NCBI GenBank assembly: GCA_028714495.1
Contig: JAQTMH010000005.1
Coordinates: forward strand, 32,840 to 96,839
From: Patescibacteria group bacterium
GTDB taxonomy: Bacteria > Patescibacteriota > Patescibacteriia > JAHIZJ01
Length of the DNA stretch: 64,000 bases
Reading direction: 5' to 3'
Shown: piece by piece, positions 1-64,000 of the stretch
Layout: every line of letters begins with the position of its first letter
How positions within the stretch are numbered: position 1 is the first letter of the stretch
Made by a program: the position numbers and the translations under genes
The notes under the pieces: generated by a model
What the model saw: the letters and a program-made list of their open reading frames with translations, nothing else
The model's database searches: none
Told to the model about the DNA's origin: nothing

Positions 1-1046
1 GACACTTCTTCGCGGCGCGCCGGTTGGGAATAAAAGTTGAAGAATTTGGAATTGGTTTTCCGCCAAAGATTGTCGGGTTTAAAAAGAAAGGGACTATCTA
101 TTCGATTAACTGGATTCCGATAGGCGGATTTGTAAAAATAAAAGGCGAGGACGGCGGTCATTCGGCAGACAAAGATAGTTTTATTTCAAAATCGATCGCC
201 AAGCGCGCCACCGTTCTCTCGGCCGGCGTAATTATGAATGTGGTTTTGGCGATAATTCTGCTCTCGATCGGTTTTGGTATCGGCCTGCCCACCTTGATCG
301 ATGAAAACATCAAGAATTCAAATGTCCGCGATCAAAAGGTTCAAATTATCGACATCGAAAAAGGCACTCCGGCTTCTGAAACCGATCTGGCGGTCAATGA
401 CCAAATAGTTAAAATTGACGAAACAACGATTAATTCCATTGAAGATGTCAGGTCGTATAATACTGATAAAATAGGGCAAACCGTAAGAGTTACGGTAAAT
501 CGAATAAATAAGGAAATGGAATTCACGGTCGCCGTGAAAGATTTGGACAGTACTGGAGCTGGTAAATTGGGGGTAAACTTGGTCCAGGTTGGCATCGTTT
601 CATACCCCTGGTATGACGCTATCTGGCGTGGTTTTTTAACGACCTTTCAATTGCTCTGGGCTATTATCATGGCCTTTGTTTCACTGATAAAAGGATTGTT
701 TGTCGGGCAGCCCATCGGTGATTCATTAACCGGTCCGATCGGCATAGCGGTTTTAACCGGGCAAGTCGCCCAACTTGGTTTTATCTACCTCCTACAATTT
801 ACCGCTCTCTTGTCTCTTAATTTGGCGATAATTAACTTCGCGCCTTTCCCAGCCCTTGACGGCGGCCGCGTCCTGTTTTTGTTGATCGAAAAGGCCAGGA
901 AAAAGCGTATTCCGCAAAAGACTGAAGCCTTAATCCATAATCTTGGATTCACCTTGTTAATGCTATTAATCATTTTCATAACCTTTCGAGACGTAAGAAA
1001 ATTTAGTGGAGCTATCACGGGCTTTTTTAAAAACATTTTTTCGTAA
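1..1046 (+). CDS. rseP: RIP metalloprotease RseP (site-2 protease, M50), 5' end truncated by window edge
   Basis: The reading frame continues upstream of nt 1 (..HFFAARRLGIKVEEFGIGFPP matches the RseP HExxH-to-FSIGFG region). There is a PDZ-like middle segment. The C-terminal LNLAIINFAPFPALDGGR matches the M50 signature, and the protein is multi-TM. Confidence 0.8.
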   Translation, partial: HFFAARRLGIKVEEFGIGFPPKIVGFKKKGTIYSINWIPIGGFVKIKGEDGGHSADKDSFISKSIAKRATVLSAGVIMNVVLAIILLSIGFGIGLPTLIDENIKNSNVRDQKVQIIDIEKGTPASETDLAVNDQIVKIDETTINSIEDVRSYNTDKIGQTVRVTVNRINKEMEFTVAVKDLDSTGAGKLGVNLVQVGIVSYPWYDAIWRGFLTTFQLLWAIIMAFVSLIKGLFVGQPIGDSLTGPIGIAVLTGQVAQLGFIYLLQFTALLSLNLAIINFAPFPALDGGRVLFLLIEKARKKRIPQKTEALIHNLGFTLLMLLIIFITFRDVRKFSGAITGFFKNIFS

Positions 1047-1048
1047 CA

Positions 1049-2287
1049 ATGAAACAATCGGATATATTTACCAAGACATCAAACGTATTTCCAAAAGACG
1101 AGGTTTCGACGAACGCTCGCCTGCTCATTAAGGCTGGCTATATTGAAAAATTGATGGCCGGTGTTTACACCTACCTATATTTTGGCTGGCGGGTGATAAA
1201 AAAGATTGAAAATATTATTCGCGAAGAAATGGATCAGATCGGCGGTCAGGAAATATTTATGCCGGCCTTGCAACCTAAAAGCCTCTGGGATCAGACCGGC
1301 CGTTGGTCGGATTTAAGGGAAATTATGTATCAATTTGACGATCGCTCGGACCATCAAATTGGTTTGGCGACCACCCACGAAGAGGTGATAACGGATATTA
1401 TTAAGAAACATATCAAATCATATAAGGATTTGCCAAAATATATTTACCAAATTCAAAATAAATATCGAAACGAACCGAGAGCCAAATCAGGTTTGATCCG
1501 CGGACGCGAGTTTTTAATGAAAGATTTGTACAGTTTTCACGCTGACGAAAATGACTTGGATAATTATTACGAAATTGTAAAAAAGTCCTACCTGAATATT
1601 TTTAAACGATGCGGATTAAAGGTTTTTGTGATTGAAGCTTCGGGCGGCGCTTTTACCAAGAAATTTTCACACGAATTTACGGTCTTGAGCCCGGCCGGCG
1701 AGGATCGGGTGATATTATGCAGTAAATGTGATTTCGCGCAGAATCAAGAAATATCCGGGGAAAAAGAAGGCGATAAATGTCCCAAATGCTCGGCTCCATT
1801 AAAATTTGACAAGGGCATTGAAGTCGGCAATATTTTTAAATTGGGAACGCGGTTTAGTAAAGAGCAAAAAGCGTTTTTTACTGATTTAAACGGCGAGTTA
1901 AAACCCATTGTTATGGCTTCGTACGGAATTGGTTTGGGCCGCTTGATGGGAACGATAGTTGAAATCTACCATGATGAAAAAGGAATTATCTGGCCGGACG
2001 AAGTCGCCCCGTTTAAATACCACCTCCTGGTATTAGGCCAGAGCGAAAAAACCCTTGATCTGGCCAAGAGTGTTTATGATACTTGCCTAAAAAATAAGGT
2101 TGAGATACTATATGATGACCGTAAAGTCCACCCCGGGCAGAAGCTAAACGATTCTGATTTATTGGGCATTCCTAATCGTTTAGTGGTCAGCGATAAAAAC
2201 GATTCTAAAATTGAACTGAAGAAACGTTCTGAAAAATCAGTCAAGCTTTACCCAGCCCGAGAGATAATAAAAATAGCATCTTCATGA
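1049..2287 (+). CDS. proS: prolyl-tRNA synthetase (short form; INS editing domain replaced by a CxxC..CxxC zinc ribbon)
   Basis: Class IIa motif 2 (GLIRGREFLMKDLYSFH) and a C-terminal class IIa anticodon-binding domain. A CSKCDFAQ..(18)..CPKCS segment sits where bacterial INS normally lies. Confidence 0.85.
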   Translation: MKQSDIFTKTSNVFPKDEVSTNARLLIKAGYIEKLMAGVYTYLYFGWRVIKKIENIIREEMDQIGGQEIFMPALQPKSLWDQTGRWSDLREIMYQFDDRSDHQIGLATTHEEVITDIIKKHIKSYKDLPKYIYQIQNKYRNEPRAKSGLIRGREFLMKDLYSFHADENDLDNYYEIVKKSYLNIFKRCGLKVFVIEASGGAFTKKFSHEFTVLSPAGEDRVILCSKCDFAQNQEISGEKEGDKCPKCSAPLKFDKGIEVGNIFKLGTRFSKEQKAFFTDLNGELKPIVMASYGIGLGRLMGTIVEIYHDEKGIIWPDEVAPFKYHLLVLGQSEKTLDLAKSVYDTCLKNKVEILYDDRKVHPGQKLNDSDLLGIPNRLVVSDKNDSKIELKKRSEKSVKLYPAREIIKIASS

Positions 2288-3336
2288 TAAATATCTTCAA
2301 TCGATTCTTTGGAAGATTCTCCAAAGACATGGGAATAGATTTAGGAACTTCTAATACCCTCGTGTATGTCAAAGACAAGGGTATCATTATTAATGAGCCG
2401 TCGATCGTAGCCATTAATACTCGAACTGACCAGATAATCGCGGTCGGTGAGGATGCCCGAAGAATGGTCGGAAAAACACCCTCGCATATTATCGCTACCA
2501 AAGCCTTAGTTGACGGAGTAATTTCCGATTTTGAAATTACTGAACGGATGCTCAGGCATTTCATCGAAAAAGTCCATCGTGAAACTTTTACCGTAGTGCC
2601 CCGACCCAGAATTGTCATTGGCGTACCCCAGGGCATAACAGAGGTTGAAAGCAAGGCCGTGGAAGACGCAACTCTGAACGCCGGGGCCAGGCAAGTCTTC
2701 TTAATTGAAGAACCAATGGCCGCGGCTATCGGCGCCAGAATGCCTATTCAAGACGCTTCGGGAAATATGATTGTTGATATTGGAGGCGGGACAACGGAAA
2801 TCGCCGTTATTTCACTCGGCGGTGTAATAACTTGGCGCTCTCTCAGAGTTGCTGGCGACGAGCTTGACCAAAACATAATCCAGTATGCCAGAGAAAATTT
2901 CAACCTGTTAATCGGCGAACAGACAGCCGAAGCGGTAAAAATCGCCATTGCCATAGCTGGAGATATCGAGGAACCGCTGGAAACAAAAATGCGCGGTCGA
3001 GACCTAATCTCCGGTTTGCCCAGAGAAGTCTCAATTCACAGTTATCAAGTTCAGGAGGCAATCCAGCGTTCGATCCGTTTAATTGTCGAAAATATCAAGG
3101 ATACCATTGAATCTACGCCGCCTGAATTAGTCGCCGATATCTATGAACGGGGCGTTTTCTTGACTGGCGGTGGCGCGTTGCTGCGCAATCTTGATAAAAT
3201 CTTACAAAGAGAGACTCAAATTCCAGTGCATATTGCCGACGATCCATTAACTTGCGTTGTTCGTGGCGCCGGCATAGTTCTGGAGGATCTGGAGAAATTA
3301 AAAGACGTATTAACTATCTCCAGCCACGTCGAATAG
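2284..3336 (+). CDS. mreB: rod shape-determining protein MreB (actin-like ATPase)
   Basis: N-terminus FGRFSKDMGIDLGTSNTLVYVKDKGIIINEPSIVAI is typical MreB. The ATGA start/stop overlaps proS. Confidence 0.9.
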   Translation: MINIFNRFFGRFSKDMGIDLGTSNTLVYVKDKGIIINEPSIVAINTRTDQIIAVGEDARRMVGKTPSHIIATKALVDGVISDFEITERMLRHFIEKVHRETFTVVPRPRIVIGVPQGITEVESKAVEDATLNAGARQVFLIEEPMAAAIGARMPIQDASGNMIVDIGGGTTEIAVISLGGVITWRSLRVAGDELDQNIIQYARENFNLLIGEQTAEAVKIAIAIAGDIEEPLETKMRGRDLISGLPREVSIHSYQVQEAIQRSIRLIVENIKDTIESTPPELVADIYERGVFLTGGGALLRNLDKILQRETQIPVHIADDPLTCVVRGAGIVLEDLEKLKDVLTISSHVE

Positions 3337-3338
3337 CC

Positions 3339-4142
3339 ATGAAGAGACGGCTTTACATAATAACCGGGGTCATATTGGCAGTGGTAACTCTGCTCATTTT
3401 TTTTGGCTATGGCACGATTGTCAAACCATTCGGGGATTTATTTACGCTTATCTTAAGGCCGTTACAAGGTAAAAGTTTTCCGGCGGCTCAAGCCATCAAT
3501 GACTATCTAGCTCGCCATGATAAGGTTAATGATTTAGTTGCGGAAAATGAAAACATTAAAAATGATTTAGAAAAATTAAGAATTGAAAATAGCCGCCTCA
3601 GGTCAGAAATAAAAGATTTGAATATCATCCGAGACGAGCAAGAATTTTTAGACAATCAAGGCTACACCTATGTCACGGCTCGCGCCATCGGCAGGACCAG
3701 CGATAATATATTGGAAGAAATAATTATAAATGTCGGCAAAAAAGAAGGGGTGTCCGATGGTTTGGCCGTAGTTAGCAAACAAGGCTATCTAATCGGTAAA
3801 GTTGTTGAAACACGGGAAACAATCTCAAAAGTATTATTAATAACTGACAGCCGGAGTGAAATAGCCGCCGAAGTGCAGAACGAAACGGGCGCGCCCGGTT
3901 TAATCGTCAGCCACCTTGGCTTATCGCTAATAATGGATTTAATACCCCAGAATGAGATTATCCAGTCTGATCAAATGATCATTACTTCCGGACTGGAATC
4001 AAATATACCCAAAGGGCTCGTGATCGGAAGAATTGGCTCGGTGGCCCAGAATCCTGGGGACATATTTAAACAAGCCGCGGTGATCACTGACCTTGATTAT
4101 CGAAGAATCGATATTGTTTCCGTAATAATTGGTCAAAAATAG
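3339..4142 (+). CDS. mreC: rod shape-determining protein MreC
   Basis: Single N-terminal TM, a coiled-coil (NENIKNDLEKLRIENSRLRSEIKDL), then beta-rich domains. Positioned between mreB and mreD. Start chosen at MKRRLY. Confidence 0.75.
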   Translation: MKRRLYIITGVILAVVTLLIFFGYGTIVKPFGDLFTLILRPLQGKSFPAAQAINDYLARHDKVNDLVAENENIKNDLEKLRIENSRLRSEIKDLNIIRDEQEFLDNQGYTYVTARAIGRTSDNILEEIIINVGKKEGVSDGLAVVSKQGYLIGKVVETRETISKVLLITDSRSEIAAEVQNETGAPGLIVSHLGLSLIMDLIPQNEIIQSDQMIITSGLESNIPKGLVIGRIGSVAQNPGDIFKQAAVITDLDYRRIDIVSVIIGQK

Positions 4143-4144
4143 TT

Positions 4145-4672
4145 ATGTTGAAAAATATCCTGATTTTCATTATTCTGGTTCTAGTAATTTTTTTTAATGT
4201 AAGTTTTTTGTCGGAATTTACCTGGTGGCAACAAAATGTAAATTCAATTCTTATTATCGCGATGGTCCTTCTTTTAGCGATGCGCTTGCGGCAATATTTA
4301 GTTTGGATATCAATCGTTGGCCTGATCGCTGACACTTACTCGGGATTTGGCTTTGGGGCCATAACCCTGTCTCTCATTTTGACTAGTTTGATCGCCTATA
4401 TTCTGTATGTAAATTATTTTTCGCATCATACCAGCCTGGTATTGGTTATTTTGATGGCTATCCAAGTATTAACCTATGGCCTGCTCTTCGCTGCTTTTAC
4501 CCGTTTATTCTATTTCATCGGGTTTAACGCTTTTTACATCCAGATAAACTCAGAATACATATTTTTCATCGCTAGGCAGATTATCTTTTCTTGTTTCATA
4601 TTCGTTATTCTGTATGTGTTTTTTAACAGGTTGTTCAGTAATTTTAGAGAAAGGTTTATTATCAATCGTTAA
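4145..4672 (+). CDS. mreD: rod shape-determining protein MreD (polytopic membrane protein)
   Basis: Wholly hydrophobic 175-aa protein in the mreBC-mrdA context. Confidence 0.5.
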   Translation: MLKNILIFIILVLVIFFNVSFLSEFTWWQQNVNSILIIAMVLLLAMRLRQYLVWISIVGLIADTYSGFGFGAITLSLILTSLIAYILYVNYFSHHTSLVLVILMAIQVLTYGLLFAAFTRLFYFIGFNAFYIQINSEYIFFIARQIIFSCFIFVILYVFFNRLFSNFRERFIINR

Positions 4673-4677
4673 TATAT

Positions 4678-6600
4678 ATGGGTAACGATCCATTTTCAGT
4701 TTTTGGCGATTCAAACGACATAAAAAACCGGGCGATAAAGGACTATTCGTTTAACCGCACCGAGGGAGATATTTATCGGCCGGAAGACGCCGGAAGCGAA
4801 TCTCTTAGATTGCACATTTCGCCGAGTCGTCTAAATTTTTTAGTTGTATTAATGGCGCTCGGTTTAGGAACGCTGCTTTTCCGAACCGGATATCTGCAAA
4901 TTGCCCAAGGCTCGGTCTACCGACAAATGGCCGAAGAGAACAGAATAAGAATCCAGTGGGTTAAGCCTCCGCGAGGACTGATTTTTGATCGCAATGAATA
5001 TTCACTGGTAGAAAACATTCCAAATTTTATTATTCAGGCCGTCCCGGCGGATTTGCCAAAAGATGAAACAGAGCGACAAAATATTATATTTGAATTGTCT
5101 CAAACATTAAACACCGATCCGGTAAATATTAATAACGCCTTATCAAAAGAATCGTCTGAATCATATGAACCAATTACCCTTTTTGAGCACATAGATATTG
5201 AAAAAGCCATCCAATTGAAAATAAAGAGCAGCCATTTGCCTGGAATATCAGTAATCGCGGAATCGAACAGAAAATATACCGCCGGTCCGCCCTTTTCAAA
5301 TATTATCGGCTATATCGGCAAGATAACGTCAGCTGAGTTAGCGACATTTGAAGAAGATGAATATTTACGAAACGATTATACCGGCAAAGTCGGTCTAGAA
5401 AAATCTTACGAGAAGACACTTCGGGGAGTTTATGGACGCAATCATATAGAAGTGGATTCGCTCGGCAAAGTAAAAAAAATCGTCGCCTCCGAAAAAGCTG
5501 AGCCGGGACAAAATTTGATATTGTCAATTGACCATACCTATCAAGAAAAGCTTCAGGAATTACTCGATGCTCAAGTTGAAAGATTAAATAGCAATGGCGG
5601 TTCGGCCATCGCGCTTGATCCTCGAAATGGCGAGGTGCTGGCCTTAGTCAGCTCGCCAGCGTACGACAATAACTTGTTCATTGGAGAACTGACTAATGAA
5701 GAATATCAAGAATTAATTAACGATCCAAAGCAGCCTTTATTTAACCGCCCCATCAGCGGCGAGTATCCGTCTGGGTCAACCATTAAACCACTGATCGCCG
5801 GGGCTGCCTTAACCGAAGGATTGATCACTCCGAATACTCAGGTGCTGAGCACCGGCGGGATAAAAATTGACAAATGGTTTTTCCCGGATTGGAAAAGCGG
5901 CGGGCATGGTTTGACAAATGTGACGAAAGCGCTCGCTGAATCAGTGAATACTTTTTTCTACGCCATTGGCGGAGGCTATGAAAATATTACCGGCTTGGGC
6001 GTCGACAAGATAAATGACTACGCGACAAAGTTTGGATTCGGCAAACCTTTAAATATCGATTTGCCCGGTGAAGCCTCTGGCTTTTTGCCAACCAAAGAAT
6101 GGAAAGAAAGGGTTAAGGGTGAGCCTTGGTATATTGGAGATACTTATCATCTGGCGATCGGGCAGGGCGATTTATTGGTAACTCCGCTCCAAATCACAAA
6201 TTTAATCGCGACTTTTGCCAACGGCGGCACAGTCTATCAGCCACATCTGGTCAGAGCCGTCTCTGACGCCACCACCGGAGAACAAATCTATACCGAACCG
6301 ACAGTAGTCAACCAGCAGGTTATTCCAAAAAACGCTGTTAACGCGGTCAGGCAGGGATTGCGTGAAGCGGTTCTATCAGGCAGCGCCCGTTCGCTCGCTG
6401 ATTTAAGTGTATCCAGCGCCGGAAAAACAGGTTCAGCTCAATTTGCAGACAATAAAACTCACGCCTGGTTTACCGGCTTTGCCCCATATGATAATCCTGA
6501 AATCGTCATCACGGTAATGATTGAAGGCGGGGGAGAGGGCAATGCTACGGCCCTGCCCGTTGCCAAAGACTTTCTTACTTGGTATTATGGTAATCGATAG
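4678..6600 (+). CDS. mrdA: penicillin-binding protein 2 (peptidoglycan D,D-transpeptidase MrdA)
   Basis: N-terminal TM and PBP dimerisation region. Transpeptidase motifs SGSTIKP (SxxK) and AGKTGSA (KTG). Confidence 0.8.
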   Translation: MGNDPFSVFGDSNDIKNRAIKDYSFNRTEGDIYRPEDAGSESLRLHISPSRLNFLVVLMALGLGTLLFRTGYLQIAQGSVYRQMAEENRIRIQWVKPPRGLIFDRNEYSLVENIPNFIIQAVPADLPKDETERQNIIFELSQTLNTDPVNINNALSKESSESYEPITLFEHIDIEKAIQLKIKSSHLPGISVIAESNRKYTAGPPFSNIIGYIGKITSAELATFEEDEYLRNDYTGKVGLEKSYEKTLRGVYGRNHIEVDSLGKVKKIVASEKAEPGQNLILSIDHTYQEKLQELLDAQVERLNSNGGSAIALDPRNGEVLALVSSPAYDNNLFIGELTNEEYQELINDPKQPLFNRPISGEYPSGSTIKPLIAGAALTEGLITPNTQVLSTGGIKIDKWFFPDWKSGGHGLTNVTKALAESVNTFFYAIGGGYENITGLGVDKINDYATKFGFGKPLNIDLPGEASGFLPTKEWKERVKGEPWYIGDTYHLAIGQGDLLVTPLQITNLIATFANGGTVYQPHLVRAVSDATTGEQIYTEPTVVNQQVIPKNAVNAVRQGLREAVLSGSARSLADLSVSSAGKTGSAQFADNKTHAWFTGFAPYDNPEIVITVMIEGGGEGNATALPVAKDFLTWYYGNR

Positions 6601-6691
6601 TTCTGTGGATAAGTTTATTGACTCAAACTACCTAATCTATTACTTATTAAATCAATAAATAGCGCTAATTTTAACGGAGATTTTTTATATT

Positions 6692-7168
6692 ATGACGACT
6701 GACAAAGAGGCCTATATCACCCAGGAAGGATACGAAAGGCTGAAGAAGGAACTCGAAGACTTAAAGAACAACAAAAGAAAGGAAATCGCCAACCGGATCC
6801 AGGAGGCGAAAGAATTGGGTGATCTATCTGAAAACGCGGAATACGCGGAAGCTAAAAATGAACAGGCCTTTATCGAGGGCCGGGTTATTCAGCTTGAAAA
6901 TTTATTGAAAAATGTAACGATTATTGAAAGCAACAAGACGCCTCTTAATAAAAATATCGTTCAGGTCGGATCGGTTATTGAACTTAAAACAGGAAACCGC
7001 AATCAAACATATACGATCGTCGGCTCAAATGAAGCTGATCCCGAATCTGGAAAAATTTCAAATGAGTCGCCGTTGGGCCAGGCATTTCTGGGAAGAAAAA
7101 TTGGCGAGCAAGTAGAAGTGGCTATTCCCGCGGGCAAGGTTACGTATACGATAACAAATATTAAATAA
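6692..7168 (+). CDS. greA: transcription elongation factor GreA
   Basis: GDLSENAEYAEAKNEQ motif, an N-terminal coiled coil and a C-terminal FKBP-like domain. Length 158 aa. A GGAG RBS lies upstream. Confidence 0.85.
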   Translation: MTTDKEAYITQEGYERLKKELEDLKNNKRKEIANRIQEAKELGDLSENAEYAEAKNEQAFIEGRVIQLENLLKNVTIIESNKTPLNKNIVQVGSVIELKTGNRNQTYTIVGSNEADPESGKISNESPLGQAFLGRKIGEQVEVAIPAGKVTYTITNIK

Positions 7169-7231
7169 TCACCCAGTGATACATGGTAAGCATTCGGCTG
7201 GCCTGTTTTTGCATAAGTTTGATCCTAGAAT

Positions 7232-7261
7232 TTGATTTTATCGCGCAAATAGTGATATAAT
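7232..7261 (+). promoter_or_regulatory. putative sigma70-type promoter upstream of lysS (TTGATT-N18-TGaTATAAT, extended -10)
   Basis: Seen in sequence 21-50 nt upstream of the lysS ATG. This is inference only. Confidence 0.3.
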
Positions 7262-7281
7262 TTCAATGAACCAATAATGTT

Positions 7282-8760
7282 ATGAGCCGACTCGATGAAA
7301 CCAGAGACATAAGATTAGCCAAGCTCAAAAAAATAGTTGAGCTCGGTTATTGCGCTTATCCGTCTGAATCACACCGGACCCATAAAACGGCTGACGCGGT
7401 ATCGGCCTATGAAGAACTTTCGAAAAAGACAAACCCGATAACTTTAGCCGGCCGAATACGTTCAATCAGACGGCATGGCGGTTCGGCTTTTGTCGATATT
7501 AATGATTTGACCGGAACAATTCAAATATTCATAAGCCGGGCTGAGACAGGGGAAAAGGCGTATAAAGAATTCGCGGAGTTGATCGATCCGAGCGACCTGG
7601 TCGAGTTTAGCGGCACCCTATTTAAAACCAAGCAGGGGCAGATAACGTTAAACGCGAAAACCTACAACTTGCTCTCAAAAAGTTTGAGAAATATTCCAGA
7701 AGATCATTTTGGATTAAAAGACGTGGAGACCAGGCTGCGCAAAAGGTATCTTGATCTGGCCGTCAATCCGGAAACTCGGCAATTATTTATTAAGAAGTCT
7801 GTTTTTTGGCAAAGCCTGCGCCAATTAATGACGCAGCATGATTTTCTGGAAGTCGAAACGCCGGTGCTTGAAGATATCCCTGGCGGCGCCGAAGCAGAAC
7901 CGTTTATCACTCATCACCAGGCCTTGGATCGCGATTTCTTTTTGCGCATCTCTTTGGAGCTTCCATTAAAGAGACTTCTCGTCGGAGGCCTGGAAAAGGT
8001 CTTTGAGATTGGCAGGATCTTCCGCAATGAAGGAATCTCGACTGAACATCTCCAGGATTATACTCAGCTGGAATTTTATTGGGCTTACGCTGATTATAAC
8101 GATCTGATGAAATTCGTCCAAGAATTATATCGAGAAACGATTAAAAAAGTGACCGGCAGCCTGGTCATTACCAGCCGAGGCCATAAGGTTGATTGGGGCA
8201 AGCCATGGAAAACGTATGACTACTTCGATGAATTTGAAAAAAATACCGGACTTAAGCTGGAAAAAGTTACCGAGGCGCAATTAAAAATTGAAGCAAAAAA
8301 GCTCGGGCTGGCATTTGAGAAACATGCCGGACGAGGCAAACTAATCGATTTAATTTACAAAAAGAAAGTCAGGCCGAAACTAATCGATCCTGGATTCCTG
8401 GTCAATCCTCCCGTCGACATTGAACCTCTGGCTAAACGTCTGCCGAAAGAACCAGACCGGGTTCAACGCTTTCAGGTAATGGCTTACGGCACGGAACTAG
8501 GCAAGGGCTTTTCGGAATTGAATGACCCGATTGATCAGCGGGAGCGTTTTGAACAGCAGATGAAGCTTAGGGCGGCCGGAGATAAAGAAGCCCAGATGAT
8601 TGATGAAGACTATCTTGAAGCCATGGAATACGGCCTGCCCCCGGCCGCCGGTTTTGGTTTATCAGAAAGGTTGTTCTCGGTCATCATGGATGTAACCGCA
8701 CGCGAGGCGGTTCTTTTCCCGCCCATGAAAGTTGAAGATAATATAAACAACAATGAATAG
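7282..8760 (+). CDS. lysS: lysyl-tRNA synthetase, class II
   Basis: N-terminal OB anticodon-binding domain. The class II core includes FLEVETPVL and EIGRIFRNEGIS motifs. Confidence 0.9.
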   Translation: MSRLDETRDIRLAKLKKIVELGYCAYPSESHRTHKTADAVSAYEELSKKTNPITLAGRIRSIRRHGGSAFVDINDLTGTIQIFISRAETGEKAYKEFAELIDPSDLVEFSGTLFKTKQGQITLNAKTYNLLSKSLRNIPEDHFGLKDVETRLRKRYLDLAVNPETRQLFIKKSVFWQSLRQLMTQHDFLEVETPVLEDIPGGAEAEPFITHHQALDRDFFLRISLELPLKRLLVGGLEKVFEIGRIFRNEGISTEHLQDYTQLEFYWAYADYNDLMKFVQELYRETIKKVTGSLVITSRGHKVDWGKPWKTYDYFDEFEKNTGLKLEKVTEAQLKIEAKKLGLAFEKHAGRGKLIDLIYKKKVRPKLIDPGFLVNPPVDIEPLAKRLPKEPDRVQRFQVMAYGTELGKGFSELNDPIDQRERFEQQMKLRAAGDKEAQMIDEDYLEAMEYGLPPAAGFGLSERLFSVIMDVTAREAVLFPPMKVEDNINNNE

Positions 8761-9304
8761 AGAAGAGGCGTTTAAATTACTCAAAGAATATAATAAGAAT
8801 CCCAATCTGATTAAGCACGGCTTGGCGGTTGAAGCTGTGATGCGCTGGTACGCGGAAAAATTCGGCGAGGACGAGGAAAAATGGACAGTGACCGGATTGC
8901 TCCATGATTTTGATTATGAAATCCATCCCCAGGCTCCGGATCATCCGCTGAAGGGAGCCGAGATACTTCGTGAAAAGGGTTGTCCTGATGACATAATCGA
9001 AGCGATCCTTGGCCACGCTGATTATTCCGGCGTGCCCAGGCTGACAAAAATGTCAAAAACATTATTCGCTTCTGATGAACTGGCCGGATTTATCATTGCC
9101 GTAGCGCTGGTCCGCCCATCCAAAAAACTATCAGAAGTAACCCCGGAATCAGTTAAGAAGAAATTAAAAGACAAGGCCTTTGCCAGGCAGGTAAGGCGCG
9201 AGGATATTATCAAAGGCGCGGAAGAAATAGAAATTTCAATGGATGAACATATTAAAAATTGTATTTTAGCTCTTCAAGGCGTTTCCGAAGAGCTGGGACT
9301 GTAA
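8753..9304 (+). CDS. HD-domain phosphohydrolase
   Basis: H..HDFDY and GHADYS motifs. 183 aa. Confidence 0.6.
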   Translation: MNREEAFKLLKEYNKNPNLIKHGLAVEAVMRWYAEKFGEDEEKWTVTGLLHDFDYEIHPQAPDHPLKGAEILREKGCPDDIIEAILGHADYSGVPRLTKMSKTLFASDELAGFIIAVALVRPSKKLSEVTPESVKKKLKDKAFARQVRREDIIKGAEEIEISMDEHIKNCILALQGVSEELGL

Positions 9305-9319
9305 GTTTAACATCCAACA

Positions 9320-9366
9320 TTTTGAATTTTTAATTTTATCCCCGATTTAATCGGGGATTGAATTGC
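9320..9366. repeat. composite repeat: AT-rich motif (TTTTGAATTTTTAATTTTA) + GC hairpin CCCCGATTTAATCGGGG + ATTGAATT, directly upstream of the serS ATG
   Basis: A second copy lies at 63021-63067 (hairpin CCCCGACTTGATCGGGG + ATTGAATT), also ending about 8 nt before an ATG. Confidence 0.5.
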
Positions 9367-9373
9367 CCCCTCC

Positions 9374-10669
9374 ATGCTCGACATAAAATACATCAGAGAA
9401 AATCCTGATAAAGTGGCTGCGGCTCTAAAAAAGCGCGGTCGCGATGTTGATTTATCCGAAGTTATAAAATTGGACAGGGATCTTCGCAAACTTGTTACTG
9501 ACGTTGATAAGATGAGGGCTGATATGAATCGCTTGGCTCACGCGATAAGAGATGCTCAAGGTTCAGAAAGACTCAACAAAATAGGTGAAGCAACATCGTT
9601 AAAAGACAGCCTGAAAGCCTGTGAAAAGGCACTAGAGCTCGTTAGAGGCAAGTTTCAGGCCAGGATGTATAAATTACCGAATATCCCTTTTGACGATGTT
9701 CCTGTAGGGTTTAATGAGGCTGGTAATAAAATATTGCGTAAGATTAGCCAAAAAACTAAATTCTCCTTTAAACCAAAGGATTGTTTAGCCATTTCAAACG
9801 CCTTAGATATTATTGATACAGAGCGAGCGGCCAAGGTATCAGGCACTCGCTTTGGGTATTTAAAAGGACAACTGGTAAAAATACAGTTCAATTTAATCAG
9901 CTATGTTTTTAAACGCCTGACTGATGAAAAATGGTTAGCCGGCGTAATCAAAAAGGCGAAACTGGACGTGCCAGCCAAGGCTTTTATTCCAATGGTCCCG
10001 CCGGTGATGATTAGGGGAGAGGTATTTAAAGCCATGGGCAAGCTTGATCCCGGGCAAGAAGAGGAGAGGTACTATCTGCCGAAAGACAAGCTCTATCTTA
10101 TCGGCAGCGCTGAACATACGCTCGGACCGTATTTCATGGATGAAACTTTTAAGTCAACTGATTTGCCTGTCCGCTTAATCGGCTACTCAACTTGTTTTCG
10201 CCGTGAAGCCGGAAGCTATGGAAAAGATACGAAGGGAATTTTACGCGTACACCAATTTGATAAACTTGAAATGTTTTCTTTCTCAAATCCCAAGCTTTCC
10301 AGAATAGAACACAAATTTTTTCTGGCCATCCAAGAAGCCATGATGCAAGAATTAAAACTCCCGTATCAAGTTGTCCATATTTGCACCGGCGACATGGTAT
10401 CAACCGACGCTGAACAATTTGATATTGAAACCTGGCTGCCTGGGCAGAATAACGGGGCAGGGGAGTATCGTGAAACACATTCATGTTCAAACTCAACCGA
10501 TTTCCAGTCACGCCGGCTAAATATCAAATACACCGACGGCAAAAAAACCGAGTTCGTCCATACTCTTAACGGTACCGCCTTTGCCATCGGCCGAACGTTA
10601 ATCGCCCTGATCGAGAATTACCAGACAAAAGAGGGAAATATCAAATTTCCGAAGGTTTTATTAAACTAA
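9374..10669 (+). CDS. serS: seryl-tRNA synthetase
   Basis: MLDIKYIRENPDKV N-terminal coiled-coil arm and a class II core (TCFRREAGSYGKDTKGILRVHQFDKLE). Confidence 0.9.
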   Translation: MLDIKYIRENPDKVAAALKKRGRDVDLSEVIKLDRDLRKLVTDVDKMRADMNRLAHAIRDAQGSERLNKIGEATSLKDSLKACEKALELVRGKFQARMYKLPNIPFDDVPVGFNEAGNKILRKISQKTKFSFKPKDCLAISNALDIIDTERAAKVSGTRFGYLKGQLVKIQFNLISYVFKRLTDEKWLAGVIKKAKLDVPAKAFIPMVPPVMIRGEVFKAMGKLDPGQEEERYYLPKDKLYLIGSAEHTLGPYFMDETFKSTDLPVRLIGYSTCFRREAGSYGKDTKGILRVHQFDKLEMFSFSNPKLSRIEHKFFLAIQEAMMQELKLPYQVVHICTGDMVSTDAEQFDIETWLPGQNNGAGEYRETHSCSNSTDFQSRRLNIKYTDGKKTEFVHTLNGTAFAIGRTLIALIENYQTKEGNIKFPKVLLN

Positions 10670-10776
10670 CACAAGGTGTTGGTTCGTATAATATCCAGTT
10701 AAACGAAATTGAGAAATTATCGCTTTCGTCGTACCATTAAAGAAAGCTTAATAAATCAAGATCTGATCATGCTTAT

Positions 10777-11829
10777 ATGCCTATCAACGTAGCAATTATC
10801 GGAACAGGAAACTGCGCTAAAAGCCTTGTTGAGGGTGTGGCTTTCTATTCTAAAAACAAAGAGGACAAAACTGGTTTAATGAATCCGCATATTGGAAAGT
10901 ATCACCCTTCTGATATCTACTTTGTCGCTGGCTTTGATATTGATGAAAGAAAAGTAGGTAAAAAATTACACGAAGCACTCAATGCGGAACCAAACAAAAC
11001 TGTTAAAATTGCAGACGTTCCTGAATATGACGTCATAGTGCAACGTGGCCCAACCTGTGACAGCGTTATTCCTGAACTTCGAGAATATTTTATCCATGAA
11101 AGCGACGAACCCGTTGCTGACGTTGCACAGGTCCTCAAAGATTCTGGTGCTGAAATCGTCATCAACTATCTTCCGACCGGCAGCGACAAAGCTACTTATG
11201 CGTACGCGGAAGCGGCTCTAATTGCTGGCTGTAGTTTCATTAACTGTATGCCTACACCAATAGCTAAACATCCGGAGTGGCAAAAAAAATTTGACGACGC
11301 CGGGCTTGTTTTGATGGGAGATGATATTAAGAGCCAATGCGGTGCTACAATTGTTAATCGGGTTTTGCTCAATCTTTTAAAAATGCGCGGTATTCGTATT
11401 ACAAAGTCCGAACAAATAAATTATGGTGGTAACTGCGACCACTTTAATCTGCATTACAGGCCTGAAGCCAAAGAAGCATCAAAAGAATCTGCTCTAAACA
11501 GCGTACTTAATCCCGACGACGCAAAACCCTCTGCTCGCATGGTTTATACTAAAAATAACTACGACCACAAACAAGCCAAAATTAAAATGGAAGGCGAAAT
11601 GTTTGGGCACATTCCTGTTTCCATTGATCTCACACTTGAAGACGAAGATAGTCCGAACAGTGGCGGCGTCGTCAATGACGCAATTAGAGCCGCTAAATTA
11701 TTAGTAGAGAATAGAAGGCCATACCTAGCCAAAGAATTGTGCGCCTTTTTATTCAAAGCCCCACCAGCGCAGTTTCCTGACACAGAAGCATTGCAAAAGT
11801 TTAGAGAGATTATCAAATCTTTAGAGTAA
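10777..11829 (+). CDS. myo-inositol-1-phosphate synthase family protein (archaeal-type MIPS-like, NAD-binding)
   Basis: N-terminal Rossmann motif (IIGTGNCA). EDSPNSGGVVNDAIRAAKL resembles the archaeal MIPS C-terminal motif. 350 aa. Confidence 0.5.
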   Translation: MPINVAIIGTGNCAKSLVEGVAFYSKNKEDKTGLMNPHIGKYHPSDIYFVAGFDIDERKVGKKLHEALNAEPNKTVKIADVPEYDVIVQRGPTCDSVIPELREYFIHESDEPVADVAQVLKDSGAEIVINYLPTGSDKATYAYAEAALIAGCSFINCMPTPIAKHPEWQKKFDDAGLVLMGDDIKSQCGATIVNRVLLNLLKMRGIRITKSEQINYGGNCDHFNLHYRPEAKEASKESALNSVLNPDDAKPSARMVYTKNNYDHKQAKIKMEGEMFGHIPVSIDLTLEDEDSPNSGGVVNDAIRAAKLLVENRRPYLAKELCAFLFKAPPAQFPDTEALQKFREIIKSLE

Positions 11830-11845
11830 CGACCGCGCCAATTTC

Positions 11846-11917
11846 TCAACATCGTTTAACAGCGTCTATCCGCCATCCGCCCTGGGCGGACAGGCGCATG
11901 AGACGCAAACGTTGTGC
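11846..11917 (+). repeat. structured repeat copy A (attC-like: ACAAC/GTTGT and GCGTCT/AGACGC box pairs flanking the CCGCCCtgGGCGG hairpin)
   Basis: The same about-65-nt element recurs at 12452, 13061 and 13455. This copy ends about 25 nt before the ATG of the next ORF. Confidence 0.6.
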
Positions 11918-11943
11918 GAAATTCCATTTTTACTAATAAAACT

Positions 11944-12441
11944 ATGCTCATAGGATTAGCTGGGTTGCCGGCGTCCGGTAAGACCTCGATTGCAAAACAA
12001 CTTGAGAAATATGGGTTTCAAAACCTTTCAAGGGATCATTTTATCTCCTCGTTATTTAATCCCGTCCACTATAGCTCGCGCAAGCAAAAAGATATCGCAT
12101 ACAAAGCCATGATGCTTGTCGCCGAATATCACTTGAGAAGCAACCGTAAGGTTGTCCTCGATTGTCCATCGTTTAGTCAAAGGTGGGCCATCAAACTTGC
12201 GCAGGAAACCGCACGAAAGACGAGATCGAAATTTAAACTCATCTTTCTTACCTGCCCCGATCATACAGCGGTACACAGAATCCGCTCATCAAAAAATCAC
12301 ACCGCAACTGACCGGACACCGGCACTCTACTTCAACGTAAAAAAACGTTTCCAACCTCTCACTGTGCGACATGCTGTTATACGGACAGATCGGGCGATCA
12401 AGGACACGATGATCGATATTATCCAGTATTTGAAAAAGTAA
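11944..12441 (+). CDS. small P-loop NTPase / nucleotide-kinase-like protein
   Basis: Walker A GLPASGKTS at the N-terminus. 166 aa. Start assumed at the ATG (MLIGLAG), because the ORF-track start is a GTG that lies inside repeat A. Confidence 0.5.
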   Translation: MLIGLAGLPASGKTSIAKQLEKYGFQNLSRDHFISSLFNPVHYSSRKQKDIAYKAMMLVAEYHLRSNRKVVLDCPSFSQRWAIKLAQETARKTRSKFKLIFLTCPDHTAVHRIRSSKNHTATDRTPALYFNVKKRFQPLTVRHAVIRTDRAIKDTMIDIIQYLKK

Positions 12442-12451
12442 AAATGAAACT

Positions 12452-12519
12452 TCGCACAACAGCATCTATACGCCATCCCGTCGGATGACGGGGCAGCGTA
12501 TGAGACGCAAACGTTGTAC
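12452..12519 (+). repeat. structured repeat copy B (ACAAC..GCATCT..[CCCGTCggatGACGGG]..AGACGC..GTTGT)
   Basis: Outer and inner inverted boxes and a central GC hairpin, as in copy A. Followed about 20 nt later by the ATG of the HD hydrolase. Confidence 0.6.
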
Positions 12520-12537
12520 GAAATTGTCACACACACT

Positions 12538-13050
12538 ATGATTACAGCAGATGAATTTAAAAAATTAATAGATTTTGCCTTTGAGGCCTATCAGATAAAC
12601 AATACATCTGGCCAAGAATATAGGCAAAATGGAAAAGTGCCTTATATCATACATCCGCTTTGGTGTGCTTCAATGCTAATTACCGACACTAGAATTCCCT
12701 ATGAGGAACGAGAAAAAGGCTTTAAAGCACTTGTATTGCATGATGTACTTGAAGACACGAGCATGCAATTTCCAGACTGGGTTGAGCCAGATGTTAAAGA
12801 GATTGTAAAGGAATTAACTTTTGAAACTTCTGACCATGCTTTGGCTTCTATTCAGTCCAAGTCAATTAATATAAAACTCCTCATGCTAGTTGACGGCTTG
12901 TCTAGTATGTATGAGGAGCATGTCTGGCCTCAAAGGCGAAATAAATGGAAGGCCATGATGGAGATTGTAGTTAAAGAAGTTGAGGAACACTATGGAAACA
13001 TTCGAGTTGTTCAGTTGGCGAAATCCATAATTGAAAATACTAATTGGTAG
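12538..13050 (+). CDS. stand-alone RelA/SpoT-type HD domain, small alarmone ((p)ppGpp) hydrolase-like
   Basis: GKVPYIIHPLWCASMLI and ALVLHDVLEDT match the SpoT/Mesh1 HD signature. About 170 aa. Confidence 0.6.
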   Translation: MITADEFKKLIDFAFEAYQINNTSGQEYRQNGKVPYIIHPLWCASMLITDTRIPYEEREKGFKALVLHDVLEDTSMQFPDWVEPDVKEIVKELTFETSDHALASIQSKSINIKLLMLVDGLSSMYEEHVWPQRRNKWKAMMEIVVKEVEEHYGNIRVVQLAKSIIENTNW

Positions 13051-13060
13051 TGTGTTTGTG

Positions 13061-13156
13061 ACAACATCGTACAACAGCGTCTATCCGCCATTCCCTGCCT
13101 AGGCAGGCAGGCGCTAGCGCTCCACGCCGCATACGCCGAAACGTTAGATGAGACGA
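13061..13156 (+). repeat. structured repeat copy C (rearranged 3' boxes; central CCCTGCCtagGCAGG hairpin)
   Basis: Shares CAACATCGT..ACAACAGCGTCTATCCGCCAT with copy A. It lies upstream of the Cys-rich peptide ORF. Confidence 0.5.
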
Positions 13157-13207
13157 TGACCAAATAAAAAATATCATTAAAAAAACAAAAGAAGGAGGTG
13201 ATAAACA

Positions 13208-13357
13208 ATGTGTGAATGGTGTAATACTACAGTGTACTGTGGCTGTCCTAAACCCGAAGACAGCATTACAAAATGTGGGTGCGAAAAAGGTGTAAACTGC
13301 GCTGTCTGTGGCCACAGTCCAAGAAAGGAAGAGAAAGAAAAACCTGAAGAAAAGTAA
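13208..13357 (+). CDS. cysteine-rich 49-aa peptide (8 Cys + 1 His; metallothionein-like or zinc-ribbon-like), not in the ORF track
   Basis: Translation: MCEWCNTTVYCGCPKPEDSITKCGCEKGVNCAVCGHSPRKEEKEKPEEK. Strong SD AAGGAGGTG 7 nt upstream. Below the 60-aa ORF-track cutoff. Confidence 0.5.
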   Translation: MCEWCNTTVYCGCPKPEDSITKCGCEKGVNCAVCGHSPRKEEKEKPEEK

Positions 13358-13454
13358 ACCCGCGAGATTGAAGTTATGGCATAACCTACTGGTGTGGTTG
13401 TAATTCTTTTGCTTAACCAAATCAGTCCATCATTACCAGATAGGCCGCGCAATT

Positions 13455-13518
13455 CTACCGCCTCCATTCCGTCGCAACTCCCGCCAGAGGCGGGCAGGTC
13501 GGCTAGCCCGAAACGTGT
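13455..13518 (+). repeat. structured repeat copy D (degenerate; CCCGCCagaGGCGGG hairpin, ..GAAACGT tail)
   Basis: CTACCGCCTCCATTCC..hairpin..CAGGTCGGC..GAAACGT parallels copies A and C. Confidence 0.4.
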
Positions 13519-13575
13519 TATCGGAAATATCAACTACTACATTATTAACTTTATAAATTTAATTTTTTATTAACT

Positions 13576-13743
13576 ATGATAAACAAATACGGTAATTTAA
13601 TAGCTGCAATAAGTTTTTTTATCGCGGCTATTTGTATGTTTATTTCAGATGCGCACAGTAAAGCTATCTTTACAGCGATGTTTGGTGTGCTTGGGATAGT
13701 AAATATGGTTATCTTTGCAACTAACAAAAAGAAATAATACAAA
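13576..13743 (+). CDS. small two-TM membrane peptide (55 aa)
   Basis: MINKYGNLIAAISFFIAAICMFISDAHSKAIFTAMFGVLGIVNMVIFATNKKK. Two hydrophobic helices and a lysine tail. No clear RBS. Preferred over the overlapping minus-strand ORFs. Confidence 0.25.
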
Positions 13744-13883
13744 AAAACCGTAGTTTGGTGGTCGATCAATGGATGTCGAACATTGTAAAATTAATACTAA
13801 ACCGGCTATCAATGCCGATAAAATGGGCAAAAACTTCAGATACAAATAAACGTTAGCTGAAATAATAAAAATTAATATAAAAT

Positions 13884-14249
13884 ATGGAAAAAAATATTAG
13901 CAAGGGTTTGTTCTGGACGCCAAGAATTCTAGCAATGATATTCATCCTCTTTTTAGCCTTGATGTCGCTGGATGTTTTTGGGCCGGGGCAAGGTTTTTGG
14001 CAAACAACTGAAGCTCTTTTTACGCATAATTTGCCCGCTCTCGTTTTGCTTGCGGTCTTACTAATATCTTGGAAATATGAAATTGTCGGCGGGGTCGGTT
14101 TTATTCTGGCTGGATTAGTTTACATCGCCTTGCTAATGAGAAGCCCGTTTGAATGGTATAAGCTGTCCTGGGCCATGCAAATTGCCGGAGTTGCTTTTCT
14201 GACAGGAGCATTATTTCTCGCGGGTTGGTTTAAAAAAAGACACAAATAA
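13884..14249 (+). CDS. hypothetical four-TM membrane protein
   Basis: 121 aa, four hydrophobic segments, no recognisable motif. Confidence 0.45.
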   Translation: MEKNISKGLFWTPRILAMIFILFLALMSLDVFGPGQGFWQTTEALFTHNLPALVLLAVLLISWKYEIVGGVGFILAGLVYIALLMRSPFEWYKLSWAMQIAGVAFLTGALFLAGWFKKRHK

Positions 14250-14317
14250 TTATTACATGCGATAATACGGGCTAGCCGGTTCCGTGAAAGAGATGAAATT
14301 TATTTTACAAAATTGAA

Positions 14318-14344
14318 GAGCCCCTTGATGTGATCGCGGGGCTC
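14318..14344 (-). terminator. hairpin GAGCCCC(N13)GGGGCTC downstream of the 14354..14683 gene
   Basis: 7-bp GC stem seen in sequence, followed by a weak U-rich tract on the minus strand. Confidence 0.3.
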
Positions 14345-14353
14345 GGCTGAGGG

Positions 14354-14683
14354 TTAGGCAGACGGTACGGGTTCGATGATCTCAAACACTCCATGGCGAT
14401 GAGTCGTCACATACAGAGCCTTGAACCTGCGGGATCGGTGGTTTTTCTCGAAGTAGCTGCCCTCGATTTCCCACGAATCCCCGTTGCGATTGGCGCGACG
14501 ACAGCCAATGACCATAGCCTCGATCCGGCCGTCGAAGACGGGTTCCGGAATGTTCACGGCTTCTGCGCTAGCATCGACCGTGAACCAAACAGTATGTTGG
14601 TGCTTCCGGTCGTCTGCGAATAGCGCGGTCATGAGGTCGAACTTCGACGGTCCGCCACTGATCGAAATCACTGGGTTAGCCAT
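14354..14683 (-). CDS. hypothetical protein, GC-rich (about 57% GC) relative to surroundings
   Basis: 109-aa ORF with a strong SD (AAAGGAGGGG) before the ATG. Its composition stands out from the 40% GC background. Confidence 0.45.
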   Translation of the reverse strand: MANPVISISGGPSKFDLMTALFADDRKHQHTVWFTVDASAEAVNIPEPVFDGRIEAMVIGCRRANRNGDSWEIEGSYFEKNHRSRRFKALYVTTHRHGVFEIIEPVPSA

Positions 14684-14955
14684 ACAGTAACCCCCTCCTT
14701 TTAAAGGAGCTGCTCCTGAACAGGGCAGGAGCTCCCTCTGATCCAGTCATGCGACCAGACGACCTACCCATACGGATAGGAATTATCGAACCAAAGGACT
14801 ATAGTTCAGTTTGAAGAAAATGTCAAGGTGTGTACAATAATCAGAAATTTCGCCTCTTTCGCTTCACCCAAATTGCTTCTTCATTCCGGCGGTACTTCGA
14901 TCCGATCGATATTGTTCCGCCTATAGAATACTAGTTATTAAGATAATTTACCGAT

Positions 14956-14984
14956 TTAACAAAACCTTCATTTTCCGGTATAAT
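14956..14984 (+). promoter_or_regulatory. putative promoter TTAACA-N17-TATAAT upstream of alr
   Basis: Seen in sequence about 30 nt upstream of the alr start. Inference. Confidence 0.3.
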
Positions 14985-15013
14985 TTACGGGAAAGTTTTA
15001 TTATTAGTTTAAT

Positions 15014-16150
15014 ATGGACAACAAACTACTTTCCTGGATTGAAATAGATAAATCCGCGCTTCTAAATAATTTAACCGCTTTTAAAAAATTAGTCGGCTCA
15101 AAAGTCGAAGTAATGCCGATTATTAAAAGCAATGCCTACGGTCATGGCTTAATTGAGGTTGCGAAGATTTTCGCTCCAAAGAGCAATTGGCTGGGGGTTG
15201 TTAACCTTGATGAAGCGTTATTACTTAGAAAAAACAGAATTAATAACAAGATTTTTGTTTTGAGCTATTTTGATGAGAAAAAATTATCATCGGCAGCCGG
15301 CAAAAATATAGTTTTCCCGGTATATACTCTTGAAATGGCTAAAATGATTTCCCTGGCTGGATTAAAGGCGAGAAAACGAATACCAGTTCACATAAAAATC
15401 GACGTAGGCACTTCCAGGATTGGAGTTTTGTCAAACGAAGCAGTTAACTTTGCCAAAAAAATTAAGAAATTGCCAGGCTTGGAAATCCAAGGCGCTTTTT
15501 CACATTTGGCTGATTCTGAAAATTTCGACCAAAGCTATACCAACAAACAAATTAAAACTTTTCAAGAAGCCATTCGTACGCTTGAAGAAAATGGTTTCAA
15601 TTTGCGCTACAAACATCTGGCTTGTTCAGCCTCAACGATCATTAACCCGCGATCGCGATTTGACCTGGTACGCGTTGGAATTGGCCTTTATGGCCTCTGG
15701 CCCTCAAAAGGCGCTAAAGACCTGTTTAAACGGCATTTAAACGGCTTTAAATTGATTCCAGCGCTATCTTGGCACACCAAAGTAATACAAATCAAATCCA
15801 TACCCGAGAGAACCAATATCGGTTATGGCTGTACGTATAAAACCAAAAGGCTTACTAAGCTGGCTATTCTGCCTATTGGCTATTGGGATGGCTATGATAG
15901 AAAATTATCAAATAAAGGCGAGGTCTTAATAAGTGGCAAGCGAGCTAAAATTCTTGGCAGAGTTTGTATGAATATGATGATGATAGACGCAACTGACATA
16001 CCAGGTGTCAGAGCAGGGGATAGGGCAATGTTAATCGGCGGGCAAGGCAGAGAATATATCAGCGCTGAAGAGCTTGCTGAAAAAGCCGAAACGATTAATT
16101 ATGAAATTGTAACGCGGATCAACCCGCTTATTCCGAGAATCGTGGTATAA
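15014..16150 (+). CDS. alr: alanine racemase (PLP-dependent)
   Basis: PIIKSNAYGHG carries the PLP-lysine motif. 378 aa with a TIM-barrel plus beta-domain layout. Confidence 0.85.
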   Translation: MDNKLLSWIEIDKSALLNNLTAFKKLVGSKVEVMPIIKSNAYGHGLIEVAKIFAPKSNWLGVVNLDEALLLRKNRINNKIFVLSYFDEKKLSSAAGKNIVFPVYTLEMAKMISLAGLKARKRIPVHIKIDVGTSRIGVLSNEAVNFAKKIKKLPGLEIQGAFSHLADSENFDQSYTNKQIKTFQEAIRTLEENGFNLRYKHLACSASTIINPRSRFDLVRVGIGLYGLWPSKGAKDLFKRHLNGFKLIPALSWHTKVIQIKSIPERTNIGYGCTYKTKRLTKLAILPIGYWDGYDRKLSNKGEVLISGKRAKILGRVCMNMMMIDATDIPGVRAGDRAMLIGGQGREYISAEELAEKAETINYEIVTRINPLIPRIVV

Positions 16151-16187
16151 TCATTTTCCTAAATTTTTACATTTTGAAATATTAATT

Positions 16188-17357
16188 TTGAATTATTTTG
16201 CGACACTTATGGTCGAAAGAAAAAAAATAACCGTAGGCGTAATTTTCGGGGGACAGTCTGGGGAGCATGAGGTTTCTTTGGTTTCGGCAAATTCCGTGAT
16301 AAATTCCCTGGATCGAAAAAAATATCAGGTCATACCAATCGGTATAACAAAAAGCGGGCATTGGCTGATGGGACCAGACGCCTTGAAATTCTTACGAACA
16401 GGTCAGGGTGTCAATTTTCATCATGAAAGCATCATTCCTGAAAGTAACCAACAGGCGCTAGTTCCTATTAAAAAATCAATAAGTAAGCTGTCCCAAACAC
16501 AAAAGGGCATTTACCAAGGCAGGCTAGATGTCGTATTTCCCGTGCTTCATGGGCCATACGGCGAAGATGGAACTATCCAGGGGCTGTTTGAGCTGTCTGA
16601 CATACCTTATGTTGGCGCCGGGGTTCTAGCCTCGGCTTGCGGCATGGACAAGGTGGTAATGAAAGCTCTATTTCGTCAATCAGGCATACCCACGCCTAAA
16701 TATATCGGCGTTATCCGACACGATTTTGAGAAACATAAATCACAAATTATTAAAGAGATTGAAAAACACATTGGCTATCCAAACTTTATCAAACCAGCCA
16801 ATCTTGGTTCAAGCGTGGGCATATCAAAGTCCAAAAATCGCGCGGGCTTGGCTAGGGGAATCAGACAGGCTTTCAAATACGACCGCAAGGTGATTATTGA
16901 AGAGGCGATTACGGGGCGAGAAATTGAATGTTCGGTCATGGGCCATAACGAGCCGATTGCTTCTTTGCCCGGGGAGGTAAAGTCAAATCGCGAGTTTTAT
17001 GATTACCAAGCCAAATATATTGATGGATTATCGGAGATTATACTGCCCGCTCCATTGACGAATCGGCAGGTTAAACTTATTCGCGATCTCGCTATCCAGG
17101 CTTTTAGATCAATTGATTGCTCGGGTTTGGCCCGGATAGATTTTTTCCTCGAAAATAAAACAGGCAGAATTCTGGTCAACGAGATAAATACCATGCCCGG
17201 TTTTACCGATATCAGCATGTATCCAAAGCTCTGGGAAATCACCGGTTTGCCGTATCCAAGGCTCTTAGATAAATTGATTGAACTAGCGATATTTCGTCAT
17301 CGTGAGAAGTCGTTAATCAAAAAATCGTTTAAGCCGTCTAAAAACTGGTATGTTTAA
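16188..17357 (+). CDS. ddl: D-alanine--D-alanine ligase
   Basis: [16 protein letters not shown]-terminal motif and an ATP-grasp core. Follows alr. Confidence 0.85.
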
Positions 17358-17362
17358 AGAGT

Positions 17363-18412
17363 ATGCAGGATAACTGGGAATCCAATAGGAGATTTATTAC
17401 CAAAAAGCTGGTTTACCGCAATCCATATTTTCCGCGTGAATCAGCTCCTGATCGCCGCAAAAGGCACCGCAAACTCTGGACTTTTTTGGGTTTGATAATA
17501 TTTGGGGCAGTCGTTTATTTTTTGATATTCTCGTCTTTATTTCGGATCAAGAATATTCAAGTTACCGGAGGGACAGATGATCGAATTTCTAGCATCAGAA
17601 GTTTAACTAATGATTACCTAGACCATAAGACTCTGGGCATATTTCCACGGGACAACTGGTTGATTATATCAACGTCTAACCTCAAAAGTGCGTTAGAGCA
17701 GGAGATAGTCAAAAAAATCAGTCTGGAGTATCTAAAAGTTACCAAACGCTTTCCCAGATCCCTGATAATCGATTTTAAAGAACGGACCGCCCAACTCATT
17801 GTCCAGTCCAATAGCCGGTCATACCTGGTTGATAATCAGGGAGTTGTCGTTAGTGAACAATTTCTTACCGAAGAAGTAAAAACCCAAGATCAAAATAACG
17901 TCAACGCGACGGAACAAACCAAGTCGCCATATCCGATTATCCGGCATGGGAAAAAGGAAACAATTTCTATCGGCCAGCAAATATTTCCATCAGCCTTGGC
18001 CCAGGCCATTCTCGAAGTGAATCAATTGTTTACTGACCGCTTTGAAGATCTGCTGATTGATCACTTTGAGACCATTTATCGCGAATGCGTGAAAATTGAA
18101 CCCACAAAACCGACAAATACAAATAAAAACGCCAACAGCAACGCGAATACCAACGAGAATGCAAATACGGAGATAAATGAAAATACCAATGCTTCAATTG
18201 ACGATAGTGAAGATGAAGAGTGCGTTGATCAGCCAATAACCGAATTCAGCCTGGTAACGCCAGATGGCTTAATCATTTATTTTAGTAGTACGCTTTCAGT
18301 TGTTGAACAAATAAACTCCTTATCCATGAGTTTGAATGATAAACTAAAAAATATGGTCAAGGATCTAAAATATATCGATCTTCGCTATATACCCAGGGTA
18401 TACTATAAATGA
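17363..18412 (+). CDS. ftsQ: cell division protein FtsQ/DivIB (POTRA domain) with an Asn/Thr-rich low-complexity insert
   Basis: Cytoplasmic basic N-terminus, one TM, then a POTRA-like IKNIQVTG segment. Located downstream of ddl. Contains the insert NTNKNANSNANTNENANTEINENTNAS. Confidence 0.6.
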   Translation: MQDNWESNRRFITKKLVYRNPYFPRESAPDRRKRHRKLWTFLGLIIFGAVVYFLIFSSLFRIKNIQVTGGTDDRISSIRSLTNDYLDHKTLGIFPRDNWLIISTSNLKSALEQEIVKKISLEYLKVTKRFPRSLIIDFKERTAQLIVQSNSRSYLVDNQGVVVSEQFLTEEVKTQDQNNVNATEQTKSPYPIIRHGKKETISIGQQIFPSALAQAILEVNQLFTDRFEDLLIDHFETIYRECVKIEPTKPTNTNKNANSNANTNENANTEINENTNASIDDSEDEECVDQPITEFSLVTPDGLIIYFSSTLSVVEQINSLSMSLNDKLKNMVKDLKYIDLRYIPRVYYK

Positions 18413-18515
18413 GCTAATTAACGATAAATAACACCTGGCGCCTCAAATTGTATATTGTGCGACCCATCAATCATTGGTCCAGAGCATTCCCCTAACTGTA
18501 GTAATCGTTGCCTAA

Positions 18516-18546
18516 ACATAAAACAGACCCTTGCCAGGCCTGTTTT
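18516..18546. terminator. possible bidirectional terminator between convergent ftsQ and the M23 peptidase gene
   Basis: AAAACAGACCcttgccaGGCCTGTTTTT: an imperfect stem flanked by A and T runs. Confidence 0.3.
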
Positions 18547-18552
18547 TAATTC

Positions 18553-19935
18553 CTATGGGAGATAATCGATTGGGTTTACCGGAATGCCGTTTGCCCTCAC
18601 TTCAAAATGCAGATGCGGGCCAGTTGTTAATCTACCGGCGCCAGGCGTACCTGGCATGCCACCGCTATTTCCTATAACCTGGCCTCTGGTAACAAAAGAC
18701 TCTTCTTCAACGTCTATCGAGCTTAGATGGCCATAAACAGTTGAAATGTCATTAGCGTGGATAATCATAACATAGCTATAGCCTAGACCAGCGTCTTTGG
18801 CCCGGGCCACGTAGCCTGAAGCCGCGGCTTTTACCGGTGTCCCCTGCTTGGCCCGAATATCTATTGCCGGATGTTCAAACAGACGCCGGAAAATATAGGT
18901 CGGATCATGGAAATAGGCCGTAATCCCGCCCAGGGGGCTAACCGGCCAAGAAAGTGTGGCGTTGGTATCGGCGGACAGAAGATCCTCGCCTTCGAGCTTT
19001 TGTCGAATGGTGTCTTCGATCAGTCCAATCTCCGAATTTACGGATACCTGTTCGCTTTTTACGGCTTCCAGCAATTCCTGGTATTGGGCTTCGCTTTCTT
19101 TAGTATCGGTTAAAAGTTGATCTTTGTAAGTTTTTTGGCCTTCTAATTCTTCTTTCTCAGCTTTCAGGCTATTTTTCTTTTCCTCAAGCTCTGTTTCTTT
19201 GGATTCTAAGTCGGTTTGGACGCCCTCCAATTGTTGCTTCAATACTTTGACTTCGTCGAGAGATTTTTTTATATAGCCTTCAGTTTCTTCAAGATAATTC
19301 AGCTGATTAAAAAATTTCGAAAATTTGTTTTCCTTAATTAGAATCTCGAGAAGATTTTTATTCTGGTAAGTATTTAGCTTTCTGATCAATTGAGCCAATC
19401 GTGTTTTTTGATCATTAATCTGATCCTCACGCTCGTCAATCTTGTTTTTTACTTCTCTGATTTGCAAACGAAGAGTGTCAATTTCAGTTTCGGTAATTTG
19501 GACTTCAACTTCTGTTTCCTTGAGCTGATCCTCGAGCGATGATACTTGGCTTGACAGTGTCAGGGCCTCTTGCTGTTTAATCGCCAAGTTTTTCCGATAG
19601 GTTTCATGTTCAGCCTGAAGCGCCTCCAATTGTTTTTTTCTCTCCTCAATCTGCAAATTGAGGTCTAAGACGTCTTTTTCCAATGCTTGTTTATCTGCTT
19701 CGTCATCGGTTGGCGTTGTCTCATTATTTGGTTGGCTCTCCCCGGCTGGCTGATCATTGGTGTTTGCCGGCTGATTAGTTATTGGACCGTTGTTGGTGTT
19801 CTCGTTCGAGTTTGTCGTTTCAGCCTGGGTTAGCTTTGTCCCCAGAACAACTCCGATCGCAATAACAATAAAAATTGCCAGGACGTAGCCTATGGTATTT
19901 TTGTGGGTTTTATTCATAATTAAGAATTCTACCAT
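18553..19935 (-). CDS. M23 family peptidoglycan DD-metalloendopeptidase with N-terminal coiled coil (EnvC/NlpD-like)
   Basis: C-terminal HLHFEVRANGIPVNP and GHLSS..GNSG fit the M23 (LytM) motif pattern. Long coiled-coil region and an N-terminal TM. Confidence 0.75.
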   Translation of the reverse strand: MVEFLIMNKTHKNTIGYVLAIFIVIAIGVVLGTKLTQAETTNSNENTNNGPITNQPANTNDQPAGESQPNNETTPTDDEADKQALEKDVLDLNLQIEERKKQLEALQAEHETYRKNLAIKQQEALTLSSQVSSLEDQLKETEVEVQITETEIDTLRLQIREVKNKIDEREDQINDQKTRLAQLIRKLNTYQNKNLLEILIKENKFSKFFNQLNYLEETEGYIKKSLDEVKVLKQQLEGVQTDLESKETELEEKKNSLKAEKEELEGQKTYKDQLLTDTKESEAQYQELLEAVKSEQVSVNSEIGLIEDTIRQKLEGEDLLSADTNATLSWPVSPLGGITAYFHDPTYIFRRLFEHPAIDIRAKQGTPVKAAASGYVARAKDAGLGYSYVMIIHANDISTVYGHLSSIDVEEESFVTRGQVIGNSGGMPGTPGAGRLTTGPHLHFEVRANGIPVNPIDYLP

Positions 19936-19961
19936 ATTTTAGGCGGTTTGGCAAATTCCAA

Positions 19962-21437
19962 TTAAATATTTTCAAGTTTATTGATGGCGATATCAATTCT
20001 TTTCAATGACTCGGATTTTCCCAAAACTCCCGCGATATCAAAAACGTCGGGTGAAGCCGTAGCGCCAGACAGCGCTACCCGAAACGGCCAAAGCAAATTT
20101 CCAGTTTTTAATTTTTTGTCTTTGATTATTTTCAAAAATTTACCTTTTAACGACTCACTGGTAAATTCAGGCTCCCCTACTCCCAGAGCGACATCGCGAC
20201 AAGTCTTCAAATTTTTAAGCGTCTCTGGCTCTTTTGATTTCTTGGGAATCAGTATTTTTGTATCATAGTCAATGGGTTTTGCGATAAATTGGGTTAGTGA
20301 TACTGAATCAGCCAAGGTAACCATGCGATCTTGGACCAGGGAGACGACTTTTTTTAAATATTCCTTGTCCGTATTTTTCCAGGAAGCTTTTTGAAAATAG
20401 GCCAGACATAAATCAGACAATTTATCCAGGGACAGACTTCTGATGTATTTGCCGTTCAGATAATTCAATTTTTCCACGTTAAAGATCGCTCCTGATTTAT
20501 TCACTTTATCAAGCGAGAATTCGTTGACTAGCTCATTAAGACTAAACACTTCTTGTTCAGTTTTCGGATTCCAGCCGAGCAGCGCGATAAAATTTATCAA
20601 GGCTTCAGCCAGATAGCCTAAATCACGATATTCTAAAGATGAAACGGCTCCGTCGCGCTTACTCAATTTCCCGCCCTGGGGACTCATAATTAACGGCAGA
20701 TGGGCGAACTCCGGCAAATCCCAGCCAAATGACTGATAGAGAAACACATGCTTAGGCGTACTGGGGAGCCACTCCTCTGCTCTGATGACATGGCTTATTT
20801 TCATCAAATGGTCATCTACGACATTGGCCAGCTGGTATGTCGGAAAACCATCGGATTTGATTATTACCGAATCATCGATATAACGGTAAGAAAACTCAAC
20901 CTGGCCCCGGATTAAATCATTTATTATTACAATACCGTCATCTGGCATTTTCAATCTGATAACGTGGGGCTCTTTAGCTGCCAGGCGTTTGGCGATATCG
21001 TCTTCAGACAAATCCCGACAATGCCGATCATAGCGCGGAGCAATTTTTTGCGCGGCTTGCTGTTCTTTCAGTTCGGCTAATCTTTCGGCGGTGCAAAAAC
21101 AATAATAGGCCTTGTCTTTTTTTATCAGCTCATCGGCGTGATTTTGATATATCTTAAGCCTTTCAGATTGAACGTATGGGCCAAAACCACCTGCCTTGTC
21201 CGGTCCCTCGTCGTAATCAAGTCCGGCCCATTTTAAAGCCTCGACAATATTGTCAACGCTACCTTTGACATACCGGTTTTGGTCAGTGTCCTCGATTCTT
21301 AAAATAAAATCCCCGTCATTTTTTCTGGCGAATAGCCAATTAAACAGGGCTGTCCTCAAACCGCCGATGTGCAAAAAACCCGTTGGACTCGGGGCAAAGC
21401 GGACTCTGACATTTGTCTTTTTATTCATGGTTTTCAT
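19962..21437 (-). CDS. gltX: glutamyl-tRNA synthetase
   Basis: RFAPSPTGFLHIGG (HIGH motif) and KLSKR (KMSKS motif). Confidence 0.9.
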   Translation of the reverse strand: MKTMNKKTNVRVRFAPSPTGFLHIGGLRTALFNWLFARKNDGDFILRIEDTDQNRYVKGSVDNIVEALKWAGLDYDEGPDKAGGFGPYVQSERLKIYQNHADELIKKDKAYYCFCTAERLAELKEQQAAQKIAPRYDRHCRDLSEDDIAKRLAAKEPHVIRLKMPDDGIVIINDLIRGQVEFSYRYIDDSVIIKSDGFPTYQLANVVDDHLMKISHVIRAEEWLPSTPKHVFLYQSFGWDLPEFAHLPLIMSPQGGKLSKRDGAVSSLEYRDLGYLAEALINFIALLGWNPKTEQEVFSLNELVNEFSLDKVNKSGAIFNVEKLNYLNGKYIRSLSLDKLSDLCLAYFQKASWKNTDKEYLKKVVSLVQDRMVTLADSVSLTQFIAKPIDYDTKILIPKKSKEPETLKNLKTCRDVALGVGEPEFTSESLKGKFLKIIKDKKLKTGNLLWPFRVALSGATASPDVFDIAGVLGKSESLKRIDIAINKLENI

Positions 21438-22182
21438 GATATCGGTTTCTTCTTGAGAATAGTACTTTAAGCGTAAAAATCAAGGTCGCGTTAATAATCC
21501 GGCTGATCCTCCAGGGCTGTCGAATCAAACGGACCAGCCACTCCAAGCCGATAATCCGTAATAACCTGGGCGCTCTTTTTACTTTGCCCGATAAATAGTC
21601 AAAAGCGCCGCCCACGCCCGCCGCTATTTTTATCGTGGTAAATTTCGGCTGATTATAATAGATCCATTTTTCCTGTTTGGGCGCGCCGAAAGCGACCAGG
21701 AGGATGTCTGGTTTTTTACGATTTAGGCGTTTAACTATTTCATCATCAGAGCGTTTTTTGCCAAAAATCGTGTTTTCATTTTCAGCGCCGACAATTTTTA
21801 ATTTTGAATAACGGATTTTAAGTTTTTCCGCGGTCTTGCCGGCTACTCCGTTTCCCCCACCCAGTAGAAAAATGGCCGCTCCCTCGGCTTCGGCTAAACG
21901 GCATAATTCTTCAACCAACGCGACTCCGGTAATTCTGCGCTTAATCGGCGTGCCGAGATACCAGCCAGCGAATTTTAGTCCGATCCCGTCTGGAATTGCC
22001 AGGGCGGCTTTATTGATAATTGTTTTGAATTCCTGGTCGTGAGTCGCCTGAACGCAAAATTCCGGATTGGGAGTCACGATTTGGCGGGGTTCGGGTCCAG
22101 ACAAAAACCGCTCCAGCTTTTCTCTGAGCTGGTCGAGTGTTAAACTTGTTATTTTTACGCCGAGAATATTTACTTCAATCAT
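21421..22182 (-). CDS. WecB/TagA/CpsF-family glycosyltransferase (N-acetylmannosaminyltransferase-like)
   Basis: 253 aa. The N-terminal ILGVKI..LTLDQ pattern is typical of the TagA/WecG family. Confidence 0.7.
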   Translation of the reverse strand: MIEVNILGVKITSLTLDQLREKLERFLSGPEPRQIVTPNPEFCVQATHDQEFKTIINKAALAIPDGIGLKFAGWYLGTPIKRRITGVALVEELCRLAEAEGAAIFLLGGGNGVAGKTAEKLKIRYSKLKIVGAENENTIFGKKRSDDEIVKRLNRKKPDILLVAFGAPKQEKWIYYNQPKFTTIKIAAGVGGAFDYLSGKVKRAPRLLRIIGLEWLVRLIRQPWRISRIINATLIFTLKVLFSRRNRYHENHE

Positions 22183-22720
22183 TTTTTAAATTAACGCTCC
22201 CCAGTATTTTATAGGCGGACCCCGAAGCCGACAAGACGCTTCGCATCAAAGCGACTGATTCAGCCGTAAAACTTGCCGCGATATTTCTCATTTTCGGGAT
22301 GGCTGTATTTCTATCTGTTTTTAGGCGAGCTAGAGTAAGGTGAGGGGAAAAATCACGGTTATCCGATTTCCCTAAATTTTCGTTTTCGCATTGGCGGCTT
22401 ATTTCGTTCCACAGCCGGGACAATCCGGGATTGTCCTTTAATCTGGCAACTATTAAATATGGGCGGTCATCAGGAAACATGGCTATCTCATCAACTTCCA
22501 GAAGCATCTTAGGTTGGCGGGGAACGACCTTTTCCAGAATCTTAATGGCTTTTTCTATTTCAAGGTCATTCAAATCGCCGAGCCAACGCAAAGTCAAATG
22601 CCATTTTTCCCGCGGCTCCCAGGCTAGCCGCTGATAACATTCTGGCCCATCTTTAAGAATCGCGTAAATGGATTTTTTAAACCCCTCATCCGGCAATACC
22701 GCGTAAAACGCTCTGGTCAT
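22175..22720 (-). CDS. thpR: RNA 2',3'-cyclic phosphodiesterase (2'-5' RNA ligase LigT/ThpR, 2H family)
   Basis: Two H-x-T-x motifs (HLTLRWLG and HLTLARL). Confidence 0.75.
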   Translation of the reverse strand: MTRAFYAVLPDEGFKKSIYAILKDGPECYQRLAWEPREKWHLTLRWLGDLNDLEIEKAIKILEKVVPRQPKMLLEVDEIAMFPDDRPYLIVARLKDNPGLSRLWNEISRQCENENLGKSDNRDFSPHLTLARLKTDRNTAIPKMRNIAASFTAESVALMRSVLSASGSAYKILGSVNLKND

Positions 22721-22786
22721 CGTTTGGCCTGAAAATTACATAATCTGCTCTTGAATTATATCACAAAATCGGTTATAATTTAACCA

Positions 22787-23803
22787 ATGCGAGAAGCTAT
22801 TTTATATAAAAAACTTGCTAACGGCGCGGTCAAATGCGAGGTTTGCTGTCATCAGTGCGTAATCGCCGATAAAAAGCGCGGGATTTGTTCGGTCAGAGAA
22901 AATAGGAACGGCGTTCTTTACGCTTTAAACTACGGCCTAGCGATAACCTCAGCTGTCGACCCGATTGAGAAAAAGCCCTTCTTTCACTTTTTCCCTGGTA
23001 CCACGGCTTTTTCTTTTGCCACGCTAGGCTGCAACTTCCGCTGTGATAATTGCCAGAATTGGCAAATCTCCCAGGGCTCAAAGTTGGGAAATAACTCAAT
23101 CGCCGGTGAATTACTATCGCCTGAAATCATCGTCAAACAAGCCCAGGCCAGCAATTGTTCCAGCGTAGCCTACACCTACACCGAACCGACGATTTTCATC
23201 GAGTACGCCCTTGAGACGATGAAACTGGCCAGACGCGCCGGGCTGAAAAACGTCTGGGTGTCAAACGGTTTTTTTTCAGAGGCCTCTTTTATAAAGATAT
23301 TACCCTACCTTGACGCGATCAATATAGATTTGAAATTCTTTGATGACCGGAAATACCAGCAGTACTGCGGCGGCCGACTCCAGCCAATTCTAGACAATAT
23401 TGTCAGATCGAAAAAAGCTGGCGTCTGGACCGAAATAACCACCCTGGCTATTCCGTCTTTGAGCGACGATGATGCGATGTTCCAGAATATAGCCAAGTTT
23501 ATCAAAGAAAAAGTCGGGGCTGATGTCCCTTGGCACATTTCAGTTTTCGCTCCGGAAATTTCATATAAACTTCAAGAATTTAACGTTACTCCGGTTAAAA
23601 CACTTGAACGAGCGGCCAGCCTTGCTCAAAAAGCCGGATTGAAGCATGTTTATGCCGGCAATACGCCAGGTAATAATTTAGAAAATACCTATTGCGCGAA
23701 TTGCCACACCCTCTTGATCAAACGATTGGGCTATCAGATAAAACGTTTTGATAATCACGGCGTATGCTATAATTGTAAAACCCCTATAGATATTATTGAA
23801 TAA
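22787..23803 (+). CDS. amrS: AmmeMemoRadiSam system radical SAM enzyme
   Basis: CNFRCDNCQNW (CxxxCxxC) and N-terminal CEVCCHQCVI cysteines. PFL-activase-like, 338 aa. Confidence 0.8.
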   Translation: MREAILYKKLANGAVKCEVCCHQCVIADKKRGICSVRENRNGVLYALNYGLAITSAVDPIEKKPFFHFFPGTTAFSFATLGCNFRCDNCQNWQISQGSKLGNNSIAGELLSPEIIVKQAQASNCSSVAYTYTEPTIFIEYALETMKLARRAGLKNVWVSNGFFSEASFIKILPYLDAINIDLKFFDDRKYQQYCGGRLQPILDNIVRSKKAGVWTEITTLAIPSLSDDDAMFQNIAKFIKEKVGADVPWHISVFAPEISYKLQEFNVTPVKTLERAASLAQKAGLKHVYAGNTPGNNLENTYCANCHTLLIKRLGYQIKRFDNHGVCYNCKTPIDIIE

Positions 23804-25160
23804 TCGTCTCATGATCAAAAAAGCAACCATAATACTCAGCCTTTTGGCCCTTTTTGTCCCGCAGACAATTTTAGCCGGTAATTTTAATCCAGGTAATATC
23901 ATCTCAACCGAGGAATTGGTAAATAATTCATCGATGTCCCGCGAGCGAATCCAGAAATTTCTCGAAAATCAAATCGGCACGCTGTCCAAATACCAGGCCG
24001 AGGTTTTCGGGGTATTAAAACCCGCCTCTGACATTATCTACGACGCGGCTCAATATTACCAAATCAGCCCGAAATTTCTCATCGTGTTATTGCAAAAAGA
24101 GCAAAGCCTGGTTACTGACTCTGACCCCAGCCAAGGCCAGTACGACTGGGCCACCGGCTATGGCGTTTGCGACAGCTGCAGTAAATCCGATCCAGATATC
24201 CAAAAATTCAAGGGCTTTTTCAATCAACTCAATTGGGCGTCAAAAAGAAACCGACAGTATATCAATGAAGCCGGCCGATGGCAATTCCAAGTTGGCGGGA
24301 CCTACCTGATTGATGGGGTATTAGTGACAATGGAAAATCAAGCGACCGTTAATTTGTATACCTATACGCCCCACATTCACGGCAATGAGCTTTTTCACGA
24401 TCTCTGGCACCGCTGGTTCACTCCTCTGTACCCGGACGGCAGCCTGCTTCAGGTTTCTGGACAGCCCGGAGTCTATTTGATCAAAGATGGTAAAAAAAGG
24501 CCCTTCTGGTCAAAGTCAGCCTTCCTCGCCAGTTACAATCAGAAAAACGTTATCAAGGTTTCTCAAAGCGAACTCGACATTTATGATGACGGCAAACCGA
24601 TAAAATACGCCGAGTACAGCTTGCTTCAGGGCCCGGACGGCAATATTTATCTGATTACTGATAATCAAAAACGTTTGATTGAGTCAGAGGAGGTATTTAG
24701 AAATATCGGCTTTAATCCTGAAGAAGTAGTTGCCGTCGAACAGGCCGACCTGGATAGTTATTCAGACGGCGAGCCGGTGACCCTAAACAGTATTTATCCC
24801 ACCGGTACCTTGCTCCAATCCAAACAGACTGGCGGGGTAACTTTTGTTCAAAACGGCGTTCAGCATCCGATCTGGTCAAAAGAGATTCTGAAATCAAGTT
24901 TTCCGGGCCGGCGTCCCAGCTTGGTCGATGAATCTGAAATGATTAAATATCCCAAAGGCGATCCGGTACTTTTTCGGGATGGTGATCTGGTGACTTCACC
25001 CGGAACAAATTCCGTCTACGTTATCTCCAACGGTCAAAAACGCCCGATTGCTTCAGCCGACGCTTTTAATTCCCTGGGCTATAAATGGGCGAATATCATC
25101 AGAACCAACGATAAATCCATCTCCATCCATCCTGACGGCCCAGCCATAACGATTGAATAA
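23796..25160 (+). CDS. secreted protein with four tandem ~45-aa repeats ([VI]Y[LV]I.dG.KRPi...), putative cell-surface or glycan-binding
   Basis: Signal peptide and an internal repeat pattern seen in the sequence. It is inserted between amrS and amrB. Confidence 0.45.
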   Translation: MNNRLMIKKATIILSLLALFVPQTILAGNFNPGNIISTEELVNNSSMSRERIQKFLENQIGTLSKYQAEVFGVLKPASDIIYDAAQYYQISPKFLIVLLQKEQSLVTDSDPSQGQYDWATGYGVCDSCSKSDPDIQKFKGFFNQLNWASKRNRQYINEAGRWQFQVGGTYLIDGVLVTMENQATVNLYTYTPHIHGNELFHDLWHRWFTPLYPDGSLLQVSGQPGVYLIKDGKKRPFWSKSAFLASYNQKNVIKVSQSELDIYDDGKPIKYAEYSLLQGPDGNIYLITDNQKRLIESEEVFRNIGFNPEEVVAVEQADLDSYSDGEPVTLNSIYPTGTLLQSKQTGGVTFVQNGVQHPIWSKEILKSSFPGRRPSLVDESEMIKYPKGDPVLFRDGDLVTSPGTNSVYVISNGQKRPIASADAFNSLGYKWANIIRTNDKSISIHPDGPAITIE

Positions 25161-25162
25161 CC

Positions 25163-25966
25163 ATGGCTTTAGTTTTCAGCGCCTTGCTCCCCCACCCACC
25201 GATTTTGATTCCGACCATCGGCGGTAATTATCTTAATCAGGTTAAGAAAACTCTTAGCGCCCTGGAAAAAGTATCACTGGCCTTCCAATCTTCAAGTCCG
25301 GAAATCGTTTTTTTGATTTCCCCGCATGGCCAGATTAATCCCGACACTATCCTGATTAACGGGGCAAAGCTTTTTACCGGCACGCTAGAACAATTTGGTG
25401 ATGATACAACTCGACTAGAATTCAAGGGAAGCCCAGAGACATGCCTGAAAATCACTGACTTGGCAGATTCCAAGAATATTTCTCTCCAGACAATCGTGGA
25501 AAGCAATTTGGATCATGGCGCGATTGTCCCGCTTTATTTCTTATCTAGTAATTACAAAGAATTTAATCTGGTTCCAGTCAGCTACTCCTTGGGCGATGTT
25601 AATTCCCATCTTGAATTCGGGCGTTTGATCTACGGCCTGGCTCAAGCCAGTTCAAAAAGAATCGCGCTGATAGCTTCAGGCGATCTGTCTCATCGCCTGA
25701 CGCCTGACGCGCCGGCTGGATATAGTCCAAAAGGTCAGGAATTTGATGCCGAGTTGATAAAATTATTATCTGAAAATCGCCTGACTGAAATACCCACCAT
25801 GGATCCAAACTTTATCGACGCGGCCGGCGAATGCGGCTATCGTTCATTGCTGATTACCCTTGGCGCCCTGGAGCGGCTCAAAATTACGCCTGAGGTCCTC
25901 TCCTATGAAGGTCCATTTGGAGTCGGTTACGCGGTTGTCAACTTTGGTATTAAAGATAACGCATGA
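25163..25966 (+). CDS. amrB: AmmeMemoRadiSam system protein B-like (Memo/LigB-fold)
   Basis: Called from context with the AMMECR1 and radical SAM genes. N-terminal LLPHPP..SPHG motifs resemble the LigB/Memo superfamily. Confidence 0.5.
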   Translation: MALVFSALLPHPPILIPTIGGNYLNQVKKTLSALEKVSLAFQSSSPEIVFLISPHGQINPDTILINGAKLFTGTLEQFGDDTTRLEFKGSPETCLKITDLADSKNISLQTIVESNLDHGAIVPLYFLSSNYKEFNLVPVSYSLGDVNSHLEFGRLIYGLAQASSKRIALIASGDLSHRLTPDAPAGYSPKGQEFDAELIKLLSENRLTEIPTMDPNFIDAAGECGYRSLLITLGALERLKITPEVLSYEGPFGVGYAVVNFGIKDNA

Positions 25967-26481
25967 AGGAATACGCGGCCTTAGCTAAACAAGCGATTCA
26001 AGCATATTTGCGAGATAAAAAAGTTATCAAGTCTCCGTCATCTCTGCCCGGTGAACTGCTTAAAACCCGGGCGGCTGTTTTTGTGACCCTCCATTTCAAG
26101 GGTGATTTAAGGGGATGCATCGGCACCCTGGCTCCGGCTCAGGACAATGTTGCCCTGGAAATAATCCATAACGCGATTTCCGCCGCGGTAAATGATTTTC
26201 GCTTTCTGCCTTTAACACTGCCCGAACTCGAACAAACTGAGATATCGGTTTCAATTCTTTCCCAGCCTCAACCAACCACCATTGAAAGGCTTGATCCAAA
26301 AAAGTTTGGCGTGATTGTGAGAAGCAATTCGAAAGTCGGCGTGCTTTTACCTGATATCGAGGGCGTTGAAACCGTCGAGGAACAAATTCAAATAGCTTGT
26401 CAAAAAGCCGGCATAAAATATCCAAAAGAGCCTTTTGAGCTCTCGTGTTTTACCGTCACACTTCATAAAAGCGAACCATGA
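25963..26481 (+). CDS. amrA: AMMECR1-domain protein (AmmeMemoRadiSam system protein A)
   Basis: The RGCIG motif at the expected position (LRGCIGTL). 172 aa. Confidence 0.8.
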   Translation: MKEYAALAKQAIQAYLRDKKVIKSPSSLPGELLKTRAAVFVTLHFKGDLRGCIGTLAPAQDNVALEIIHNAISAAVNDFRFLPLTLPELEQTEISVSILSQPQPTTIERLDPKKFGVIVRSNSKVGVLLPDIEGVETVEEQIQIACQKAGIKYPKEPFELSCFTVTLHKSEP

Positions 26482-28364
26482 TTGCTAAAGTCATCCCAAG
26501 CTTGCGCCTGCCTCGCGATCTTTCGGTTTTTGATTATCTAATACCTGAAAATATTAAGACGAATATTAAAATCGGTTCAGTTGTATTAATTCCTTTCCGC
26601 AATAAAAAAGTCTACGGCCTAGTAAAAAAGCTAACCGCCCAATCGTCAGCCGGCAAGCGGGCCTTAAAACCCGTCAGCCGAGTTATTTCAAATATCACTT
26701 ACACTCCCGGTCAGCTAAAATTACTGGAGGATTTCGCGGACAGGTTTTTTGTTTCACCGGCGACGGCGCTGACTTTGTTTCTGAACACTCTGCCCCGGAA
26801 AATTGAGCCAGCTAGCGTAAACACTAAACCAAGATTAAATTTTAAAAAAGATAATGATACTATTATAAAACACGATGAACTATGGCTTTACAACGACTCG
26901 GAGTCTAAAGAATCTCTTCTTAAAAAAACCGTAAAATCATTTTTAGCGTCTGGTAAAACAGTTCTGCTGGTTGCGCCTGAAATCAGGCTGGTTAAAGACT
27001 GGGTGAAATTCTTAGCGGAATTTTCACCTATTCCGATCCACCGACAGCTTCCGCCGAAACTTTTTTGGTCTAACTATCAACTAATCCAAAATCGAACACC
27101 CGTTTTGGTAGTCGGCACCAGAACCTCGCTCTTTCTCCCCTATCAAAACCTGGGCTTAGTCGTTATCGACGAAGAGGACAATCAAAACCATCGCCAGGCC
27201 GAACAAAATCCCCGCTTTCACACTGAGCAGGTATCGGAAATTCTAAGCACCATAACCGGCTGCCGTATTATATTCATCAGCCAGGTTCCCAGGGTGACCA
27301 CCTGGTCAAAGGTAAAAGACGGCCGTTTAGTTCTTAAAGACCTGCGCTTGCCGATTAAGGCTCTCAAACCGATATTGGTTAATTTGACGGATGAACGGAA
27401 GCTGGGCAAATACACGCCCATCAGCGATATGTTTGAAGGTTTCATTAAGACCAGCTTGGCCGACCGCAAACGCCTATTCATCTTGGTCAATCGTTTGGGC
27501 GAATCAACCGGACTCGTCTGCTCTGATTGCGGCTATATTTTTTCCTGTCCCCGCTGTCAGCGTTCCTTAAGCGTCCATCATCAGTCGAAAAAAAGCCATT
27601 CCCTGGTGTGCCATTTGTGCGGCTACCGGATTGACGAACCCCTGGCGTGTCCGAAGTGCCAGGGCCCTCGCTTAAAAAGAAAGGGCTGGGGAATACAAAA
27701 ACTTGAGCAGGAAATCAAAAAGCTGGTTCCTGATTCCACTATTGGCATCATTCGAAACGCTTATTTAGATCATTACCAGGAAAAATTGCCCGACATAGCC
27801 TTAGCCACATCCGGCGCTCTGGTGCCGAACATTCTAAAAAACTTTCAAGCTTTTGGAGCGATCTCGGCTGATAGCCACTTGAGCCGTCCTGACTTTTCTT
27901 CGTCAGAAGAAACTTTTCGGCAACTATACAAAATAATTGATTTTTTCAGCCGATCTGGCGGTTCGGTCCTGGTTCAAACGCACCACCCAGATCACCCGGC
28001 CATAAAATCGGCCCTGAATCTTGAACTGGAGCGATTTTACCAGCGGGAGCTTGAAGAGCGGCGGGACTTTCATTATCCGCCGGCGGAAGTTTTGGTCCGG
28101 CTGTTAATCAAAGATAAAAATCGTGAAAAACTCATAAAAAAGACCGAGGCCTTTTACGAAAGCATCAGTAAATCTTCTCCCCTGCCGACCACGGTTGAAT
28201 TGGTCAATCCCGGTCCCGCCTTTATTGAAAAAATTCGCGGTCAATACCGCTGGCAGATTATCATAAAGTTCCCTGCCGCGAATTGGCCAGAAGTCAAAAG
28301 GGTGATAAAATTAACTGACGACGACTGGCTCGTCGACGTTGAACCATTAAATCTACTAAATTAA
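26478..28364 (+). CDS. priA: primosomal protein N' (PriA)-like helicase with CxxC zinc-binding insert
   Basis: An N-terminal 3'-DNA-binding-like region (PRDLSVFDYLIPE). Degenerate Walker A (LASGKTVLL) and DExH-like (VVIDEED). Cys4-Cys4 cluster CPRCQ..CHLCG..CPKCQ. Sits upstream of def-fmt. Confidence 0.7.
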   Translation: MIAKVIPSLRLPRDLSVFDYLIPENIKTNIKIGSVVLIPFRNKKVYGLVKKLTAQSSAGKRALKPVSRVISNITYTPGQLKLLEDFADRFFVSPATALTLFLNTLPRKIEPASVNTKPRLNFKKDNDTIIKHDELWLYNDSESKESLLKKTVKSFLASGKTVLLVAPEIRLVKDWVKFLAEFSPIPIHRQLPPKLFWSNYQLIQNRTPVLVVGTRTSLFLPYQNLGLVVIDEEDNQNHRQAEQNPRFHTEQVSEILSTITGCRIIFISQVPRVTTWSKVKDGRLVLKDLRLPIKALKPILVNLTDERKLGKYTPISDMFEGFIKTSLADRKRLFILVNRLGESTGLVCSDCGYIFSCPRCQRSLSVHHQSKKSHSLVCHLCGYRIDEPLACPKCQGPRLKRKGWGIQKLEQEIKKLVPDSTIGIIRNAYLDHYQEKLPDIALATSGALVPNILKNFQAFGAISADSHLSRPDFSSSEETFRQLYKIIDFFSRSGGSVLVQTHHPDHPAIKSALNLELERFYQRELEERRDFHYPPAEVLVRLLIKDKNREKLIKKTEAFYESISKSSPLPTTVELVNPGPAFIEKIRGQYRWQIIIKFPAANWPEVKRVIKLTDDDWLVDVEPLNLLN

Positions 28365-28832
28365 ATGAAGCGAAAAATATTAACCGAAGGCGATCCCAGG
28401 CTTAGAAAAAAATCACTGATTATATCGAATTTCAAAGATTCAACCCTTAAATCTCTGACCCAGGATTTGACCCAAACTATGTACGAAGAGGACGGAGTGG
28501 GTATCGCGGCGCCCCAAGTCGGACAAAATGTGAGGTTAATCGTCGTTTCAACCAAGGACAAACCACTGGTGCTAATTAACCCGGTAATCATAAGTAAATC
28601 CTGGCGCAAGGAGACGCTCGAAGAGGGTTGTTTAAGCGTACCAGGAGTTTATGGCCTGGTTAAGCGTTCCAAGAATATAAAAGCCACCTATCAAGACAAA
28701 AATGGCGTGAATCACGATCTAGATGCTAAGGGCCTGCTCGCCCGCGTAATTCAACATGAAGTGGATCATCTCGACGGGATACTCTTTATTGACCGCGTAA
28801 AAAATTATCGTTCGAAGAGATCAGCAAAATGA
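28365..28832 (+). CDS. def: peptide deformylase
   Basis: GIAAPQVG, EGCLSVPG and QHEVDHLDG motifs. Confidence 0.9.
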   Translation: MKRKILTEGDPRLRKKSLIISNFKDSTLKSLTQDLTQTMYEEDGVGIAAPQVGQNVRLIVVSTKDKPLVLINPVIISKSWRKETLEEGCLSVPGVYGLVKRSKNIKATYQDKNGVNHDLDAKGLLARVIQHEVDHLDGILFIDRVKNYRSKRSAK

Positions 28833-29767
28833 AGAATAATCCACGAATTATTTTCTTTGGAACGCCGGAAATTGCCGTGCCGTTTTTGGTTGCCCTGGTA
28901 AAATCAAAATTCAATATCATCGCGGTTGTCACCCAGCCAGACCGTCCAGCTGGGAGAAATAATGTTTTGACGCCGTCGCCGGTGAAAAGCATCGCCTTAT
29001 CTCACCGCCTGCCGGTTCTTCAGTTTTCCACCCTAAAATCAGTTGAAGTTTTCAATAGCCTCAAATCTCTAAAACCGGATTTGTTCATAGTTATGGCTTT
29101 CGGTTTATTATTTCCCCAAAAAATTCTCGATCTCACTCCCCTAGGTTGTTTGAATATTCATCCATCCCTTTTGCCAAAATATCGCGGAGCCAGTCCGATT
29201 CAGTCGCAGATTTTGTCCGGAGAAAAATTGTCCGGTTTGACCATAATGAAAATGGACGCCGGGCTTGATAGCGGCCCCGTGCTTGAAATCATGGAATTCC
29301 CGCTCGATAATTTTGAGACTTCGATTACTCTGACTCAAAAAATTACTAAACTCGGACCTGATTTTCTTATTGAAACCTTAAAAAATTATTTAGACGGGAA
29401 AATCATAGCTCGGCCTCAAGACAAATCACAGGCTACGATTACTAAAATCATTGAAAAAGCTGACGGTCGAATCGATTGGTCCAAGCCGGTCGAAGAGATC
29501 GAACGTCAAATTAGAGCCTATCAGCCCTGGCCCGGAAGTTATACTTTTTGGGATAATTTGAAAATCGAGATAATAAAAGCCTCGGTCGCCGATATCCCAA
29601 CAACCGAAAAATCAGGCACGGTGATTCAAAAAGACGCTGATGTTTACATAGCAACCGGCAAAAATATTCTGCGCATCGAAGAATTAAAACCAGCCTCGAA
29701 AAAAACCATGGCCGTCGTAGATTTTGTCCGGGGCCATCCTAATTTTATTGGCTCAAGTTTAACTTAA
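28829..29767 (+). CDS. fmt: methionyl-tRNA formyltransferase
   Basis: IIFFGTPE N-terminus and HPSLLPKYRGASPIQ motif. Overlaps def in the typical way. Confidence 0.9.
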   Translation: MKNNPRIIFFGTPEIAVPFLVALVKSKFNIIAVVTQPDRPAGRNNVLTPSPVKSIALSHRLPVLQFSTLKSVEVFNSLKSLKPDLFIVMAFGLLFPQKILDLTPLGCLNIHPSLLPKYRGASPIQSQILSGEKLSGLTIMKMDAGLDSGPVLEIMEFPLDNFETSITLTQKITKLGPDFLIETLKNYLDGKIIARPQDKSQATITKIIEKADGRIDWSKPVEEIERQIRAYQPWPGSYTFWDNLKIEIIKASVADIPTTEKSGTVIQKDADVYIATGKNILRIEELKPASKKTMAVVDFVRGHPNFIGSSLT

Positions 29768-31252
29768 TTATCTGCGAAACTTTTCCGTTACTCTAAAGCC
29801 TAGGTACTTCCCCAGCATCAGCCTGGTCTGAGCCTCTGTCGCCGGCAATGAACCAAAGGCAATCATGCAGAACGGAAACAGCAGCCACTGTAAAACCATT
29901 ATCAAAATCTTGGGCGAGCGCATCTTTATCCCTTTGTGCGGCAGAAAATACACGCTTAAGGCGGCGCTCACGAATAATCCAACCATCGCTCCGCCCATCA
30001 GATATTTAAGAACTTGCGGAGCGTTTTGACCGATAATGCTGGTCTGGACCTCGATCGAGCTCAGCCGTAGAGGCAAATAACCCAGCACGAAGATGATGAC
30101 CGGAGCGGTTGCCCAGGAATACATGCCCTCGGTTAAATTCCATAAATATCTGAATTTCGTTAAAAACGGAATCTTTTTATTTTTGGAGAAGTTCCAGATC
30201 AAATAGGGAAAATGCTCCACGCCCCAAGCCCAGCGTCGCTGCTGTTTGTAAAGATTTTCAAAGCCCTTCCAAATATTTTTACCGGCCACGGCATCCATCG
30301 ATATCGGCAAATGCAGTGATTTTACCCGATAATCGCCGTCGTAGTGCAGAAGACCCTGGAGGAAGATTCTCGAATCCTCGGTGACAATGTCATTTTGCCA
30401 GAAACCGACATCGACCAGGGTTTTAAAGCTCATGCTGTGCGAGGAAAATGTGAATAATCTTTCCGGCCGCAGTTGCTCGCTCATCAGCCAAAAAGTTGTG
30501 CTGTTTGAAACTACGCGCATTATCGCCGGTACATTCCAAATATTGTTATTAAACAATGGCACGGGCTGATAGCTATAATGAGTCGGGTTTGGCGTGGTCA
30601 AATAATGATAGGTTACGTAACTGAAATATTGCCGGTGAGCGCAGCTGTCCACGTCAAACGAGGAAACAATGATATTTTCATAAGGAATCCCGATTTCATC
30701 AACTACCTTTTGGGCAATATGGCCGCCCCAGGCCGTGTTTGATCCTTTGCCCGGCACCTCTCCAGGTAAATCTTTCGGATGAAGCGAAACAATAAAACGC
30801 AAGAATTTATCGCTGAATTCTCTTTTTAAAATTTCAGCGTTTTTTAAGGCCTCTTCCCTATCTCGTTCCTCAATACAAAAAACCACTAGGATACGTTCAT
30901 GCGGATAATCAACATCGGCTAGGCTTTGAAAACTCATGCGCAAAACTTCCAGTGGTTCCTTATAAGTAGGCATGAAAATTAAATGATAGATCTTTTCATA
31001 ACCTTTGATATTTTCAATTTTTTGACGCCAGTTTATTTTCGAATCTCTTCGGAAATTCCTAAATGATAAAATGATATAAATTATTAAATAAACGACTCTA
31101 ATCAGCCAGTACAAATCGAAAACCACAATAAAATAAACCGCCCAGAGCGGCTTGATGAATATTAATAAGATGATGCCAATGAATGTCAGCCAGATGGCGC
31201 TGCCGGGAATTATCTCGAGAATCCGATATTTGACGTAATCAGAAAGCCTCAT
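29768..31252 (-). CDS. membrane-bound processive family-2 glycosyltransferase (cellulose/chitin-synthase-like)
   Basis: N-terminal TM helices, a GT2 core, and the QQRRWAWG (QxxRW) motif followed by C-terminal TMs. Confidence 0.7.
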   Translation of the reverse strand: MRLSDYVKYRILEIIPGSAIWLTFIGIILLIFIKPLWAVYFIVVFDLYWLIRVVYLIIYIILSFRNFRRDSKINWRQKIENIKGYEKIYHLIFMPTYKEPLEVLRMSFQSLADVDYPHERILVVFCIEERDREEALKNAEILKREFSDKFLRFIVSLHPKDLPGEVPGKGSNTAWGGHIAQKVVDEIGIPYENIIVSSFDVDSCAHRQYFSYVTYHYLTTPNPTHYSYQPVPLFNNNIWNVPAIMRVVSNSTTFWLMSEQLRPERLFTFSSHSMSFKTLVDVGFWQNDIVTEDSRIFLQGLLHYDGDYRVKSLHLPISMDAVAGKNIWKGFENLYKQQRRWAWGVEHFPYLIWNFSKNKKIPFLTKFRYLWNLTEGMYSWATAPVIIFVLGYLPLRLSSIEVQTSIIGQNAPQVLKYLMGGAMVGLFVSAALSVYFLPHKGIKMRSPKILIMVLQWLLFPFCMIAFGSLPATEAQTRLMLGKYLGFRVTEKFRR

Positions 31253-31264
31253 GGAATGTTTGTC

Positions 31265-32491
31265 TTATTCGTATCTTAGGGCTTCGATCGGATTTTTTCG
31301 AGCGGCTTTTGTCGCCGGCGCGATGCCAAAGATAATACCGACCGCGACGGAAAATCCCATCGCAATAATTATCGACTGGACATTCACGATAATGGATAAA
31401 TCGAACTGTTTTTTTACCACGAAACTGACGACGGCCGCTAGACCAACTCCGACTATGCCGCCCAGTAACGATAAGATCACTGATTCCGTCAAAAATTGCG
31501 TTAAGATATGACTGCCTGAAGCGCCGACCGCTTTCCGTAAGCCTATTTCACGCGTTCTTTCCATGACGGCAACCAGCATGATATTCATTATTCCGATACC
31601 GCCGACCAGGAGTGAAATAGAAGCCAGGCCAACGATTGCCTTCGTAATTAAGCCGAGCACGTTATCAACGACCTTTAATAAATCATTCTGAGTAAAAACC
31701 GTCGTATCGTCGGCACCATGGAGCTCTTGAAGCTTAGCCTGTACCTCTTTTGCCACCACCTTAACATCCGCGTTGTCACTCGCCTTTAAACCAATTCGAA
31801 ATATTTGAGTATTTGGATTTATGCTTTTGGCGGTCTTGAAAGGAATGGCAACTAATCCAATGGACGTATTGCCACCGCCCATTAGCGAATTTGTTTGAGC
31901 CGTTTCCACCGTCCCAACAACCGTAAAATCAACCTTACTGATTGTTACCGTCTTGCCCAAAACGTTTACCGCTTCCTCATTCGGGAAAAGCGCTGCGCAA
32001 GCGTCTTTCCCCAATACTACTGTTTTTGCGTATTGATCATTTTCCGACTGGGTAAAGAGACGCCCGGCTGTCAAATTATATGTCTTAGTAAATTCAAAAA
32101 AGCTTGGTTCGATTGCGAGCACCATCGCGCCTTGAGCCTGATTATTGCCAGCTGACGGCACGGCCGTCATGATTCCGATCGGCGTGACTCCTACAATATC
32201 CGGTAATTTCTTCAAGGCCGTTAGGTCGGCCTCTGTTAACGTTGACGCGCCGATCGCCGCGCTGGGATTGAATCCACCCTGGCTGTTTTGAACTTTGCCT
32301 GATATTACAATCAATATATTAGAGCCAAGCTGAGTAATTTCATTCGTAATATCCTGCTTTATCCCCTGCCCTAAACCGATAAGCACGATGATCTGCATGA
32401 CTCCGATAATGATTCCCAGCATAGTTAAAAAAGATCGCATCTTGCTTACTTTTAGACTGACTAGGGCCATTTTGATATTCGAGAATATCAT
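31265..32491 (-). CDS. ABC transporter permease, MacB/FtsX family
   Basis: N-terminal TM, a large periplasmic domain and C-terminal FtsX-like TMs. Coupled to the ATPase at 32488. Confidence 0.75.
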   Translation of the reverse strand: MIFSNIKMALVSLKVSKMRSFLTMLGIIIGVMQIIVLIGLGQGIKQDITNEITQLGSNILIVISGKVQNSQGGFNPSAAIGASTLTEADLTALKKLPDIVGVTPIGIMTAVPSAGNNQAQGAMVLAIEPSFFEFTKTYNLTAGRLFTQSENDQYAKTVVLGKDACAALFPNEEAVNVLGKTVTISKVDFTVVGTVETAQTNSLMGGGNTSIGLVAIPFKTAKSINPNTQIFRIGLKASDNADVKVVAKEVQAKLQELHGADDTTVFTQNDLLKVVDNVLGLITKAIVGLASISLLVGGIGIMNIMLVAVMERTREIGLRKAVGASGSHILTQFLTESVILSLLGGIVGVGLAAVVSFVVKKQFDLSIIVNVQSIIIAMGFSVAVGIIFGIAPATKAARKNPIEALRYE

Positions 32492-33192
32492 GATTTTTGC
32501 CCTCCTTCGGTCAAGACGCCGTCAGCCATGAAAAAATGCCGCTGGGCAAAATCCGCGATATTCTGATCGTGAGTCACCAGCAAGATTGTCCGACCCTGGC
32601 GGTTTAGCTCGGCTAGGGCCTCCATGATTTCGCGGCCTGACTTCGAATCCAGATTTCCAGTCGGCTCGTCCGCCAAAATAATGCTGGGATTGTTCGCCAG
32701 CGCCCGGGCAATTGCCACGCGCTGTTTTTCTCCGCCGGACAGCTTGGTCGGCAAGTAATTGCGACGCTGGGTTAATTTAACCAGGCCAAGCAGTTCGTCA
32801 ACCCTATCCTTTTGTTTATTGGACTGAACGCGGCTATACATCAGCGGCATCTGAACATTTTGGAAAACTGACAATCTGGGCAATAGGTTGAAGGTCTGAA
32901 AAATAAAGCCTATTTCCTTGCGCCGGATAGCTGGCAGACGCGACTTGCCCAGCGAGGTTATCTCGACTCCGTTTAATTGATAACTGCCTGTATCAGCCAC
33001 GTCTAAAATACCGATTATATTGAGCAGGGTTGATTTACCCGATCCTGACGGACCCATGATTGAAATAAACTCGCCGGGTTCAACGCTAAACGACACGTTT
33101 TTCAGGGCCTGAAAGGCTGTTGGCGTGTCTTGATTGTATGATTTATTGATGTTTTCCAGTCTAAGTATTGGCATAAATATTTGATGTCCCAA
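32488..33192 (-). CDS. ABC transporter ATP-binding protein (MacB/LolD-like)
   Basis: Walker A GPSGSGKST, signature LSGGEKQRVAIARAL, Walker B ILLADEPT. Confidence 0.85.
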   Translation of the reverse strand: MGHQIFMPILRLENINKSYNQDTPTAFQALKNVSFSVEPGEFISIMGPSGSGKSTLLNIIGILDVADTGSYQLNGVEITSLGKSRLPAIRRKEIGFIFQTFNLLPRLSVFQNVQMPLMYSRVQSNKQKDRVDELLGLVKLTQRRNYLPTKLSGGEKQRVAIARALANNPSIILADEPTGNLDSKSGREIMEALAELNRQGRTILLVTHDQNIADFAQRHFFMADGVLTEGGQKS

Positions 33193-33253
33193 GTATCTAG
33201 CTTAGCAAAAAAATAGCCAATCTTCAAGTAAAAGATTTTTTGCCGATTTCGTA

Positions 33254-33670
33254 CTACTGGTCATGAAAATGATATGACTCGTTGAGCCAGCCAATAAGCT
33301 CACGGTCAATTTCTTTTTTACTCTTTATTTCCAGAAAGTAGAGGTAACGATTGGCTGACATGCGCAAGGTCTTCCAGAAACGCCGGCTTTTGAGGGGATT
33401 GGCAACGCGGAAATCAATTCGAATCCGGTCTTTCATGGCCCAGGCCGCGCCAAAGGTATAGCTGCTGACCAAATGAATGCAGCACGGCAAAGATTCAATC
33501 TTCACCGAACCAATGGCCGTTGTAATCCGTTTTTTCAAATGGCCAAAAAGTTCCTTGGCCAGCAGTTTATCTTTAAAGTGCTTGGCCAGCGGATAAATAA
33601 CGCATGAATGCTGCTGGTTTTTCTTGGCGAACTCCCGGTGACACCTGGAACATTGCCACGACTTGGACAT
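33254..33670 (-). CDS. hypothetical protein with N-terminal CxxC..H..C motif
   Basis: 138 aa with CSRC..HSC near the N-terminus. No family recognised. Confidence 0.4.
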   Translation of the reverse strand: MSKSWQCSRCHREFAKKNQQHSCVIYPLAKHFKDKLLAKELFGHLKKRITTAIGSVKIESLPCCIHLVSSYTFGAAWAMKDRIRIDFRVANPLKSRRFWKTLRMSANRYLYFLEIKSKKEIDRELIGWLNESYHFHDQ

Positions 33671-34041
33671 AGAATATTAATTAGTTATTAATGTTTCTTG
33701 CCTTAATTTATCAATCACATGTCTTTTTAATCATATCTCAGTTTTCCCCTATGGGCAAACCAGCTAAATCAAAAAACCCTTTATGAGAGGGTTCCAATTA
33801 ACTGCTGACGAGCGCCGCGTGCGATCCGATTAGCCGCTCTTTGATTTGGGCTGGACGCTTCCGCGTTACATAACTCTATTCGGCAAAACTGATACTGCTT
33901 GGGTTTTTAGCGCTTAGTGAATTACTTCGCGACACCGCTAATTCGCGCGTGCCTGTATGACTTTCTGAAGTGCGAGAAAACCTGCGAATACTTGAAAAGG
34001 TATGATAGCATGGATTAGAAAGCGTGTCAAGCGCCGCCCGG

Positions 34042-34530
34042 CTAGCCTGGTTCAAACGCTTCGTCAATGTTGTTTTGAGAATATATATTATGCCAGATTG
34101 TTTCTGGTCGCGAGAAAAAGCCAAGTATCGGAATCAGATATTCGACGTATTGTCGGCAAGATCTTTCGTCTCGCCACTCATAGATACCAGCATAGTTTTT
34201 AGTTTTTTGATCAACCAGCCAGAGCTTAATCCGAAAGCCCGCCAGTCCAGACCAAAAAGGCGTTGTGATGATGCAAATACGCTGAAATAGCCAATGCCAG
34301 ACCTTGTTTGAACCAATCCACTTCAAACGAAATCCTACAACCAAATGGACGGGCTTTTCGTTGCCCGGATTTATCTTTACGGTTTCTCTAAAAACAGAGA
34401 ATTTCCCCGCTGCTCCAAGATTATATGTTTTACCTAATCGATTGCTTCGTAACCGCAATGAAGTTATCCAAAGATATGGAAATCGTAGAAAAGAAGAAAT
34501 CGCAAGCCAGAATCTGTTTGGGGCCGTCAT
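34042..34530 (-). CDS. hypothetical Trp-rich protein
   Basis: Longest ORF in an otherwise unassigned 0.9 kb stretch. Start moved to an internal Met to avoid overlapping the flavodoxin gene. Confidence 0.3.
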   Translation of the reverse strand: MTAPNRFWLAISSFLRFPYLWITSLRLRSNRLGKTYNLGAAGKFSVFRETVKINPGNEKPVHLVVGFRLKWIGSNKVWHWLFQRICIITTPFWSGLAGFRIKLWLVDQKTKNYAGIYEWRDERSCRQYVEYLIPILGFFSRPETIWHNIYSQNNIDEAFEPG

Positions 34531-34534
34531 GTAT

Positions 34535-34969
34535 TCAAACTCTAAGGCATAAACCACTGCCCCACTCTTTCGCTCTCTCGACCTCCCCATCTTTTAACGG
34601 CCCCTCCTTACCCAAAACGATAAAACGCATTTTTCCGACAGCCTTGCAACCGACTTGCGCAAGCTTCTTAGAGATCCTCCCAGCTCCATCTCCCGCGTAC
34701 CACTTTTTCAAACCAGTATCAAAAGCCGCGGTTTTTAAACCGGGTACGTTGGCTGATTTTATTACGTCAAACACTTTCCCAAATCCCGGCGCGTAATTCC
34801 AGGCAATGGTTGGCGATCCCACAAAAGCAAAATCAACGTCTTTAAGCATTTCGGCGGTTAGTTCATCGGCTTTAACAAGACGGGATTCTGGACCGGTTGC
34901 CTCGACAATCGCTTCAGCGATCTTTTTAGTGTTGCCGAAAGTCGACGTATACACAATAAGCTTACTCAT
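34535..34969 (-). CDS. flavodoxin-family protein
   Basis: MSKLIVYTSTFGNTKKIAEAI matches the flavodoxin FMN-loop N-terminus. 144 aa. Confidence 0.6.
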   Translation of the reverse strand: MSKLIVYTSTFGNTKKIAEAIVEATGPESRLVKADELTAEMLKDVDFAFVGSPTIAWNYAPGFGKVFDVIKSANVPGLKTAAFDTGLKKWYAGDGAGRISKKLAQVGCKAVGKMRFIVLGKEGPLKDGEVERAKEWGSGLCLRV

Positions 34970-34974
34970 CTCGA

Positions 34975-37602
34975 TTAATCCTTAATAATTATTTTACCCT
35001 TATCGGCATCTATTATAACCTTTTTTCCCGAAGTAATCTTGCCTGAAACCATTTCCAGGGCGAGCGGGTCGAGAATCCTCTGTTGAATTATCCTTTTAAG
35101 CGGACGCGCGCCAAAAGTCGGCTCATAGCCTTCTTGGGCCAGGAGTTTTTTCGCCTGTTCGGTTATCTTGATTATCACCTTTTTCACTTTCAACCGCGCG
35201 ATCACTTTATCCATTTGAAGCTCGACAATCTTTAGAATATGTTCCTGCTTCAAGCTGTGGAATATAATGGTTTCATCGACGCGATTTAGAAATTCGGGCT
35301 TGAAATGGCTTTTCAGCATTTCCTTAATCTTTTGTCGCATCAGGGTTTCCGGATCATCGCCTTTTATCTTATCCGCGAAACCCAGACCTCCCCGGGTAGC
35401 CAAATCGAGAATAACGTCAGAGCCGATGTTCGACGTCATGATGATAACCGTGTTTTTGAAATTAACCACTCGGCCCTTGGCATCAGTCATCCGCCCGTCA
35501 TCCATTATCTGCAGCAGCATATTAAAAACGTCCGGGTGGGCTTTTTCTATTTCATCGAAGAGGATAACTGAGTATGGCCGGCGGCGCACCATTTCCGTCA
35601 GTTGCCCGCCTTCTTCATATCCGACATAGCCTGGCGGCGAACCGATGATTTTCGAGACCGAATGCCGCTCCATGTATTCCGACATATCCAGACGGATCAT
35701 CGCGTCCTCGTCATTGAACATGAATTCAGCCAGCGCCCGCGCCAATTCTGTTTTACCCACGCCGGTCGGACCGAGAAAAATAAATGAGCCGATTGGCCGA
35801 TTCTCTTCTGAAATCCCAGCGCGCGAACGCCTAACCGCGTTAGCCACGGCCATGATCGCCTCTTCCTGTCCGACCACCCGCTTAGCCAGTTCTGTTTCCA
35901 TCCGGGCGAGTTTATGCGACTCGCTTTCAAGCATTTTAGAAACCGGGATTCCAGTCCAGCGCGAAACCACCTCGGCGATATCTTCTTCGCATACCTCCTC
36001 TTTCAATATCGATTCCTGCTTTTGCAATTTTTGCAGTTTAGCCTCGGCTTGCTTCATCTTTTTTTCCAATTCGGGAATCCGGCCGTAGCGTATCTCAGCC
36101 ACGCGATCTAGCTCGCTTTTCCTCTCGGCCATTTCCGACTCGCCGCGGAGTTTTTCAATCATCGATTTTGACTGGCGAATTTCAGCAATTATGCCTCTTT
36201 CCGCCTGCCATTGAATTTCCAGTTTATCGGCGTCCTCCTTTATCGCCGCCCGCTCTTTTTTTAAAAGTTTAAGCCGCTCTTTTGAATCAGTGTCCGTCTC
36301 TTTTGACAAGGCCTTTTTCTCGATATCAAGCTGGAGCAATTTTCGTTTGAGCTTATCCAGCTCCTCCGGCATCGAATCAATTTCCAGACGCAAAGCCGAA
36401 GTCGCTTCATCAATCAAATCAACGGCCTTGTCAGGTAAAAACCTATCAGAGATATAGCGCGCCGACAGCTCGACCGCCGCTACAATAGCCGGATCAGTTA
36501 TTCTGACGCCATGGTGTACCTCGTATTTCTCCTTTAAGCCGCGTAAAATCGCTACCGCGTCTGGTATTGACGGCTCAGCGACATAAACGGGCTGGAAACG
36601 CCTTTCCAGGGCGGCATCGCGTTCTATATGCTTCTGGTACTCTTTCAGCGTTGTAGCGCCAATTGCATGCAAATCACCGCGTGCCAAAGCGGGCTTAAGC
36701 ATGTTAGAGGCGTCAATCGCGCCTTCAGCACCACCGGCTCCCACGATTGTGTGTAATTCGTCTATAAAGAGAATAATTCCGCCCTCAGCGGCTTTTATTT
36801 CCTTAAGCACCGCTTTCAGACGGTCTTCAAACTCACCTCGGAATTTCGATCCCGCCACTAATGAACCCATATCCAGGGCTACCACCTCCTTGTTTTTTAA
36901 TCCTTCTGGCACGTCTCCCGAAACAATCCTTTGGGCCAGGCCTTCGACTATCGCCGTCTTTCCGGTTCCTGGTTCGCCGATCAAAACTGGATTGTTCTTT
37001 GTCCGCCTCGAGAGTACCTGCATCAGCCGGCGGATTTCGTCATTTCGGCCGATTACCGGGTCAAGCTTTTTCAGCCGTGCCAGCTGGGTCAAATTCGTGC
37101 TGTATTTTTCCAGGGCTTGATATTTGCTCTCCGGATCTTGGTCGGTTATTCTCTGCGTGCCCCGAACGTCCTTCAATACTTTTAAAACATTGTCGTGCTC
37201 TATCCCGTTTTTTAGCAATAACTCACCCGCTCGTTTATCCGCCTCAAGAATTGCCATGAACATATGTTCAGTGCCAACATATTCATCTTTTAATTTCTCC
37301 GCTTCTCTGAGCGCCTGGTCAAGAACGTTTTTAAAATCCTGGGTAATAAAAACCTGGGCGATGCCGCCAGATGGCAAGGACACCCTTGGTAATTTGTCGA
37401 TCTCGCCAAAGATATCCGTTTCCAGCTTTCCCGTATCGATGCCGAGTTTGCGCAATATCGGGGGCACGACTCCATCAGCTTGGGAGACCAGCGAAGCCAG
37501 TAAATGGTAGGTGTCTATCTGCTGCTGCTTCTTTTCCGAAGCGATCCGCTCGGCGCGTTGAATCGCCTCCTGAGCTTTTAAAGTAAAGTTATTTGGATTC
37601 AT
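34975..37602 (-). CDS. clpB: ATP-dependent chaperone ClpB (class I AAA+ disaggregase)
   Basis: Clp N domain, two AAA+ modules (GEPGTGKT and GPTGVGKT) and the middle coiled-coil. 875 aa. Confidence 0.9.
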
Positions 37603-37644
37603 TTTATTCTCTTAGATTATGATAATTTCATTGTAAAACCAAAA

Positions 37645-37671
37645 TTAGCACTTGTCAAGTGAGAGTGCTAA
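37645..37671. promoter_or_regulatory. CIRCE (HrcA operator) TTAGCACTt-N9-GAGTGCTAA, 45 nt upstream of clpB
   Basis: 26 of 27 positions match the consensus TTAGCACTC-N9-GAGTGCTAA, as read directly in the sequence. Confidence 0.75.
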
Positions 37672-37692
37672 TCAGCAAAAAGAAAAGGAGGG

Positions 37693-37947
37693 CTATCTTC
37701 TAGCCGCTCCCCGACCCCGATGACCATTGAATACGCCCCTGGCCCGACGCACCGCCGAGCGATACTGGCCTGGCGAAACTCTCGCGCCGCCGCGATTCAG
37801 TCGCCTGCGATCATGCTTGCCTCGCCCAATCACTCTCAGTTGGCCACCTTCTTGAAGAATGAACATCAGCGAACGGTCTTCGACTTGGATCACCACTTGT
37901 CTCGCTTCCCCTTGTCCGTCTCTATCTACGGATTCGATTCTGGCCAT
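37693..37947 (-). CDS. hypothetical small protein with Arg-rich C-terminal tail, in a GC-rich patch
   Basis: Good SD (AAAGGGAGGG) before the ATG. Local GC about 58%. Confidence 0.35.
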   Translation of the reverse strand: MARIESVDRDGQGEARQVVIQVEDRSLMFILQEGGQLRVIGRGKHDRRRLNRGGARVSPGQYRSAVRRARGVFNGHRGRGAARR

Positions 37948-38019
37948 GATCCCTCCCTTTGTTAGAAGCCCGGATATCGAATAAAGCAGTTTCTCTCAAA
38001 TATTATTTTATGTCAATAC

Positions 38020-39246
38020 CTATTGCTCGAAACCCCACCGAATCAATTCCTCAACCTCAGCCGCGCTTCGAGACCTGGTGCTTGAACCCAGGATAATGGC
38101 GGTAATTTCCTTATTCTGCTGATTCCTCGCCCGGCTCATCAGGCAATATCCGGCTTCGTCGAGATAACCGGTTTTCCCGCCAATCAGGTACAAATCCGAG
38201 TTAACCAGCAAGTTGGTGTTCTTTATTGTATGAACCCGTCCGGTGTTTTTCATGGTAAAGGTATAGGTCCGGGTAGTGGTAATCTGCGAGAGCGTAAATG
38301 AACGCAGTAACTGGTCTGATAGTTTAATCAAATCGCGAACTGTTGAAGTATTTCCAAGGTCTAAGCCGGTCGGTTCTGTGTATTTTGTATTTGTCATGCC
38401 TAATTCCCGCGCCTTATGGTTCATCTCATCAACAAACTCTTCGGTTGTCAGTCCGGTTGAACGAGCCAGGGCTTTGGCCGTATTATTCGCTGAGCCAACC
38501 AAAGTTGTATACAGCAAATCTTTGACGGTTAAAGTTTCGCCGGCTTGAACGTATAATTTCGCGCCGATAGCGTCGTCTTCGGGTTTCATCTCCACCACTT
38601 TGTCAAAACCCGGATTGTGGTCGAGCCAGACCAGCGCAGTCATCATTTTTGTCAGGCTGGCCATAGGCCTGATCGCGTCAGCATTGCCTTCGAAGAGCAC
38701 CCGGCCGGTTGCTTTATCCACGACAATTCCCGCAACTGAAGTAATTACCGGAGTCTCACTATCATCAGCCAAAACCGCCACTTGGGCAAAAGGAAAGGGC
38801 AAACGCGTTTTTACAGTCTCGGTTTTGGCGTCAAATTTAGCCGGCACTTTATGCCACTGGCCGGTTTGCCGGCTGTAAAAATAAAATTCCGGGTCATTCG
38901 CGGCTGAAGCATCATAGCCAGCCGTTAGGCCAACCGGATTAGTCAATATTTTCGGTTCAGCCACTTTAATATCGTACTGAAATATTTCACTAACCAGTTT
39001 TTTCCCGTCGGGTATTTGAAATTCGTCAGTCGAAAGCCTACGTAAATTCACCCAGGCTGGTTCAGCCAGCGTCTGCGGATATATGCCAACGCGCAAATCC
39101 TGACTATCCAGCGAAACGGTATATCCCTTTTCGATGGTCGGCTGGTCCAGATGCACCCACTGGTCAGTCAAAATTTCGGCTTTAGCCGGGACGATAAAGC
39201 CGATTATCCCGATTGAAATTAAAATGCCAACGCAATATTTCTTCAT
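38020..39246 (-). CDS. D-alanyl-D-alanine carboxypeptidase (S11, PBP5-like) with N-terminal extra domain
   Basis: SLTK (SxxK), SAN(N) and KTG motifs. Signal peptide. Confidence 0.75.
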   Translation of the reverse strand: MKKYCVGILISIGIIGFIVPAKAEILTDQWVHLDQPTIEKGYTVSLDSQDLRVGIYPQTLAEPAWVNLRRLSTDEFQIPDGKKLVSEIFQYDIKVAEPKILTNPVGLTAGYDASAANDPEFYFYSRQTGQWHKVPAKFDAKTETVKTRLPFPFAQVAVLADDSETPVITSVAGIVVDKATGRVLFEGNADAIRPMASLTKMMTALVWLDHNPGFDKVVEMKPEDDAIGAKLYVQAGETLTVKDLLYTTLVGSANNTAKALARSTGLTTEEFVDEMNHKARELGMTNTKYTEPTGLDLGNTSTVRDLIKLSDQLLRSFTLSQITTTRTYTFTMKNTGRVHTIKNTNLLVNSDLYLIGGKTGYLDEAGYCLMSRARNQQNKEITAIILGSSTRSRSAAEVEELIRWGFEQ

Positions 39247-39326
39247 ATATTTATTTTAACGCTAATTACTAAACAAAACAACCCTTTCTAGATTAGGGTT
39301 GTTTTTGCCGTTGACTTATATATTTT

Positions 39327-40448
39327 CTATAAAAGGCTATACAGCTTTTCCGTTTGCCGGGCGATGGTATGCCAATTAAAATGTTGCAGCACAACCTGGC
39401 GAGCGTGTTTGCCTATTTTTTTCATCTCTTCTGGCCGTTTCAAAAGTTCGGTCAGTTTGATCTGCAAATCCTTGACGTTTTTATTCTTAAAAACATAACC
39501 GATGACTTCCTTATTCACCCGCAAGACCTCAAGGTTTTCAGGAATATTGCTGGCCAATGAGCAACGTCCGAAACCAGCCGCTTCCAGCAAGGCCAGGGGC
39601 AACCCCTCGATTTCAGAGGGCAGGACAAAAAGGTAGGCATTTGAATACAACTCGGCTAACGTTTTTCCACTTTGGAAACCAGTGAATACAATACGCGGAT
39701 CTCCGGCGGCTAATTCCTTTAATTTTTTTACATAGCCGTCAGTATGGGCTGAGTCTCCGGCAATAACCAGGCGCTTTCTGGTGTTCAACCGGCGGTAGGC
39801 CTCAATCAAATAATGAATTCCCTTTGGCGGGATGAGTCGAGCGACTGTGAGAATATATTGATCGGTCATCAAGCCGAATTGCTTGGTAATCACCCGGGCT
39901 TTTTTTGAACGGGTAAATTCTCCCGAGATGCCGTTCGGAATATAGATTGTTTTCTTACCGTATGTTTTAAAACAATATTTCTGTAAAGGCCTCGAAATTG
40001 CGATTGTTTGGTGGGGAAAAGTCACGCAAGCCCATTCACCCAGTCTCAGGACTAAACGGGCAAACCAGCCCCATTTTTGATGCCTACGTTCGATACTGTG
40101 GAAGGTTCCGATCACTTTTACGCTCGGCCGGAATATCCTCGGTAATATTGAGAGTAATGACGGCCCCCCGCTGTGATAGTGTATTATGTCATAATCCTGA
40201 AACATCGCGTGCACCGTGGCAAAAAACGTGTGGCTGATAGCGTCGAAATGCTTTGTCGGCAGACTAGGCAATGAAACCAAACTCACTCCGCGATAATTCT
40301 TTTTTCGGGAGCTGGTATAATTAGGCCGCGTATAGACGGTTACTTTATGTCCGCGTTTCGCCAAACGAACTGCCAATTCTTCAACATGACGTTCAACTCC
40401 GCCATATAGCGCCGGTATTCCTTTTTGGCCAATCATCGCGATTTTCAT
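39327..40448 (-). CDS. glycosyltransferase family 4 (GT-B, retaining)
   Basis: C-terminal EIEGLPLALLEAAGFG motif and N-terminal GGVERHV. Confidence 0.75.
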   Translation of the reverse strand: MKIAMIGQKGIPALYGGVERHVEELAVRLAKRGHKVTVYTRPNYTSSRKKNYRGVSLVSLPSLPTKHFDAISHTFFATVHAMFQDYDIIHYHSGGPSLLSILPRIFRPSVKVIGTFHSIERRHQKWGWFARLVLRLGEWACVTFPHQTIAISRPLQKYCFKTYGKKTIYIPNGISGEFTRSKKARVITKQFGLMTDQYILTVARLIPPKGIHYLIEAYRRLNTRKRLVIAGDSAHTDGYVKKLKELAAGDPRIVFTGFQSGKTLAELYSNAYLFVLPSEIEGLPLALLEAAGFGRCSLASNIPENLEVLRVNKEVIGYVFKNKNVKDLQIKLTELLKRPEEMKKIGKHARQVVLQHFNWHTIARQTEKLYSLL

Positions 40449-40565
40449 GGGCTTATAGATTGGTTATTTAGTAACAGGGCAGCTTAACAGATTTATTTAT
40501 TGCTGTCAAGGATAACCAAAAAACTGCTAGAATATTTTTCTGACAGAGTATTTATATTTTTTTCT

Positions 40566-42038
40566 TTATTCTATAACCAGAGTTTTGCCTTGGCTCAAGG
40601 CCTCAGCCAGAGCCGTTGTCACTGCTGGATATGTTTTTGTTACGCTTTCTTTATTGTAGCTGCCTGATAAATTTGATTCACCTAGCAGTGTTACGTATTT
40701 GCCTATATCCGTCTGATTCGGCTTAAGAGCCAATTCAAAGCTGGCTGAAATTGTCGTTTCGTTAGCTGGCAATATTCCAACAGTCCAGCTAATTATCCTG
40801 CTGGCCTTGTCATAGCTGATATTTTGACCGAAAGAAACCGTACTGTTACCACCCCAGTCAATCGCTTCTGGAAGTACTGCTTTAATAACCAGATTTGAAT
40901 ATTCCTGGTTGTTGTTTCGAATGACCCAGAAAATCCGATAACCGGTTGTTTGCCCGACTTTGGGCGGCAAGGGTCCATAACCGAACTGGGCTCCTGAGGA
41001 ACTATAATAATGTGCTTCAGCGGCAAACTCCAGCTCTTTGACTATATTATCATCAGGTACTATTAGATCTTCAACGCTGGGCGGCTTGGCAATTTTGATA
41101 ACAGCTGTTTCACTGGCTTGAGCAATCCAATTATTATCAATTTTTATCGATACCTCGGCCTTAAAATTTATTTCCTTATCTTTGTTAACCAGGCTTTTAC
41201 CGTCGAGACTCAGCTCCCATTTTCCCTGGACCGGAAAATCCTTTATTATCCAGCTATTTTTTTCCTCGGGTAATTTATTTGATTCGACCAACGTGTATTC
41301 CGCGGGAAATGAAATGATGACTTTTGATTCTGGGATGATAATTTGTCCGGTATTTTCCACGGTCAAAATATTTTGATAAATATCTCCGCTTTCAGCTTCA
41401 GGCAGAGTTTGCCAACTGGCCTTTAAAACCGAACCCGACACTAAATACTCTCGGCGCGCGGTCATGTTCAAAGTTTCTTCCCCGCTTCGGTATTGAACCA
41501 GGGCTTTGACCATCTGCTTTTCTCCAGGCGATGTTATGATCTGCCCTGACAGTGAAATTTCTATCGAATCCCGACCGGCGATTGATCCAATATTCCAATA
41601 ATTATTTTCCTTATTTCCGGCTGCCGGACTAGCCGACTGGAAAATAAATCCCCCGGGATAGGCTAAATCAACAGCCAGGTCTTTTATGGTGCTGTCACCG
41701 GGATTTGTCAGTTTAAGTTTTAAATCTATTATTTCACCGCTTTTAATTGTATCCGCTGATTTGAAATTAATTTCCAGGCTGGGCGCTGGCAATAATTCAC
41801 TCCGAGTGAAATAGTATATGTTAAGACCAATCAGAAAAAATATTATCAATGCCATGGCCGTATCGAAAATTAAATGTCTCGGCCTTCCGGTATAGCGATT
41901 ATGGTATTTGTTGGCTAAGGGTGGCACAAAAATATTTAGGGTCTGGATAAATATTTGCCGGCCGGTTTTTTCTTTTGTTCGGGTAACGATTTCCCCTCGC
42001 ACTGGTACTATTTCTCTCTTTGATTTGTCAAAAGCCAT
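40566..42038 (-). CDS. hypothetical membrane-anchored surface protein (large beta-rich ectodomain)
   Basis: Cytoplasmic N-terminus, a single TM (LIFDTAMALIIFFLIGLNIYYF) and a 420-aa extracytoplasmic region. Confidence 0.45.
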   Translation of the reverse strand: MAFDKSKREIVPVRGEIVTRTKEKTGRQIFIQTLNIFVPPLANKYHNRYTGRPRHLIFDTAMALIIFFLIGLNIYYFTRSELLPAPSLEINFKSADTIKSGEIIDLKLKLTNPGDSTIKDLAVDLAYPGGFIFQSASPAAGNKENNYWNIGSIAGRDSIEISLSGQIITSPGEKQMVKALVQYRSGEETLNMTARREYLVSGSVLKASWQTLPEAESGDIYQNILTVENTGQIIIPESKVIISFPAEYTLVESNKLPEEKNSWIIKDFPVQGKWELSLDGKSLVNKDKEINFKAEVSIKIDNNWIAQASETAVIKIAKPPSVEDLIVPDDNIVKELEFAAEAHYYSSSGAQFGYGPLPPKVGQTTGYRIFWVIRNNNQEYSNLVIKAVLPEAIDWGGNSTVSFGQNISYDKASRIISWTVGILPANETTISASFELALKPNQTDIGKYVTLLGESNLSGSYNKESVTKTYPAVTTALAEALSQGKTLVIE

Positions 42039-42047
42039 ATAATTAAA

Positions 42048-44105
42048 TTAATAAACAATTTGAGAAGAAGCCAAAATTTCATCTTGACCGTCTTGATTAA
42101 TGTCATTAACGGTTACCAGAATTCCGTTGCGCCAGGTTTTATCAAAGGCGAAAAAGCCTGGAGTTATAGCCTTCCCTTTGTCGTTGAATATTCTGATGTG
42201 GGGACCTCCTCCTGGCCCCGCGCCTGTGACAATTTCGTCTTTCCCGTCGTTATTTATATCGCCCGAAGCCACGCTAACTCCTCCGCGGAATTTCTGATCA
42301 TAGGCGAAAAAGCTGGATATAAGTTTCCCTTCGCCGTTAAAGACTCTGACGTGCGGTCCTCCATGATATCCGGCGCCAGCGATTATCTCGTCTTTTCCGT
42401 CACCATCAATGTCGCCAAGCGCTATATTTACTCCGCCGCGAAAATTCTTAGCGTAGGCAAAAAACCCGGGATTTCTTAATTTTCCCGAAGCATCGAATAT
42501 CCTTATTTGCGGCCCGCCACCCTGGGCCGTTCCGGTAACAATTTCCAAGAGACCGTCGCCATTGAGATCGCCGGCAGCCAGATTGACATTGCGGTTATAA
42601 TTCGCGCCATAGGGATTAAATTCCGCAGTCAAAAATCCTTGGCTGTTATATATTTGCACTTTATTGCCCCGGCCAATCACGGTTTCATTGGCTTGGTCGC
42701 CGTTTAAGTCTTTTTTTATGATTCCGACACCGCCTGGATATTCACTGGTATAGGTAAAAAATCCCTGCCGCAGTGTTTGGCCTGAACCGGCAAAGGCCTT
42801 GGCAAAGGCGCCGTTGATGTATTGCCCGCTGGCAATTTGAAATTGCCTCTTCAAGAGGATAATTCCGTCATGACCCGAGAGCGTTACGGATGACACAACC
42901 TCTCCGGAATTAACCGGTGACTGCGTCCCCAATAATTTTTCATAACCTTCCCCCAAATCAACAGTTTGTTTGCTGCTGGTTGAATTTACTAAAACAATAC
43001 CGTTTTCGAAATCCCTGCGCCAGACTCCCTCAGCCACCCCGGATGATTTCGGGGAAGTTGTATTTGAAGCTTCAGTCACGGGATCGCCCAAATAGACGTC
43101 GTATTCGTCATACCACCAGGTGTCAGAATGCCGTAGGGCTCCGTAATCAAAGCTGGCAAAGCCGTTGTCTAAAAGCGTGCTAGTTAGAATATACCGCAAA
43201 GAACGGTAATCATCGGCTGTCCCGGTCGAAGATTTTCCGTTAATAATAACAACCTGCGGCGATTTCCCCTGATTCATAAAGTCGAAATATTTATGCATTG
43301 CTCCGGACCAGCCGCCGTCCAGGGCTGAAGGAAATTCTTCGATAAATCTTCCGTTGAGCGAATCGTAATATTCACCTCCTCCATTACCAACGATAATCGC
43401 GTCTTGGCCCTCATAGCTTCTAGAGATCTCCAGCATTTCAGTCATGCCGTCGTGCCAGGCCTGATTAAGCTGATCCGCAGTTTCAGCCACGCCGTCACGA
43501 TTTAAATCTAGATTGCCGCTATTCAGCCAAGCAACGTCATTCCAGACATTATCGTAAAATATCCCGTCCCAAAAACCAGTTGACATCACTTTATCATGCA
43601 TGAACCGCGGCAAATATGAAAGCCACTGTTCGCCATTGCTCAAAGGGGCGGTATTAGTTACGTTCAGCATCTTTGTGCCTGGCCAAAAAGTCACATTTCC
43701 ACCCTGACTATCAAATAGCCACCAGCCGTCTGATATCCCACTGCCCAATTGGCAGAGTGGGTGCTGGGCATCCGTAATTGTCATATGGCTATCCGGAAAT
43801 TCTTGTGACAAAACATAAGCCAAAATAATGATGTCCGGATTTAGCTCCCGCATCAATCTCAAGCTGTCTGGACTCGTGTATTGCAGCTCAATACCCAGAA
43901 CAACAGCATCCCAACGTGATAAGCTTCGAGCTTCTTCGGTGGATAAATTTGAGGTGTGATATACATTGGCCAGCCTGGGAAAATCGGCTGAAATTGTCCG
44001 CGCCGCCGTTGTCTTCGGCTTGAAACACAACAGCACCAGTAAAACCATAAAGGCCAATTGCGAAATTACCAATAATTTATTTCTTTTCTGAAATAAGAAT
44101 TTCAT
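42048..44105 (-). CDS. secreted protein: N-terminal TIM-barrel glycoside-hydrolase-like domain + C-terminal FG-GAP/VCBS beta-propeller repeats
   Basis: Five repeats of the D.NGDG.DEI..G...GGGP.[IV]R[IV]F type. The N-terminal domain shares FPRLANVY and FWPGTK with the product of 45456..46661. Confidence 0.5.
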   Translation of the reverse strand: MKFLFQKRNKLLVISQLAFMVLLVLLCFKPKTTAARTISADFPRLANVYHTSNLSTEEARSLSRWDAVVLGIELQYTSPDSLRLMRELNPDIIILAYVLSQEFPDSHMTITDAQHPLCQLGSGISDGWWLFDSQGGNVTFWPGTKMLNVTNTAPLSNGEQWLSYLPRFMHDKVMSTGFWDGIFYDNVWNDVAWLNSGNLDLNRDGVAETADQLNQAWHDGMTEMLEISRSYEGQDAIIVGNGGGEYYDSLNGRFIEEFPSALDGGWSGAMHKYFDFMNQGKSPQVVIINGKSSTGTADDYRSLRYILTSTLLDNGFASFDYGALRHSDTWWYDEYDVYLGDPVTEASNTTSPKSSGVAEGVWRRDFENGIVLVNSTSSKQTVDLGEGYEKLLGTQSPVNSGEVVSSVTLSGHDGIILLKRQFQIASGQYINGAFAKAFAGSGQTLRQGFFTYTSEYPGGVGIIKKDLNGDQANETVIGRGNKVQIYNSQGFLTAEFNPYGANYNRNVNLAAGDLNGDGLLEIVTGTAQGGGPQIRIFDASGKLRNPGFFAYAKNFRGGVNIALGDIDGDGKDEIIAGAGYHGGPHVRVFNGEGKLISSFFAYDQKFRGGVSVASGDINNDGKDEIVTGAGPGGGPHIRIFNDKGKAITPGFFAFDKTWRNGILVTVNDINQDGQDEILASSQIVY

Positions 44106-45297
44106 AATATCGCATCAGTTTTTGATAATAAATTTCCGGGCTGAACCGCTGAACGAACTTATAACCGGCCTCACCCATTTTCAGAGCCTGATTTTTATCT
44201 AAATACATCAGCTCAATCTTGCGTCGCAAATCCTCGACTGAACCTGCCTCGACTAAGAACCCGGTTTCGCCGTCGCGGATCAATTCGGGTATACCGCCAA
44301 GGCGCGTCCCAATCACCGGCTTTTTGTATGAATAAGCCTCTAATATTACCAGGGGGCAATTTTCATACCACTGGGCCGGCAAAACCGTGGCTCGCGATTC
44401 GCCAATTAACCGCCCAAGCTCTGAGCCGGTGGCGAACCCAGAAAATTCAACATTTGAAATATTTTCTTTTTTGGCCTTTTCTTTCAAAAGCTTCTCCTCG
44501 GGACCGCTGCCAACGATTTTTAGCTTAACGGGTAAATCCTTGACGGCGTCCAGCAATAGGCTGACGCCTTTTTCCTCTGACAATCGGCCATAGTAGAGGA
44601 GGTAATCTCCGGTTTCATACGCGGGATGGTTTTCCAGCTTGATAAAATTTGCCAGATGATTGATTTCGATCACCGGCAGATCCCACTCGCGCACCTTTTT
44701 TATCAAAAATTGGCTTGGGCTGATGAATAAATCCACGTTGTCCTCATAGATCCGTAGCATCTTATGAAAATACATTTCAAAAGCCGCCAAGAATGAGGCC
44801 ACGTAAGAATTTTTTACGCAACGATGAAAAGCGCAGGCAAAATAGTTATAGCCCTTGCTCCGCTCGCAAATCTGGCCGTGGCTGTACATGGAATAATGCG
44901 GGCAGAGCAACTTGTAATCGTGAAGCGTCTGGACTACCGGAATATTCCGACGTTTTAATACGGACAAAATTGATGGTGAAATTTGATGATAAATATTGTG
45001 AATATGGCAAATATCAGGTCTTTCTTCCTTGATTAATCGGCCCAGTTTTCGGCGGGCCTCAAATGAATAAAACATCCGAGCGGCCGTCCTCAAACCCTGC
45101 CAGTCCCAGCGAACTTTTTCGAAATCAACCTTTGAAACAAAGTATTTGGAATAAGGCGAGGGCAAATTATTTTCGTGCTGCATCGAGAAGACCACGACTT
45201 GGTGGCCGTGCCTTTCCAGCATTTCCTTCAAATCAAAAAATTGCTTTTCCGCTCCGCCCTTCAGGAAGTAAAATTTATTGATCAGCAATACCTTCAT
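44077..45297 (-). CDS. glycosyltransferase family 4
   Basis: MKVLLINKFYFLKGGAEKQ N-terminus and a GT4 C-terminal E..LEA motif. Confidence 0.75.
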   Translation of the reverse strand: MKVLLINKFYFLKGGAEKQFFDLKEMLERHGHQVVVFSMQHENNLPSPYSKYFVSKVDFEKVRWDWQGLRTAARMFYSFEARRKLGRLIKEERPDICHIHNIYHQISPSILSVLKRRNIPVVQTLHDYKLLCPHYSMYSHGQICERSKGYNYFACAFHRCVKNSYVASFLAAFEMYFHKMLRIYEDNVDLFISPSQFLIKKVREWDLPVIEINHLANFIKLENHPAYETGDYLLYYGRLSEEKGVSLLLDAVKDLPVKLKIVGSGPEEKLLKEKAKKENISNVEFSGFATGSELGRLIGESRATVLPAQWYENCPLVILEAYSYKKPVIGTRLGGIPELIRDGETGFLVEAGSVEDLRRKIELMYLDKNQALKMGEAGYKFVQRFSPEIYYQKLMRYYEILISEKK

Positions 45298-45455
45298 ATC
45301 TATATCTTAACATTTGTTTAACAAAAGAGTATAGCAGATAATTTGGCCTTTGTCAATCCGTATCATATCAACGCTTGACATATCGGGTAGATAGTGTATA
45401 TTTATACGTTCGGTAGCTGTCAGCAAATTCAAAACCTATAAAGGGAGAGTGGCCA

Positions 45456-46661
45456 ATGAGAAAGATGTGTTGGTTGGTTTGCCTGTTCGCCGGCATCATG
45501 TTGGTTTCTACGGGTTGCGCTCCTGGACCCAGGGTCCTGACGAGACAATACCCAAGGCTGGCCAACATTTACCTGACGAACTCTCTGACCGATGAGCAGG
45601 CTCGAGCCCTAGCCCGTTACGATCTGGTGGTGCTGGGACTCGAAAACCAGCACAACAATCCGAAGCCGCTTCAGCTGATCCGCCAGACTAACCCCGACTG
45701 CCGCCTGATCGCCTACGTCTCGACTAACGAGTTTCCTGAAGGAAGCTACGCGAAGAACGAGGATGCCAAAGGTCCTTGGCATGATCTGAGAACGCGTTTC
45801 CGGGAACGCCACTTTCTTTGCGCACCCAACGGCGAGTATGCGTCCTTCTGGCCGGGCACCAAGCCCTACAACTTCACCCTGCCGGAAATCGCCGACACGC
45901 TCGTGAACTTCGTCAGCGAGGAATTCGATTGGCGCATTTGGAATGGGGTTTTCTGGGACAATGTCTGGTCGGATGTCTCCTGGTACAATAACGGCCAGGT
46001 CGACGCCGACCTTGACGGAAAACCCGACAACATGACCGTGTTCAACTCACGATGGATTTACAACCTGAACCGTCTTATGGGTCTGAGCCGCTATCGTCTC
46101 GGCCCCGAACGTCTCGTCGTCGCCAACGAGAGCCTAGACAACATGGGCCAGTGGCTGATTAACGGCCGGCTGTTCGAGGGTTTTCCTAATACCCTCGGCG
46201 ACAGATCGGCCGAAGGTCTTGAGCATCTGCTTGACCTCTACAAGAAGTTCTCGCGCGACACCTGTTCACCCTCCCTGACCATCGTTCACACCGAGGCCAA
46301 TCCAACTGATAGCACCGCGGTTCTCTTCGGCCTGACATTCGCGCTTCTCAGTGATGGCTACTTCGCCGTCGACCACGGCCCGAATCAATCGGATATCCCA
46401 GGTGATACCGGATGGCACGACCGTCTCTGGTGGTATGACGAATACTACCAAGACATCGGATTGCCGCTGGAGGATTCCTACTGTCAGGGATCGCATGTCT
46501 GGACGCGCGAATTCCAGAAAGCAGTGGTTATCTGGAATCCCAATTACTTCGCAATCGACGCGAAGTTCTCGCTCCTTGACGGCAGCTCTATCGCTGTCAC
46601 CGTCGCACAACGTACGGGTCTGATCTACAAAAAGTCACTTATGCCCGGTTCACGCCAGTGA
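45456..46661 (+). CDS. lipoprotein paralog of the TIM-barrel GH-like domain of 42048..44105; high GC (about 56%), likely horizontally acquired
   Basis: Lipobox signal (MLVSTGC). YPRLANIYLT and FWPGTK conserved with the neighbouring gene. GC3-rich codons in an AT-rich genome. Strong SD AAGGGAG. Confidence 0.55.
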   Translation: MRKMCWLVCLFAGIMLVSTGCAPGPRVLTRQYPRLANIYLTNSLTDEQARALARYDLVVLGLENQHNNPKPLQLIRQTNPDCRLIAYVSTNEFPEGSYAKNEDAKGPWHDLRTRFRERHFLCAPNGEYASFWPGTKPYNFTLPEIADTLVNFVSEEFDWRIWNGVFWDNVWSDVSWYNNGQVDADLDGKPDNMTVFNSRWIYNLNRLMGLSRYRLGPERLVVANESLDNMGQWLINGRLFEGFPNTLGDRSAEGLEHLLDLYKKFSRDTCSPSLTIVHTEANPTDSTAVLFGLTFALLSDGYFAVDHGPNQSDIPGDTGWHDRLWWYDEYYQDIGLPLEDSYCQGSHVWTREFQKAVVIWNPNYFAIDAKFSLLDGSSIAVTVAQRTGLIYKKSLMPGSRQ

Positions 46662-46750
46662 GCCGGGTTTTCTTATTACCGAAGAATTGACAAAAAATGT
46701 CTCTTTATAGTACCATACTCAGATTAATGATTTTGAGGTACAATATCCTT

Positions 46751-47956
46751 ATGCGAATAGCCTTTCTTGCCCACAGCTTTCCCTACCCCGCGGAAAAGGA
46801 CGGGCACACCTTAATTCTCTATCATTTACTCAAGGAACTCTCCCAAAGGCATAAGATTACCTTGTTTTGTTTTGGCGATAAAAATGATCGGATCAACATA
46901 AAGTGTCTCACTGAATTTGGTGTTTGCGTAAGAATAATTGAGCGGCCAAAACGTTCCTTGTTCCTCTATTACCTCTCAAAAATTTCCAGAAAAATGGCTT
47001 GGTTTCAGTATCGTCTATTCACCAATGAGATGGTAAAAGAGGTTGAGACAATTGATAATTGCCCGGATTTTGATTTGGTCTGCGTCCATTCTCCCTTTGT
47101 CTCCGCCTATCTCCAATATTTCAAGCATAAACCCGTGGTGTTTACCTACATCGACGCCCTCTCATCTTGGTACCAGCAATTCGCCTCAGTGACCGCTAAC
47201 CCGCTAAAAAAAGTACACTATCTGTTTGAGGGCCATAAGGCCAGTCATTTGGAACGTGAACTATCAAAAAAGATGTTTGATACAATCGTCGTCTCAGAAA
47301 TTGATAAAAAAATAATTTCCTGTCTTTCTCCAGAAGCGCCAATATCAGTTATCCCAAACGGGGTTGATCTTGATTATTACCGGCCCAGCCTCACCCCGCC
47401 GGATCCAAACGTGATAATTTTCACTGGGACAATGGATTATCCGCCCAATGCCAGAGCGGTCCTCGATTTTTATAATGAGGTCTGGCCCCTTTTGATTAAG
47501 GAACGTCCTGAATTGCGCTGGCTGATTGTTGGCAAAAATCCCACGCTGGATGTTTTCGAGCTGCAGTCGAAAGACGAAAATATCAAGGTTACCGGTTACG
47601 TCAAGGATATCCGTCCATGTCTCTGGCGTTCGGCAGTTTACGTGTCACCGCTTTCCTTGGGCACCGGCTTTAAGAATAAAATCATCGAAGCCATGGCTTG
47701 CGGAAAGGCCATAGTTGCCAGTCCGACCAGTCTTTCAGGCTTAACCGCTGAACATGGAAAACACCTCCTCATTGCCAACACCCCCCAGGAATATCGAGAG
47801 CATATTATAGCTCTTCTGGCTAAACCCGACCGGCGGCAGAAACTGGAAATCGCCGCTCGAAAACTCGCCGAACTATTCAGCTGGTCCCAAACCGCCCGAC
47901 AGTATGAAGAGGTCTTTACCCGGGTTTTATCGCGTCACCATGACTCAAAAAAATAA
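46751..47956 (+). CDS. glycosyltransferase family 4
   Basis: MRIAFLAHSFPYP N-terminus and GFKNKIIEAMACGKAIVAS at the C-terminus. Confidence 0.75.
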   Translation: MRIAFLAHSFPYPAEKDGHTLILYHLLKELSQRHKITLFCFGDKNDRINIKCLTEFGVCVRIIERPKRSLFLYYLSKISRKMAWFQYRLFTNEMVKEVETIDNCPDFDLVCVHSPFVSAYLQYFKHKPVVFTYIDALSSWYQQFASVTANPLKKVHYLFEGHKASHLERELSKKMFDTIVVSEIDKKIISCLSPEAPISVIPNGVDLDYYRPSLTPPDPNVIIFTGTMDYPPNARAVLDFYNEVWPLLIKERPELRWLIVGKNPTLDVFELQSKDENIKVTGYVKDIRPCLWRSAVYVSPLSLGTGFKNKIIEAMACGKAIVASPTSLSGLTAEHGKHLLIANTPQEYREHIIALLAKPDRRQKLEIAARKLAELFSWSQTARQYEEVFTRVLSRHHDSKK

Positions 47957-49310
47957 CTCTTGGCCTTTAATTATCTTCTCGGCGTTGGTGCTGGTGCCAC
48001 TTCTCTATTTTTTGATTTTTACTAATCCCAGCTGGATTCAAATCGCCCAAATCGCCGTCCTGATCGTAATCCTGCCAATTTTCTTTTGGTATGAAGAGCT
48101 GGGCTTTTTCGCCTTGATAGTGCTTCGACCCGCCCTTGATGTTTTCAGCGAAAACGTCCTGGTTAAGATTGGCCAGTTTCCCTTAAACCTCTCGTCGGTT
48201 GTCAGCTTGATTACCATTGGCTGGGCAGCCTGGTATTTCCTGCGCCATCGGGTCAAAATCTGGAAGCAGCCCCTATTCTGGCCGTTCGCTATTTTCGCCC
48301 TGCTGGGTGTTATTTCTTTTGTCTATACCGAGTCCCTAAGCGCTACCCTGAGGGAAGTCTTGCGCCTGGGCAGCATTCTCTTTTTATTCCTTATGGCTGG
48401 CAATATTCTCGACAGCCGAGAAAAATTTCAGCGCCTAATCAAATCAATCGGCCTTTCTCTGATTATTCCGCTGCTGGTCGGAACTTATCAGCTATTCAGC
48501 AATACGGGCCTGAGCTTTGCCGGAGTAAATAACCGGATCTATGGCACTTTCGGCCATCCCAACGCCCTGGCTTTTTACCTGGTTTTATCGCTCGGTTTGT
48601 TTATTTCCTACTATTTTCAAGAAAAGACCAAAAAATCAAAGTGGTTCCTGGCCGGCCTGGGCATGATGTTTCTTTTTTTACTCCTGACTTATACTCGCGG
48701 CGCCTGGATTGGCTTTCTTATTTTTTTAATGATTCTGGGTTTTATGCGCTTCCGAAAAATCGTCATCGCCCTTGTCATAGCCGCGATTTTATTGATCACC
48801 ACCGGACCAATAATCGACCACTTTACTTTCAATCAATATAATTTTTCTTTTACCTCTATCCCGGTTATTAAACGGTTGACTGACGAAACATCTGATGAGA
48901 GTTCGATTGACTGGCGGCTGAAAGTCTGGAGCGATATGAGCCGCAAAATTACCGAGCGTCCTCTTTTCGGCTATGGCCTGGGCGCGTTTCCGGTCATCCG
49001 GGAGCAATCGGTCAAAGGCTTTTTTGAAAGCACCGAGGCTCATAACGATTACCTGCGCCTGGCTATTGAACTTGGGTTTGTCGGCTTGTTTTTCTATGTA
49101 CTGCTCCTGGGAAAATTACTATATAATTTAGTTCGTAATTATCGAGTGAGCCATGATTTATCACAGAAATCCTGGATTTTGGGCGGGATTGCTTTAACCA
49201 TAGCTTTTGCCGCGATGAGCTTTTTTGATAATCTTTTACAAGGTACGGCTGTTATGTGGGCTTTTTGGTCTACTATGGCCGTGATCCAGAAATTACCATC
49301 ATTGAAATAG
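47940..49310 (+). CDS. O-antigen ligase/polymerase family membrane protein (Wzy_C domain)
   Basis: About 11 TM helices. An YTRGAWIGF loop typical of Wzy_C/WaaL. Confidence 0.7.
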   Translation: MTQKNNSWPLIIFSALVLVPLLYFLIFTNPSWIQIAQIAVLIVILPIFFWYEELGFFALIVLRPALDVFSENVLVKIGQFPLNLSSVVSLITIGWAAWYFLRHRVKIWKQPLFWPFAIFALLGVISFVYTESLSATLREVLRLGSILFLFLMAGNILDSREKFQRLIKSIGLSLIIPLLVGTYQLFSNTGLSFAGVNNRIYGTFGHPNALAFYLVLSLGLFISYYFQEKTKKSKWFLAGLGMMFLFLLLTYTRGAWIGFLIFLMILGFMRFRKIVIALVIAAILLITTGPIIDHFTFNQYNFSFTSIPVIKRLTDETSDESSIDWRLKVWSDMSRKITERPLFGYGLGAFPVIREQSVKGFFESTEAHNDYLRLAIELGFVGLFFYVLLLGKLLYNLVRNYRVSHDLSQKSWILGGIALTIAFAAMSFFDNLLQGTAVMWAFWSTMAVIQKLPSLK

Positions 49311-49345
49311 CCTATTTTCATTTTTTTGGCAATATCGAAAACAGA

Positions 49346-49470
49346 AATTAAAAATGTAAAATTCAAAATGAAAAATTATTGTATCCCGCCTTTCGACTCC
49401 GCTCGAGGCGGGCTATTTGTCATTGCCTAAAGATAAAATAGGTAATGCATTTTGAATTTCTTCAAAAGAC
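49346..49470. mobile_element. MITE-like mini-element: 23-mer AATTAAAAATGTAAAATTCAAAA + CCCGCC(N18)GGCGGG hairpin + degenerate inverted copy of the 23-mer
   Basis: The 23-mer is identical to 61758-61780, and its reverse complement is at 62206-62228. Confidence 0.4.
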
Positions 49471-49771
49471 CAAACTTAAGTTCTGGTTGAGAAGGCTTTA
49501 GCCTGGGTGGGAATTACTTGTCCTTAACCTTGATATTAATAAAACTCCCAGAGCCACTGTGCTCTGGAATTGAATAACGTTTTTAATGGTAATAAGGGCC
49601 TTACCCGCCTACGGTTAGTATTTAATTTAGCCTTTTATTCATTGCTCCATCCGACTATTACCAACTAGGTAATATCAGGGGCCTACGGCGGGTTATTTGC
49701 AGCGGTTACGATATGGTGAATACTGAATAGATTATCTTTGTTGGCGATATGATTGTTTTGTGGAAGCAAAT

Positions 49772-49816
49772 AAAAAAAGAGCCCGTTCGTTTCGAGATGA
49801 AACTACTAGGGCTCTT
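49772..49816 (-). terminator. intrinsic terminator of the GC-island operon (AAGAGCCC..[GTTTCgagatGAAAC]..GGGCTCTT + U7 on the minus strand)
   Basis: Stem and T-tract seen directly in the sequence, 27 nt downstream of the stop of 49843..50319. Confidence 0.55.
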
Positions 49817-49842
49817 CGAAAGAGCTGCTGAACTCGGCCTCG

Positions 49843-50319
49843 CTACTTCGGCGGATCCTGCCAAGTGGTGGCTTTGCCATCCGCCGGCAGCCTCACCTTG
49901 TACCCACCGTAGCACCAGGGCCATCCAGTCTTTCCGTTGGCGCCCCGGCAGTGCAGATACAGAGTCAGGTTCTTGTCGCAGGAACCGATGGCGTAGGTGA
50001 CCTCGCTTGCCGAATCCGGAACGTTGACAAGCTCGGGATCACCCATCAAACAATTGTCCCCTGACAACGAGACGGTGTAGGGTCCGGTGCCCGGGCCATC
50101 GTCCCACTGAACCTGCGTCGGGAATTGGACATGGGCCGTGAACAGGTACATCCCGCCGCCGATGTAGCTGACCTTGAAGTTGGGGTTGTCGATCACGACC
50201 ACGGTATCCGTGGGCGCGGACGCAGGCGTGACCGCCGACGGCGTGATCTGTGCCATCGCCGGAGCAATGCAGAAAGCCATCACTGCCAGCGTCAGCAACA
50301 GAACCAGGGTCTTTCTCAT
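49843..50319 (-). CDS. secreted hypothetical protein (GC-rich island)
   Basis: Start placed at MRKTLVLLLTLAVMAFCIAPAMA (signal peptide), with SD AAAGGGAGGAAGG upstream. GC about 58%. Confidence 0.5.
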   Translation of the reverse strand: MRKTLVLLLTLAVMAFCIAPAMAQITPSAVTPASAPTDTVVVIDNPNFKVSYIGGGMYLFTAHVQFPTQVQWDDGPGTGPYTVSLSGDNCLMGDPELVNVPDSASEVTYAIGSCDKNLTLYLHCRGANGKTGWPWCYGGYKVRLPADGKATTWQDPPK

Positions 50320-50380
50320 CTTTCCTTCCTCCCTTTCGTTTTTGGTGGTTGGCGATCTGATACAGTTCCGAAACGTGGTT

Positions 50381-51250
50381 CTAGTTCCCGCCGATGATGA
50401 TGCCGTAGCGCCGCTCATCGCCGGGACGGAGGTTGACTACCTGTCCGTCCGACGTGACGCGATATTCGAACACGAACCATCCGCCGCCGAGGTCCCGGAG
50501 GTTCTTCAGCTCCGTGGCAGCGGAGAAGTTCCCGACCGGACCGACGAATACGCCGGAGCGCAACTCGTCACCATTCGTCTTCTGCAAGCGGATCAGCGCC
50601 AATGAGTTCTTGCGAACCCTCATGGTTGTCGTCCAAGTGCTGTCAGCGAATTGCATCGGGTGGGTCGTGTACTGGAAAGTTGTCCACGTTCCCCACCAGT
50701 ACACCGGTCTGTCGGGGTTGGCAGGCCAGTCCAGGTTCGGGTCGTTGAAAGCCGTACCCGTGTACCAGACCTGGGCGCCCATGATGGAGTCCACGACGCC
50801 GGGATTGACCATGACTTGGCCATTCTCGACGTACAGTTGGAACTCACGCAAGATGGACCATTCGGTACCACGAGACGACAGCAACTGCTGGTCGTTGACG
50901 GCAACATCCAGCAGCCGGTTCATCCGATCCTCCCCGTCCATGTACCAGAAGCCGACGGTGAATCTCTCGGTTCCCCAGACCGACCTCGAGTAGGTACCCG
51001 TGACGTGTCCCTCTGAGAATGTCCCGAACAAGTGGAGCGTGTCAGGATTGGCGCTCGAGACGACATCGCCTGTGATGTACACCGGCCATCCGTCTTGTGC
51101 TCCCATCGGAGCCGTCGCGTTGAGCGTCAAGCTGACAGTCTCCTGGTCGGAAAGCCCGGGAGCGGCGAAATCCCAGCTGTCGCGCGAGCACCCGGCGCAA
51201 ATCGCCAGGACACCGATCACCAGCCATAGCCATCCGTGCATACGACTCAT
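50381..51250 (-). CDS. hypothetical lipoprotein (GC-rich island)
   Basis: Signal plus lipobox LAICAGCS. SD GAGGAGGAG. 289 aa. Confidence 0.5.
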   Translation of the reverse strand: MSRMHGWLWLVIGVLAICAGCSRDSWDFAAPGLSDQETVSLTLNATAPMGAQDGWPVYITGDVVSSANPDTLHLFGTFSEGHVTGTYSRSVWGTERFTVGFWYMDGEDRMNRLLDVAVNDQQLLSSRGTEWSILREFQLYVENGQVMVNPGVVDSIMGAQVWYTGTAFNDPNLDWPANPDRPVYWWGTWTTFQYTTHPMQFADSTWTTTMRVRKNSLALIRLQKTNGDELRSGVFVGPVGNFSAATELKNLRDLGGGWFVFEYRVTSDGQVVNLRPGDERRYGIIIGGN

Positions 51251-51263
51251 CTTCGCTCCTCCT

Positions 51264-53114
51264 CTACCAGCCGTGGTCCAGGCCGATGCCGAACCAATGG
51301 CGGTCTGTGTGTGTGACCTCTCCGTTTGTCAGATTCCGATCGGTTGTGTCATTCATGAACTTGTACAAACCCTTGATTCGCCAGTACCGGTTAAAGCGGT
51401 ACTCGAAGCCCGCGCCAGGCCCGTTCCAGTCGAAACTCCATACCTGGCTGTCATACGACCAGGAGTCGTAAGACGCGTAGAGTACGAGCTTGTCCACTGG
51501 CTTGATGCCGATCCTTCCTTCGAAAACCCGCATCGTATCAGCGGAGAACGACAGGGTCTGGCCGTCGAAGTGACGAGCCTGCTCCTTTCGAAGCGCTCGA
51601 TCATAGGACGCCCGGAAATAGAACTTTCCAGGCTCAACAGTGTAGTTGCCGCCCAAGGAGTAGTCGAGGTTGGTACCACGCTTGTAGGTCATCTCGTAAT
51701 ACCCCAGCTGTGGAGTAATGCCGAGAATCCGACCATACCAGCCGTACCCATCGAAATACTTCGCCTTCTCCTGGGCGTGAATGAGGGTTGGCGTAACGTT
51801 GGTGTACTGTACGTACTCGCGCTGGCTTGATAGATACCAAGCTCCAGGTTCAAACCCTGTCCGCCAGAGACCTTGGAGGTCTCCGAGGATCCAGGCCCGT
51901 CCTCCGAGCCGATATTCACCGCTGACATGGTTCTTGTCCATGACAGCTTGTTCGACCCGGATGACAGTTGACATGTCGCAGAAGGGTCCCCAGCCATCAT
52001 AGCCGGAGATCCTCGGCAGCCACTCAAGGCCGCCGAAAACCGAGTGTTGATACGCATCATCCCTCACGTCCGCGTAGGCCAAACGGTAGTCCAGCCACCA
52101 CACTCCGCCCTGCACGAAATTGTGCGAAGTTTCAGGTGGAGCAGTGATCGGCGTAGCAACTGTCTGCGTAGGCGGAGCTGCGGTGCTGACTGGCGGAGGT
52201 TGCTGAATAGTGACGTCAGTCGAACCTTCATAGGAAAGAGGCACACGAACGAAGGCTCCGTTTTGGCAGTCGACGAACTGATACAGATAGTACCGGTAAT
52301 CGCCGAGGTCAACGGGATCATACTGCAGTGCTACCAGCCGATCAATCGGTTTGTGGTTCTTCGCGTCCTTCCAGTAGCAGACGGTTCTTCCCCAGGACTT
52401 CACGTCCTTTGAGAAACGCCCGCCGAAGATGAGCGCGTCGAGAACCAGCGGTTTGGATTCAGTGGAATACATCCAAACTGAATCCGGTTGGTTACCCCCG
52501 ATAATCGACTCCCACTGCGCGCGGACTTGTTCCGGTACGTTCATGAGCCGAAGTTGATCCTTCAGCTCGATTCCAGCCGGGTCACCGTTGGCGAAGTTCC
52601 ACGTGCGGAGCACATCAGATGGCTGCGCCATGAAAATCTTCGCGTCTGCTTTGGGTTTCCTACCAGTCGCCTGGTTGAAGCGCTTGATGTCCTCTTCGGA
52701 CACCCCAGCCTCTTTGGCGATCTCTTGCCAGCTTTCTCCCTTTTTGACGACTCTGGTAGGCGGCAGCTGAATCGGTTCCGGCTGCTTTTCCGTGCGTCTG
52801 ATATCGAGTTTGGTGTCCTGCACCGGGATCCATTCAGACCCCTTACAATACGCCAGTACCCGATATTCCACCCAGAAAGCGTCTCCACCCACCTGTTCAA
52901 CCGCGAAGTTGCCGTCTTTCGGCACCTGGATCCGTGTGATCCGTGAGTCAACAAGCTGTCCCACCTCAACCATGTTGCCGCCACCGGGCATGGTTACGTT
53001 GGCAAGATTGACAACCTTGCCATAAGGGGGCTGCTCGCACTGCGCGAAGACTGCGGAGCCGGTCGTCAATACGACCAGCGCGACCAAAACCGCCAGAACC
53101 GTATACCAACGCAT
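51264..53114 (-). CDS. secreted LysM-domain protein with C-terminal outer-membrane-type beta-barrel (GC-rich island)
   Basis: Signal peptide, a LysM-like segment (ESWQEIAKEAGVSEEDIKRF), and a C-terminal ~270 aa of amphipathic beta strands ending ..FGIGLDHGW. SD AAAGGAGGAT. Confidence 0.5.
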   Translation of the reverse strand: MRWYTVLAVLVALVVLTTGSAVFAQCEQPPYGKVVNLANVTMPGGGNMVEVGQLVDSRITRIQVPKDGNFAVEQVGGDAFWVEYRVLAYCKGSEWIPVQDTKLDIRRTEKQPEPIQLPPTRVVKKGESWQEIAKEAGVSEEDIKRFNQATGRKPKADAKIFMAQPSDVLRTWNFANGDPAGIELKDQLRLMNVPEQVRAQWESIIGGNQPDSVWMYSTESKPLVLDALIFGGRFSKDVKSWGRTVCYWKDAKNHKPIDRLVALQYDPVDLGDYRYYLYQFVDCQNGAFVRVPLSYEGSTDVTIQQPPPVSTAAPPTQTVATPITAPPETSHNFVQGGVWWLDYRLAYADVRDDAYQHSVFGGLEWLPRISGYDGWGPFCDMSTVIRVEQAVMDKNHVSGEYRLGGRAWILGDLQGLWRTGFEPGAWYLSSQREYVQYTNVTPTLIHAQEKAKYFDGYGWYGRILGITPQLGYYEMTYKRGTNLDYSLGGNYTVEPGKFYFRASYDRALRKEQARHFDGQTLSFSADTMRVFEGRIGIKPVDKLVLYASYDSWSYDSQVWSFDWNGPGAGFEYRFNRYWRIKGLYKFMNDTTDRNLTNGEVTHTDRHWFGIGLDHGW

Positions 53115-53262
53115 CGGATCCTCCTTTGGGTCTCCCCGTGTATCTTGTGATTCAAAACTACCTATTCAGTTGTCAGTGAGCCATCTATTGAGCCAAAGGC
53201 TCTAAAGTCCTGTGAGTGTTAGCTTCAACTGGACTTATAAAGCCTTCGGCCAGAATATTTAA

Positions 53263-54174
53263 TTATTCAAAATTACGGAATTCCTCTTCAGGTTCATTCC
53301 ACTTTTTTGGAGGTTGTCCTGGTTCTGGAATATCCTTGACATGGTCATAGAGTGTTTTTATCCGTCTATCTTGAAAATGTTCCTCCGGGTGGTTTTTTTC
53401 TCTGTTGACGGCGCCGACTTCTTCTATCTTGTTTTGTTTTGGATAATAACTTTCGAAAACAAATTCATTTTTCTTCTTGATAACCGGCTGCCGTTCGTCA
53501 ATCTCTTTTGTTATCTCGGATTTTTCTTCTTTCAACCCGCCCGTGCTTTTCACTTTTTTCAATTCGGGAGATGCCTTGGTCATTGATCTGAGAATATGAT
53601 AACCGCTCGAACCAACAAATCCAATAATAAATCCCGCAGCCAGATTTAAGGGAATGTTCGGCCGAACCGGATTATTGCTGGTCAATGGGTAGTCAACAAT
53701 CTTGAGGATTATCGAATTACCGCCGCCCAGATATTCCACGCCATTTTCCGACAGCACCATGGCTAAGGCCTTGGCCACGCTGTTTGCTTTATTCTTATCC
53801 TGATTATAAACCGAGATTTTTACCAAGCCGACTTCGGGCATTACCCTTGTTTCAATCTGATGTTTCCATTGCTCACGCTTCTTCGCTTCATCACCGTTGA
53901 GGATAGTGTCTTTTGACAAATAACCTGAGCTGGCCACTTTATCATAAAACGAAGTCGTATAAATAACTCGGGCCAGCGAATTGCTCAGTCTTTCAGCCGA
54001 CTTAGCCGCGGAGTAAGCATCCAAGTTTTGTGATTTTTCGATCACCATTAAAGAGAAAGTTGAGCCATACTCAAATGGCTGAATAAACGTGAAGATTACG
54101 CTAATAGCCAAAGCTAATAGTGTAATTAGACCGATTGATTTCCAATTTTCCTTAATCTTAGCGAAATAATTCAT
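53263..54174 (-). CDS. polysaccharide co-polymerase / chain-length determinant (Wzz-like)
   Basis: An N-terminal TM, a periplasmic domain and a second TM (LNLAAGFIIGFVGSSGY), with a charged C-terminal tail. Confidence 0.6.
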   Translation of the reverse strand: MNYFAKIKENWKSIGLITLLALAISVIFTFIQPFEYGSTFSLMVIEKSQNLDAYSAAKSAERLSNSLARVIYTTSFYDKVASSGYLSKDTILNGDEAKKREQWKHQIETRVMPEVGLVKISVYNQDKNKANSVAKALAMVLSENGVEYLGGGNSIILKIVDYPLTSNNPVRPNIPLNLAAGFIIGFVGSSGYHILRSMTKASPELKKVKSTGGLKEEKSEITKEIDERQPVIKKKNEFVFESYYPKQNKIEEVGAVNREKNHPEEHFQDRRIKTLYDHVKDIPEPGQPPKKWNEPEEEFRNFE

Positions 54175-54332
54175 ATTAATTGCTATTCTTTAAATTAATA
54201 ATATACGTTTTATGTGCATTGCCTGTAAAACGAATAAAATTAACATAGATTAACAACCTTGTCAAGGGGATAACAAAAGAACAGACTGACCGAGTCTGTT
54301 TAATTTAGATTAAAACGCGATTTTAGACAATA

Positions 54333-54485
54333 TCAGGTAAAAAGCTCAACTATATTATCCATAAGAAGCAAAACAACAAACATGATCAAAATTAATAATC
54401 CTAGGCAGCTTATACCGATAAAAAATAAAATACGACTGATAAATAATTTCTTTTCAATTTCTTGTTCATTTTGTTTATCAATCAT
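54333..54485 (-). CDS. small single-TM protein (50 aa) translationally coupled to the AMP phosphorylase gene; not in the ORF track
   Basis: TGA-AC-ATG junction with the deoA-like gene. Translation: MIDKQNEQEIEKKLFISRILFFIGISCLGLLILIMFVVLLLMDNIVELFT. Confidence 0.3.
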   Translation of the reverse strand: MIDKQNEQEIEKKLFISRILFFIGISCLGLLILIMFVVLLLMDNIVELFT

Positions 54486-54487
54486 GT

Positions 54488-55981
54488 TCAGGCGATATCA
54501 AAAATTTTTATTTTGCTGATGGCCGCTTCAGCCAATCTCATCCTTTCGCGGCTCTGGGCGTAAAGGGTATAGGTGGGATCGCCCTCTTTAACAATGCCTC
54601 CGATCCTTTGATGAAGATGCAGACCGGCTAATTTTTCTTCGGGCGCTCCCAGAAGTCGGGCGATCTCATCGATGGCCATATCGTTGACTTTAACGATTCT
54701 GCCATCCTTTTGAGCAAAGCACCGATGTTTGATCGCTCCCATAGTCAGATCATCCGCCTTAATCCTCGGGTTGCCGCCCTGCAACTTGATAATGCTTTGC
54801 ATCTTTTTCCAGGCCTGGCCTGAATCAAGAATTGCCTGGGCGCGAGAGCGACCCTGGCCACGTTTTACTTTGCCGCAGAGTTCAAGAAGTTCGCCGGCTA
54901 AGAGTACCGATTTTTTTTCGAGATCCCGCGGTCTTAGGGGGTGGCGTTGGAGAACTCTCAAAACATCCCTGGCTTCGAGCGCCGGTCCGACTCCCCGGCC
55001 GATCGGTTCAAGCGCTTCCGACATTCTAACCTTTAGCTTCATGCCAAACCTTCTTCCAAGATATAAAAATTTTCGTTCAATCTCCCAAGCCAGTTTTATA
55101 TTCGGTATCTTGGTATTCGGACCAACCGGCATATCGATCACGAGGTATTTAATACCCATGGCAACCTTCTTGGCCATAATACTGACAATCATCTTGTTGT
55201 ACGGCTCAATGCCCAATGGGTGCGAGGCTCGAATAATTCGGTCATCCGCCGGCGCAATATTTAATTCGCCGCCCCAAAGCAAACAACAGTTATTCTTTTT
55301 CACGAATTTTTTAATATTTTCCACGGAATGCTCAACCGGCGCCAGCACTTCCATCGTATCCGCTGTACCAGCCGGCGAGGTTACGGCTCTCGAAGAAGTT
55401 TTTGGAATAATTAAGCCAGTCGCCGCCACAATCGGCACCAGTACCATTGAAGTCCGGTTGCCGGCCAAACCGCCGACCGAATGCTTGTCCACGACCTTGC
55501 CGGGAAAATAAATAGTATTTCCGGTTTCAGCCATAGCCTTGGTCAAAAAATAAAGTTCTTCGTCAGAATAATGCCGGGCAAAACTACTGGCCACGAAATA
55601 GCTAATTTCACTCCGACCCAGTCGGCGATCAACAATGTCTTTGATGATTGAATAAATTTCTTTATATGACAATTCATGGCCGAGTAATTTCTTGATTATC
55701 GCTTTAATCGAGGCCGGCCTAGACAAAACCTTGACCTGGACTATTTGCCCCTTTTTCAAAGGATAGTCTTCCCAAATTTCCCGAAACAGACCAATTTCAC
55801 CGGGTTTGACCCTAGAGCTAGTGAAATCAGCCTCGGCAATCAGTTTATGTTTGCCCCATCTAATTTCCAGATCGTCATTAGGCTGAATCCCCAAATTTTT
55901 CGCTTCTTTATCCCGCAAAACAGCCACGTAAGCTCCCTCAGCAACAAAATCCAATTGTTTGCTTTTTAAGAAAAATGGCAT
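54488..55981 (-). CDS. AMP phosphorylase (archaeal-type thymidine-phosphorylase-family DeoA)
   Basis: The thymidine-phosphorylase core (SSRAVTSPAGTADTMEVL) with an archaeal AMPpase-type N-terminal extension. 497 aa. Adjacent to RuBisCO. Confidence 0.8.
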   Translation of the reverse strand: MPFFLKSKQLDFVAEGAYVAVLRDKEAKNLGIQPNDDLEIRWGKHKLIAEADFTSSRVKPGEIGLFREIWEDYPLKKGQIVQVKVLSRPASIKAIIKKLLGHELSYKEIYSIIKDIVDRRLGRSEISYFVASSFARHYSDEELYFLTKAMAETGNTIYFPGKVVDKHSVGGLAGNRTSMVLVPIVAATGLIIPKTSSRAVTSPAGTADTMEVLAPVEHSVENIKKFVKKNNCCLLWGGELNIAPADDRIIRASHPLGIEPYNKMIVSIMAKKVAMGIKYLVIDMPVGPNTKIPNIKLAWEIERKFLYLGRRFGMKLKVRMSEALEPIGRGVGPALEARDVLRVLQRHPLRPRDLEKKSVLLAGELLELCGKVKRGQGRSRAQAILDSGQAWKKMQSIIKLQGGNPRIKADDLTMGAIKHRCFAQKDGRIVKVNDMAIDEIARLLGAPEEKLAGLHLHQRIGGIVKEGDPTYTLYAQSRERMRLAEAAISKIKIFDIA

Positions 55982-55985
55982 TTTA

Positions 55986-57239
55986 TTATTTCCAGTGTTT
56001 TAGAGCTGCCTTTAGGACCGGGCTATCCTCAGCCTGTTTGTTGATCGGCGTGCCTTTGACCGCTGCTAGGACCGCTTCTTTTACTGCCTGGGCTCCGGCT
56101 AGAGTTCCGTTCGGATGGCCGTGTATTCCACCGCCAAAGTTTACTATCACATCCGGTCCGGTAATTTTATAAAGCCGTGCGATTAATCCCGGGTGAAGTC
56201 CGCCTGAAGCGATCGGCATTACTTTTTTAATCCGGCCCCAGGGCTTTTTTAAAAACGAATTGATTGCCACGGTCTCTTCGACTGAACCTGCCATTTTCCC
56301 GACCACGGTGCCAGTATGAAGCTGGTCAATGCCCGCCAGCCGCGCCAGCTTCGCGATAACCAGCATTGAAATTCCGCGCTCCGGATCGCGGGTAATCGCT
56401 GAATGCATTGCCCGGTGGCCATGGAGAATCAAACCGAGCTTGGCTTGGCGCAAAGCCTGCAAGCCAGAAAAGCCGATCGTCATGATATCAACCATGGCGC
56501 AATTGCCACCCTGGCTCTTGATATACTTTGCCCGGCGGATCATTTCGTCAGCCGGCGCCGTGATATTAAACGCGCAGATTTTCATTTCGCCGGTTTCTCG
56601 CTCAGCCCGGCGAGCCAGCCTTAGGGTTTCTCTGACTCTGTTTGTAAATGGATTGAACTTCAAGTCAGTTAAATTTTCATCGTCTTTGACCAAGTCGGCT
56701 CCGCCTTTGAAGCAGAGGTAGGCAAATCGAGCGTGCGCTCTCCAGCTCAAACCGATTTTCGGCTTCATAATCGCTCCGATTAAAGGCCGGCCCGGTATTT
56801 TTATTTTTCGGCGTACGCCCGCTATACCAAAGGCTGGTCCGGCAAAGGAATTGATATAAACAAGGGGCAGATCCAAATCTACCAGCCGCAATTTTGAAAC
56901 CACCTTCATGCTGAAAATATTTCCAGACACGCTCGACAAAAGCTGAGGTATGTTTCCTGGTTCAAAGAGCTCAATGGGATAAGCGATTCTAGCTAAATTT
57001 TTTTTAGTATTCAGGCCAATAACCTTAGCCGAAAGTCTTTTAAAAACCGACTCGCTCAACGTTCCAACTTCGGTCCAGGTGCCAATTGATGACTCGCCAG
57101 CCACAATCTGGGCGATTTCCTTTAAAGGCAACTTCGATTCAATTCGAAAAGTTGCCACCAGGTGGCTCTTTAAGTCAAGCCGCCGATTCAGCGCTAAATA
57201 ATTTGATTTGGGGCGGGCATTTTTCATTGTAAAATCCAC
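55986..57239 (-). CDS. rbcL: ribulose-1,5-bisphosphate carboxylase large subunit, form II/III
   Basis: GAIMKPKIGLS and GGADLVKDDENL active-site motifs. 417 aa. Confidence 0.9.
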   Translation of the reverse strand: MDFTMKNARPKSNYLALNRRLDLKSHLVATFRIESKLPLKEIAQIVAGESSIGTWTEVGTLSESVFKRLSAKVIGLNTKKNLARIAYPIELFEPGNIPQLLSSVSGNIFSMKVVSKLRLVDLDLPLVYINSFAGPAFGIAGVRRKIKIPGRPLIGAIMKPKIGLSWRAHARFAYLCFKGGADLVKDDENLTDLKFNPFTNRVRETLRLARRAERETGEMKICAFNITAPADEMIRRAKYIKSQGGNCAMVDIMTIGFSGLQALRQAKLGLILHGHRAMHSAITRDPERGISMLVIAKLARLAGIDQLHTGTVVGKMAGSVEETVAINSFLKKPWGRIKKVMPIASGGLHPGLIARLYKITGPDVIVNFGGGIHGHPNGTLAGAQAVKEAVLAAVKGTPINKQAEDSPVLKAALKHWK

Positions 57240-58156
57240 GGGTAGTACTTTTTTGCGTATTGTCTCACTTGCCTTGGCTCGATCAAACCAAATTCAGTCA
57301 CTAAATAAGTTATTTGATTGGCCGGTACTTTATCAAAGGCGAAATTCAGAATTTCCAGGCCAGCTGGCGCGCCAGCCCAAACCTCCTTAGCCGGCCGTTT
57401 CTCTATTTTCACCGGTATCTGGCCGACGCATTTCAATAGGCTGGCCACGATGTAAACTGGCACATGATTGACGCTGGCCGAGAGGGTTAAGCCAAAGCTG
57501 CCTATTTTATTTAACACTGAACCGTCGGGCATAATCGCGTCTGCCCCGATGACAACCGAATTCATCATTAAATCGCGTCCTGACGCGGGACTGATCAAAA
57601 ATGGTCCAGCGCTATCGACAATCATAGTGACTGGAATTCCCTTGGTCCGAAGCGCCTTGGCGGTAATTCGTCCCTGAAAAAGTGGCCGGGTTTCAGAAGT
57701 GTACACGTGGAATTTCTTTTTTCTGTGCGTCTCAATCAGAAGCTGTTCAGTTGTCGAAGAATGGCAATGGGTAAAAATCCTATCCCCGCTTTTAATGATT
57801 GCCCGCCCCAAAAGGCTGATTCGACTCTGAGTTTGCGCCAGCAGTTTAATGAATTCCTGGGCGCTTTTTTTCAGAATAAAAACCGAGGGCTGCTGGTTGA
57901 TCCTCTTCCAGACAAATAATAGTCCGTTTCTAGTCAGAGGTTCGGTCGGACGACTGTGCTGAAGGAGATAAGCCATCGCTACCTTCATTTCGTGTTTCCA
58001 GTTTTGCGATTTTTTTATCTTTAGGTTCGAACCAAACCGTACATAGGCTTCAAGCGTAGCTCGGGCGACAGCGGTGGCGCCTTGAATTTTTATGCTCTGG
58101 ATGTCCCGGATAACGCCGTTAAAAGAGTTGTAATGCATAATTTTAAAATTATTCAA
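57224..58156 (-). CDS. ribose-1,5-bisphosphate isomerase (e2b2 / eIF-2B-like family)
   Basis: 310 aa eIF-2B alpha/beta/delta-like protein immediately upstream of rbcL. Forms the canonical AMP-salvage trio. Confidence 0.75.
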   Translation of the reverse strand: MNNFKIMHYNSFNGVIRDIQSIKIQGATAVARATLEAYVRFGSNLKIKKSQNWKHEMKVAMAYLLQHSRPTEPLTRNGLLFVWKRINQQPSVFILKKSAQEFIKLLAQTQSRISLLGRAIIKSGDRIFTHCHSSTTEQLLIETHRKKKFHVYTSETRPLFQGRITAKALRTKGIPVTMIVDSAGPFLISPASGRDLMMNSVVIGADAIMPDGSVLNKIGSFGLTLSASVNHVPVYIVASLLKCVGQIPVKIEKRPAKEVWAGAPAGLEILNFAFDKVPANQITYLVTEFGLIEPRQVRQYAKKYYPWILQ

Positions 58157-58209
58157 TTAAAAAAACTCACCAAACGCCTGAAGGTTACCGCCTTTTAAGT
58201 ATAACCGGT

Positions 58210-58578
58210 CTATTTTGGTAAATACCTCTTAATTTTATTGACCAAATCCGCCAGCTTGACATTGGCTTTGACATAGTAGTCTTTGGCGCCTAAATCTTTA
58301 GCCTTTTTTATCTCGGTTTTCTCGCCAAAATTTGAGAGAACAATAATGGGCAGATTCTTCCAAGTCTTGTCTTTTTTGATCTCATCGAGAACCGCGTAGC
58401 CGTTTTTCTTGGGCATCAATAGATCTAATAATACAACCTCCGGTTTAAAAGACCTTATTTTTTCCAGCCCCATTTCACCGTCCATTGCCGTCTCGACCTC
58501 ATAGCCGCTTTTCCTAAGCTTGTCGCTTAAGGCCTGTGAAAGGAATGCTTCATCTTCGACAACAAGTACTTTTGCCAT
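58210..58578 (-). CDS. stand-alone response-regulator receiver protein (CheY-like)
   Basis: VLVVEDE..LLDLLMP..K receiver motifs. 122 aa, no output domain. Confidence 0.8.
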   Translation of the reverse strand: MAKVLVVEDEAFLSQALSDKLRKSGYEVETAMDGEMGLEKIRSFKPEVVLLDLLMPKKNGYAVLDEIKKDKTWKNLPIIVLSNFGEKTEIKKAKDLGAKDYYVKANVKLADLVNKIKRYLPK

Positions 58579-58580
58579 GG

Positions 58581-58958
58581 CTACTTCTTGGTATATTCGT
58601 GGATCTTGGTTTTTATCTCTTCTAGATTGGTCTTAGTTTTGACCAAATATTCCGCCACTCCGAAATCCCTTGCCTTTTTGATATACGAGGAATCGTCTAA
58701 ATTGCTCAGGATTAACACTGGTATTTCTTTGGTCGTGGGATCGGCCTTCAACTTTTCTAAGACCTCAAATCCGCTCATCTTCGGCATGATTAAATCAAGT
58801 AGAATAATGTTCGGCTTCTTGGTTTTAGCGAATTCTACGCCGTCATTACCGTTTCTGGCCAATTCAATAATAAAATCGTTTTTTTCCAGCTTGGTTTTTA
58901 GCGCTTTGCTAATTATATCCTCGTCCTCAACAACGAGTACGGTTATTTTGTTGTTCAT
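58581..58958 (-). CDS. stand-alone response-regulator receiver protein (CheY-like)
   Basis: VLVVEDEDIIS..LLDLIMP motifs. 125 aa. Confidence 0.8.
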   Translation of the reverse strand: MNNKITVLVVEDEDIISKALKTKLEKNDFIIELARNGNDGVEFAKTKKPNIILLDLIMPKMSGFEVLEKLKADPTTKEIPVLILSNLDDSSYIKKARDFGVAEYLVKTKTNLEEIKTKIHEYTKK

Positions 58959-58962
58959 ATTA

Positions 58963-61389
58963 TTAAATTAATGTCTTTTCGCCTTCCCGCCTGGTGCTTC
59001 CGGCGATTGGCAAGGTAAAGAAGAAATTGGTGCCCCTGCCTTCTTCCGATTTAAACCAGATCTTACCGCCTGAGGCTTCGACCACCGATTTCGCGACATA
59101 GAGCCCCAAGCCAGTTCCTTCGGTCTGCAGAGTAATGACATTATCAGCCCGGAAAAACTTTTTAAAGACTTTTGACTGCTGGGATTTTGGAATGCCGACG
59201 CCCGTGTCAAAAACTTCAAAAGTCAAAAACTTCGCATCCCGACTGACCCGAACTCCCAATTTGCCTCCCTCAGGCGTATACTTAACGGCATTTGAGATTA
59301 GATTCTGAAATACCTGTCGGATCAACTTTGGATCAATCTTTATTTGGGGAGTACCGCCAGATAATTTTTCAAATACCGTCTTCTGTTTTTTCTGTTTGAT
59401 TATATGAGCCAGTTCAAAAATCACGCTTTCGATCATGCCATCGATATCGGTCAGTATCGGCTCTATGGCAATTGTGCCAGATTCGATGCGCGAGACATTC
59501 AAGAGGTCGTTGACCAGAGCGATCATTCGCTCGTTGGACTTGGTAATATGATCGATATATTCAGACTGCTCCTTATTTAGCTTTCCCGCGTCACCATCCA
59601 TGAGCATCTCGAGAAACCATTTCGAGGCCGACAATGGCGTGCGCAACTGATGCGAGGCGACAGACACGAACTCTGATTTCATCTTATCAATCTCTTGTTC
59701 CTTTGTCACGTCCTTAATAACTACCACGCCACCGTGAATTTCACCGCTGGGATCTTTTAAGGGTGTCGCGGTAATAGTCACGGGTATCCCTTTTTTCTTT
59801 TTGGTTACGACGGCGAATTCCCCGGTTCCGGTAGCCACTACGTTACCGGTCTCGATCGCCTTGATAATCGGATTTACATCCTTGTTTTTATCGGTCAGCT
59901 TGATGTATTTTAGATTAATAATCGCGTCTAAATCTTTTCCAATTATTTCCGGGATCCGATAGTCAAGCAAGTCGCTGGCCGCTTCGTTGCAAGCGATAAA
60001 CTCTTTATCTTTATTCAAAGCCAATACGCCATCACCGACATTCTGTAAAATTGATTCAGATTTGTTTTTTTCATCTTCAATCGAATGTCTGGCAATTTCC
60101 AGATCCCTTACCTTTTGGCGTAATTCTTGAGTTCGTTCGGCTACCAGCGCCTCCAATTTTGTATAGTACTCGTGAAGTTTGTCCTTCATGTTGATAAAAC
60201 TATGCGTCAAGTCGCCAATCTCGTCTTCTCTTTCCGGCGGCTGGATATCGATATCCAGATTACCATGACTTAGCCGGTTAGCGTTAATCGCCAGTTCCTT
60301 CAACGGCCGAGTGATAGATTTAACCAGAAATCTTGTGATAAAGTAGATCAGCACAAACATACCCACGCCAATAATCAAAAATCTTAGACGGATTGAACCG
60401 ATGCTGCTGGTGACTTCTGATTCAGGTATGCCCCTGGCGATGCTCCCGATTACTTCATTCTCAAAATTTCTGATCGGCTGATAAGCCACTAGGTACCATT
60501 CATCGAGTTCAAACGCTCTACCGGAAAAATCTTTTTGGGTTATATAAACAGTATTAACTATTTCTTCGGAAGCCAATGTTCCAATCGCCCGCTTGTTAAT
60601 ATTCTGATATTGCTGCGTAGTGGCGGCCCGGGCATCATAGAGATACAGCGACGCGATACCCCTGCCTCGCTGGACCAAACGATCGAGTATTTCATTATTA
60701 TTATTCAAGAGAACTCCCCCAATGATCGCACCGACAACCTCACCGTCATTGATTATCACAGTGCCCGCCGCCATCACCAAACCATCATGTTCATCTTCCT
60801 GGGTTCGCCATCCTTGTTTTGACTTTTCCGTGGGTATTCTATTTATCAAAGCTTTTTTAGCCAACTCCTCAGAATGGGCTTGCATTTCTTCCTGGGTGAT
60901 TATTTCAACCGATTTGCCAGTGGTTTTATTCTTAATTACATTTTCTACATAACCCTTGAGTGATATTTTCTGTCCAACTTTAATATTTTCACTACCGACT
61001 AAGATGTTTCCTTTTGAATCTACAATATCAACAAAACTCAATCCTTGGGCTTCCTGAGTATTTTTTATTTGTTTCTTAAGAGCGACATACTCGGATAATT
61101 CCTCTAATTTTGAAATGTCTTTTTCAGCAGCTAACGTATTCACTGTTTGGACAAAATCTTGGCCTCGGGCTAATGATTCAACGTCAGTTAGAATTTGATC
61201 ATGACTCTCACTGAACACAATTGAAAATGTCTCAAGCGTGGCATTAACGCGTTCCTGTACTTCCGTTTTCAGACTGCCAGTAAAAGTCGAAATTATCATG
61301 TAAACAAAAATTGCGATTACGCAACCGGCAATCGCCACCATGTAATAGAGAAAACGCGTGTTTAAACTCGAAGAGAAAAATTTCGCCAT
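58963..61389 (-). CDS. sensor histidine kinase (TM - periplasmic sensor - TM - HAMP - PAS - HisKA - HATPase)
   Basis: H-box SHQLRTPL, N-box NLISNAVKYT and G-boxes DTGVGI and GTGLGL. Two TMs bracket a ~300-aa extracytoplasmic domain. Confidence 0.85.
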   Translation of the reverse strand: MAKFFSSSLNTRFLYYMVAIAGCVIAIFVYMIISTFTGSLKTEVQERVNATLETFSIVFSESHDQILTDVESLARGQDFVQTVNTLAAEKDISKLEELSEYVALKKQIKNTQEAQGLSFVDIVDSKGNILVGSENIKVGQKISLKGYVENVIKNKTTGKSVEIITQEEMQAHSEELAKKALINRIPTEKSKQGWRTQEDEHDGLVMAAGTVIINDGEVVGAIIGGVLLNNNNEILDRLVQRGRGIASLYLYDARAATTQQYQNINKRAIGTLASEEIVNTVYITQKDFSGRAFELDEWYLVAYQPIRNFENEVIGSIARGIPESEVTSSIGSIRLRFLIIGVGMFVLIYFITRFLVKSITRPLKELAINANRLSHGNLDIDIQPPEREDEIGDLTHSFINMKDKLHEYYTKLEALVAERTQELRQKVRDLEIARHSIEDEKNKSESILQNVGDGVLALNKDKEFIACNEAASDLLDYRIPEIIGKDLDAIINLKYIKLTDKNKDVNPIIKAIETGNVVATGTGEFAVVTKKKKGIPVTITATPLKDPSGEIHGGVVVIKDVTKEQEIDKMKSEFVSVASHQLRTPLSASKWFLEMLMDGDAGKLNKEQSEYIDHITKSNERMIALVNDLLNVSRIESGTIAIEPILTDIDGMIESVIFELAHIIKQKKQKTVFEKLSGGTPQIKIDPKLIRQVFQNLISNAVKYTPEGGKLGVRVSRDAKFLTFEVFDTGVGIPKSQQSKVFKKFFRADNVITLQTEGTGLGLYVAKSVVEASGGKIWFKSEEGRGTNFFFTLPIAGSTRREGEKTLI

Positions 61390-61396
61390 GCCAATC

Positions 61397-61555
61397 CTTT
61401 TTTATAAACCCAGTTTGGTAATAATCCGGTTTAACACGTTGGGCCGGTAATCAAATGGCTGATGTTCTCTTAATTCCGGCATAATAAAAACCCACTCGGC
61501 CGGCTGGGTGGGATATCTGACAATAAATTTTTTTGCCTGCTTTATTTTTGTTTTC
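61397..61555 (-). CDS. possible 52-aa ORF immediately upstream of the kinase gene (not in ORF track)
   Basis: Translation: MKTKIKQAKKFIVRYPTQPAEWVFIMPELREHQPFDYRPNVLNRIITKLGL. Its stop is 5 nt from the kinase start. Weak support. Confidence 0.2.
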
Positions 61556-61757
61556 ATGTTTTAATTATAGCATAGTTAATGAATTTTGTCCAGCAAAAAC
61601 AGAATAATCAAAAATTTATAAAGAATTTTGACATTGTGGATAACCTCCTCTTGACGTTCGGTTTTTGTTCGGGTAGGATATAAATATCGAGATATTCACA
61701 ACCTTGAATGAGTAATAAAGCGGTTTGTGATTGATAACAAAATGTGGAATAATTCAA

Positions 61758-62228
61758 AATTAAAAATGTAAAATTCAAAAGGAAGGAAGACGACAGGGAG
61801 AAATGAAGGGCATTTTATGGCTGTCGTCACTATTCATCAACGCACCTTAAAATTTAGTATTACTATTACTCGTTTCCTTCATAAGATTATCGCCACACCA
61901 AAATCGCACATCATCAGAAATCAGCTCATGCGATCAGGGTGTTCAATCGGCGCCAATATTGTCGAAGCGCAACATAGCGTCACCAAGAAGGAGTTTCAAC
62001 GCTTTATAAGTATCGCCTTACGTTCTGCTAGAGAGACCGAATACTGGCTGAATATATTAAAGGAGCTCGAAAACAATCATCAACCGTTTATCAACAATAT
62101 TCTCCGAGAAAATGATGAAATTTCTAAAATTATCGCAGCCATAATTCTTAAATCAAAGGATGGGACTTAAATTTTGCGTTTTGAATCCTTAATATTATAC
62201 ATTAATTTTGAATTTTACATTTTTAATT
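61758..62228. mobile_element. 471-bp unit bounded by perfect 23-bp inverted repeats (AATTAAAAATGTAAAATTCAAAA / TTTTGAATTTTACATTTTTAATT) carrying a four-helix-bundle protein gene
   Basis: IRs seen at 61758-61780 and 62206-62228. A further copy is at 49346-49368. Confidence 0.5.
61817..62170 (+). CDS. four-helix-bundle protein (TIGR02436 / 23S rRNA intervening-sequence protein family)
   Basis: HQRTLKFSI..RNQLMRSGCSIGANIVEAQ..SARETEYWL is the characteristic pattern. 117 aa. Confidence 0.75.
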   Translation: MAVVTIHQRTLKFSITITRFLHKIIATPKSHIIRNQLMRSGCSIGANIVEAQHSVTKKEFQRFISIALRSARETEYWLNILKELENNHQPFINNILRENDEISKIIAAIILKSKDGT

Positions 62229-62294
62229 CTTTAAAAGATCTACCATAATTTTGCATTTTTAATTTTAAATTTTTAATTCTTAATTGACATTCAT

Positions 62295-62951
62295 ATGGTT
62301 GAACGCCTTACTAAAAAACAAAAAGAAATTCTTGACTTTGTAATCGAGTTTATAAAGGTAAGCGGCTATTCACCGAGTTATCGGGAAATTGCCGACCATC
62401 TCGGTCTGTCCTCCCCTGCCACCATCCATGAACATATCCGAGGACTTGAAGACAAGGGCTATCTCAAGGCCCAAGAGGGCCGGGCTCGCTCGCTTGAACC
62501 AACCCGGGCAACGCGTTTCAAAAAAGCGCTTGAATTACCCCTCGCTGGTTTGATTACAGCCGGAGAGCCGATTGAGGCTGTTCAAGAAAATGAGACAATT
62601 ACCGTTCCGGCGGAAATTGTTCGCGATGAAAATTCTTATGTCCTGAAGGTTAAGGGTGAATCAATGATCGAGGATGGAATACTGGACGGCGATTATGTAA
62701 TTGTTGAACGCAATTTCTATCCGCGAAATGGCGATGTAGTCGTAGCTCTACTGGACAATACCTATGCCACGCTTAAACGTTATTACCGTGAAAGGTCGCG
62801 CATCCGCCTTCAGCCAGCCAATTCAAAGATGAAGCCGATTTATTCCAAGAATCCGGCGATTCAGGGAATTGTCCGTGCCATTTTCCGCAAGTTTGAAACT
62901 GATTGGCAGAACTATAAAACCTACACTAGAGGTTTTCAGACGGTAAAGTAG
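62295..62951 (+). CDS. lexA: LexA repressor (S24 peptidase)
   Basis: N-terminal winged HTH (SYREIADHLGLSSPATIHEHI) and the C-terminal Ser/Lys dyad region (VKGESMIEDGI..ATLKRY). Confidence 0.85.
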   Translation: MVERLTKKQKEILDFVIEFIKVSGYSPSYREIADHLGLSSPATIHEHIRGLEDKGYLKAQEGRARSLEPTRATRFKKALELPLAGLITAGEPIEAVQENETITVPAEIVRDENSYVLKVKGESMIEDGILDGDYVIVERNFYPRNGDVVVALLDNTYATLKRYYRERSRIRLQPANSKMKPIYSKNPAIQGIVRAIFRKFETDWQNYKTYTRGFQTVK

Positions 62952-62960
62952 AACAAAGGT

Positions 62961-63067
62961 AATGTAAAATTAAAAATTAAGAATTAAAAATGATGGTAAT
63001 CCGCCGCAGGCGGATACAATAATTTTAAATTTTACATTTTGTCCCCGACTTGATCGGGGATTGAATT
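62961..63067. repeat. mini inverted-repeat element (AATGTAAAATTAAAAATT .. TCCGCCgcaGGCGGA hairpin .. AATTTTAAATTTTACATT) followed by the CCCCGACTTGATCGGGG + ATTGAATT hairpin
   Basis: 18-bp IR with one mismatch. Second copy of the composite hairpin seen at 9340-9364. Ends 8 nt before the ATG of 63075. Confidence 0.45.
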
Positions 63068-63074
63068 CCGATTT

Positions 63075-63329
63075 ATGACTCACTACGAGAAGGTTAATGA
63101 ACCCATTAATGTCATTGCCTCGTTCGCGGGCAATAAAGTGATCCCGCATGCTTTTACCTGGGGACAGCATCGCTATACCATAAAAAAGCTCAACCTGGTG
63201 CACCTAGAACGGGTGGGCCGAGATCTAATTTATTATTTCTCGGTTTCGGACAAAGCCAATACCTTTAAGCTGGCTTTTAATCCGAGCGAGCTCAAATGGC
63301 GTTTGGAGGAATTGTACACGGAGGGGTAA
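63075..63329 (+). CDS. hypothetical 84-aa protein downstream of lexA
   Basis: ORF only, no recognisable motif. Confidence 0.35.
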   Translation: MTHYEKVNEPINVIASFAGNKVIPHAFTWGQHRYTIKKLNLVHLERVGRDLIYYFSVSDKANTFKLAFNPSELKWRLEELYTEG

Positions 63330-63384
63330 ATATGCTATAAAAAAACCCGATCCCTTTGTCTGGGTTCGGGCCCAATGAGCATTG

Positions 63385-63942
63385 TTATTGAATCTGATTA
63401 GCTTCCCCTTCCTCCCACCGGTAGATCTGCCAGTAACTCTCGGCCGTGTTGGGTGGCCGTCGACTCCGGACATAGAGAGTAACGACCTTGAAAAGAATGG
63501 CTCGGGTTAGCTGACCGCTTCCGGTTCGAACGCCATCAACTGTTTTGGGTTCGGGATAGTAAGAAACCTCTGTCTTGCACATCAGGCCATCAATCCGCCA
63601 GCCGTCAGCGATTGCGACCACGGTGGATGAATCGCTCCGCCACATTCGAAAATCAAACCCAGCAAACTTCGGTCCGCCCACCATGGCTTCAAGGAGAATC
63701 TTTCGAGTGGTTTCCAGCCAATCGGTTCGGCTGTTTGAAGGAGGATTTGGACCAGGCCCGGTATACAGCTGCACGAAATCCGGAGCAAGTAGGTCTTCAA
63801 GCTCCCCTATGCCGTTCCCATTCATCGCCTGATTGAGGCAGTCGATAACTACCTGGGCTGAATCTCCGTAACACTCTGCCCAGCCCGTGCTTGGAAAGAG
63901 CAGAGTCGTAAGTGCTGCTGAAAGAACCAACCACCTTTTCAT
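63385..63942 (-). CDS. secreted hypothetical protein (signal peptide; GC about 52%)
   Basis: Start placed at MKRWLVLSAALTTLLFPSTGWA, with SD GGGAGGAT upstream. GC elevated over the background. Confidence 0.4.
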   Translation of the reverse strand: MKRWLVLSAALTTLLFPSTGWAECYGDSAQVVIDCLNQAMNGNGIGELEDLLAPDFVQLYTGPGPNPPSNSRTDWLETTRKILLEAMVGGPKFAGFDFRMWRSDSSTVVAIADGWRIDGLMCKTEVSYYPEPKTVDGVRTGSGQLTRAILFKVVTLYVRSRRPPNTAESYWQIYRWEEGEANQIQ

Positions 63943-64000
63943 TGAATCCTCCCGTTTTTCTTCTTTTTCCCACTCCCTCACTAAGGACACGTTCGCCACA

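Follow-up and report, generated by a model that had tools for sequence, protein, structure and literature searches.

Genes A, B and C, which make up the GC-rich part of the window (the whole 64-kb stretch of Patescibacteria DNA analysed here), rather likely form a native operon that is the conserved core of a lineage-specific envelope locus. According to this reading, the operon and the Wzz-like and Wzy_C genes on either side of it have been passed down vertically as a unit, and A would be a beta-barrel protein anchored to peptidoglycan. The preliminary description of this DNA had offered two explanations for the stretch, a recent transfer from a diderm organism and a chimeric join in a metagenome assembly. 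The first is contradicted by synteny, co-divergence, equal dS and the lack of a homologue outside the lineage, the second by the reconstruction of both junctions in two independent assemblies. The features discussed are listed in Table 1.

Table 1. Features of the A-B-C cassette and its neighbours in the window
Feature	Position	Strand	Basis
Gene A, 616 aa	51264..53114	-	ORF, family alignments, Pfam, AF2 models
LysM peptidoglycan-binding domain of A, aa 120-160	52635..52757	-	Pfam, family and PDB profile matches
Middle domain of A, aa ~170-300	52215..52607	-	Alignments, sequences
Pro/Thr/Ala-rich linker of A, aa ~305-331	52122..52202	-	Read from sequence
Predicted outer-membrane-type beta-barrel of A, aa 333-616, ~14-16 strands, ends W616	51267..52118	-	
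Gene B, predicted lipoprotein, 289 aa	50381..51250	-	Lipobox, SD
Gene C, small secreted protein, 158 aa	49843..50319	-	Start, SD, alignment
Intrinsic terminator of the A-B-C operon	49769..49817	-	Fold MFE and z
Wzz-A spacer, 148 nt, with SD of A	53115..53262	-	Sequence
Wzz/CpsC-type polysaccharide co-polymerase	53263..54174	-	Pfam Wzz and GNVR; TIGR01006 E 1.3e-10; synteny
Wzy_C-family membrane protein (polymerase, ligase or O-oligosaccharyltransferase type)	47904..49310	+	Pfam Wzy_C E 5e-22; synteny
Gene X, GHL15-family predicted lipoprotein	45456..46661	+	Pfam GHL15; N-terminus ...STGC; GC3 0.69

Composition and gene products of the cassette

The jump in GC reported between the terminator and the start of gene A is real. 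GC amounts to 0.578 from 49817 to 53114 and to 0.442 in the remainder of the window. All 29 of the 29 500-nt windows within the stretch lie at 0.54-0.61, the outside mean being 0.442 (sd 0.042), and the sharpest steps of the profile fall at about 49824 and 53183. The GC3 of the cassette is 0.67-0.79 against a background of about 0.47, and the shift starts downstream of the Wzz-A spacer. In GC and GC3, the cassette thus has the atypical base composition of a genomic island. Other GC-rich spots occur in the window, namely gene X (GC 0.556) and the ORF 14354-14683, which is likewise high in GC3 (0.66).

The protein encoded by A consists, in order, of a signal peptide (aa 1-24), an N-terminal beta domain, a LysM domain, a Cys-containing middle domain, a Pro-rich linker of variable length in the family and a C-terminal beta-barrel. 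Signal peptides of the cassette proteins were called by eye and by conservation, without a predictor. The LysM assignment made earlier is supported by the family, despite a score in the window's own A (PF01476, 20.6 bits, E 4e-4) slightly below the Pfam cut-off of 20.9. LysM was matched in 14 of the 26 A-family members (best E 3.9e-10, Pfam), and the family profile matched the LysM chains of LytE and autolysin in the PDB (E 1.6e-4). The family profile search gave 1930 significant matches, mostly multi-LysM proteins aligned solely at positions 105-170. Two helices at aa 129-146 of the AF2 model lie inside the domain, whose profile has the order beta-alpha-alpha-beta over some 44 residues. LysM is missing from some distant members, and the middle domain is kept in these as well. 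The latter is a conserved, disulphide-type domain with the motifs GGDPAG, W..C.WKD and C.NGAF and two conserved Cys; it has no family match, and its AF2 model is poor.

The C-terminal region had been described as beta-strands ending in ..HGW, as in outer-membrane proteins, and the modelled structure agrees with this. In the AF2 model (pLDDT 92.3), long antiparallel strands form a closed meander barrel, and fold searches likewise point to an outer-membrane-type barrel. Most strands show an alternating (dyad) hydrophobic pattern across the family, and the region is composed of 12% Gly, 8.5% Tyr, 5.3% Phe and 4.9% Trp. The C-terminal residue is F, W or Y in 19 of the 26 members, often within G-L-x-Y-x-[FWY], the remainder having short tails; the family thus combines a terminal aromatic resembling a beta-signal with an N-terminal Sec signal peptide. 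Weak Pfam matches of the barrel were to outer-membrane protein families alone (OMP_b-brl, LptD, OmpA_membrane, Porin_4). No A-family member reached the gathering threshold of Porin_4, OMP_b-brl, OmpA_membrane, LptD or Toluene_X, the best for the window's A being Porin_4 with 16.4 bits against a threshold of 27. OMP_b-brl was matched in 3 of 26 members (E 3.5e-4), and OpcA was the top match in the PDB profile search (E 0.0033). A is confidently predicted from these models and alignments to be a Sec-exported protein with a LysM domain and an outer-membrane-type beta-barrel.

As noted before, the three genes are co-directional, with signal peptides or a lipobox and strong SDs that can be read directly on the minus strand. 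The SD of A is AAAGGAGGA at 53127-53119. That of B, GAGGAGGAG at 51264-51256, overlaps the stop codon of A, and B is translationally coupled to A. The ORF of C spans 49843-50418, its true start being the ATG at 50319, preceded by the SD GGGAGGAAGGA at 50333-50323. The lipobox of B ends in ..GC, and its Cys21 is invariant in 9 orthologues. C has a signal peptide ending in ...AMA/Q and evolves fast, with 19-36% identity to its orthologues. No Pfam, PDB or NCBIfam match was found for B and 8 orthologues, and Poly_export/OPX, TPR and PelC-like domains were detected in none of the three proteins (Pfam, PDB). Since no relatives or fold assignment were detected for B and C, the roles proposed for them below derive from gene order.

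The minus-strand terminator of the preliminary description was also recovered. It consists of a hairpin at 49817-49776, with a 9-bp GC-rich stem and a second stem inside it, and of a U7 tract at 49775-49769. The larger fold around it has an MFE of -26.4 kcal/mol (z -2.5; 4 of 200 shuffles as stable). A consensus scan overlooked the terminator because of its long loop. The promoter of the operon presumably lies in the Wzz-A spacer, where a scan gave no consensus sigma-70 site.

Conservation and descent of the locus

The flanking genes had been taken for an O-antigen ligase on the left and Wzz on the right, which Pfam confirms as Wzy_C and Wzz. Upstream of A, the conserved neighbour is the Wzz gene, of ordinary GC3; next to C it is the Wzy_C gene, which converges with C. 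Both belong to a common block in the order Wzz-like, A, B, C, Wzy_C (-), GT1 (-), X, GT4 and GHL15-FG-GAP. This block was seen in every relative examined (L001-L007, L010-L014, L018 and L019) and is syntenic in ten lineages besides the window's own, with A identities down to about 24%. The slot of gene X is filled by different genes in different lineages, yet usually by a GC3-rich one. Contigs bearing the block reach 1.18 Mb, and the genes further upstream vary (RuBisCO, TopA, DnaG and others). The genes adjoining the cassette include no identified Wzx flippase, priming transferase or OPX (Poly_export) domain.

Cassette and flank proteins diverge congruently, and the lineages rank identically by identity. 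Neither patchy presence nor phylogenetic incongruence with the flanks was seen in the lineages examined. In the closest pair, L001/L005, dS is 0.33-0.74 for the cassette and 0.25-1.03 for the flanks. The corresponding dN/dS values of 0.21-0.26 and 0.02-0.14 indicate that the cassette genes are fast-evolving though under purifying selection; identity is 79% for A and 99% for Wzy. A homologue search had been suggested as a way to the donor lineage. Among 1.84 billion representatives, the profile search gave no homologue outside this Patescibacteria lineage, the other matches being LysM-only, and no relatives of the cassette were found in viral contigs or plasmids.

An older origin is unlikely, although it retains a real chance. 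The ancestor of the clade could have acquired the entire cassette, or the barrel gene by itself, from a donor that was diderm or GC-rich, or the genes could be left over from an ancestor that was itself diderm. High GC would then be the ancestral condition, with the relatives of highest GC, L014 and L012, near to it and the other lineages having moved AT-ward except in the cassette. The outer-membrane-type fold is otherwise characteristic of diderms, the composition of the cassette is near-constant between lineages, the GC3 contrast is gone in the GC-rich L014 (cassette 0.75-0.81, background 0.75-0.80) and it is small in L012. No donor family could be detected, however, the best matches to outer-membrane protein families being marginal, and the dS of the cassette is not reduced. 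Furthermore, synonymous change has reached saturation between most lineages. Passive retention can therefore not explain the constant GC3, and an active force is needed.

Codon usage and its bearing on origin

The GC excess of the cassette resides mainly at synonymous sites. A, B and C have GC3 values of 0.67-0.92 throughout the lineages, with a background of 0.40-0.77. In most lineages, the shift from AT- to GC-ending codons has an odds ratio of 3.5-7 at 2-fold sites and 1.5-2.1 at 4-fold sites; L006 departs from this, its 4-fold shift, with an odds ratio of 3.3, being nearly equal to the 2-fold one. Codons ending in G and in C are both raised. Rather than a foreign origin, such usage may reflect selection on envelope genes that are expressed at very high levels, as A, B and C probably are.

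GC-biased gene conversion could leave a similar codon pattern. The cassette would then be a recombination hotspot of surface antigens under diversifying selection, in which high GC3 is kept irrespective of expression. This is quite unlikely, even though the cassette proteins evolve several-fold faster than the flanks, G-ending as well as C-ending codons are raised and the adjoining, lineage-variable gene X is GC3-rich too. dS is not raised, and the excess of the 2-fold over the 4-fold shift in most lineages is not what pure conversion bias predicts. Besides, cassette and flanks rank the lineages alike, so that no recombination signal is visible at the available resolution.

A recent horizontal insertion of the three genes into the glycan locus from a GC-rich diderm donor is hardly conceivable. 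The abrupt edges of the GC-rich stretch and the fold of A would fit it, but the cassette occupies the same site in all ten other lineages, it has co-diverged with its flanks at equal dS, no diderm genome among the 1.84 billion representatives supplied a homologue and the GC excess falls chiefly on 2-fold synonymous sites instead of being uniform. The 64-kb window has no tRNA, the Pfam annotation of its larger ORFs includes no integrase or transposase, and the search for flanking direct repeats, which covered the left-boundary spacer, gave merely two short pairs of low identity. The chance of an assembly chimera is practically negligible despite the sudden change in composition within a MAG contig, as both junctions were rebuilt with an identical protein in the Logan assemblies of SRR22315509 and SRR22315508 (L008, L009) and the gene order recurs in many independent assemblies and samples, contigs of 0.7-1.18 Mb among them.

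Envelope context and significance

Patescibacteria are regarded as monoderms that have lost porins (10.1101/2021.05.31.446380; PMC8871954), and the earlier remark that a gene of the outer-membrane type is unexpected in such an organism agrees with this literature. The Pfam annotation of the 64-kb window gave no BamA/Omp85, Lpt or Lol genes. If A, B and C are a native envelope operon, the N-terminal domains of A would sit on peptidoglycan, the Pro-rich spacer would cross the wall zone and the barrel would lie in, or itself form, an outer layer. Together with B and C, the barrel might be the distal conduit or anchor for the glycan that the neighbouring Wzz, Wzy_C and glycosyltransferase genes produce, functionally analogous to a porin/lipoprotein export pair or to a tether of the OmpM/SlpA type.

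Several known systems resemble parts of this arrangement. Among the closest are OmpM of diderm Firmicutes and SlpA of Deinococcus-Thermus, which are outer-membrane porins tethered to peptidoglycan. Their tether is an N-terminal SLH domain with a coiled-coil stalk, whereas no A-family member has an SLH match and the linker is Pro-rich. The barrel itself comes closest to the 14-stranded monomeric channels OmpG, CymA and the FadL/TodX/BamG-like group, but sequence identity is 6-11%, with no Pfam family at threshold. A lacks the FadL-type N-terminal plug, and these channels lack the long extension with LysM and middle domain. OmpA also joins a barrel and a peptidoglycan-binding domain in one polypeptide, and OmpA_membrane weakly matched one A-family member (E 2.5e-3). 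Its domain order is reversed, however, its barrel has 8 strands and its wall module is OmpA_C rather than LysM.

Polysaccharide export pairs (PelB/PelC, AlgE/AlgK, PgaA, and OPX with a beta-barrel in Wzx/Wzy systems) likewise combine an integral barrel and a lipoprotein. They differ in having the OPX, TPR or PelC-like domains missing from A, B and C, and the barrel of A is less similar to export porins than to OmpG. OPX exporters of the Wza type carry Poly_export (PES) and SLBB domains in a lipoprotein, whereas B and its 8 orthologues have no such match. Moreover, the co-polymerase beside A resembles the Gram-positive CpsC type, and the organism is presumed to have no outer membrane. S-layer loci offer another comparison. 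In Geobacillus, the S-layer gene sgsE adjoins a glycosylation cluster with the Wzy_C-type O-oligosaccharyltransferase WsaB, and in the present locus, too, genes of putatively abundant surface proteins stand beside Wzy_C and glycosyltransferase genes. The Pro/Thr/Ser-rich stretches of A and C could be O-glycosylation sites, and the strong codon bias is compatible with very high expression. A, B and C nevertheless show no similarity to known S-layer proteins.

It is speculated, with low confidence, that this Patescibacteria clade has, or has kept, a second, outer envelope layer built from the tethered LysM-linker-barrel protein, the lipoprotein, the small partner and a Wzy-dependent glycan, as an OmpM-like relic or re-invention. 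Alternatively, A might be directed at a host rather than belong to the envelope of the cell that makes it. CPR bacteria are commonly episymbionts, and the barrel, once secreted, could insert into a Gram-negative host's outer membrane for nutrient uptake, LysM gripping peptidoglycan. Such a pore is very unlikely. Fast protein evolution and the want of a known home membrane for a barrel in a monoderm, with no BAM genes in the window, would be in its favour. In contrast, the strict and ancient linkage to Wzz, Wzy_C and a membrane-anchored lipoprotein indicates a role in the cell's own envelope, and no secretion system or toxin-like domain adjoins the cassette.

The cassette is a clean case of a GC "island" without horizontal transfer, its synonymous-site signature being constant in the same genes across genomes of about 40 to 77% GC3. 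This calls for caution when transfers or assembly chimeras in MAGs are called from composition. The view of CPR as monoderms without porins or tethers also underlies models of early outer-membrane loss or gain. A conserved, essential-looking operon for a wall-anchored barrel of the outer-membrane type in a CPR clade offers a concrete point of attack. It raises the questions of whether an outer lipid or protein layer exists, how the barrel is assembled if BAM is absent and whether it exports or anchors a glycan. If a second envelope layer were present, CPR would not be uniformly monoderm, A would be a relic or re-invention of an ancestral Terrabacterial "tether-porin" design of the OmpM kind, and the ordered layer observed on the surface of CPR cells may have A as its chief component.

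The GC-rich cassette and its surroundings

Three minus-strand genes, named A, B and C, form a GC-rich cassette within a glycan locus. The GC content is 0.578 at 49817-53114 and 0.442 in the remaining 64-kb window, all 500-nt windows within this segment fall between 0.54 and 0.61, and the steepest changes occur at about 49824 and 53183. The composition shift reported in the preliminary description is thus real, and so are the three co-directional genes with strong Shine-Dalgarno sites and a terminator, as seen from the open reading frames, the sites themselves (AAAGGAGGA, GAGGAGGAG and GGGAGGAAGGA for A, B and C, respectively) and a hairpin followed by U7. The Shine-Dalgarno sequence of B, GAGGAGGAG, overlaps the stop codon of A, and A and B are therefore translationally coupled. 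The exported proteins A, B and C form a conserved trio whose genes look co-transcribed, and A is a wall-binding protein with a barrel of the outer-membrane protein (OMP) type.

Features of the cassette, its flanks and the wider window
Feature	Position	Strand	Description
RseP and ProS-like	24-2287	+	M50 protease, then directly a class II aminoacyl-tRNA synthetase
Candidate ORF	14354-14683	-	isolated, 109 aa, GC 0.558, GC3 0.66
Four consecutive genes	22787-26481	+	radical-SAM, uncharacterised 454-aa protein, LigB/Memo-like, AMMECR1 ('AmmeMemoRadiSam' association)
Gene X	45456-46661	+	GHL15-family predicted lipoprotein, GC 0.556, GC3 0.69
Wzy_C	47904-49310	+	Wzy_C-family membrane protein, flank
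Operon terminator	49769-49817		hairpin then U7, MFE -26.4 kcal/mol, z -2.5
Gene C	49843-50319	-	158 aa, true start codon ATG at 50319
Gene B	50381-51250	-	289 aa, ORF
Gene A	51264-53114	-	616 aa, ORF
Wzz	53263-54174	-	Wzz/CpsC-type co-polymerase, flank
Three consecutive genes	54488-58156	-	AMP phosphorylase, form III-type RuBisCO, IF-2B-family (ribose-1,5-bisphosphate isomerase-like)
PF05635 member	61817-62170	+	'23S rRNA intervening sequence protein' family, adjoins LexA

The spacer from Wzy_C to the operon terminator (49311-49770) is AT-rich and unusually long, at about 460 nt, compared with a C-Wzy_C gap of only about 130 nt in L001 and L005, two of the loci carrying relatives of A. Two segments in this spacer resemble each other loosely; they are separated by about 220 nt and lie near small GC-rich stretches of the CCCGCC/GGCGGG type. 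The first of these stretches is a hairpin followed by CTATTTG and resembles a terminator of Wzy_C. No Rfam match was obtained in the window, nor in the long spacer at 49280-49860 (best E there 0.99).

The wider window is an ordinary fragment of a small bacterial genome. It encodes RseP, ProS, MreBC, PBP2, Alr, Ddl, ClpB and LexA, among others, as well as AMP phosphorylase, form III RuBisCO and R15P isomerase. The latter trio serves nucleotide salvage and is known in CPR (Patescibacteria) and archaea; about half of the relatives also have it in synteny with the envelope locus. RseP followed by ProS is the Firmicute-type order and hints slightly at a genome organised as in monoderms; in E. coli, bamA comes after rseP. 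The genes of the 'AmmeMemoRadiSam' association are followed by PriA, Def and Fmt. There is no rRNA near the PF05635 gene, and the isolated candidate ORF has neither a signal peptide nor a Pfam or NCBIfam match.

Descent and codon usage of the cassette

Homologues of A are rare: they amount to five 90% clusters among 5.8 billion and, among 1.84 billion representatives, to about 26 divergent ones; the remaining matches cover the LysM stretch only. Their identity to A of the window is 38-57% in L001-L007, 33% in L010/L011 and L013, and 24-32% in L012, L014, L018 and L019. Every homologue with readable context shares the same gene order: Wzz-like, A, B, C, convergent Wzy_C and GT1, a variable gene X, GT4, GHL15-FG-GAP and DUF11. 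The contigs with these syntenic loci reach 1.18 Mb in length, and the genes farther upstream vary. The A-B-C trio is permanently linked to the Wzz-type co-polymerase and the Wzy_C protein. The A family is confined to one clade, and all evidence presented here is computational. The A protein (46-56% identity) is also present in the public MAGs L016 (CAYJKP010000001.1) and L017 (CAZQLY010000007.1), both titled 'uncultured Gammaproteobacteria bacterium'; they are probably Patescibacteria MAGs with a wrong taxonomic label.

The preliminary description had proposed either a recent insertion from a diderm donor or a chimeric join. The latter does not hold, as identical A and both junctions were assembled independently from two sequencing runs (L008, L009). 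As for a recent insertion, it is contradicted by the gene order kept in relatives, the co-divergence of the flanks and a comparable dS inside and outside the cassette. Cassette and flank proteins rank the lineages identically, and the flanks (Wzz 43-56%, Wzy 41-53% and GT4 49-61% identity to the window) have diverged as far as the cassette (A 26-58%, B 23-54%). For L001 and L005, which are the closest pair, the cassette dS of 0.33-0.74 lies within the flank range of 0.25-1.03, and dN/dS is 0.21-0.26 in the cassette versus 0.02-0.14 in the flanks. A-B-C are thus functional genes that have been inherited vertically and evolve fast. Between these two loci, identity is 97-99% for Wzy and GT1 and 71-87% for A, B, C and the gene with an ASH domain, and the exported proteins evolve several times as fast as the enzymes. 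No tRNA was found in the window, and none of its annotated ORFs encodes an integrase or transposase; a repeat scan of the left boundary spacer gave just two short pairs of low identity. A phage or plasmid origin was rejected, as neither viral contigs nor plasmids yielded relatives. The readings as a recent transfer or a chimera should be dropped.

The GC excess of the cassette lies mainly at third codon positions. GC at these positions (GC3) is 0.67-0.79 in A, B and C versus 0.36-0.58 in the window's other annotated genes. A, B and C have a GC3 of 0.70-0.92 in all relatives, over backgrounds of 0.40 (L006), about 0.5-0.6 (L001, L010, L013, L018, L019), 0.65 (L012) and 0.77 (L014); in L014 the contrast vanishes. 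The shift is larger at 2-fold than at 4-fold sites, and this recurs in most lineages. In the window, C/(C+T) at 2-fold sites rises from 0.35 in the background to 0.73 in the cassette and G/(G+A) from 0.38 to 0.69, compared with a change in GC4 from 0.58 to just 0.68. TTC makes up 95% of the cassette's Phe codons there, and the codons ATA and TTA never occur.

Because the cassette dS is not reduced, synonymous sites turn over while their composition stays fixed. A directional force must act on these sites. The favoured cause is selection on the codons of putatively very highly expressed envelope genes, which would hold GC3 high; the main alternative is biased gene conversion, which may have the same effect. 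Amino-acid composition as the only cause was rejected, as the shift affects GC3 and not GC1/2 alone. High GC is not a trait of secreted proteins generally either, since the M23 and S11 peptidases and the GHL15-FG-GAP protein, all of them secreted, have ordinary GC3.

The slot of gene X lies between GT1 and GT4 and, in relatives, is occupied by secreted proteins that are not orthologous to one another (ASH-domain, DUF4832, GHL15 or unassigned). Its GC3 is raised in most lineages, weakly in L013. In the window, X is a paralogue of an ordinary-GC gene at 42048-44105.

Domains of the three exported proteins

Protein A consists of a signal peptide, an N-terminal beta domain, LysM, a middle domain, a Pro/Thr-rich linker and, at the C terminus, a domain some 290 residues long. 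Its LysM scores 20.6 bits in Pfam, under the 20.9-bit cut-off. Across the family, LysM is matched in 14 of 26 members (best 3.9e-10) and the family profile matches LysM chains in the PDB, in agreement with the LysM assignment made previously. The middle domain is conserved, with two Cys and no relatives detected.

The C-terminal domain was modelled by AlphaFold2 from a 25-sequence alignment as a meander whose long strands are all antiparallel (pLDDT 92.3, pTM 0.85). An earlier model of full-length A from five sequences had a pLDDT of 48; its porin matches were distrusted, and it was superseded by the domain-only run. Family-wise column analysis showed that hydrophobic and polar columns alternate along the strands; a simple amphipathicity score did not distinguish the barrel from the N-terminal part of A. 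The region is enriched in Gly, Tyr and Trp. The last residue is F, W or Y in 19 of 26 members, typically within G-L-x-Y-x-[FWY], an ending similar to the signal at the C terminus of classical porins. LysM aside, the family's only matches in Pfam were weak ones to OMP families, none reaching threshold. Strand pattern, composition and aromatic end fit a predicted OMP-type barrel, and the beta-barrel first suspected in A is thereby upheld in prediction.

B carries an invariant lipobox cysteine and has no Pfam, PDB or NCBIfam match, whether searched as a profile or member by member. C is a small secreted protein that diverges rapidly, and its window sequence has no match in these databases.

Proposed role and relation to known systems

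The LysM and middle domains of A may be seated at the peptidoglycan, with the Pro-rich spacer spanning the wall zone and the barrel lying within, or itself forming, an outer layer. The barrel would provide, jointly with lipoprotein B and protein C, a distal conduit or anchor for the glycan of the locus. Alternatively, A-B-C could be abundant structural surface proteins, glycosylated by the Wzy_C enzyme. A host-directed pore formed by A is less likely. No Omp85, Lpt or Lol genes were found in the 64-kb window.

The inferred topology of A resembles that of OmpM or SlpA. By membership tests, A does not belong to OmpM, since it lacks an SLH domain and a coiled coil, nor to OmpA, OPX or any curated porin family, but it shares their working logic. 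The fold of the barrel is of a known kind; the LysM-linker-barrel architecture, the host phylum and the sequence family, which is absent from Pfam and NCBIfam, are new. The CPR envelope is poorly documented (PMC8871954), and CPR have been treated as monoderms having lost porins and SLH tethers (10.1101/2021.05.31.446380). The observation of an OMP-type gene in a CPR genome stands, and it is the part of the preliminary description worth pursuing.

Follow-up and report, generated by a model that had tools for sequence, protein, structure and literature searches.

Sensor kinase and stand-alone receiver genes linked to the RuBisCO nucleotide-salvage trio in a small clade of Patescibacteria

CPR bacteria encode very few sensors and, to our knowledge, nobody knows how their minimal metabolism is regulated. 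What their form III RuBisCO does has been deduced from genomes, together with one heterologous complementation. The AMP (pentose-bisphosphate) salvage pathway, now the accepted route, was reportedly described in Thermococcus by Sato in 2007 and Aono in 2015. The locus analysed here, in a 64-kb window (the whole stretch of DNA under analysis; all coordinates are positions within it), raises the question of whether a sensor kinase and two receivers encoded directly upstream of the salvage enzymes serve that pathway or are only expressed alongside it. The bacteria in question are tiny, uncultured Patescibacteria/CPR that form a small clade. In our preferred reading, to which we give a probability of roughly 45%, the genes form an eight-gene operon running from a sigma-70-type promoter to a hairpin terminator, and the receivers would tune the enzyme trio by protein-protein contact.

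On the minus strand the genes run in the order small ORF 1, kinase, receiver 1, receiver 2, e2b2, RuBisCO, AMP phosphorylase and small ORF 2, all on one strand, with gaps in the window's own locus of -4 to 12 nt throughout, bar one 71-nt spacer. The gene order and ORF coordinates that an earlier note had given for the stretch from kinase to AMP phosphorylase (54488-61389) agree with the ORF list, and its gaps of 4, 2, 53, overlap and 4 nt hold if the annotated start codons are used. Ortholog N-termini move the e2b2 start to the ATG at 58138, after which the gap from receiver 2 is 71 nt, and the RuBisCO start to the ATG at 57227, which gives a 4-nt ATGA overlap with the e2b2 stop. The genes of the unit are thus present, but the limits of 54488-61389 proved too narrow, since the small ORFs, the promoter and the terminator lie beyond them.

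The promoter-like site (61564..61592, minus strand; scan score 11/12 including the TG) combines a -35 element TGGACA (61592-61587), a 17-nt spacer and an extended -10 element TGcTATAAT (61572-61564). As the ATG of small ORF 1 stands only 6 nt downstream of the -10, the mRNA would be leaderless or near-leaderless. The arrangement TGCTATAAT-N6-ATG is identical at seven loci, namely the six aligned loci and L153 (L-numbers denote relatives' loci), the closest relative, whose short contig ends inside the AMP phosphorylase gene. Small ORF 1 (61402..61557, minus strand) would encode a basic product of 51 aa with the motif F.V..P.Q.AEWVFIMP, for which a Pfam search gave no family; its end lies 12 nt before the kinase start, and it is kept in the window's own locus and in L001, L002, L081, L083 and L086, whereas L084, which has no kinase, lacks it. 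Small ORF 2 (54333..54485, minus strand; 50 aa, one predicted transmembrane helix, a G.GCL motif) begins 2 nt past the AMP phosphorylase stop. It is kept in all six complete operon loci, annotated as a gene in L081 and L086, and likewise absent from L084. Further downstream, a terminator scan of positions 53000-63000 finds an intrinsic-terminator-like hairpin of 8 bp followed by CUUUUGUU (54280..54300, minus strand), with counterparts downstream of the unit in L083 and L086. Judged from the sequence, one transcript spanning 54280-61560 and carrying the kinase, the receivers and the trio is likely.

The enzyme genes correspond to a set already described in CPR bacteria, in which e2b2, form III-c RuBisCO and deoA form a consecutive cluster (Jaffe et al. 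2019, PMC6389311). The trio in the window agrees with it in gene content, order and tight packing; published descriptions of the cluster mention no signalling genes, whereas the unit here also holds a kinase, two receivers and a small ORF at either end, all between the one promoter and the one terminator. The e2b2 product (57224..58138, minus strand) matches the IF-2B family (PF01008, 7.7e-51; 173 bits) and scores 168.6 bits against TIGR00511, the ribose-1,5-bisphosphate isomerase equivalog, below its cutoff of 314.1; it is presumed to be the R15P isomerase from its conserved place beside RuBisCO and deoA, as in PMC6389311. The AMP phosphorylase (DeoA-like; 54488..55981, minus strand; 497 aa) narrowly exceeds the cutoff of the TIGR03327 equivalog (536.9 bits against 535) and also those of the related PRK04350 and TIGR02645 models.

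The RuBisCO large subunit (55986..57227, minus strand; 413 aa; RuBisCO_large_N and RuBisCO_large) scores 463.7 against PRK04208, above the cutoff of 438, and 471.6 against TIGR03326, short of 497.45. Its KPK motif, K185-D187-E188, H275, R276, H308, K315, S345-G347 and G369-G371 are invariant in a 39-sequence alignment. The enzyme had previously been read as form II/III. Its nearest database homologs are instead labelled type III or III-c (it is 56-62% identical to 'Form III-c' sequences), and its best solved-structure relatives are the form III enzymes of Pyrococcus and Thermococcus; by its nearest homologs it is assigned to form III, III-c subgroup. The remaining top solved-structure hits are other large-subunit RuBisCOs, and no II/III enzyme was evident among these hits, in a table that carries no organism or form labels.

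The sensor histidine kinase (58963..61389, minus strand; 808 aa) shows in domain searches the periplasmic domain-HAMP-PAS-HisKA-HATPase architecture proposed for it before: TM1, an extracytoplasmic double-Cache domain (60385-61284), TM2, HAMP (60169-60330), PAS (59701-60057), HisKA (59476-59682; E-value 8.6e-19) and HATPase_c (59005-59334; 1.5e-29). The H, N, G1, F and G2 boxes are legible (SHQLRTPL, NLISNAVKYT, DTGVGI, FKKFFRAD and GTGLGL), and by these features the protein is classed as a class I (HisKA) sensor histidine kinase. The family of the periplasmic domain, which the earlier note had marked for identification, is of Cache type (Pfam sCache_3_3 / Cache_3-Cache_2), unlike dCache_1 in its Pfam assignment. 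An AlphaFold model of residues 1-356 (pLDDT 90.8) finds its best fold matches in dCache sensors such as DctB, PctA, Tlp3 and LuxQ, with which it has in common two PAS-like modules preceded by a long N-terminal helix; identity to these sensors is only 9-14%, and we therefore draw no conclusion about the ligand.

Both receivers (receiver 1, 58581..58958, 125 aa; receiver 2, 58210..58578, 122 aa; both minus strand) match Response_reg alone, over residues 7-119 and 4-116, and have no output domain. They had been called orphans; with a kinase encoded beside them, they are better described as stand-alone. The acidic pair, the phospho-acceptor Asp, the Ser/Thr and the Lys are conserved in all receiver orthologs. 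Receiver 1 belongs to an orthologous group with an internal identity of 54-73%, and receiver 2 to a separate one, about 40-45% identical to receiver 1. In receiver-only form and intact phospho-acceptor site they resemble EpsW and other single-domain response regulators with protein targets, such as CheY on FliM, DivK and MrrA (PMC12802240, PMC5964349), although their scores fall far below the cutoffs of the EpsW, CheY and DivK models. The kinase and receivers are 60-72% identical across the clade, comparable with the enzymes (50-79%), which together with the intact catalytic residues points to purifying selection on the kinase and receivers.

Is the linkage conserved? The same order recurs in six other species-level genomes, whose RuBisCOs are 64-70% identical, and every recovered kinase ortholog adjoins the enzyme trio. 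The kinase-bearing clade is monophyletic (NJ bootstrap 97%), and in its sister lineage, L084, the flanks and the trio remain but the kinase, receivers and small ORFs are lacking, and TATAAT-N6-ATG, a promoter of its own, stands directly at e2b2. A cluster of Wzz, LysM-protein, Wzy_C and glycosyltransferase genes stands directly after the unit in every relative; in the window, a promoter-like site for Wzz, the next gene, lies downstream of the terminator at 54280-54300. Because the whole neighbourhood is syntenic in the clade, conserved adjacency alone is weak evidence. Elsewhere in CPR bacteria, about 35 loci have the trio but no two-component genes, which means that the pathway can do without them.

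This absence from most CPR trio loci would fit a different history, in which an insertion placed the kinase, receivers and small ORFs downstream of a strong promoter; they would then share expression with the trio and no more, and would act on a target elsewhere, for example in pili, the cell envelope or, in the manner of EpsW, the adjacent Wzz/Wzy polysaccharide cluster. The lack of output domains in the receivers and the constant presence of that cluster directly downstream agree with such an insertion, and single-domain receivers control polysaccharide enzymes elsewhere, EpsW directly activating the enzyme EpsZ (PMC12802240); yet the receivers reach only 48-52 bits with the EpsW model, far below its cutoff of 200, the operon and Wzz are separated by a terminator and a separate promoter, and the trio is bracketed on both sides by the module's own two small ORFs. 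Other lineages also bear on the matter. A kinase and two receivers are linked to e2b2-RuBisCO independently in a second, unrelated CPR lineage (L033 and L154), where e2b2-RuBisCO is followed co-directionally by a receiver, a different kinase (MASE1/PAS) and a receiver, with no polysaccharide cluster alongside, which argues against insertion with mere co-expression. A third linkage (L006) favours it, as the module there belongs to the tail of an unrelated ClpB...ABC_sub_bind operon and is merely convergent with RuBisCO. Only one other receiver gene was found in 1.16 Mb of RuBisCO-flanking DNA. CPR genomes hold a mean of 0.29 kinases per 100 genes (PMC10805038), and since kinases are so rare, their recurrent adjacency to RuBisCO is suggestive (P about 0.03 for enrichment, based on this published average kinase frequency). 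On balance we regard an insertion with its target elsewhere as somewhat unlikely.

The spacer between receiver 2 and e2b2 (58139..58209, minus strand; 71 nt to the ATG at 58138, 53 nt to the TTG at 58156) is the sole sizeable gap, and the kinase-receiver unit might end there, with the trio transcribed from a weak promoter of its own and no co-expression. That the window's gap has no visible terminator, as stated before, agrees with the scan of 53000-63000, which reports none; the scan also gives no promoter-like site in this spacer, and the spacer folded alone has a z-score of +0.5, no better than shuffled sequence. It ends with a U7 run, a feature that termination would share. In relatives the gap measures 25-63 nt, and in L001, L081 and L153 only 25-27 nt, without structure. 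The spacers of L002 and L083 hold a CCUUCUC/GAGGAGG hairpin of 12-15 bp (z -2.8 and -2.6) followed by a UUUU-rich stretch, so that partial termination is possible, but the hairpins fall short of the terminator criteria of the scan, and their 3' arm reads GGAGG, like a Shine-Dalgarno sequence, which would suit translational control as well as termination. Within 150 nt upstream of e2b2, no TGnTAnAAT-type -10 occurs in any of the six aligned operon loci, so no conserved element marks a second promoter, although L002 has TATAAA-N6-ATG in front of e2b2 and the trio is clearly on its own promoter in L084. Two separate transcription units are, in our judgement, distinctly unlikely.

The closest precedent, as an analogy and not a case of membership, is CbbRRS of Rhodopseudomonas palustris. 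Its genes adjoin RuBisCO genes, and CbbRR1 and CbbRR2 bind and modulate the LysR regulator CbbR in a system of form I RuBisCO and the Calvin cycle. CbbRRS combines a sensor kinase with two response regulators, neither of which has a DNA-binding domain, and tunes RuBisCO-dependent carbon flux (PMC3018481, PMC6430793); its kinase, CbbSR, is soluble and of the hybrid type, including a receiver, and CbbRR1 is a phosphotransfer-plus-receiver protein (PMC3018481). Compared at the level of shared domains, the likeness lies in a kinase and two output-less receivers encoded beside RuBisCO. The kinase described here differs from CbbSR as a membrane-bound dCache-HAMP-PAS protein with no Response_reg domain, the receivers differ from CbbRR1 in that both are single domains, and the RuBisCO is a form III-c enzyme of the AMP pathway in place of form I. 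A literature search found no description of a kinase/receiver linkage to CPR RuBisCO salvage genes, and in this sense the arrangement is uncharacterised, as had been supposed, but CbbRRS is a precedent for a kinase with two output-less receivers at RuBisCO genes. A phosphorelay to a distant DNA-binding regulator, or receivers modulating a transcription factor, with the operon autoregulated, would parallel CbbRRS (PMC3018481) and find a potential control point in the single strong promoter, but is improbable given that no Hpt or LysR/CbbR gene was matched among the scanned flanking genes (51264-54174 and 61817-62951), that the 64-kb window holds no receiver gene outside the unit, that the sole nearby DNA-binding gene is lexA, with an operator-like repeat in its own divergent promoter, and that the aligned loci show by eye no conserved operator-like repeat near the operon promoter.

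Environmental control of the pathway, as first proposed, gains from the conserved linkage and the common promoter; yet in a unit that lacks any DNA- or RNA-binding output, co-transcription would speak for expression together with the pathway and not for control over it. The sequences nevertheless suggest that the RuBisCO nucleotide-salvage pathway is under signal control. Under our preferred reading of a single operon, the kinase would sense an extracellular small molecule via its double-Cache domain, perhaps also a cytoplasmic cue via PAS, and would phosphorylate both receivers, which have similar alpha-1 helices. Having no output domain, the receivers would act by protein-protein contact, most likely on the co-encoded enzymes or their supply route, and the conversion of AMP to R15P, RuBP and 3-PGA may be tuned post-translationally to nucleotide availability. 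One receiver may be a phosphate sink, and in those relatives that have a spacer hairpin, it may determine how much enzyme transcript is made relative to regulator transcript. A more specific proposal is that CPR bacteria recruited sensor kinases with paired output-less receivers to these genes on at least two independent occasions and that an extracellular, possibly host-derived cue controls AMP-to-3-PGA flux through direct binding of the phosphorylated receivers to the salvage enzymes. As a whole we think this rather unlikely; if true, it would constitute post-translational two-component control of a RuBisCO pathway without a transcription factor.

A kinase and receivers on the promoter of the trio provide an experimental handle on the Cache signal, on receiver-enzyme binding and on the timing of the pathway, and because every protein involved can be produced recombinantly, the work needs no culture of the organism. 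Should the signalling genes turn out to be a hitch-hiking insertion, the locus would illustrate the way in which streamlined genomes add genes to operons they already have. A genuine link would be a second case, with a different mechanism, of two-component control of RuBisCO that does not involve a DNA-binding response regulator.

The six ORFs of the unit lie on the minus strand exactly where the earlier note had placed them, and the gaps of 4, 2 and 53 nt, an overlap and 4 nt are right when the first available start codons are used. Aligned N-termini of orthologues place the start of e2b2 at ATG 58138, giving a spacer of 71 nt between receiver 2 and e2b2, and that of the RuBisCO gene at ATG 57227, where it overlaps the e2b2 stop codon as ATGA. 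In Pfam and NCBIfam scans, the 808-aa kinase has a Cache-type extracytoplasmic region (sCache_3_3, 1.7e-20; Cache_3-Cache_2; weak dCache_3) followed by HAMP, PAS, HisKA and HATPase_c domains. Response_reg is the only match in each receiver (125 and 122 aa), and e2b2 is an IF-2B-family protein. The AMP phosphorylase (deoA) scores 536.9 against TIGR03327, just above the equivalog cutoff of 535. The RuBisCO large subunit contains both Pfam domains, and its catalytic residues show no variation among 39 aligned sequences. Its nearest homologues come from Patescibacteria and are named 'type III' or 'Form III-c', at odds with the form II/III label initially assigned. We rejected that identity on these names and on the best solved relatives among PDB matches, which we take to be the form III enzymes of Pyrococcus horikoshii and Thermococcus kodakarensis.

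The unit extends beyond the limits first given. A promoter-like TGGACA-17-TATAAT with an upstream TG stands 5' of the kinase (11 of 12 matches, the best in a 10-kb scan), and small ORF 1 (61402-61557, minus strand; 51 aa) starts 6 nt after this -10 and ends 12 nt before the kinase. An identical TGCTATAAT-N6-ATG precedes small ORF 1 in all six aligned loci (the window and five relatives) and in L153, the closest relative, whose short contig ends inside the AMP phosphorylase gene. At the 3' end, small ORF 2 (54333-54485, minus strand), a 50-aa single-pass membrane protein, starts 2 nt after the AMP phosphorylase stop and is followed by a terminator-like hairpin (54280-54300, minus strand; 8 bp and a U-rich tail), beyond which the next gene, Wzz, has a separate promoter-like site. 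Both small ORFs are kept as peptides in 6/6 complete loci; Pfam returned no family match and nothing meaningful for either. The whole window has no match in Rfam, and hence no known riboswitch or leader RNA.

A short CCCAC...GUGGG hairpin with UUUUUAUUAUG after it lies over the conserved AEWVFIMP codons of small ORF 1 (61480-61515, minus strand), and the terminator scan flagged this hairpin as terminator-like in the relatives L002 and L083. We rejected an attenuator reading, as the fold in the window is no better than shuffled sequence and L086 has lost the U tract but not the peptide motif; the conservation is therefore read as protein-level, with a small chance left for a leader-peptide or attenuator role.

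Two neighbouring features of the window are recorded here. On the plus strand, a promoter-like TTGACG-17-TAGGAT (61651-61679) faces a 23S_rRNA_IVP-family gene (61817-62170) and lexA (62295-62951). Its spacer holds a direct repeat, GTTCGGTTTTTGTTC (GTTC-N7-GTTC; 61656-61670), which some 60 nt separate from the -35 of the oppositely oriented kinase/RuBisCO operon; the same string occurs beside lexA in L002, L083, L086 and L084, and it resembles a direct-repeat LexA operator through which lexA would regulate itself. Separately, GC content is 0.58 at 50000-52000 and about 0.43 in the rest of the window. An ORF in that stretch (50381-51250, minus strand) encodes a lipoprotein-like secreted protein with a signal peptide ending in Cys, and relatives have ORFs of 276-304 aa, matched by position alone and without a precomputed Pfam match.

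The linkage of kinase and receivers to RuBisCO is conserved in relatives. A RuBisCO-alignment scan limited to a single genome per species gave 80 loci, which we annotated using the proteins of the window. L001 and L002 also have the order kinase-receiver-receiver-e2b2-RuBisCO-deoA, and looking up the closest RuBisCO homologues added L081/L082, L083, L086 and L153. RuBisCO in these relatives is 64-70% identical to that of the window. Across the six complete loci (negative values denoting overlap), distances are 4-12 nt from small ORF 1 to the kinase, 4-7 nt from kinase to receiver 1, -1 to 4 nt between the receivers, 27-71 nt from receiver 2 to e2b2 (about 25 in L153), -4 to -1 nt from e2b2 to RuBisCO, 0-8 nt from RuBisCO to deoA (107 in L002) and -4 to 3 nt from deoA to small ORF 2. 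The kinase and receivers of the clade are 60-72% identical to the window's proteins, compared with 50-79% for the enzymes; selection thus maintains the signalling genes. In the fetched loci and a metagenome scan, the trio of salvage genes adjoins every kinase orthologue recovered. These orthologues were taken from the fetched loci: a homologue search with the sensor region brought up distant relatives alone (22-38% identity) and none of the true orthologues, and the metagenome scan with a sensor alignment picked HAMP-derived patterns, with 62 of 64 loci being unrelated kinases and only two orthologues, both duplicating loci already known. Since the whole neighbourhood is syntenic, adjacency that persists within the clade carries no great weight on its own.

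A sister lineage provides a natural comparison. L084/L085, with a RuBisCO 63% identical, keep the trio and its flanks (an IMS polymerase gene and lexA upstream; Wzz, a large LysM-like protein and Wzy_C downstream), and the kinase, the receivers and both small ORFs are missing from their locus. In L084, e2b2 lies six nt behind its own TATAAT and is leaderless. A neighbour-joining tree of concatenated e2b2/RuBisCO/deoA places L084 as sister to the kinase-bearing clade (bootstrap 97% for that clade, 100% with L084 included), and the module is absent from L003, L151, L152 and about 30 other more distant relatives. The simplest reading is a single gain, in which the module was put between promoter and e2b2 and the small membrane ORF was added 3'. 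The comparison with L084 shows that the module became part of the unit from which the trio is transcribed, and also that the pathway works without it.

We judge, from sequence features, that kinase, receivers and trio are co-transcribed with a probability of about 0.7. Counted in favour are the conserved promoter and terminator and the spacers as short as 25-27 nt in three relatives. A scan of the window spacer for consensus promoter and terminator sites found none, in agreement with the earlier note, which had seen no terminator between the receivers and e2b2; 0/6 aligned loci have a TGnTAnAAT-type element in the 150 nt before e2b2. A Shine-Dalgarno-like GGAGG precedes e2b2 in L083 and L086, unlike the leaderless e2b2 of L084. 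Counted against a single transcript are the U7 that ends the window spacer and spacer hairpins of 12-15 bp in L002 (9024-9060; z -2.8) and L083 (7053-7082; z -2.6), in which an anti-Shine-Dalgarno-like arm (CCUUCUC) pairs with a Shine-Dalgarno-like arm (GGGAGGG/GAGGAGG) ahead of a U-rich tail; L086 has a weaker version (about 7060-7085). The L002 and L083 hairpins fall short of the scan's thresholds for a terminator, relatives with 25-27 nt spacers lack them, and the window spacer folds no better than shuffled sequence. They are possibly Shine-Dalgarno-sequestering or attenuating elements.

The H, N, G1, F and G2 boxes of the kinase are intact, and the acidic pair, phospho-acceptor Asp, Ser and Lys are present in each receiver. 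A PDB sequence search with the sensor profile matched HAMP domains only, and we therefore used a fold search. In the AlphaFold model of kinase residues 1-356 (pLDDT 90.8), a long helix is accompanied by two PAS-like modules, and the best structural matches are the double-Cache sensors DctB, PctA, Tlp3 and LuxQ (9-14% identity). These matches settle the fold class of the modelled sensor, whose domain spans about residues 36-335, as double-Cache; they give a fold class and no ligand. The receivers form two distinct orthologous groups with a similar alpha-1 helix, which fits one kinase serving both.

No DNA- or RNA-binding output is encoded in the unit or the scanned flanking genes, which points to protein-protein contact as the output, or else to an unlinked partner. 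Receiver output of the former kind has recently been described for EpsW, which acts on EpsZ (PMC12802240). We favour a mechanism in which the receivers would act directly on the co-encoded salvage enzymes, one of them possibly being a phosphate sink. As the chief alternative, the module would be a hitch-hiker on the promoter with its target elsewhere, for instance in the neighbouring polysaccharide cluster. Of the signal control proposed for the RuBisCO pathway, the conserved arrangement and its recurrence elsewhere stand, whereas the functional link is one that we infer.

That recurrence is seen in a second CPR lineage. In L033, of a Gottesmanbacteria-type form III-c lineage, a receiver, a MASE1-PAS kinase and another receiver come after e2b2-RuBisCO in the same orientation; L154, whose RuBisCO is 83% identical to that of L033, begins in the same way with orthologous receiver and kinase, and relatives at 74% identity lack the arrangement. 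RuBisCO and the receiver seem to overlap in L033 only because of a masked run of N; they are in fact about 38 nt apart. In L156, also Gottesmanbacteria-type, e2b2-RuBisCO is followed by a 128-aa protein (7287-7673, plus strand) with a weak Sigma70_r4 (helix-turn-helix) match, which may be a different linked regulator. L006 has a dCache_1-HAMP kinase and two stand-alone receivers directly beside RuBisCO; we count it as weak support because the module is convergent and forms the tail of a ClpB...ABC_sub_bind operon. Directly upstream of that kinase, the ABC_sub_bind (PF04392) periplasmic binding protein (5005-6003, minus strand) may be a co-sensor. Apart from these cases, two-component genes are very scarce near the RuBisCO loci: one further receiver occurs in 1.16 Mb of their flanking sequence, and the 64-kb window has no other receiver or kinase. 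CPR genomes average 0.29 kinases per 100 genes (PMC10805038). By our own rough calculation, which takes some 37 independent bacterial lineages with six gene slots next to RuBisCO in each, about 0.64 adjacent kinases are expected versus three lineages observed (Poisson P about 0.03; about 0.04 for the two co-directional cases alone), an enrichment beside CPR RuBisCO that is suggestive, not decisive.

The consecutive e2b2-RuBisCO-deoA cluster was already described for form III-c CPR genomes (PMC6389311), and neither that study nor Wrighton et al. (PMC5113843) mentions signalling genes. Literature text searches found no published report tying two-component genes to the AMP-salvage RuBisCO pathway, consistent with the linkage having been called uncharacterised. 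In Rhodopseudomonas palustris, CbbRRS sits beside form I RuBisCO genes and works through CbbR. It is the closest functional analogue, with a kinase and two regulators without DNA-binding domains (PMC3018481, PMC6430793). The families differ, CbbSR being a hybrid kinase of a kind absent from the window unit; no CbbR is found in the unit or its scanned flanks.

The original observation is confirmed and extended, and its interpretation finds partial support. A signalling module has been acquired by a known salvage operon in one small clade, with an independent parallel in another. The recurrence and the absence of a transcriptional output recommend the putative functional link as a good, tractable entry point to CPR metabolic regulation.

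Follow-up and report, generated by a model that had tools for sequence, protein, structure and literature searches.

The window, the whole stretch of 64,000 nucleotides that was analyzed, carries a gene for a 117-aa four-helix-bundle (4HB) protein (61817-62170, + strand) between inverted copies of a 23-mer, AATTAAAAATGTAAAATTCAAAA. A search of the window found this 23-mer exactly at 61758-61780 (+), 62206-62228 (-) and 49346-49368 (+), and as a near-copy with 2 mismatches at 62256-62278 (-); only 0.01 exact copies would be expected in the window by chance. With 425 nt between them, the two inverted copies bound a 471-bp unit that contains the gene, as the first-pass annotation had described when it placed perfect 23-bp inverted repeats around a TIGR02436 gene. 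[quoted passage not shown] Its relatives by sequence in PDB are 2RLD (E = 1e-36) and 2GSC, each of which lists five chains.

Internally, the 23-mer is made up of heptamers repeated in tandem (AATTNAA), a feature that the first-pass annotation had overlooked. The left, A-rich heptamer arm (61748-61780, +) reads AATAATTCAA AATTAAA AATGTAA AATTCAA AA and includes the first exact 23-mer. It is followed by a leader (61781-61816, +) that runs to the start codon and begins with GGAAGGAAGACG (61781-61792), which is conserved in the related locus L037. On the other side of the gene, the left 23-mer recurs as its exact reverse complement in the T-rich right arm 1 (62197-62231, +), and right arm 2 (62240-62290, +), a tandem copy that follows 43 nt farther on, ends 5 nt before the lexA ATG. 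Within arm 2, positions 62247-62274 are 89% complementary over 28 nt to 61748-61775, which makes this arm an alternative pairing partner. The left arm and right arm 1 are complementary at 23/23 positions and are paired in both the MFE and centroid folds of 61745-62295; the fold of the whole unit is unexceptional (z = -1.5) because the arms are AU-rich. [quoted passage not shown] Lag-7 identity in the cassette arms is 0.58-0.60, and the window contains 6 arrays of period 7, compared with 0-2 for each of lags 5, 6 and 8-11.

Downstream of the unit lies lexA (62295-62951, +, identified by a profile match), and upstream of it is a sigma-70-like promoter, TTGACG-17-TAGGAT (61651-61679, +), that overlaps a direct repeat, GTTCGGT-N4-GTTCGGG (61656-61673), a candidate LexA operator. 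A TTGACG..GTTCGGT-N4-GTTCGGT..TATAAT block precedes lexA in the related loci L037, L146, L148 (of which L149 is the same sequence) and L150, and a variant, TTGACA..GTTCGGT-N4-GTTCGGT..TATCAT, does so in L153. The site at 61651-61679 is likely the lexA promoter, which places the cassette in the leader of lexA, its host gene. Apart from this promoter, no + strand promoter-like site was found in 62170-62295, and no terminator-like site was scored in 61350-63150. Having no recognizable promoter or terminator of its own, the cassette is probably read through from the host promoter. Its neighbors, taken as ~3 kb upstream and the genes downstream, are a sensor kinase, two response regulators, lexA and unassigned ORFs; no reverse transcriptase was identified among them. 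At metagenomic 4HB loci, the gap between the ORF and the start of the next gene downstream is usually 45-70 nt, and both neighbors are co-oriented with the 4HB gene in 38 of 49 loci.

Heptamer arrays also occur in the window apart from any 4HB gene. An ORF-less palindrome at a convergent gene junction (49343-49465, +) consists of an A-arm with the third exact 23-mer, two internal hairpins and a T-arm, CATTTTGAATTT, and folds with z = -4.3. The association of this 23-mer with a CCCGCC...GGCGGG hairpin, noted earlier, holds: the copy forms the 5' arm of a hairpin of 130 nt, within which the GC-rich stem lies. A second ORF-less palindrome built from the same heptamers precedes ORF 63075 (62959-63041, +), with an A-arm, a GC hairpin, TCCGCCGCAGGCGGA, and a T-arm (z = -2.6). 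A solo T-rich array of the same heptamer family lies between alr and ddl (16160-16200, +); it is weakly periodic and alone does not fold (z = 0.69). Another precedes serS (9313-9340, +) and is followed by a CCCCGA..TCGGGG hairpin. The diverged copies reported earlier before lexA, ddl, serS and ORF 63075 therefore correspond to three T-rich arrays (that of lexA being right arm 2) and one palindrome. Like STRR repeats, the window arrays are intergenic, hairpin-capable and made of tandem 7-bp units. Neither Rfam at its gathering threshold nor a tRNA scan gave a match in the window.

The reference genomes hold 58 exact copies of the 23-mer, reaching distant phyla, a number that, with the 0.01 copies expected in the window, eliminates chance or low complexity as the origin of the motif; a few hits (L019, L030 and L049) do match by chance, in coding or AT-rich sequence. 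A further heptamer precedes 25 of the 58 copies, and a T-rich period-7 array lies within 250 nt of 22 of them, compared with 6 of 240 random windows. Viral contigs contained no exact 23-mer. The 23-mer does not serve to mark 4HB cassettes, and the test proposed earlier, whether it flanks other 4HB paralogs, gave the same answer: in stretches of up to 8 kb around the 58 copies, searched by phmmer and with a profile from CPR-type proteins that may miss distant members, a 4HB gene adjoins only the copy in L037, which is the orthologous locus.

What recurs around 4HB genes is the layout of arm, gene and arm. TRF was applied to 132 flanks belonging to 72 non-redundant metagenomic 4HB genes and detected tandem repeats in 118 of them (~90%), the best repeat having a period of 7 in 77 flanks and of 14 in 21, with a median of 4.1 heptamer copies per arm (IQR 3.4-4.9). 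The best lag was 7 in 110 of 136 flanks. Duplex energy proved useless as a measure of arm pairing, as the GC-rich coding flanks of control ORFs outscore the AU-rich arms, and pairing was scored instead by complementarity between the upstream and downstream flanks; by this measure 75% of 60 4HB genes exceed the 95th percentile of control ORFs. The arms of one element are closer in reverse-complement heptamer distance (1.6) than arms of different elements (2.29; permutation p < 0.0002), and the distance between arms in direct orientation is 3.8. Arm mismatches include a small excess of the G:U type over the A:C type (111 vs 79, p = 0.024) among elements that are not independent of each other. 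Period-7 arrays are present in 58 of 91 intergenic regions adjoining 4HB genes and in 24 of 92 others on the same contigs (64% vs 26%; odds ratio 5, p = 3e-7), and their presence in 26% of the other regions means that the association could partly be a property of the genome and not of the gene. This intergenic control supersedes a first density comparison, whose 19-fold difference was too large because coding DNA had been counted in its denominator.

The same layout extends well beyond the CPR. Inverted heptamer arms flank 8 of 9 plasmid-borne 4HB genes, from Cyanobacteriota, Bacteroidota, Spirochaetota, Chloroflexota and Bacillota, with heptamer sequences that are lineage-specific; in a Bernardetia plasmid copy the arrays are direct, not inverted. 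The 4HB genes of Nostoc, Dolichospermum and Gloeocapsa are flanked by heptamer arrays, and the one phage-like contig homolog examined (L157) is without heptamer arms. A fixed polarity, purine-rich upstream and pyrimidine-rich downstream, holds in the CPR set and fails as a rule in Gloeocapsa and Pseudanabaena. In all, 24,097 clusters (50% identity) match the PF05635/TIGR02436 profile. The cassettes are also found between ordinary genes, including inside operons and defense loci. By exact matching, none of ~160 fetched loci contained any of ten conserved 16S/23S motifs, and none of ~90 other 4HB loci contained any of ten conserved rRNA motifs.

Related genomes differ in what they carry at the lexA locus. 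The window and L037 are sisters on the LexA tree, and both have the 4HB gene there. Among syntenic kinase/lexA loci, that of L146 is empty, with lexA and its promoter present and no heptamer array; L150 has an ORF-less palindrome; and L148 has only a T-array, at the position of arm 2, with no 4HB gene adjoining lexA. L152 also has a T-array before lexA and no adjoining 4HB gene, on a contig that begins 78 nt before lexA, and L153 has in the same intergenic region a different 4HB gene, on the other strand and with its own inverted repeat. The earlier proposal to look for empty sites in relatives thus revealed polymorphism of the unit. In another lineage, arm-ORF-arm units whose ORFs are 87-97% identical occupy five unrelated contexts, homology starting at the A-arm and fading ~40 nt past the T-arm. 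The dN/dS of these dispersed ORFs, 0.06-0.37, indicates purifying selection on the protein.

The left arm is strongly conserved at the sequence level. Counted with the 12 nt that follow, it matches at 35/35 positions between the window and L037, whereas the ORFs are 67.5% and the lexA genes 75.8% identical, with dS saturated. In L037 the heptamers of the right arm follow a different order from those of the window. Conservation of the left arm beyond the needs of pairing, beside a reordered right arm, points to a sequence-specific reader, one that the model favored below does not specify.

The unit, as far as sequence comparison can tell, behaves as a mobile cassette: it is present or absent among close relatives, and near-identical units recur in unrelated contexts, much as the first-pass annotation had supposed of a gene traveling between inverted repeats. 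Inspection by eye revealed no direct repeat around 61748/62231 that could be a target-site duplication, and none was noticed by eye at the fuzzy boundaries of the dispersed family. Neither the cassette ORF nor the ten other window ORFs scanned, which lie beside the cassette or the heptamer arrays, matched a transposase. Because neither a target-site duplication nor a recombinase or other mobility enzyme turned up, "mobile" is used here in a sense drawn solely from comparative patterns.

We favor, with a probability of roughly 60%, the reading that the unit is a 4HB (S23p/IVP) cassette in inverted heptamer arrays, akin to the ORF-bearing 23S IVSs, that resides in the lexA leader. The best explanation we can propose for the wider pattern is that such cassettes form a very large, phylum-spanning class of which the window unit is one member. 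In the host transcript the arms would form a duplex of 23 bp, a length sufficient for RNase III to act on; if it does, the element could persist within host transcripts at low cost. Cleavage by RNase III has been demonstrated experimentally for rRNA intervening sequences, and it is by analogy with these alone that the window unit would be cut. The genome's heptamer palindromes that have no ORF may be gene-less relatives or, possibly, docking sites. Spread would probably proceed via the heptamer arrays, through recombination or conversion between arrays or a hairpin-dependent step, and probably does not use a classical transposase.

A rather unlikely alternative, and the one that survives best, is that the arrays are binding sites of a pentameric 4HB protein, with about one heptamer per subunit, and serve autoregulation or packaging, also at the ORF-less palindromes. 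The median of ~4 heptamers per arm is near the five chains listed for 2RLD and 2GSC, the latter being XCC0516, a homopentamer (PMC4990558), although heptamer number fits five only loosely. The conservation of the left arm, the purifying selection on dispersed copies and the sharing of heptamers between arms and gene-less palindromes within a locus would also suit a protein that reads the arrays. However, co-inheritance of gene and arms would explain shared heptamers without recognition, and 57 loci have the same 23-mer and no 4HB gene within the stretches of up to 8 kb searched with the CPR-type profile, which may miss distant members.

We regard as unlikely that the unit is a classical DNA transposon, a MITE-like passenger whose arms are terminal inverted repeats recognized by a transposase acting in trans, with the ORF-less palindromes as its non-autonomous copies. 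The bounding inverted repeats, the presence/absence polymorphism, the near-identical units in unrelated contexts and the short gene-less versions with shared heptamers are all expected of such an element, and multiple copies in differing contexts are indeed accompanied by empty sites. The arms, however, are tandem heptamers that vary in number and order between copies, not fixed termini, and since heptamers differ by lineage, every lineage would need a co-evolving transposase. With no transposase match among the window ORFs scanned and no target-site duplication seen by eye, the earlier label "MITE- or IS-like" is not supported in its strict sense, and the "terminal repeats" are better described as heptamer arrays of variable copy number.

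It is improbable that the arrays are bidirectional intrinsic terminators or insulators, composed of an A-arm, a GC hairpin and a T-arm, that happen to border a gene. The ORF-less copies at gene 3' ends (those in 49343-49465 and 62959-63041) do show, loosely, the layout of A-tract, GC hairpin and T-tract. The arms of the cassette, however, are 425 nt apart with a gene between them, the region around the unit scored no intrinsic terminator, and one placed before lexA would sever that gene from its only recognizable promoter; at other loci the downstream gene starts ~50 nt after the ORF, which leaves no room for a promoter. Least probable by far, and contradicted by the data, is a reiterated promoter or operator element, the alternative offered in the first-pass annotation. 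The motif does contain TTGAAT-like hexamers, and T-arrays lie just upstream of the start codons of serS, ddl, lexA and ORF 63075, but copies are found on either strand, paired in inverted orientation, and one (49346) sits where two genes converge. Moreover, the entire unit is downstream of the conserved lexA promoter, L146 combines this promoter and lexA without any array, and in five phyla arrays of differing sequence lie on both the 5' and 3' sides of 4HB genes.

Returning to the IVS-like cassette, PF05635/TIGR02436 is a very large family whose function is described in the literature consulted as unknown, and the only genomic context described there, homology to Avd aside, is the rRNA intervening sequence. 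An arm-gene-arm heptamer layout found in ~90% of the flanks sampled and in five plasmid-bearing phyla turns what was a curiosity in the rRNA of a few pathogens into a general class of element, and links that class to two puzzles of long standing, STRR repeats and the origin and mobility of IVSs. For annotation, a "four helix bundle protein" that splits an operon is probably an inserted element and not a component of the pathway. More tentatively, and with doubt prevailing, IVSs, cyanobacterial STRR hairpins and the heptamer palindromes of CPR, Bacteroidota, Acidobacteriota and others might constitute one selfish superfamily, with the pentameric 4HB protein as a dedicated partner that reads the heptamers, each subunit taking about one, and aids the elements in their spread, their maintenance or the processing of their RNA. 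Should this doubtful possibility be true, it would give > 24,000 sequence clusters a function and account for both STRRs and IVSs.

Several known systems share parts of this design. Avd, the DGR accessory protein, has a homologous pentameric four-helix-bundle fold (PMC10053308); no reverse transcriptase was identified among the genes that flank the cassette gene. MITEs and REP-type palindromes resemble the ORF-less copies as short, multi-copy, gene-less intergenic palindromes that share their ends with a gene-bearing form, but here no sign of a transposase partner or a target-site duplication was seen, heptamers in tandem make up the arms, and the exact 23-mer recurs in distant phyla. STRRs are tandem 7-bp intergenic repeats able to form hairpins, whose function was called unknown in 2009 (PMC2670836). 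The ORF-less heptamer copies resemble these cyanobacterial hairpins; the literature found on STRRs covers heterocystous and other filamentous cyanobacteria and makes no link to a gene family, whereas the arrays described here are tied to PF05635 and occur in CPR and several other phyla. To judge by the title of Vioque's 1997 paper, an STRR has reportedly been seen inside a stable RNA gene.

The closest counterpart is the IVS of Coxiella burnetii, which has a 28-bp terminal inverted-repeat stem, carries 2-3 tandem GACAGAT heptamers ahead of an S23p ORF, and is cut by RNase III at the first repeat (PMC4990558). ORF-bearing 23S IVSs are also cited there for Leptospira, Xanthomonas and Brucella. 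In the literature searched, PF05635 genes are linked to heptamer arms nowhere outside the Coxiella IVS. The tie to rRNA intervening sequences suggested in the first-pass annotation is borne out by these parallels: the Coxiella IVS (428-444 nt) is similar in size to the window unit (471 nt), both have terminal inverted repeats with a stem of more than 20 bp around a PF05635/S23p ORF, and both have tandem heptamers adjoining the ORF, whose copy number varies between strains in Coxiella. The sporadic distribution, read as horizontal spread, is also common to IVSs and the window unit. Unlike an IVS, which is inserted in a 23S or 16S rRNA helix, the window unit is part of the 5' leader of lexA, and RNase III excision, demonstrated for the Coxiella IVS, is for the window unit a conjecture. 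Finally, the Coxiella ORF is apparently decaying and untranslated, whereas the dispersed relatives of the window unit, with dN/dS of 0.06-0.37, retain a protein under selection.

The 23-mer AATTAAAAATGTAAAATTCAAAA is present in three exact copies in the window, at 61758-61780 (+) and 62206-62228 (-), left and right of the four-helix-bundle gene, and at 49346-49368 (+); a copy with 2 mismatches lies at 62256-62278 (-), and 0.01 chance matches are obtained in the shuffled window. The perfect inverted pair and the third identical copy reported in the first-pass annotation were all verified at their positions. The pair, with a spacing of 425 nt, encloses a single ORF (61817-62170), whose product matched PF05635 (74.7 bits) and TIGR02436 (88.3 bits) in profile searches, both well over the curated cut-offs. 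lexA lies downstream of this gene, and a Cache/PAS histidine kinase gene lies upstream on the other strand. An identical protein is on record for a 'Patescibacteria group bacterium'. L001, a short-read contig with the same four-helix-bundle gene, ends within the repeat immediately 3' of it. The window contains neither a tRNA nor, at the gathering threshold, any Rfam family.

The arms consist of tandem heptamers. In register, the left arm, within 61748-61780, reads AATTCAA AATTAAA AATGTAA AATTCAA AA, and the right side of the cassette carries two T-rich heptamer arrays (62197-62231 and 62240-62290) at a spacing of 43 nt. Lag-7 self-identity of the arms is 0.58-0.60, and a fixed criterion identified 6 period-7 arrays in the window, versus 0-2 for lags 5, 6 and 8-11. 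When 61745-62295 was folded as RNA, both 23-nt arms were paired in the minimum-energy and centroid structures; the fold energy is unremarkable (z = -1.5) because the arm pairs are AU. The left arm (61748-61775) is also complementary at 25/28 positions to the second T-array (62247-62274), whose end is 5 nt before the lexA ATG, and such alternative pairing could affect lexA translation.

Gene-less palindromes of the cassette's heptamers are found at a convergent gene junction (49343-49465) and after lexA (62959-63041), each folding into a long hairpin with GC stems inside it (z = -4.3 and -2.6, respectively), while solo T-arrays lie before serS (9313-9340) and in the alr/ddl spacer (16160-16200). 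The diverged copies noted earlier near lexA, ddl and serS correspond to T-arrays, and that near ORF 63075 to the palindrome. A second repeat family, at 9338-9364 and 63041-63067, consists of a hairpin, CCCCGA-N5-TCGGGG, followed by ATTGAATT. Between its two copies it is 87% identical over 46 nt; it folds well (z = -3.7), ends 8-10 nt 5' of the serS and ORF 63075 start codons and may represent a translational or processing signal. A 2-kb block at 50001-52000 has a GC content of 58% (about 44% for the window) and ORFs overlapping on both strands, including one without a family match (49843-50418), and may be foreign DNA.

The bracketing of the gene is genuine and exemplifies a general rule. A metagenome scan yielded 80 loci with relatives 37-69% identical, nearly all of which, judged by eye, have an A-rich array 5' and its inverse 3' (for example AACTCAAAACTCAAAGTGCAAAACC ... 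GGTTTTGAGTTTTGAACTTTGAGTT, as well as AATTCAG-type and AAAGCGC-type heptamers). TRF detected tandem repeats in 118/132 flanks, with a best period of 7 in 77 and of 14 in 21 and a median copy number of 4.1; lag 7 was the best lag in 110/136 flanks. For 75% of 60 non-redundant genes, complementarity between upstream and downstream sequences exceeded the 95th percentile of control ORFs. Within an element, one arm is the reverse complement of the other, with 1.6 mismatches per heptamer compared to 2.29 against arms of other elements (p < 0.0002). Period-7 arrays occur in 58/91 intergenic regions adjoining these genes, against 24/92 others on the same contigs (odds ratio 5, p = 3e-7). Their frequency in the latter is an important qualification to the rule; many of these other arrays are gene-less palindromes sharing the heptamers of the local cassette.

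Nine annotated plasmid-borne copies from five phyla have heptamer arms throughout, each with heptamers of its own: TAATTCG / AATTTGG in Dolichospermum, GTCGGAG / CTCCGAC in Nostoc punctiforme, AAAGTGG-type in Treponema, ATGAAGG in Chlorohelix, CAGTGAA in Chondrinema, AATTAGG in Monoglobus and TTTTAGA in Gloeocapsa. The arms are inverted in 8 and direct in Bernardetia. Two co-oriented genes flank the gene in 7/9 of these loci (the upstream neighbour is divergent in N. punctiforme, and Pseudanabaena has no annotated one within 800 nt), often such that an operon is interrupted, as in RND adaptor / four-helix bundle / RND permease or hsdS / four-helix bundle / hsdR. Both neighbours are likewise co-oriented in 38/49 metagenomic cases, where the next gene usually begins 45-70 nt after the ORF, leaving space for the T-arm only. 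None of ten conserved rRNA motifs, matched exactly, was found in the four-helix-bundle loci examined. Defence loci are a frequent setting (plasmid loci L140, L144, L154, L155 and L156): besides the hsdS / hsdR arrangement, the gene lies between helicase and DNA methylase genes (twice, in different phyla), between DUF1156 and HEPN protein genes, and once adjoining cas1. The one four-helix-bundle homologue examined from a phage-like contig (gut contig MT835815.1, L157) is devoid of heptamer arms; it may belong to the DGR Avd type and would be a good negative control in testing the rule.

We searched GTDB, one genome per species, for the exact 23-mer and found 58 copies, where uniform composition predicts about 0.02. 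The hosts are Bacteroidota, Acidobacteriota (Pyrinomonadaceae), Verrucomicrobiota, Cyanobacteriota, Planctomycetota, Methylomirabilota, Omnitrophota and CPR lineages, with 8 copies in one Terrimonas MAG (Bacteroidota); three are cultured isolates (Nostoc sp. KVJ20, Dendronalium and Segetibacter). In most cases the 23-mer makes up the A-rich side of a short palindrome whose loop measures 0-80 nt and whose other side is a T-rich heptamer arm; an extra heptamer precedes the 23-mer in 25/58, and a T-rich period-7 array lies within 250 nt in 22/58, versus 6/240 random windows. A few are chance matches in coding DNA. The first-pass annotation asked whether the 23-mer flanks other four-helix-bundle genes: in stretches of up to 8 kb around the 58 copies, a profile built from CPR-type proteins, which distant family members could escape, found the gene only at L037, the ortholog of the window locus. 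The 23-mer is therefore no private end of the cassette. In a Terrimonas MAG (L007, 3461-4200), a non-coding stretch of about 650 nt, containing two direct repeats, each about 270 nt long, with GC-rich hairpins, lies between heptamer arms that carry the exact 23-mer; the cargo here may be an RNA instead of a protein gene. In Nostoc sp. KVJ20 (contig_313), the 23-mer opens a heptamer palindrome in the apparent spacer of two tRNA genes, judged by resemblance: the 3' sequence, GGGGGTTTAGCTCAGTTGGTAGAGCGCCTGCTT, is tRNA-like and the 5' sequence resembles a tRNA 3' end. This element seems to lie inside a stable-RNA transcription unit.

Syntenic kinase/lexA loci, reached through LexA proteins 77-87% identical, are polymorphic for the cassette. 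L146 has the promoter, a 60-nt leader and lexA, with neither array nor four-helix-bundle gene; in L150 the site is occupied by a degenerate palindrome without a gene; and L148 has only a T-array beside the lexA start codon, as does L152, whose contig begins 78 nt before lexA and so covers the T-array side only. The LexA tree groups the window with L037 as sisters and places L146, L148 and L150 just outside. One gain of the cassette beside a pre-existing T-array would fit this tree, loss in the others being the alternative. In L153 the same intergenic region holds a different four-helix-bundle gene (137 aa; 2392-2805), which lies upstream of the promoter, on the opposite strand, and is flanked by CAAGAGGCAAGAGACAAACAA and its near-perfect inverse; its heptamers, CAAGAGG / CAAGAGA, are unrelated to those of the window, and it either entered this spacer independently or replaced the other gene. 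Five unrelated contexts in a separate lineage contain ORFs that are 87-97% identical in nucleotide sequence. Homology among these dispersed copies starts at the A-arm and fades about 40 nt beyond the T-arm, the number of outer heptamers varying, and their dN/dS is 0.06-0.37; the protein is therefore maintained by selection. Dispersal and orthologous-site polymorphism agree with the inverted-repeat-bounded cassette first proposed, but a strict MITE or IS reading lacks its defining enzyme and duplication, as no target-site duplication was found by eye and no transposase among the window ORFs scanned. Spread would instead probably proceed through the heptamer arrays.

The other proposal, that the 23-mer is a promoter or operator, is rejected, as the lexA promoter lies upstream of the whole cassette. 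A sigma-70-like promoter, TTGACG-17-TAGGAT (61651-61679), is overlapped in its -35/-10 region by a direct repeat, GTTCGGT-N4-GTTCGGG (61656-61673). The block TTGACG / GTTCGGT-N4-GTTCGGT / TATAAT precedes lexA in L037, L146, L148 and L150, and L153 has a variant of it; the repeat is kept in all five, and the window copy has 1 mismatch. We therefore take 61651-61679 to be the likely lexA promoter and the repeat to be a probable LexA operator, a candidate of the direct-repeat type in this CPR lineage. The repeat resembles the alphaproteobacterial GTTC-N7-GTTC box. No further forward-strand promoter-like site was found between cassette and lexA, and no terminator-like site was scored in 61350-63150; the cassette therefore lies within the lexA leader, and would be transcribed by read-through from the lexA promoter. 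Downstream of lexA, an 84-aa ORF without a family match (63075-63329) recurs in 6/6 related loci extending past lexA (L146-L150 and L153), with an 83-aa ORF at the same position in L152. A Y-family polymerase (IMS) gene lies farther 3' in five of them, the L147 contig stopping short of that point. The small ORF probably belongs to the SOS unit, as an uncharacterised component.

Synonymous sites have reached saturation between the window and L037 (ORF 67.5% and lexA 75.8% identical), yet 35 nt, comprising the left arm and the 12 nt after it, are identical. The L037 right arm has the same heptamers in a different order; thus the left arm is conserved beyond the needs of pairing. This reflects either a sequence-specific reader or uniformity through conversion from other copies. 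The most interesting idea for the role of the protein is that its pentamer may read the heptamers. Sense-strand mismatches between paired arms are G:U-type in 111 cases versus A:C-type in 79 (p = 0.024, from non-independent elements), which weakly hints that the arms pair in the sense RNA. The arm duplex would be processed by RNase III.

Several known systems resemble this element. The 23S rRNA intervening sequence of Coxiella burnetii, of 428-444 nt, has a 28-bp terminal inverted-repeat stem, an S23p ORF preceded by 2 or 3 tandem GACAGAT heptamers, their number varying among strains, and an RNase III cut where the first repeat begins; mobility of such elements, served by the ORF, is a proposal of older authors (PMC4990558). 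For CPR 16S and 23S rRNA genes, insertions with PF05635 ORFs have also been reported (PMC11270868), and the family shares homology with Avd, the accessory protein of DGRs (PMC10053308). The heptamer hairpins of filamentous cyanobacteria are STRR sequences, of unknown function (PMC2670836), placed also inside the RNase P RNA gene by the title of Vioque 1997. Within our incomplete coverage of the literature, we found no paper linking non-rRNA PF05635 genes to heptamer arms or STRRs to the PF05635 family, which is an absence of evidence. The window unit is best described as a cassette of the same type as the 23S rRNA intervening sequences, but its location is an mRNA leader, not an rRNA.
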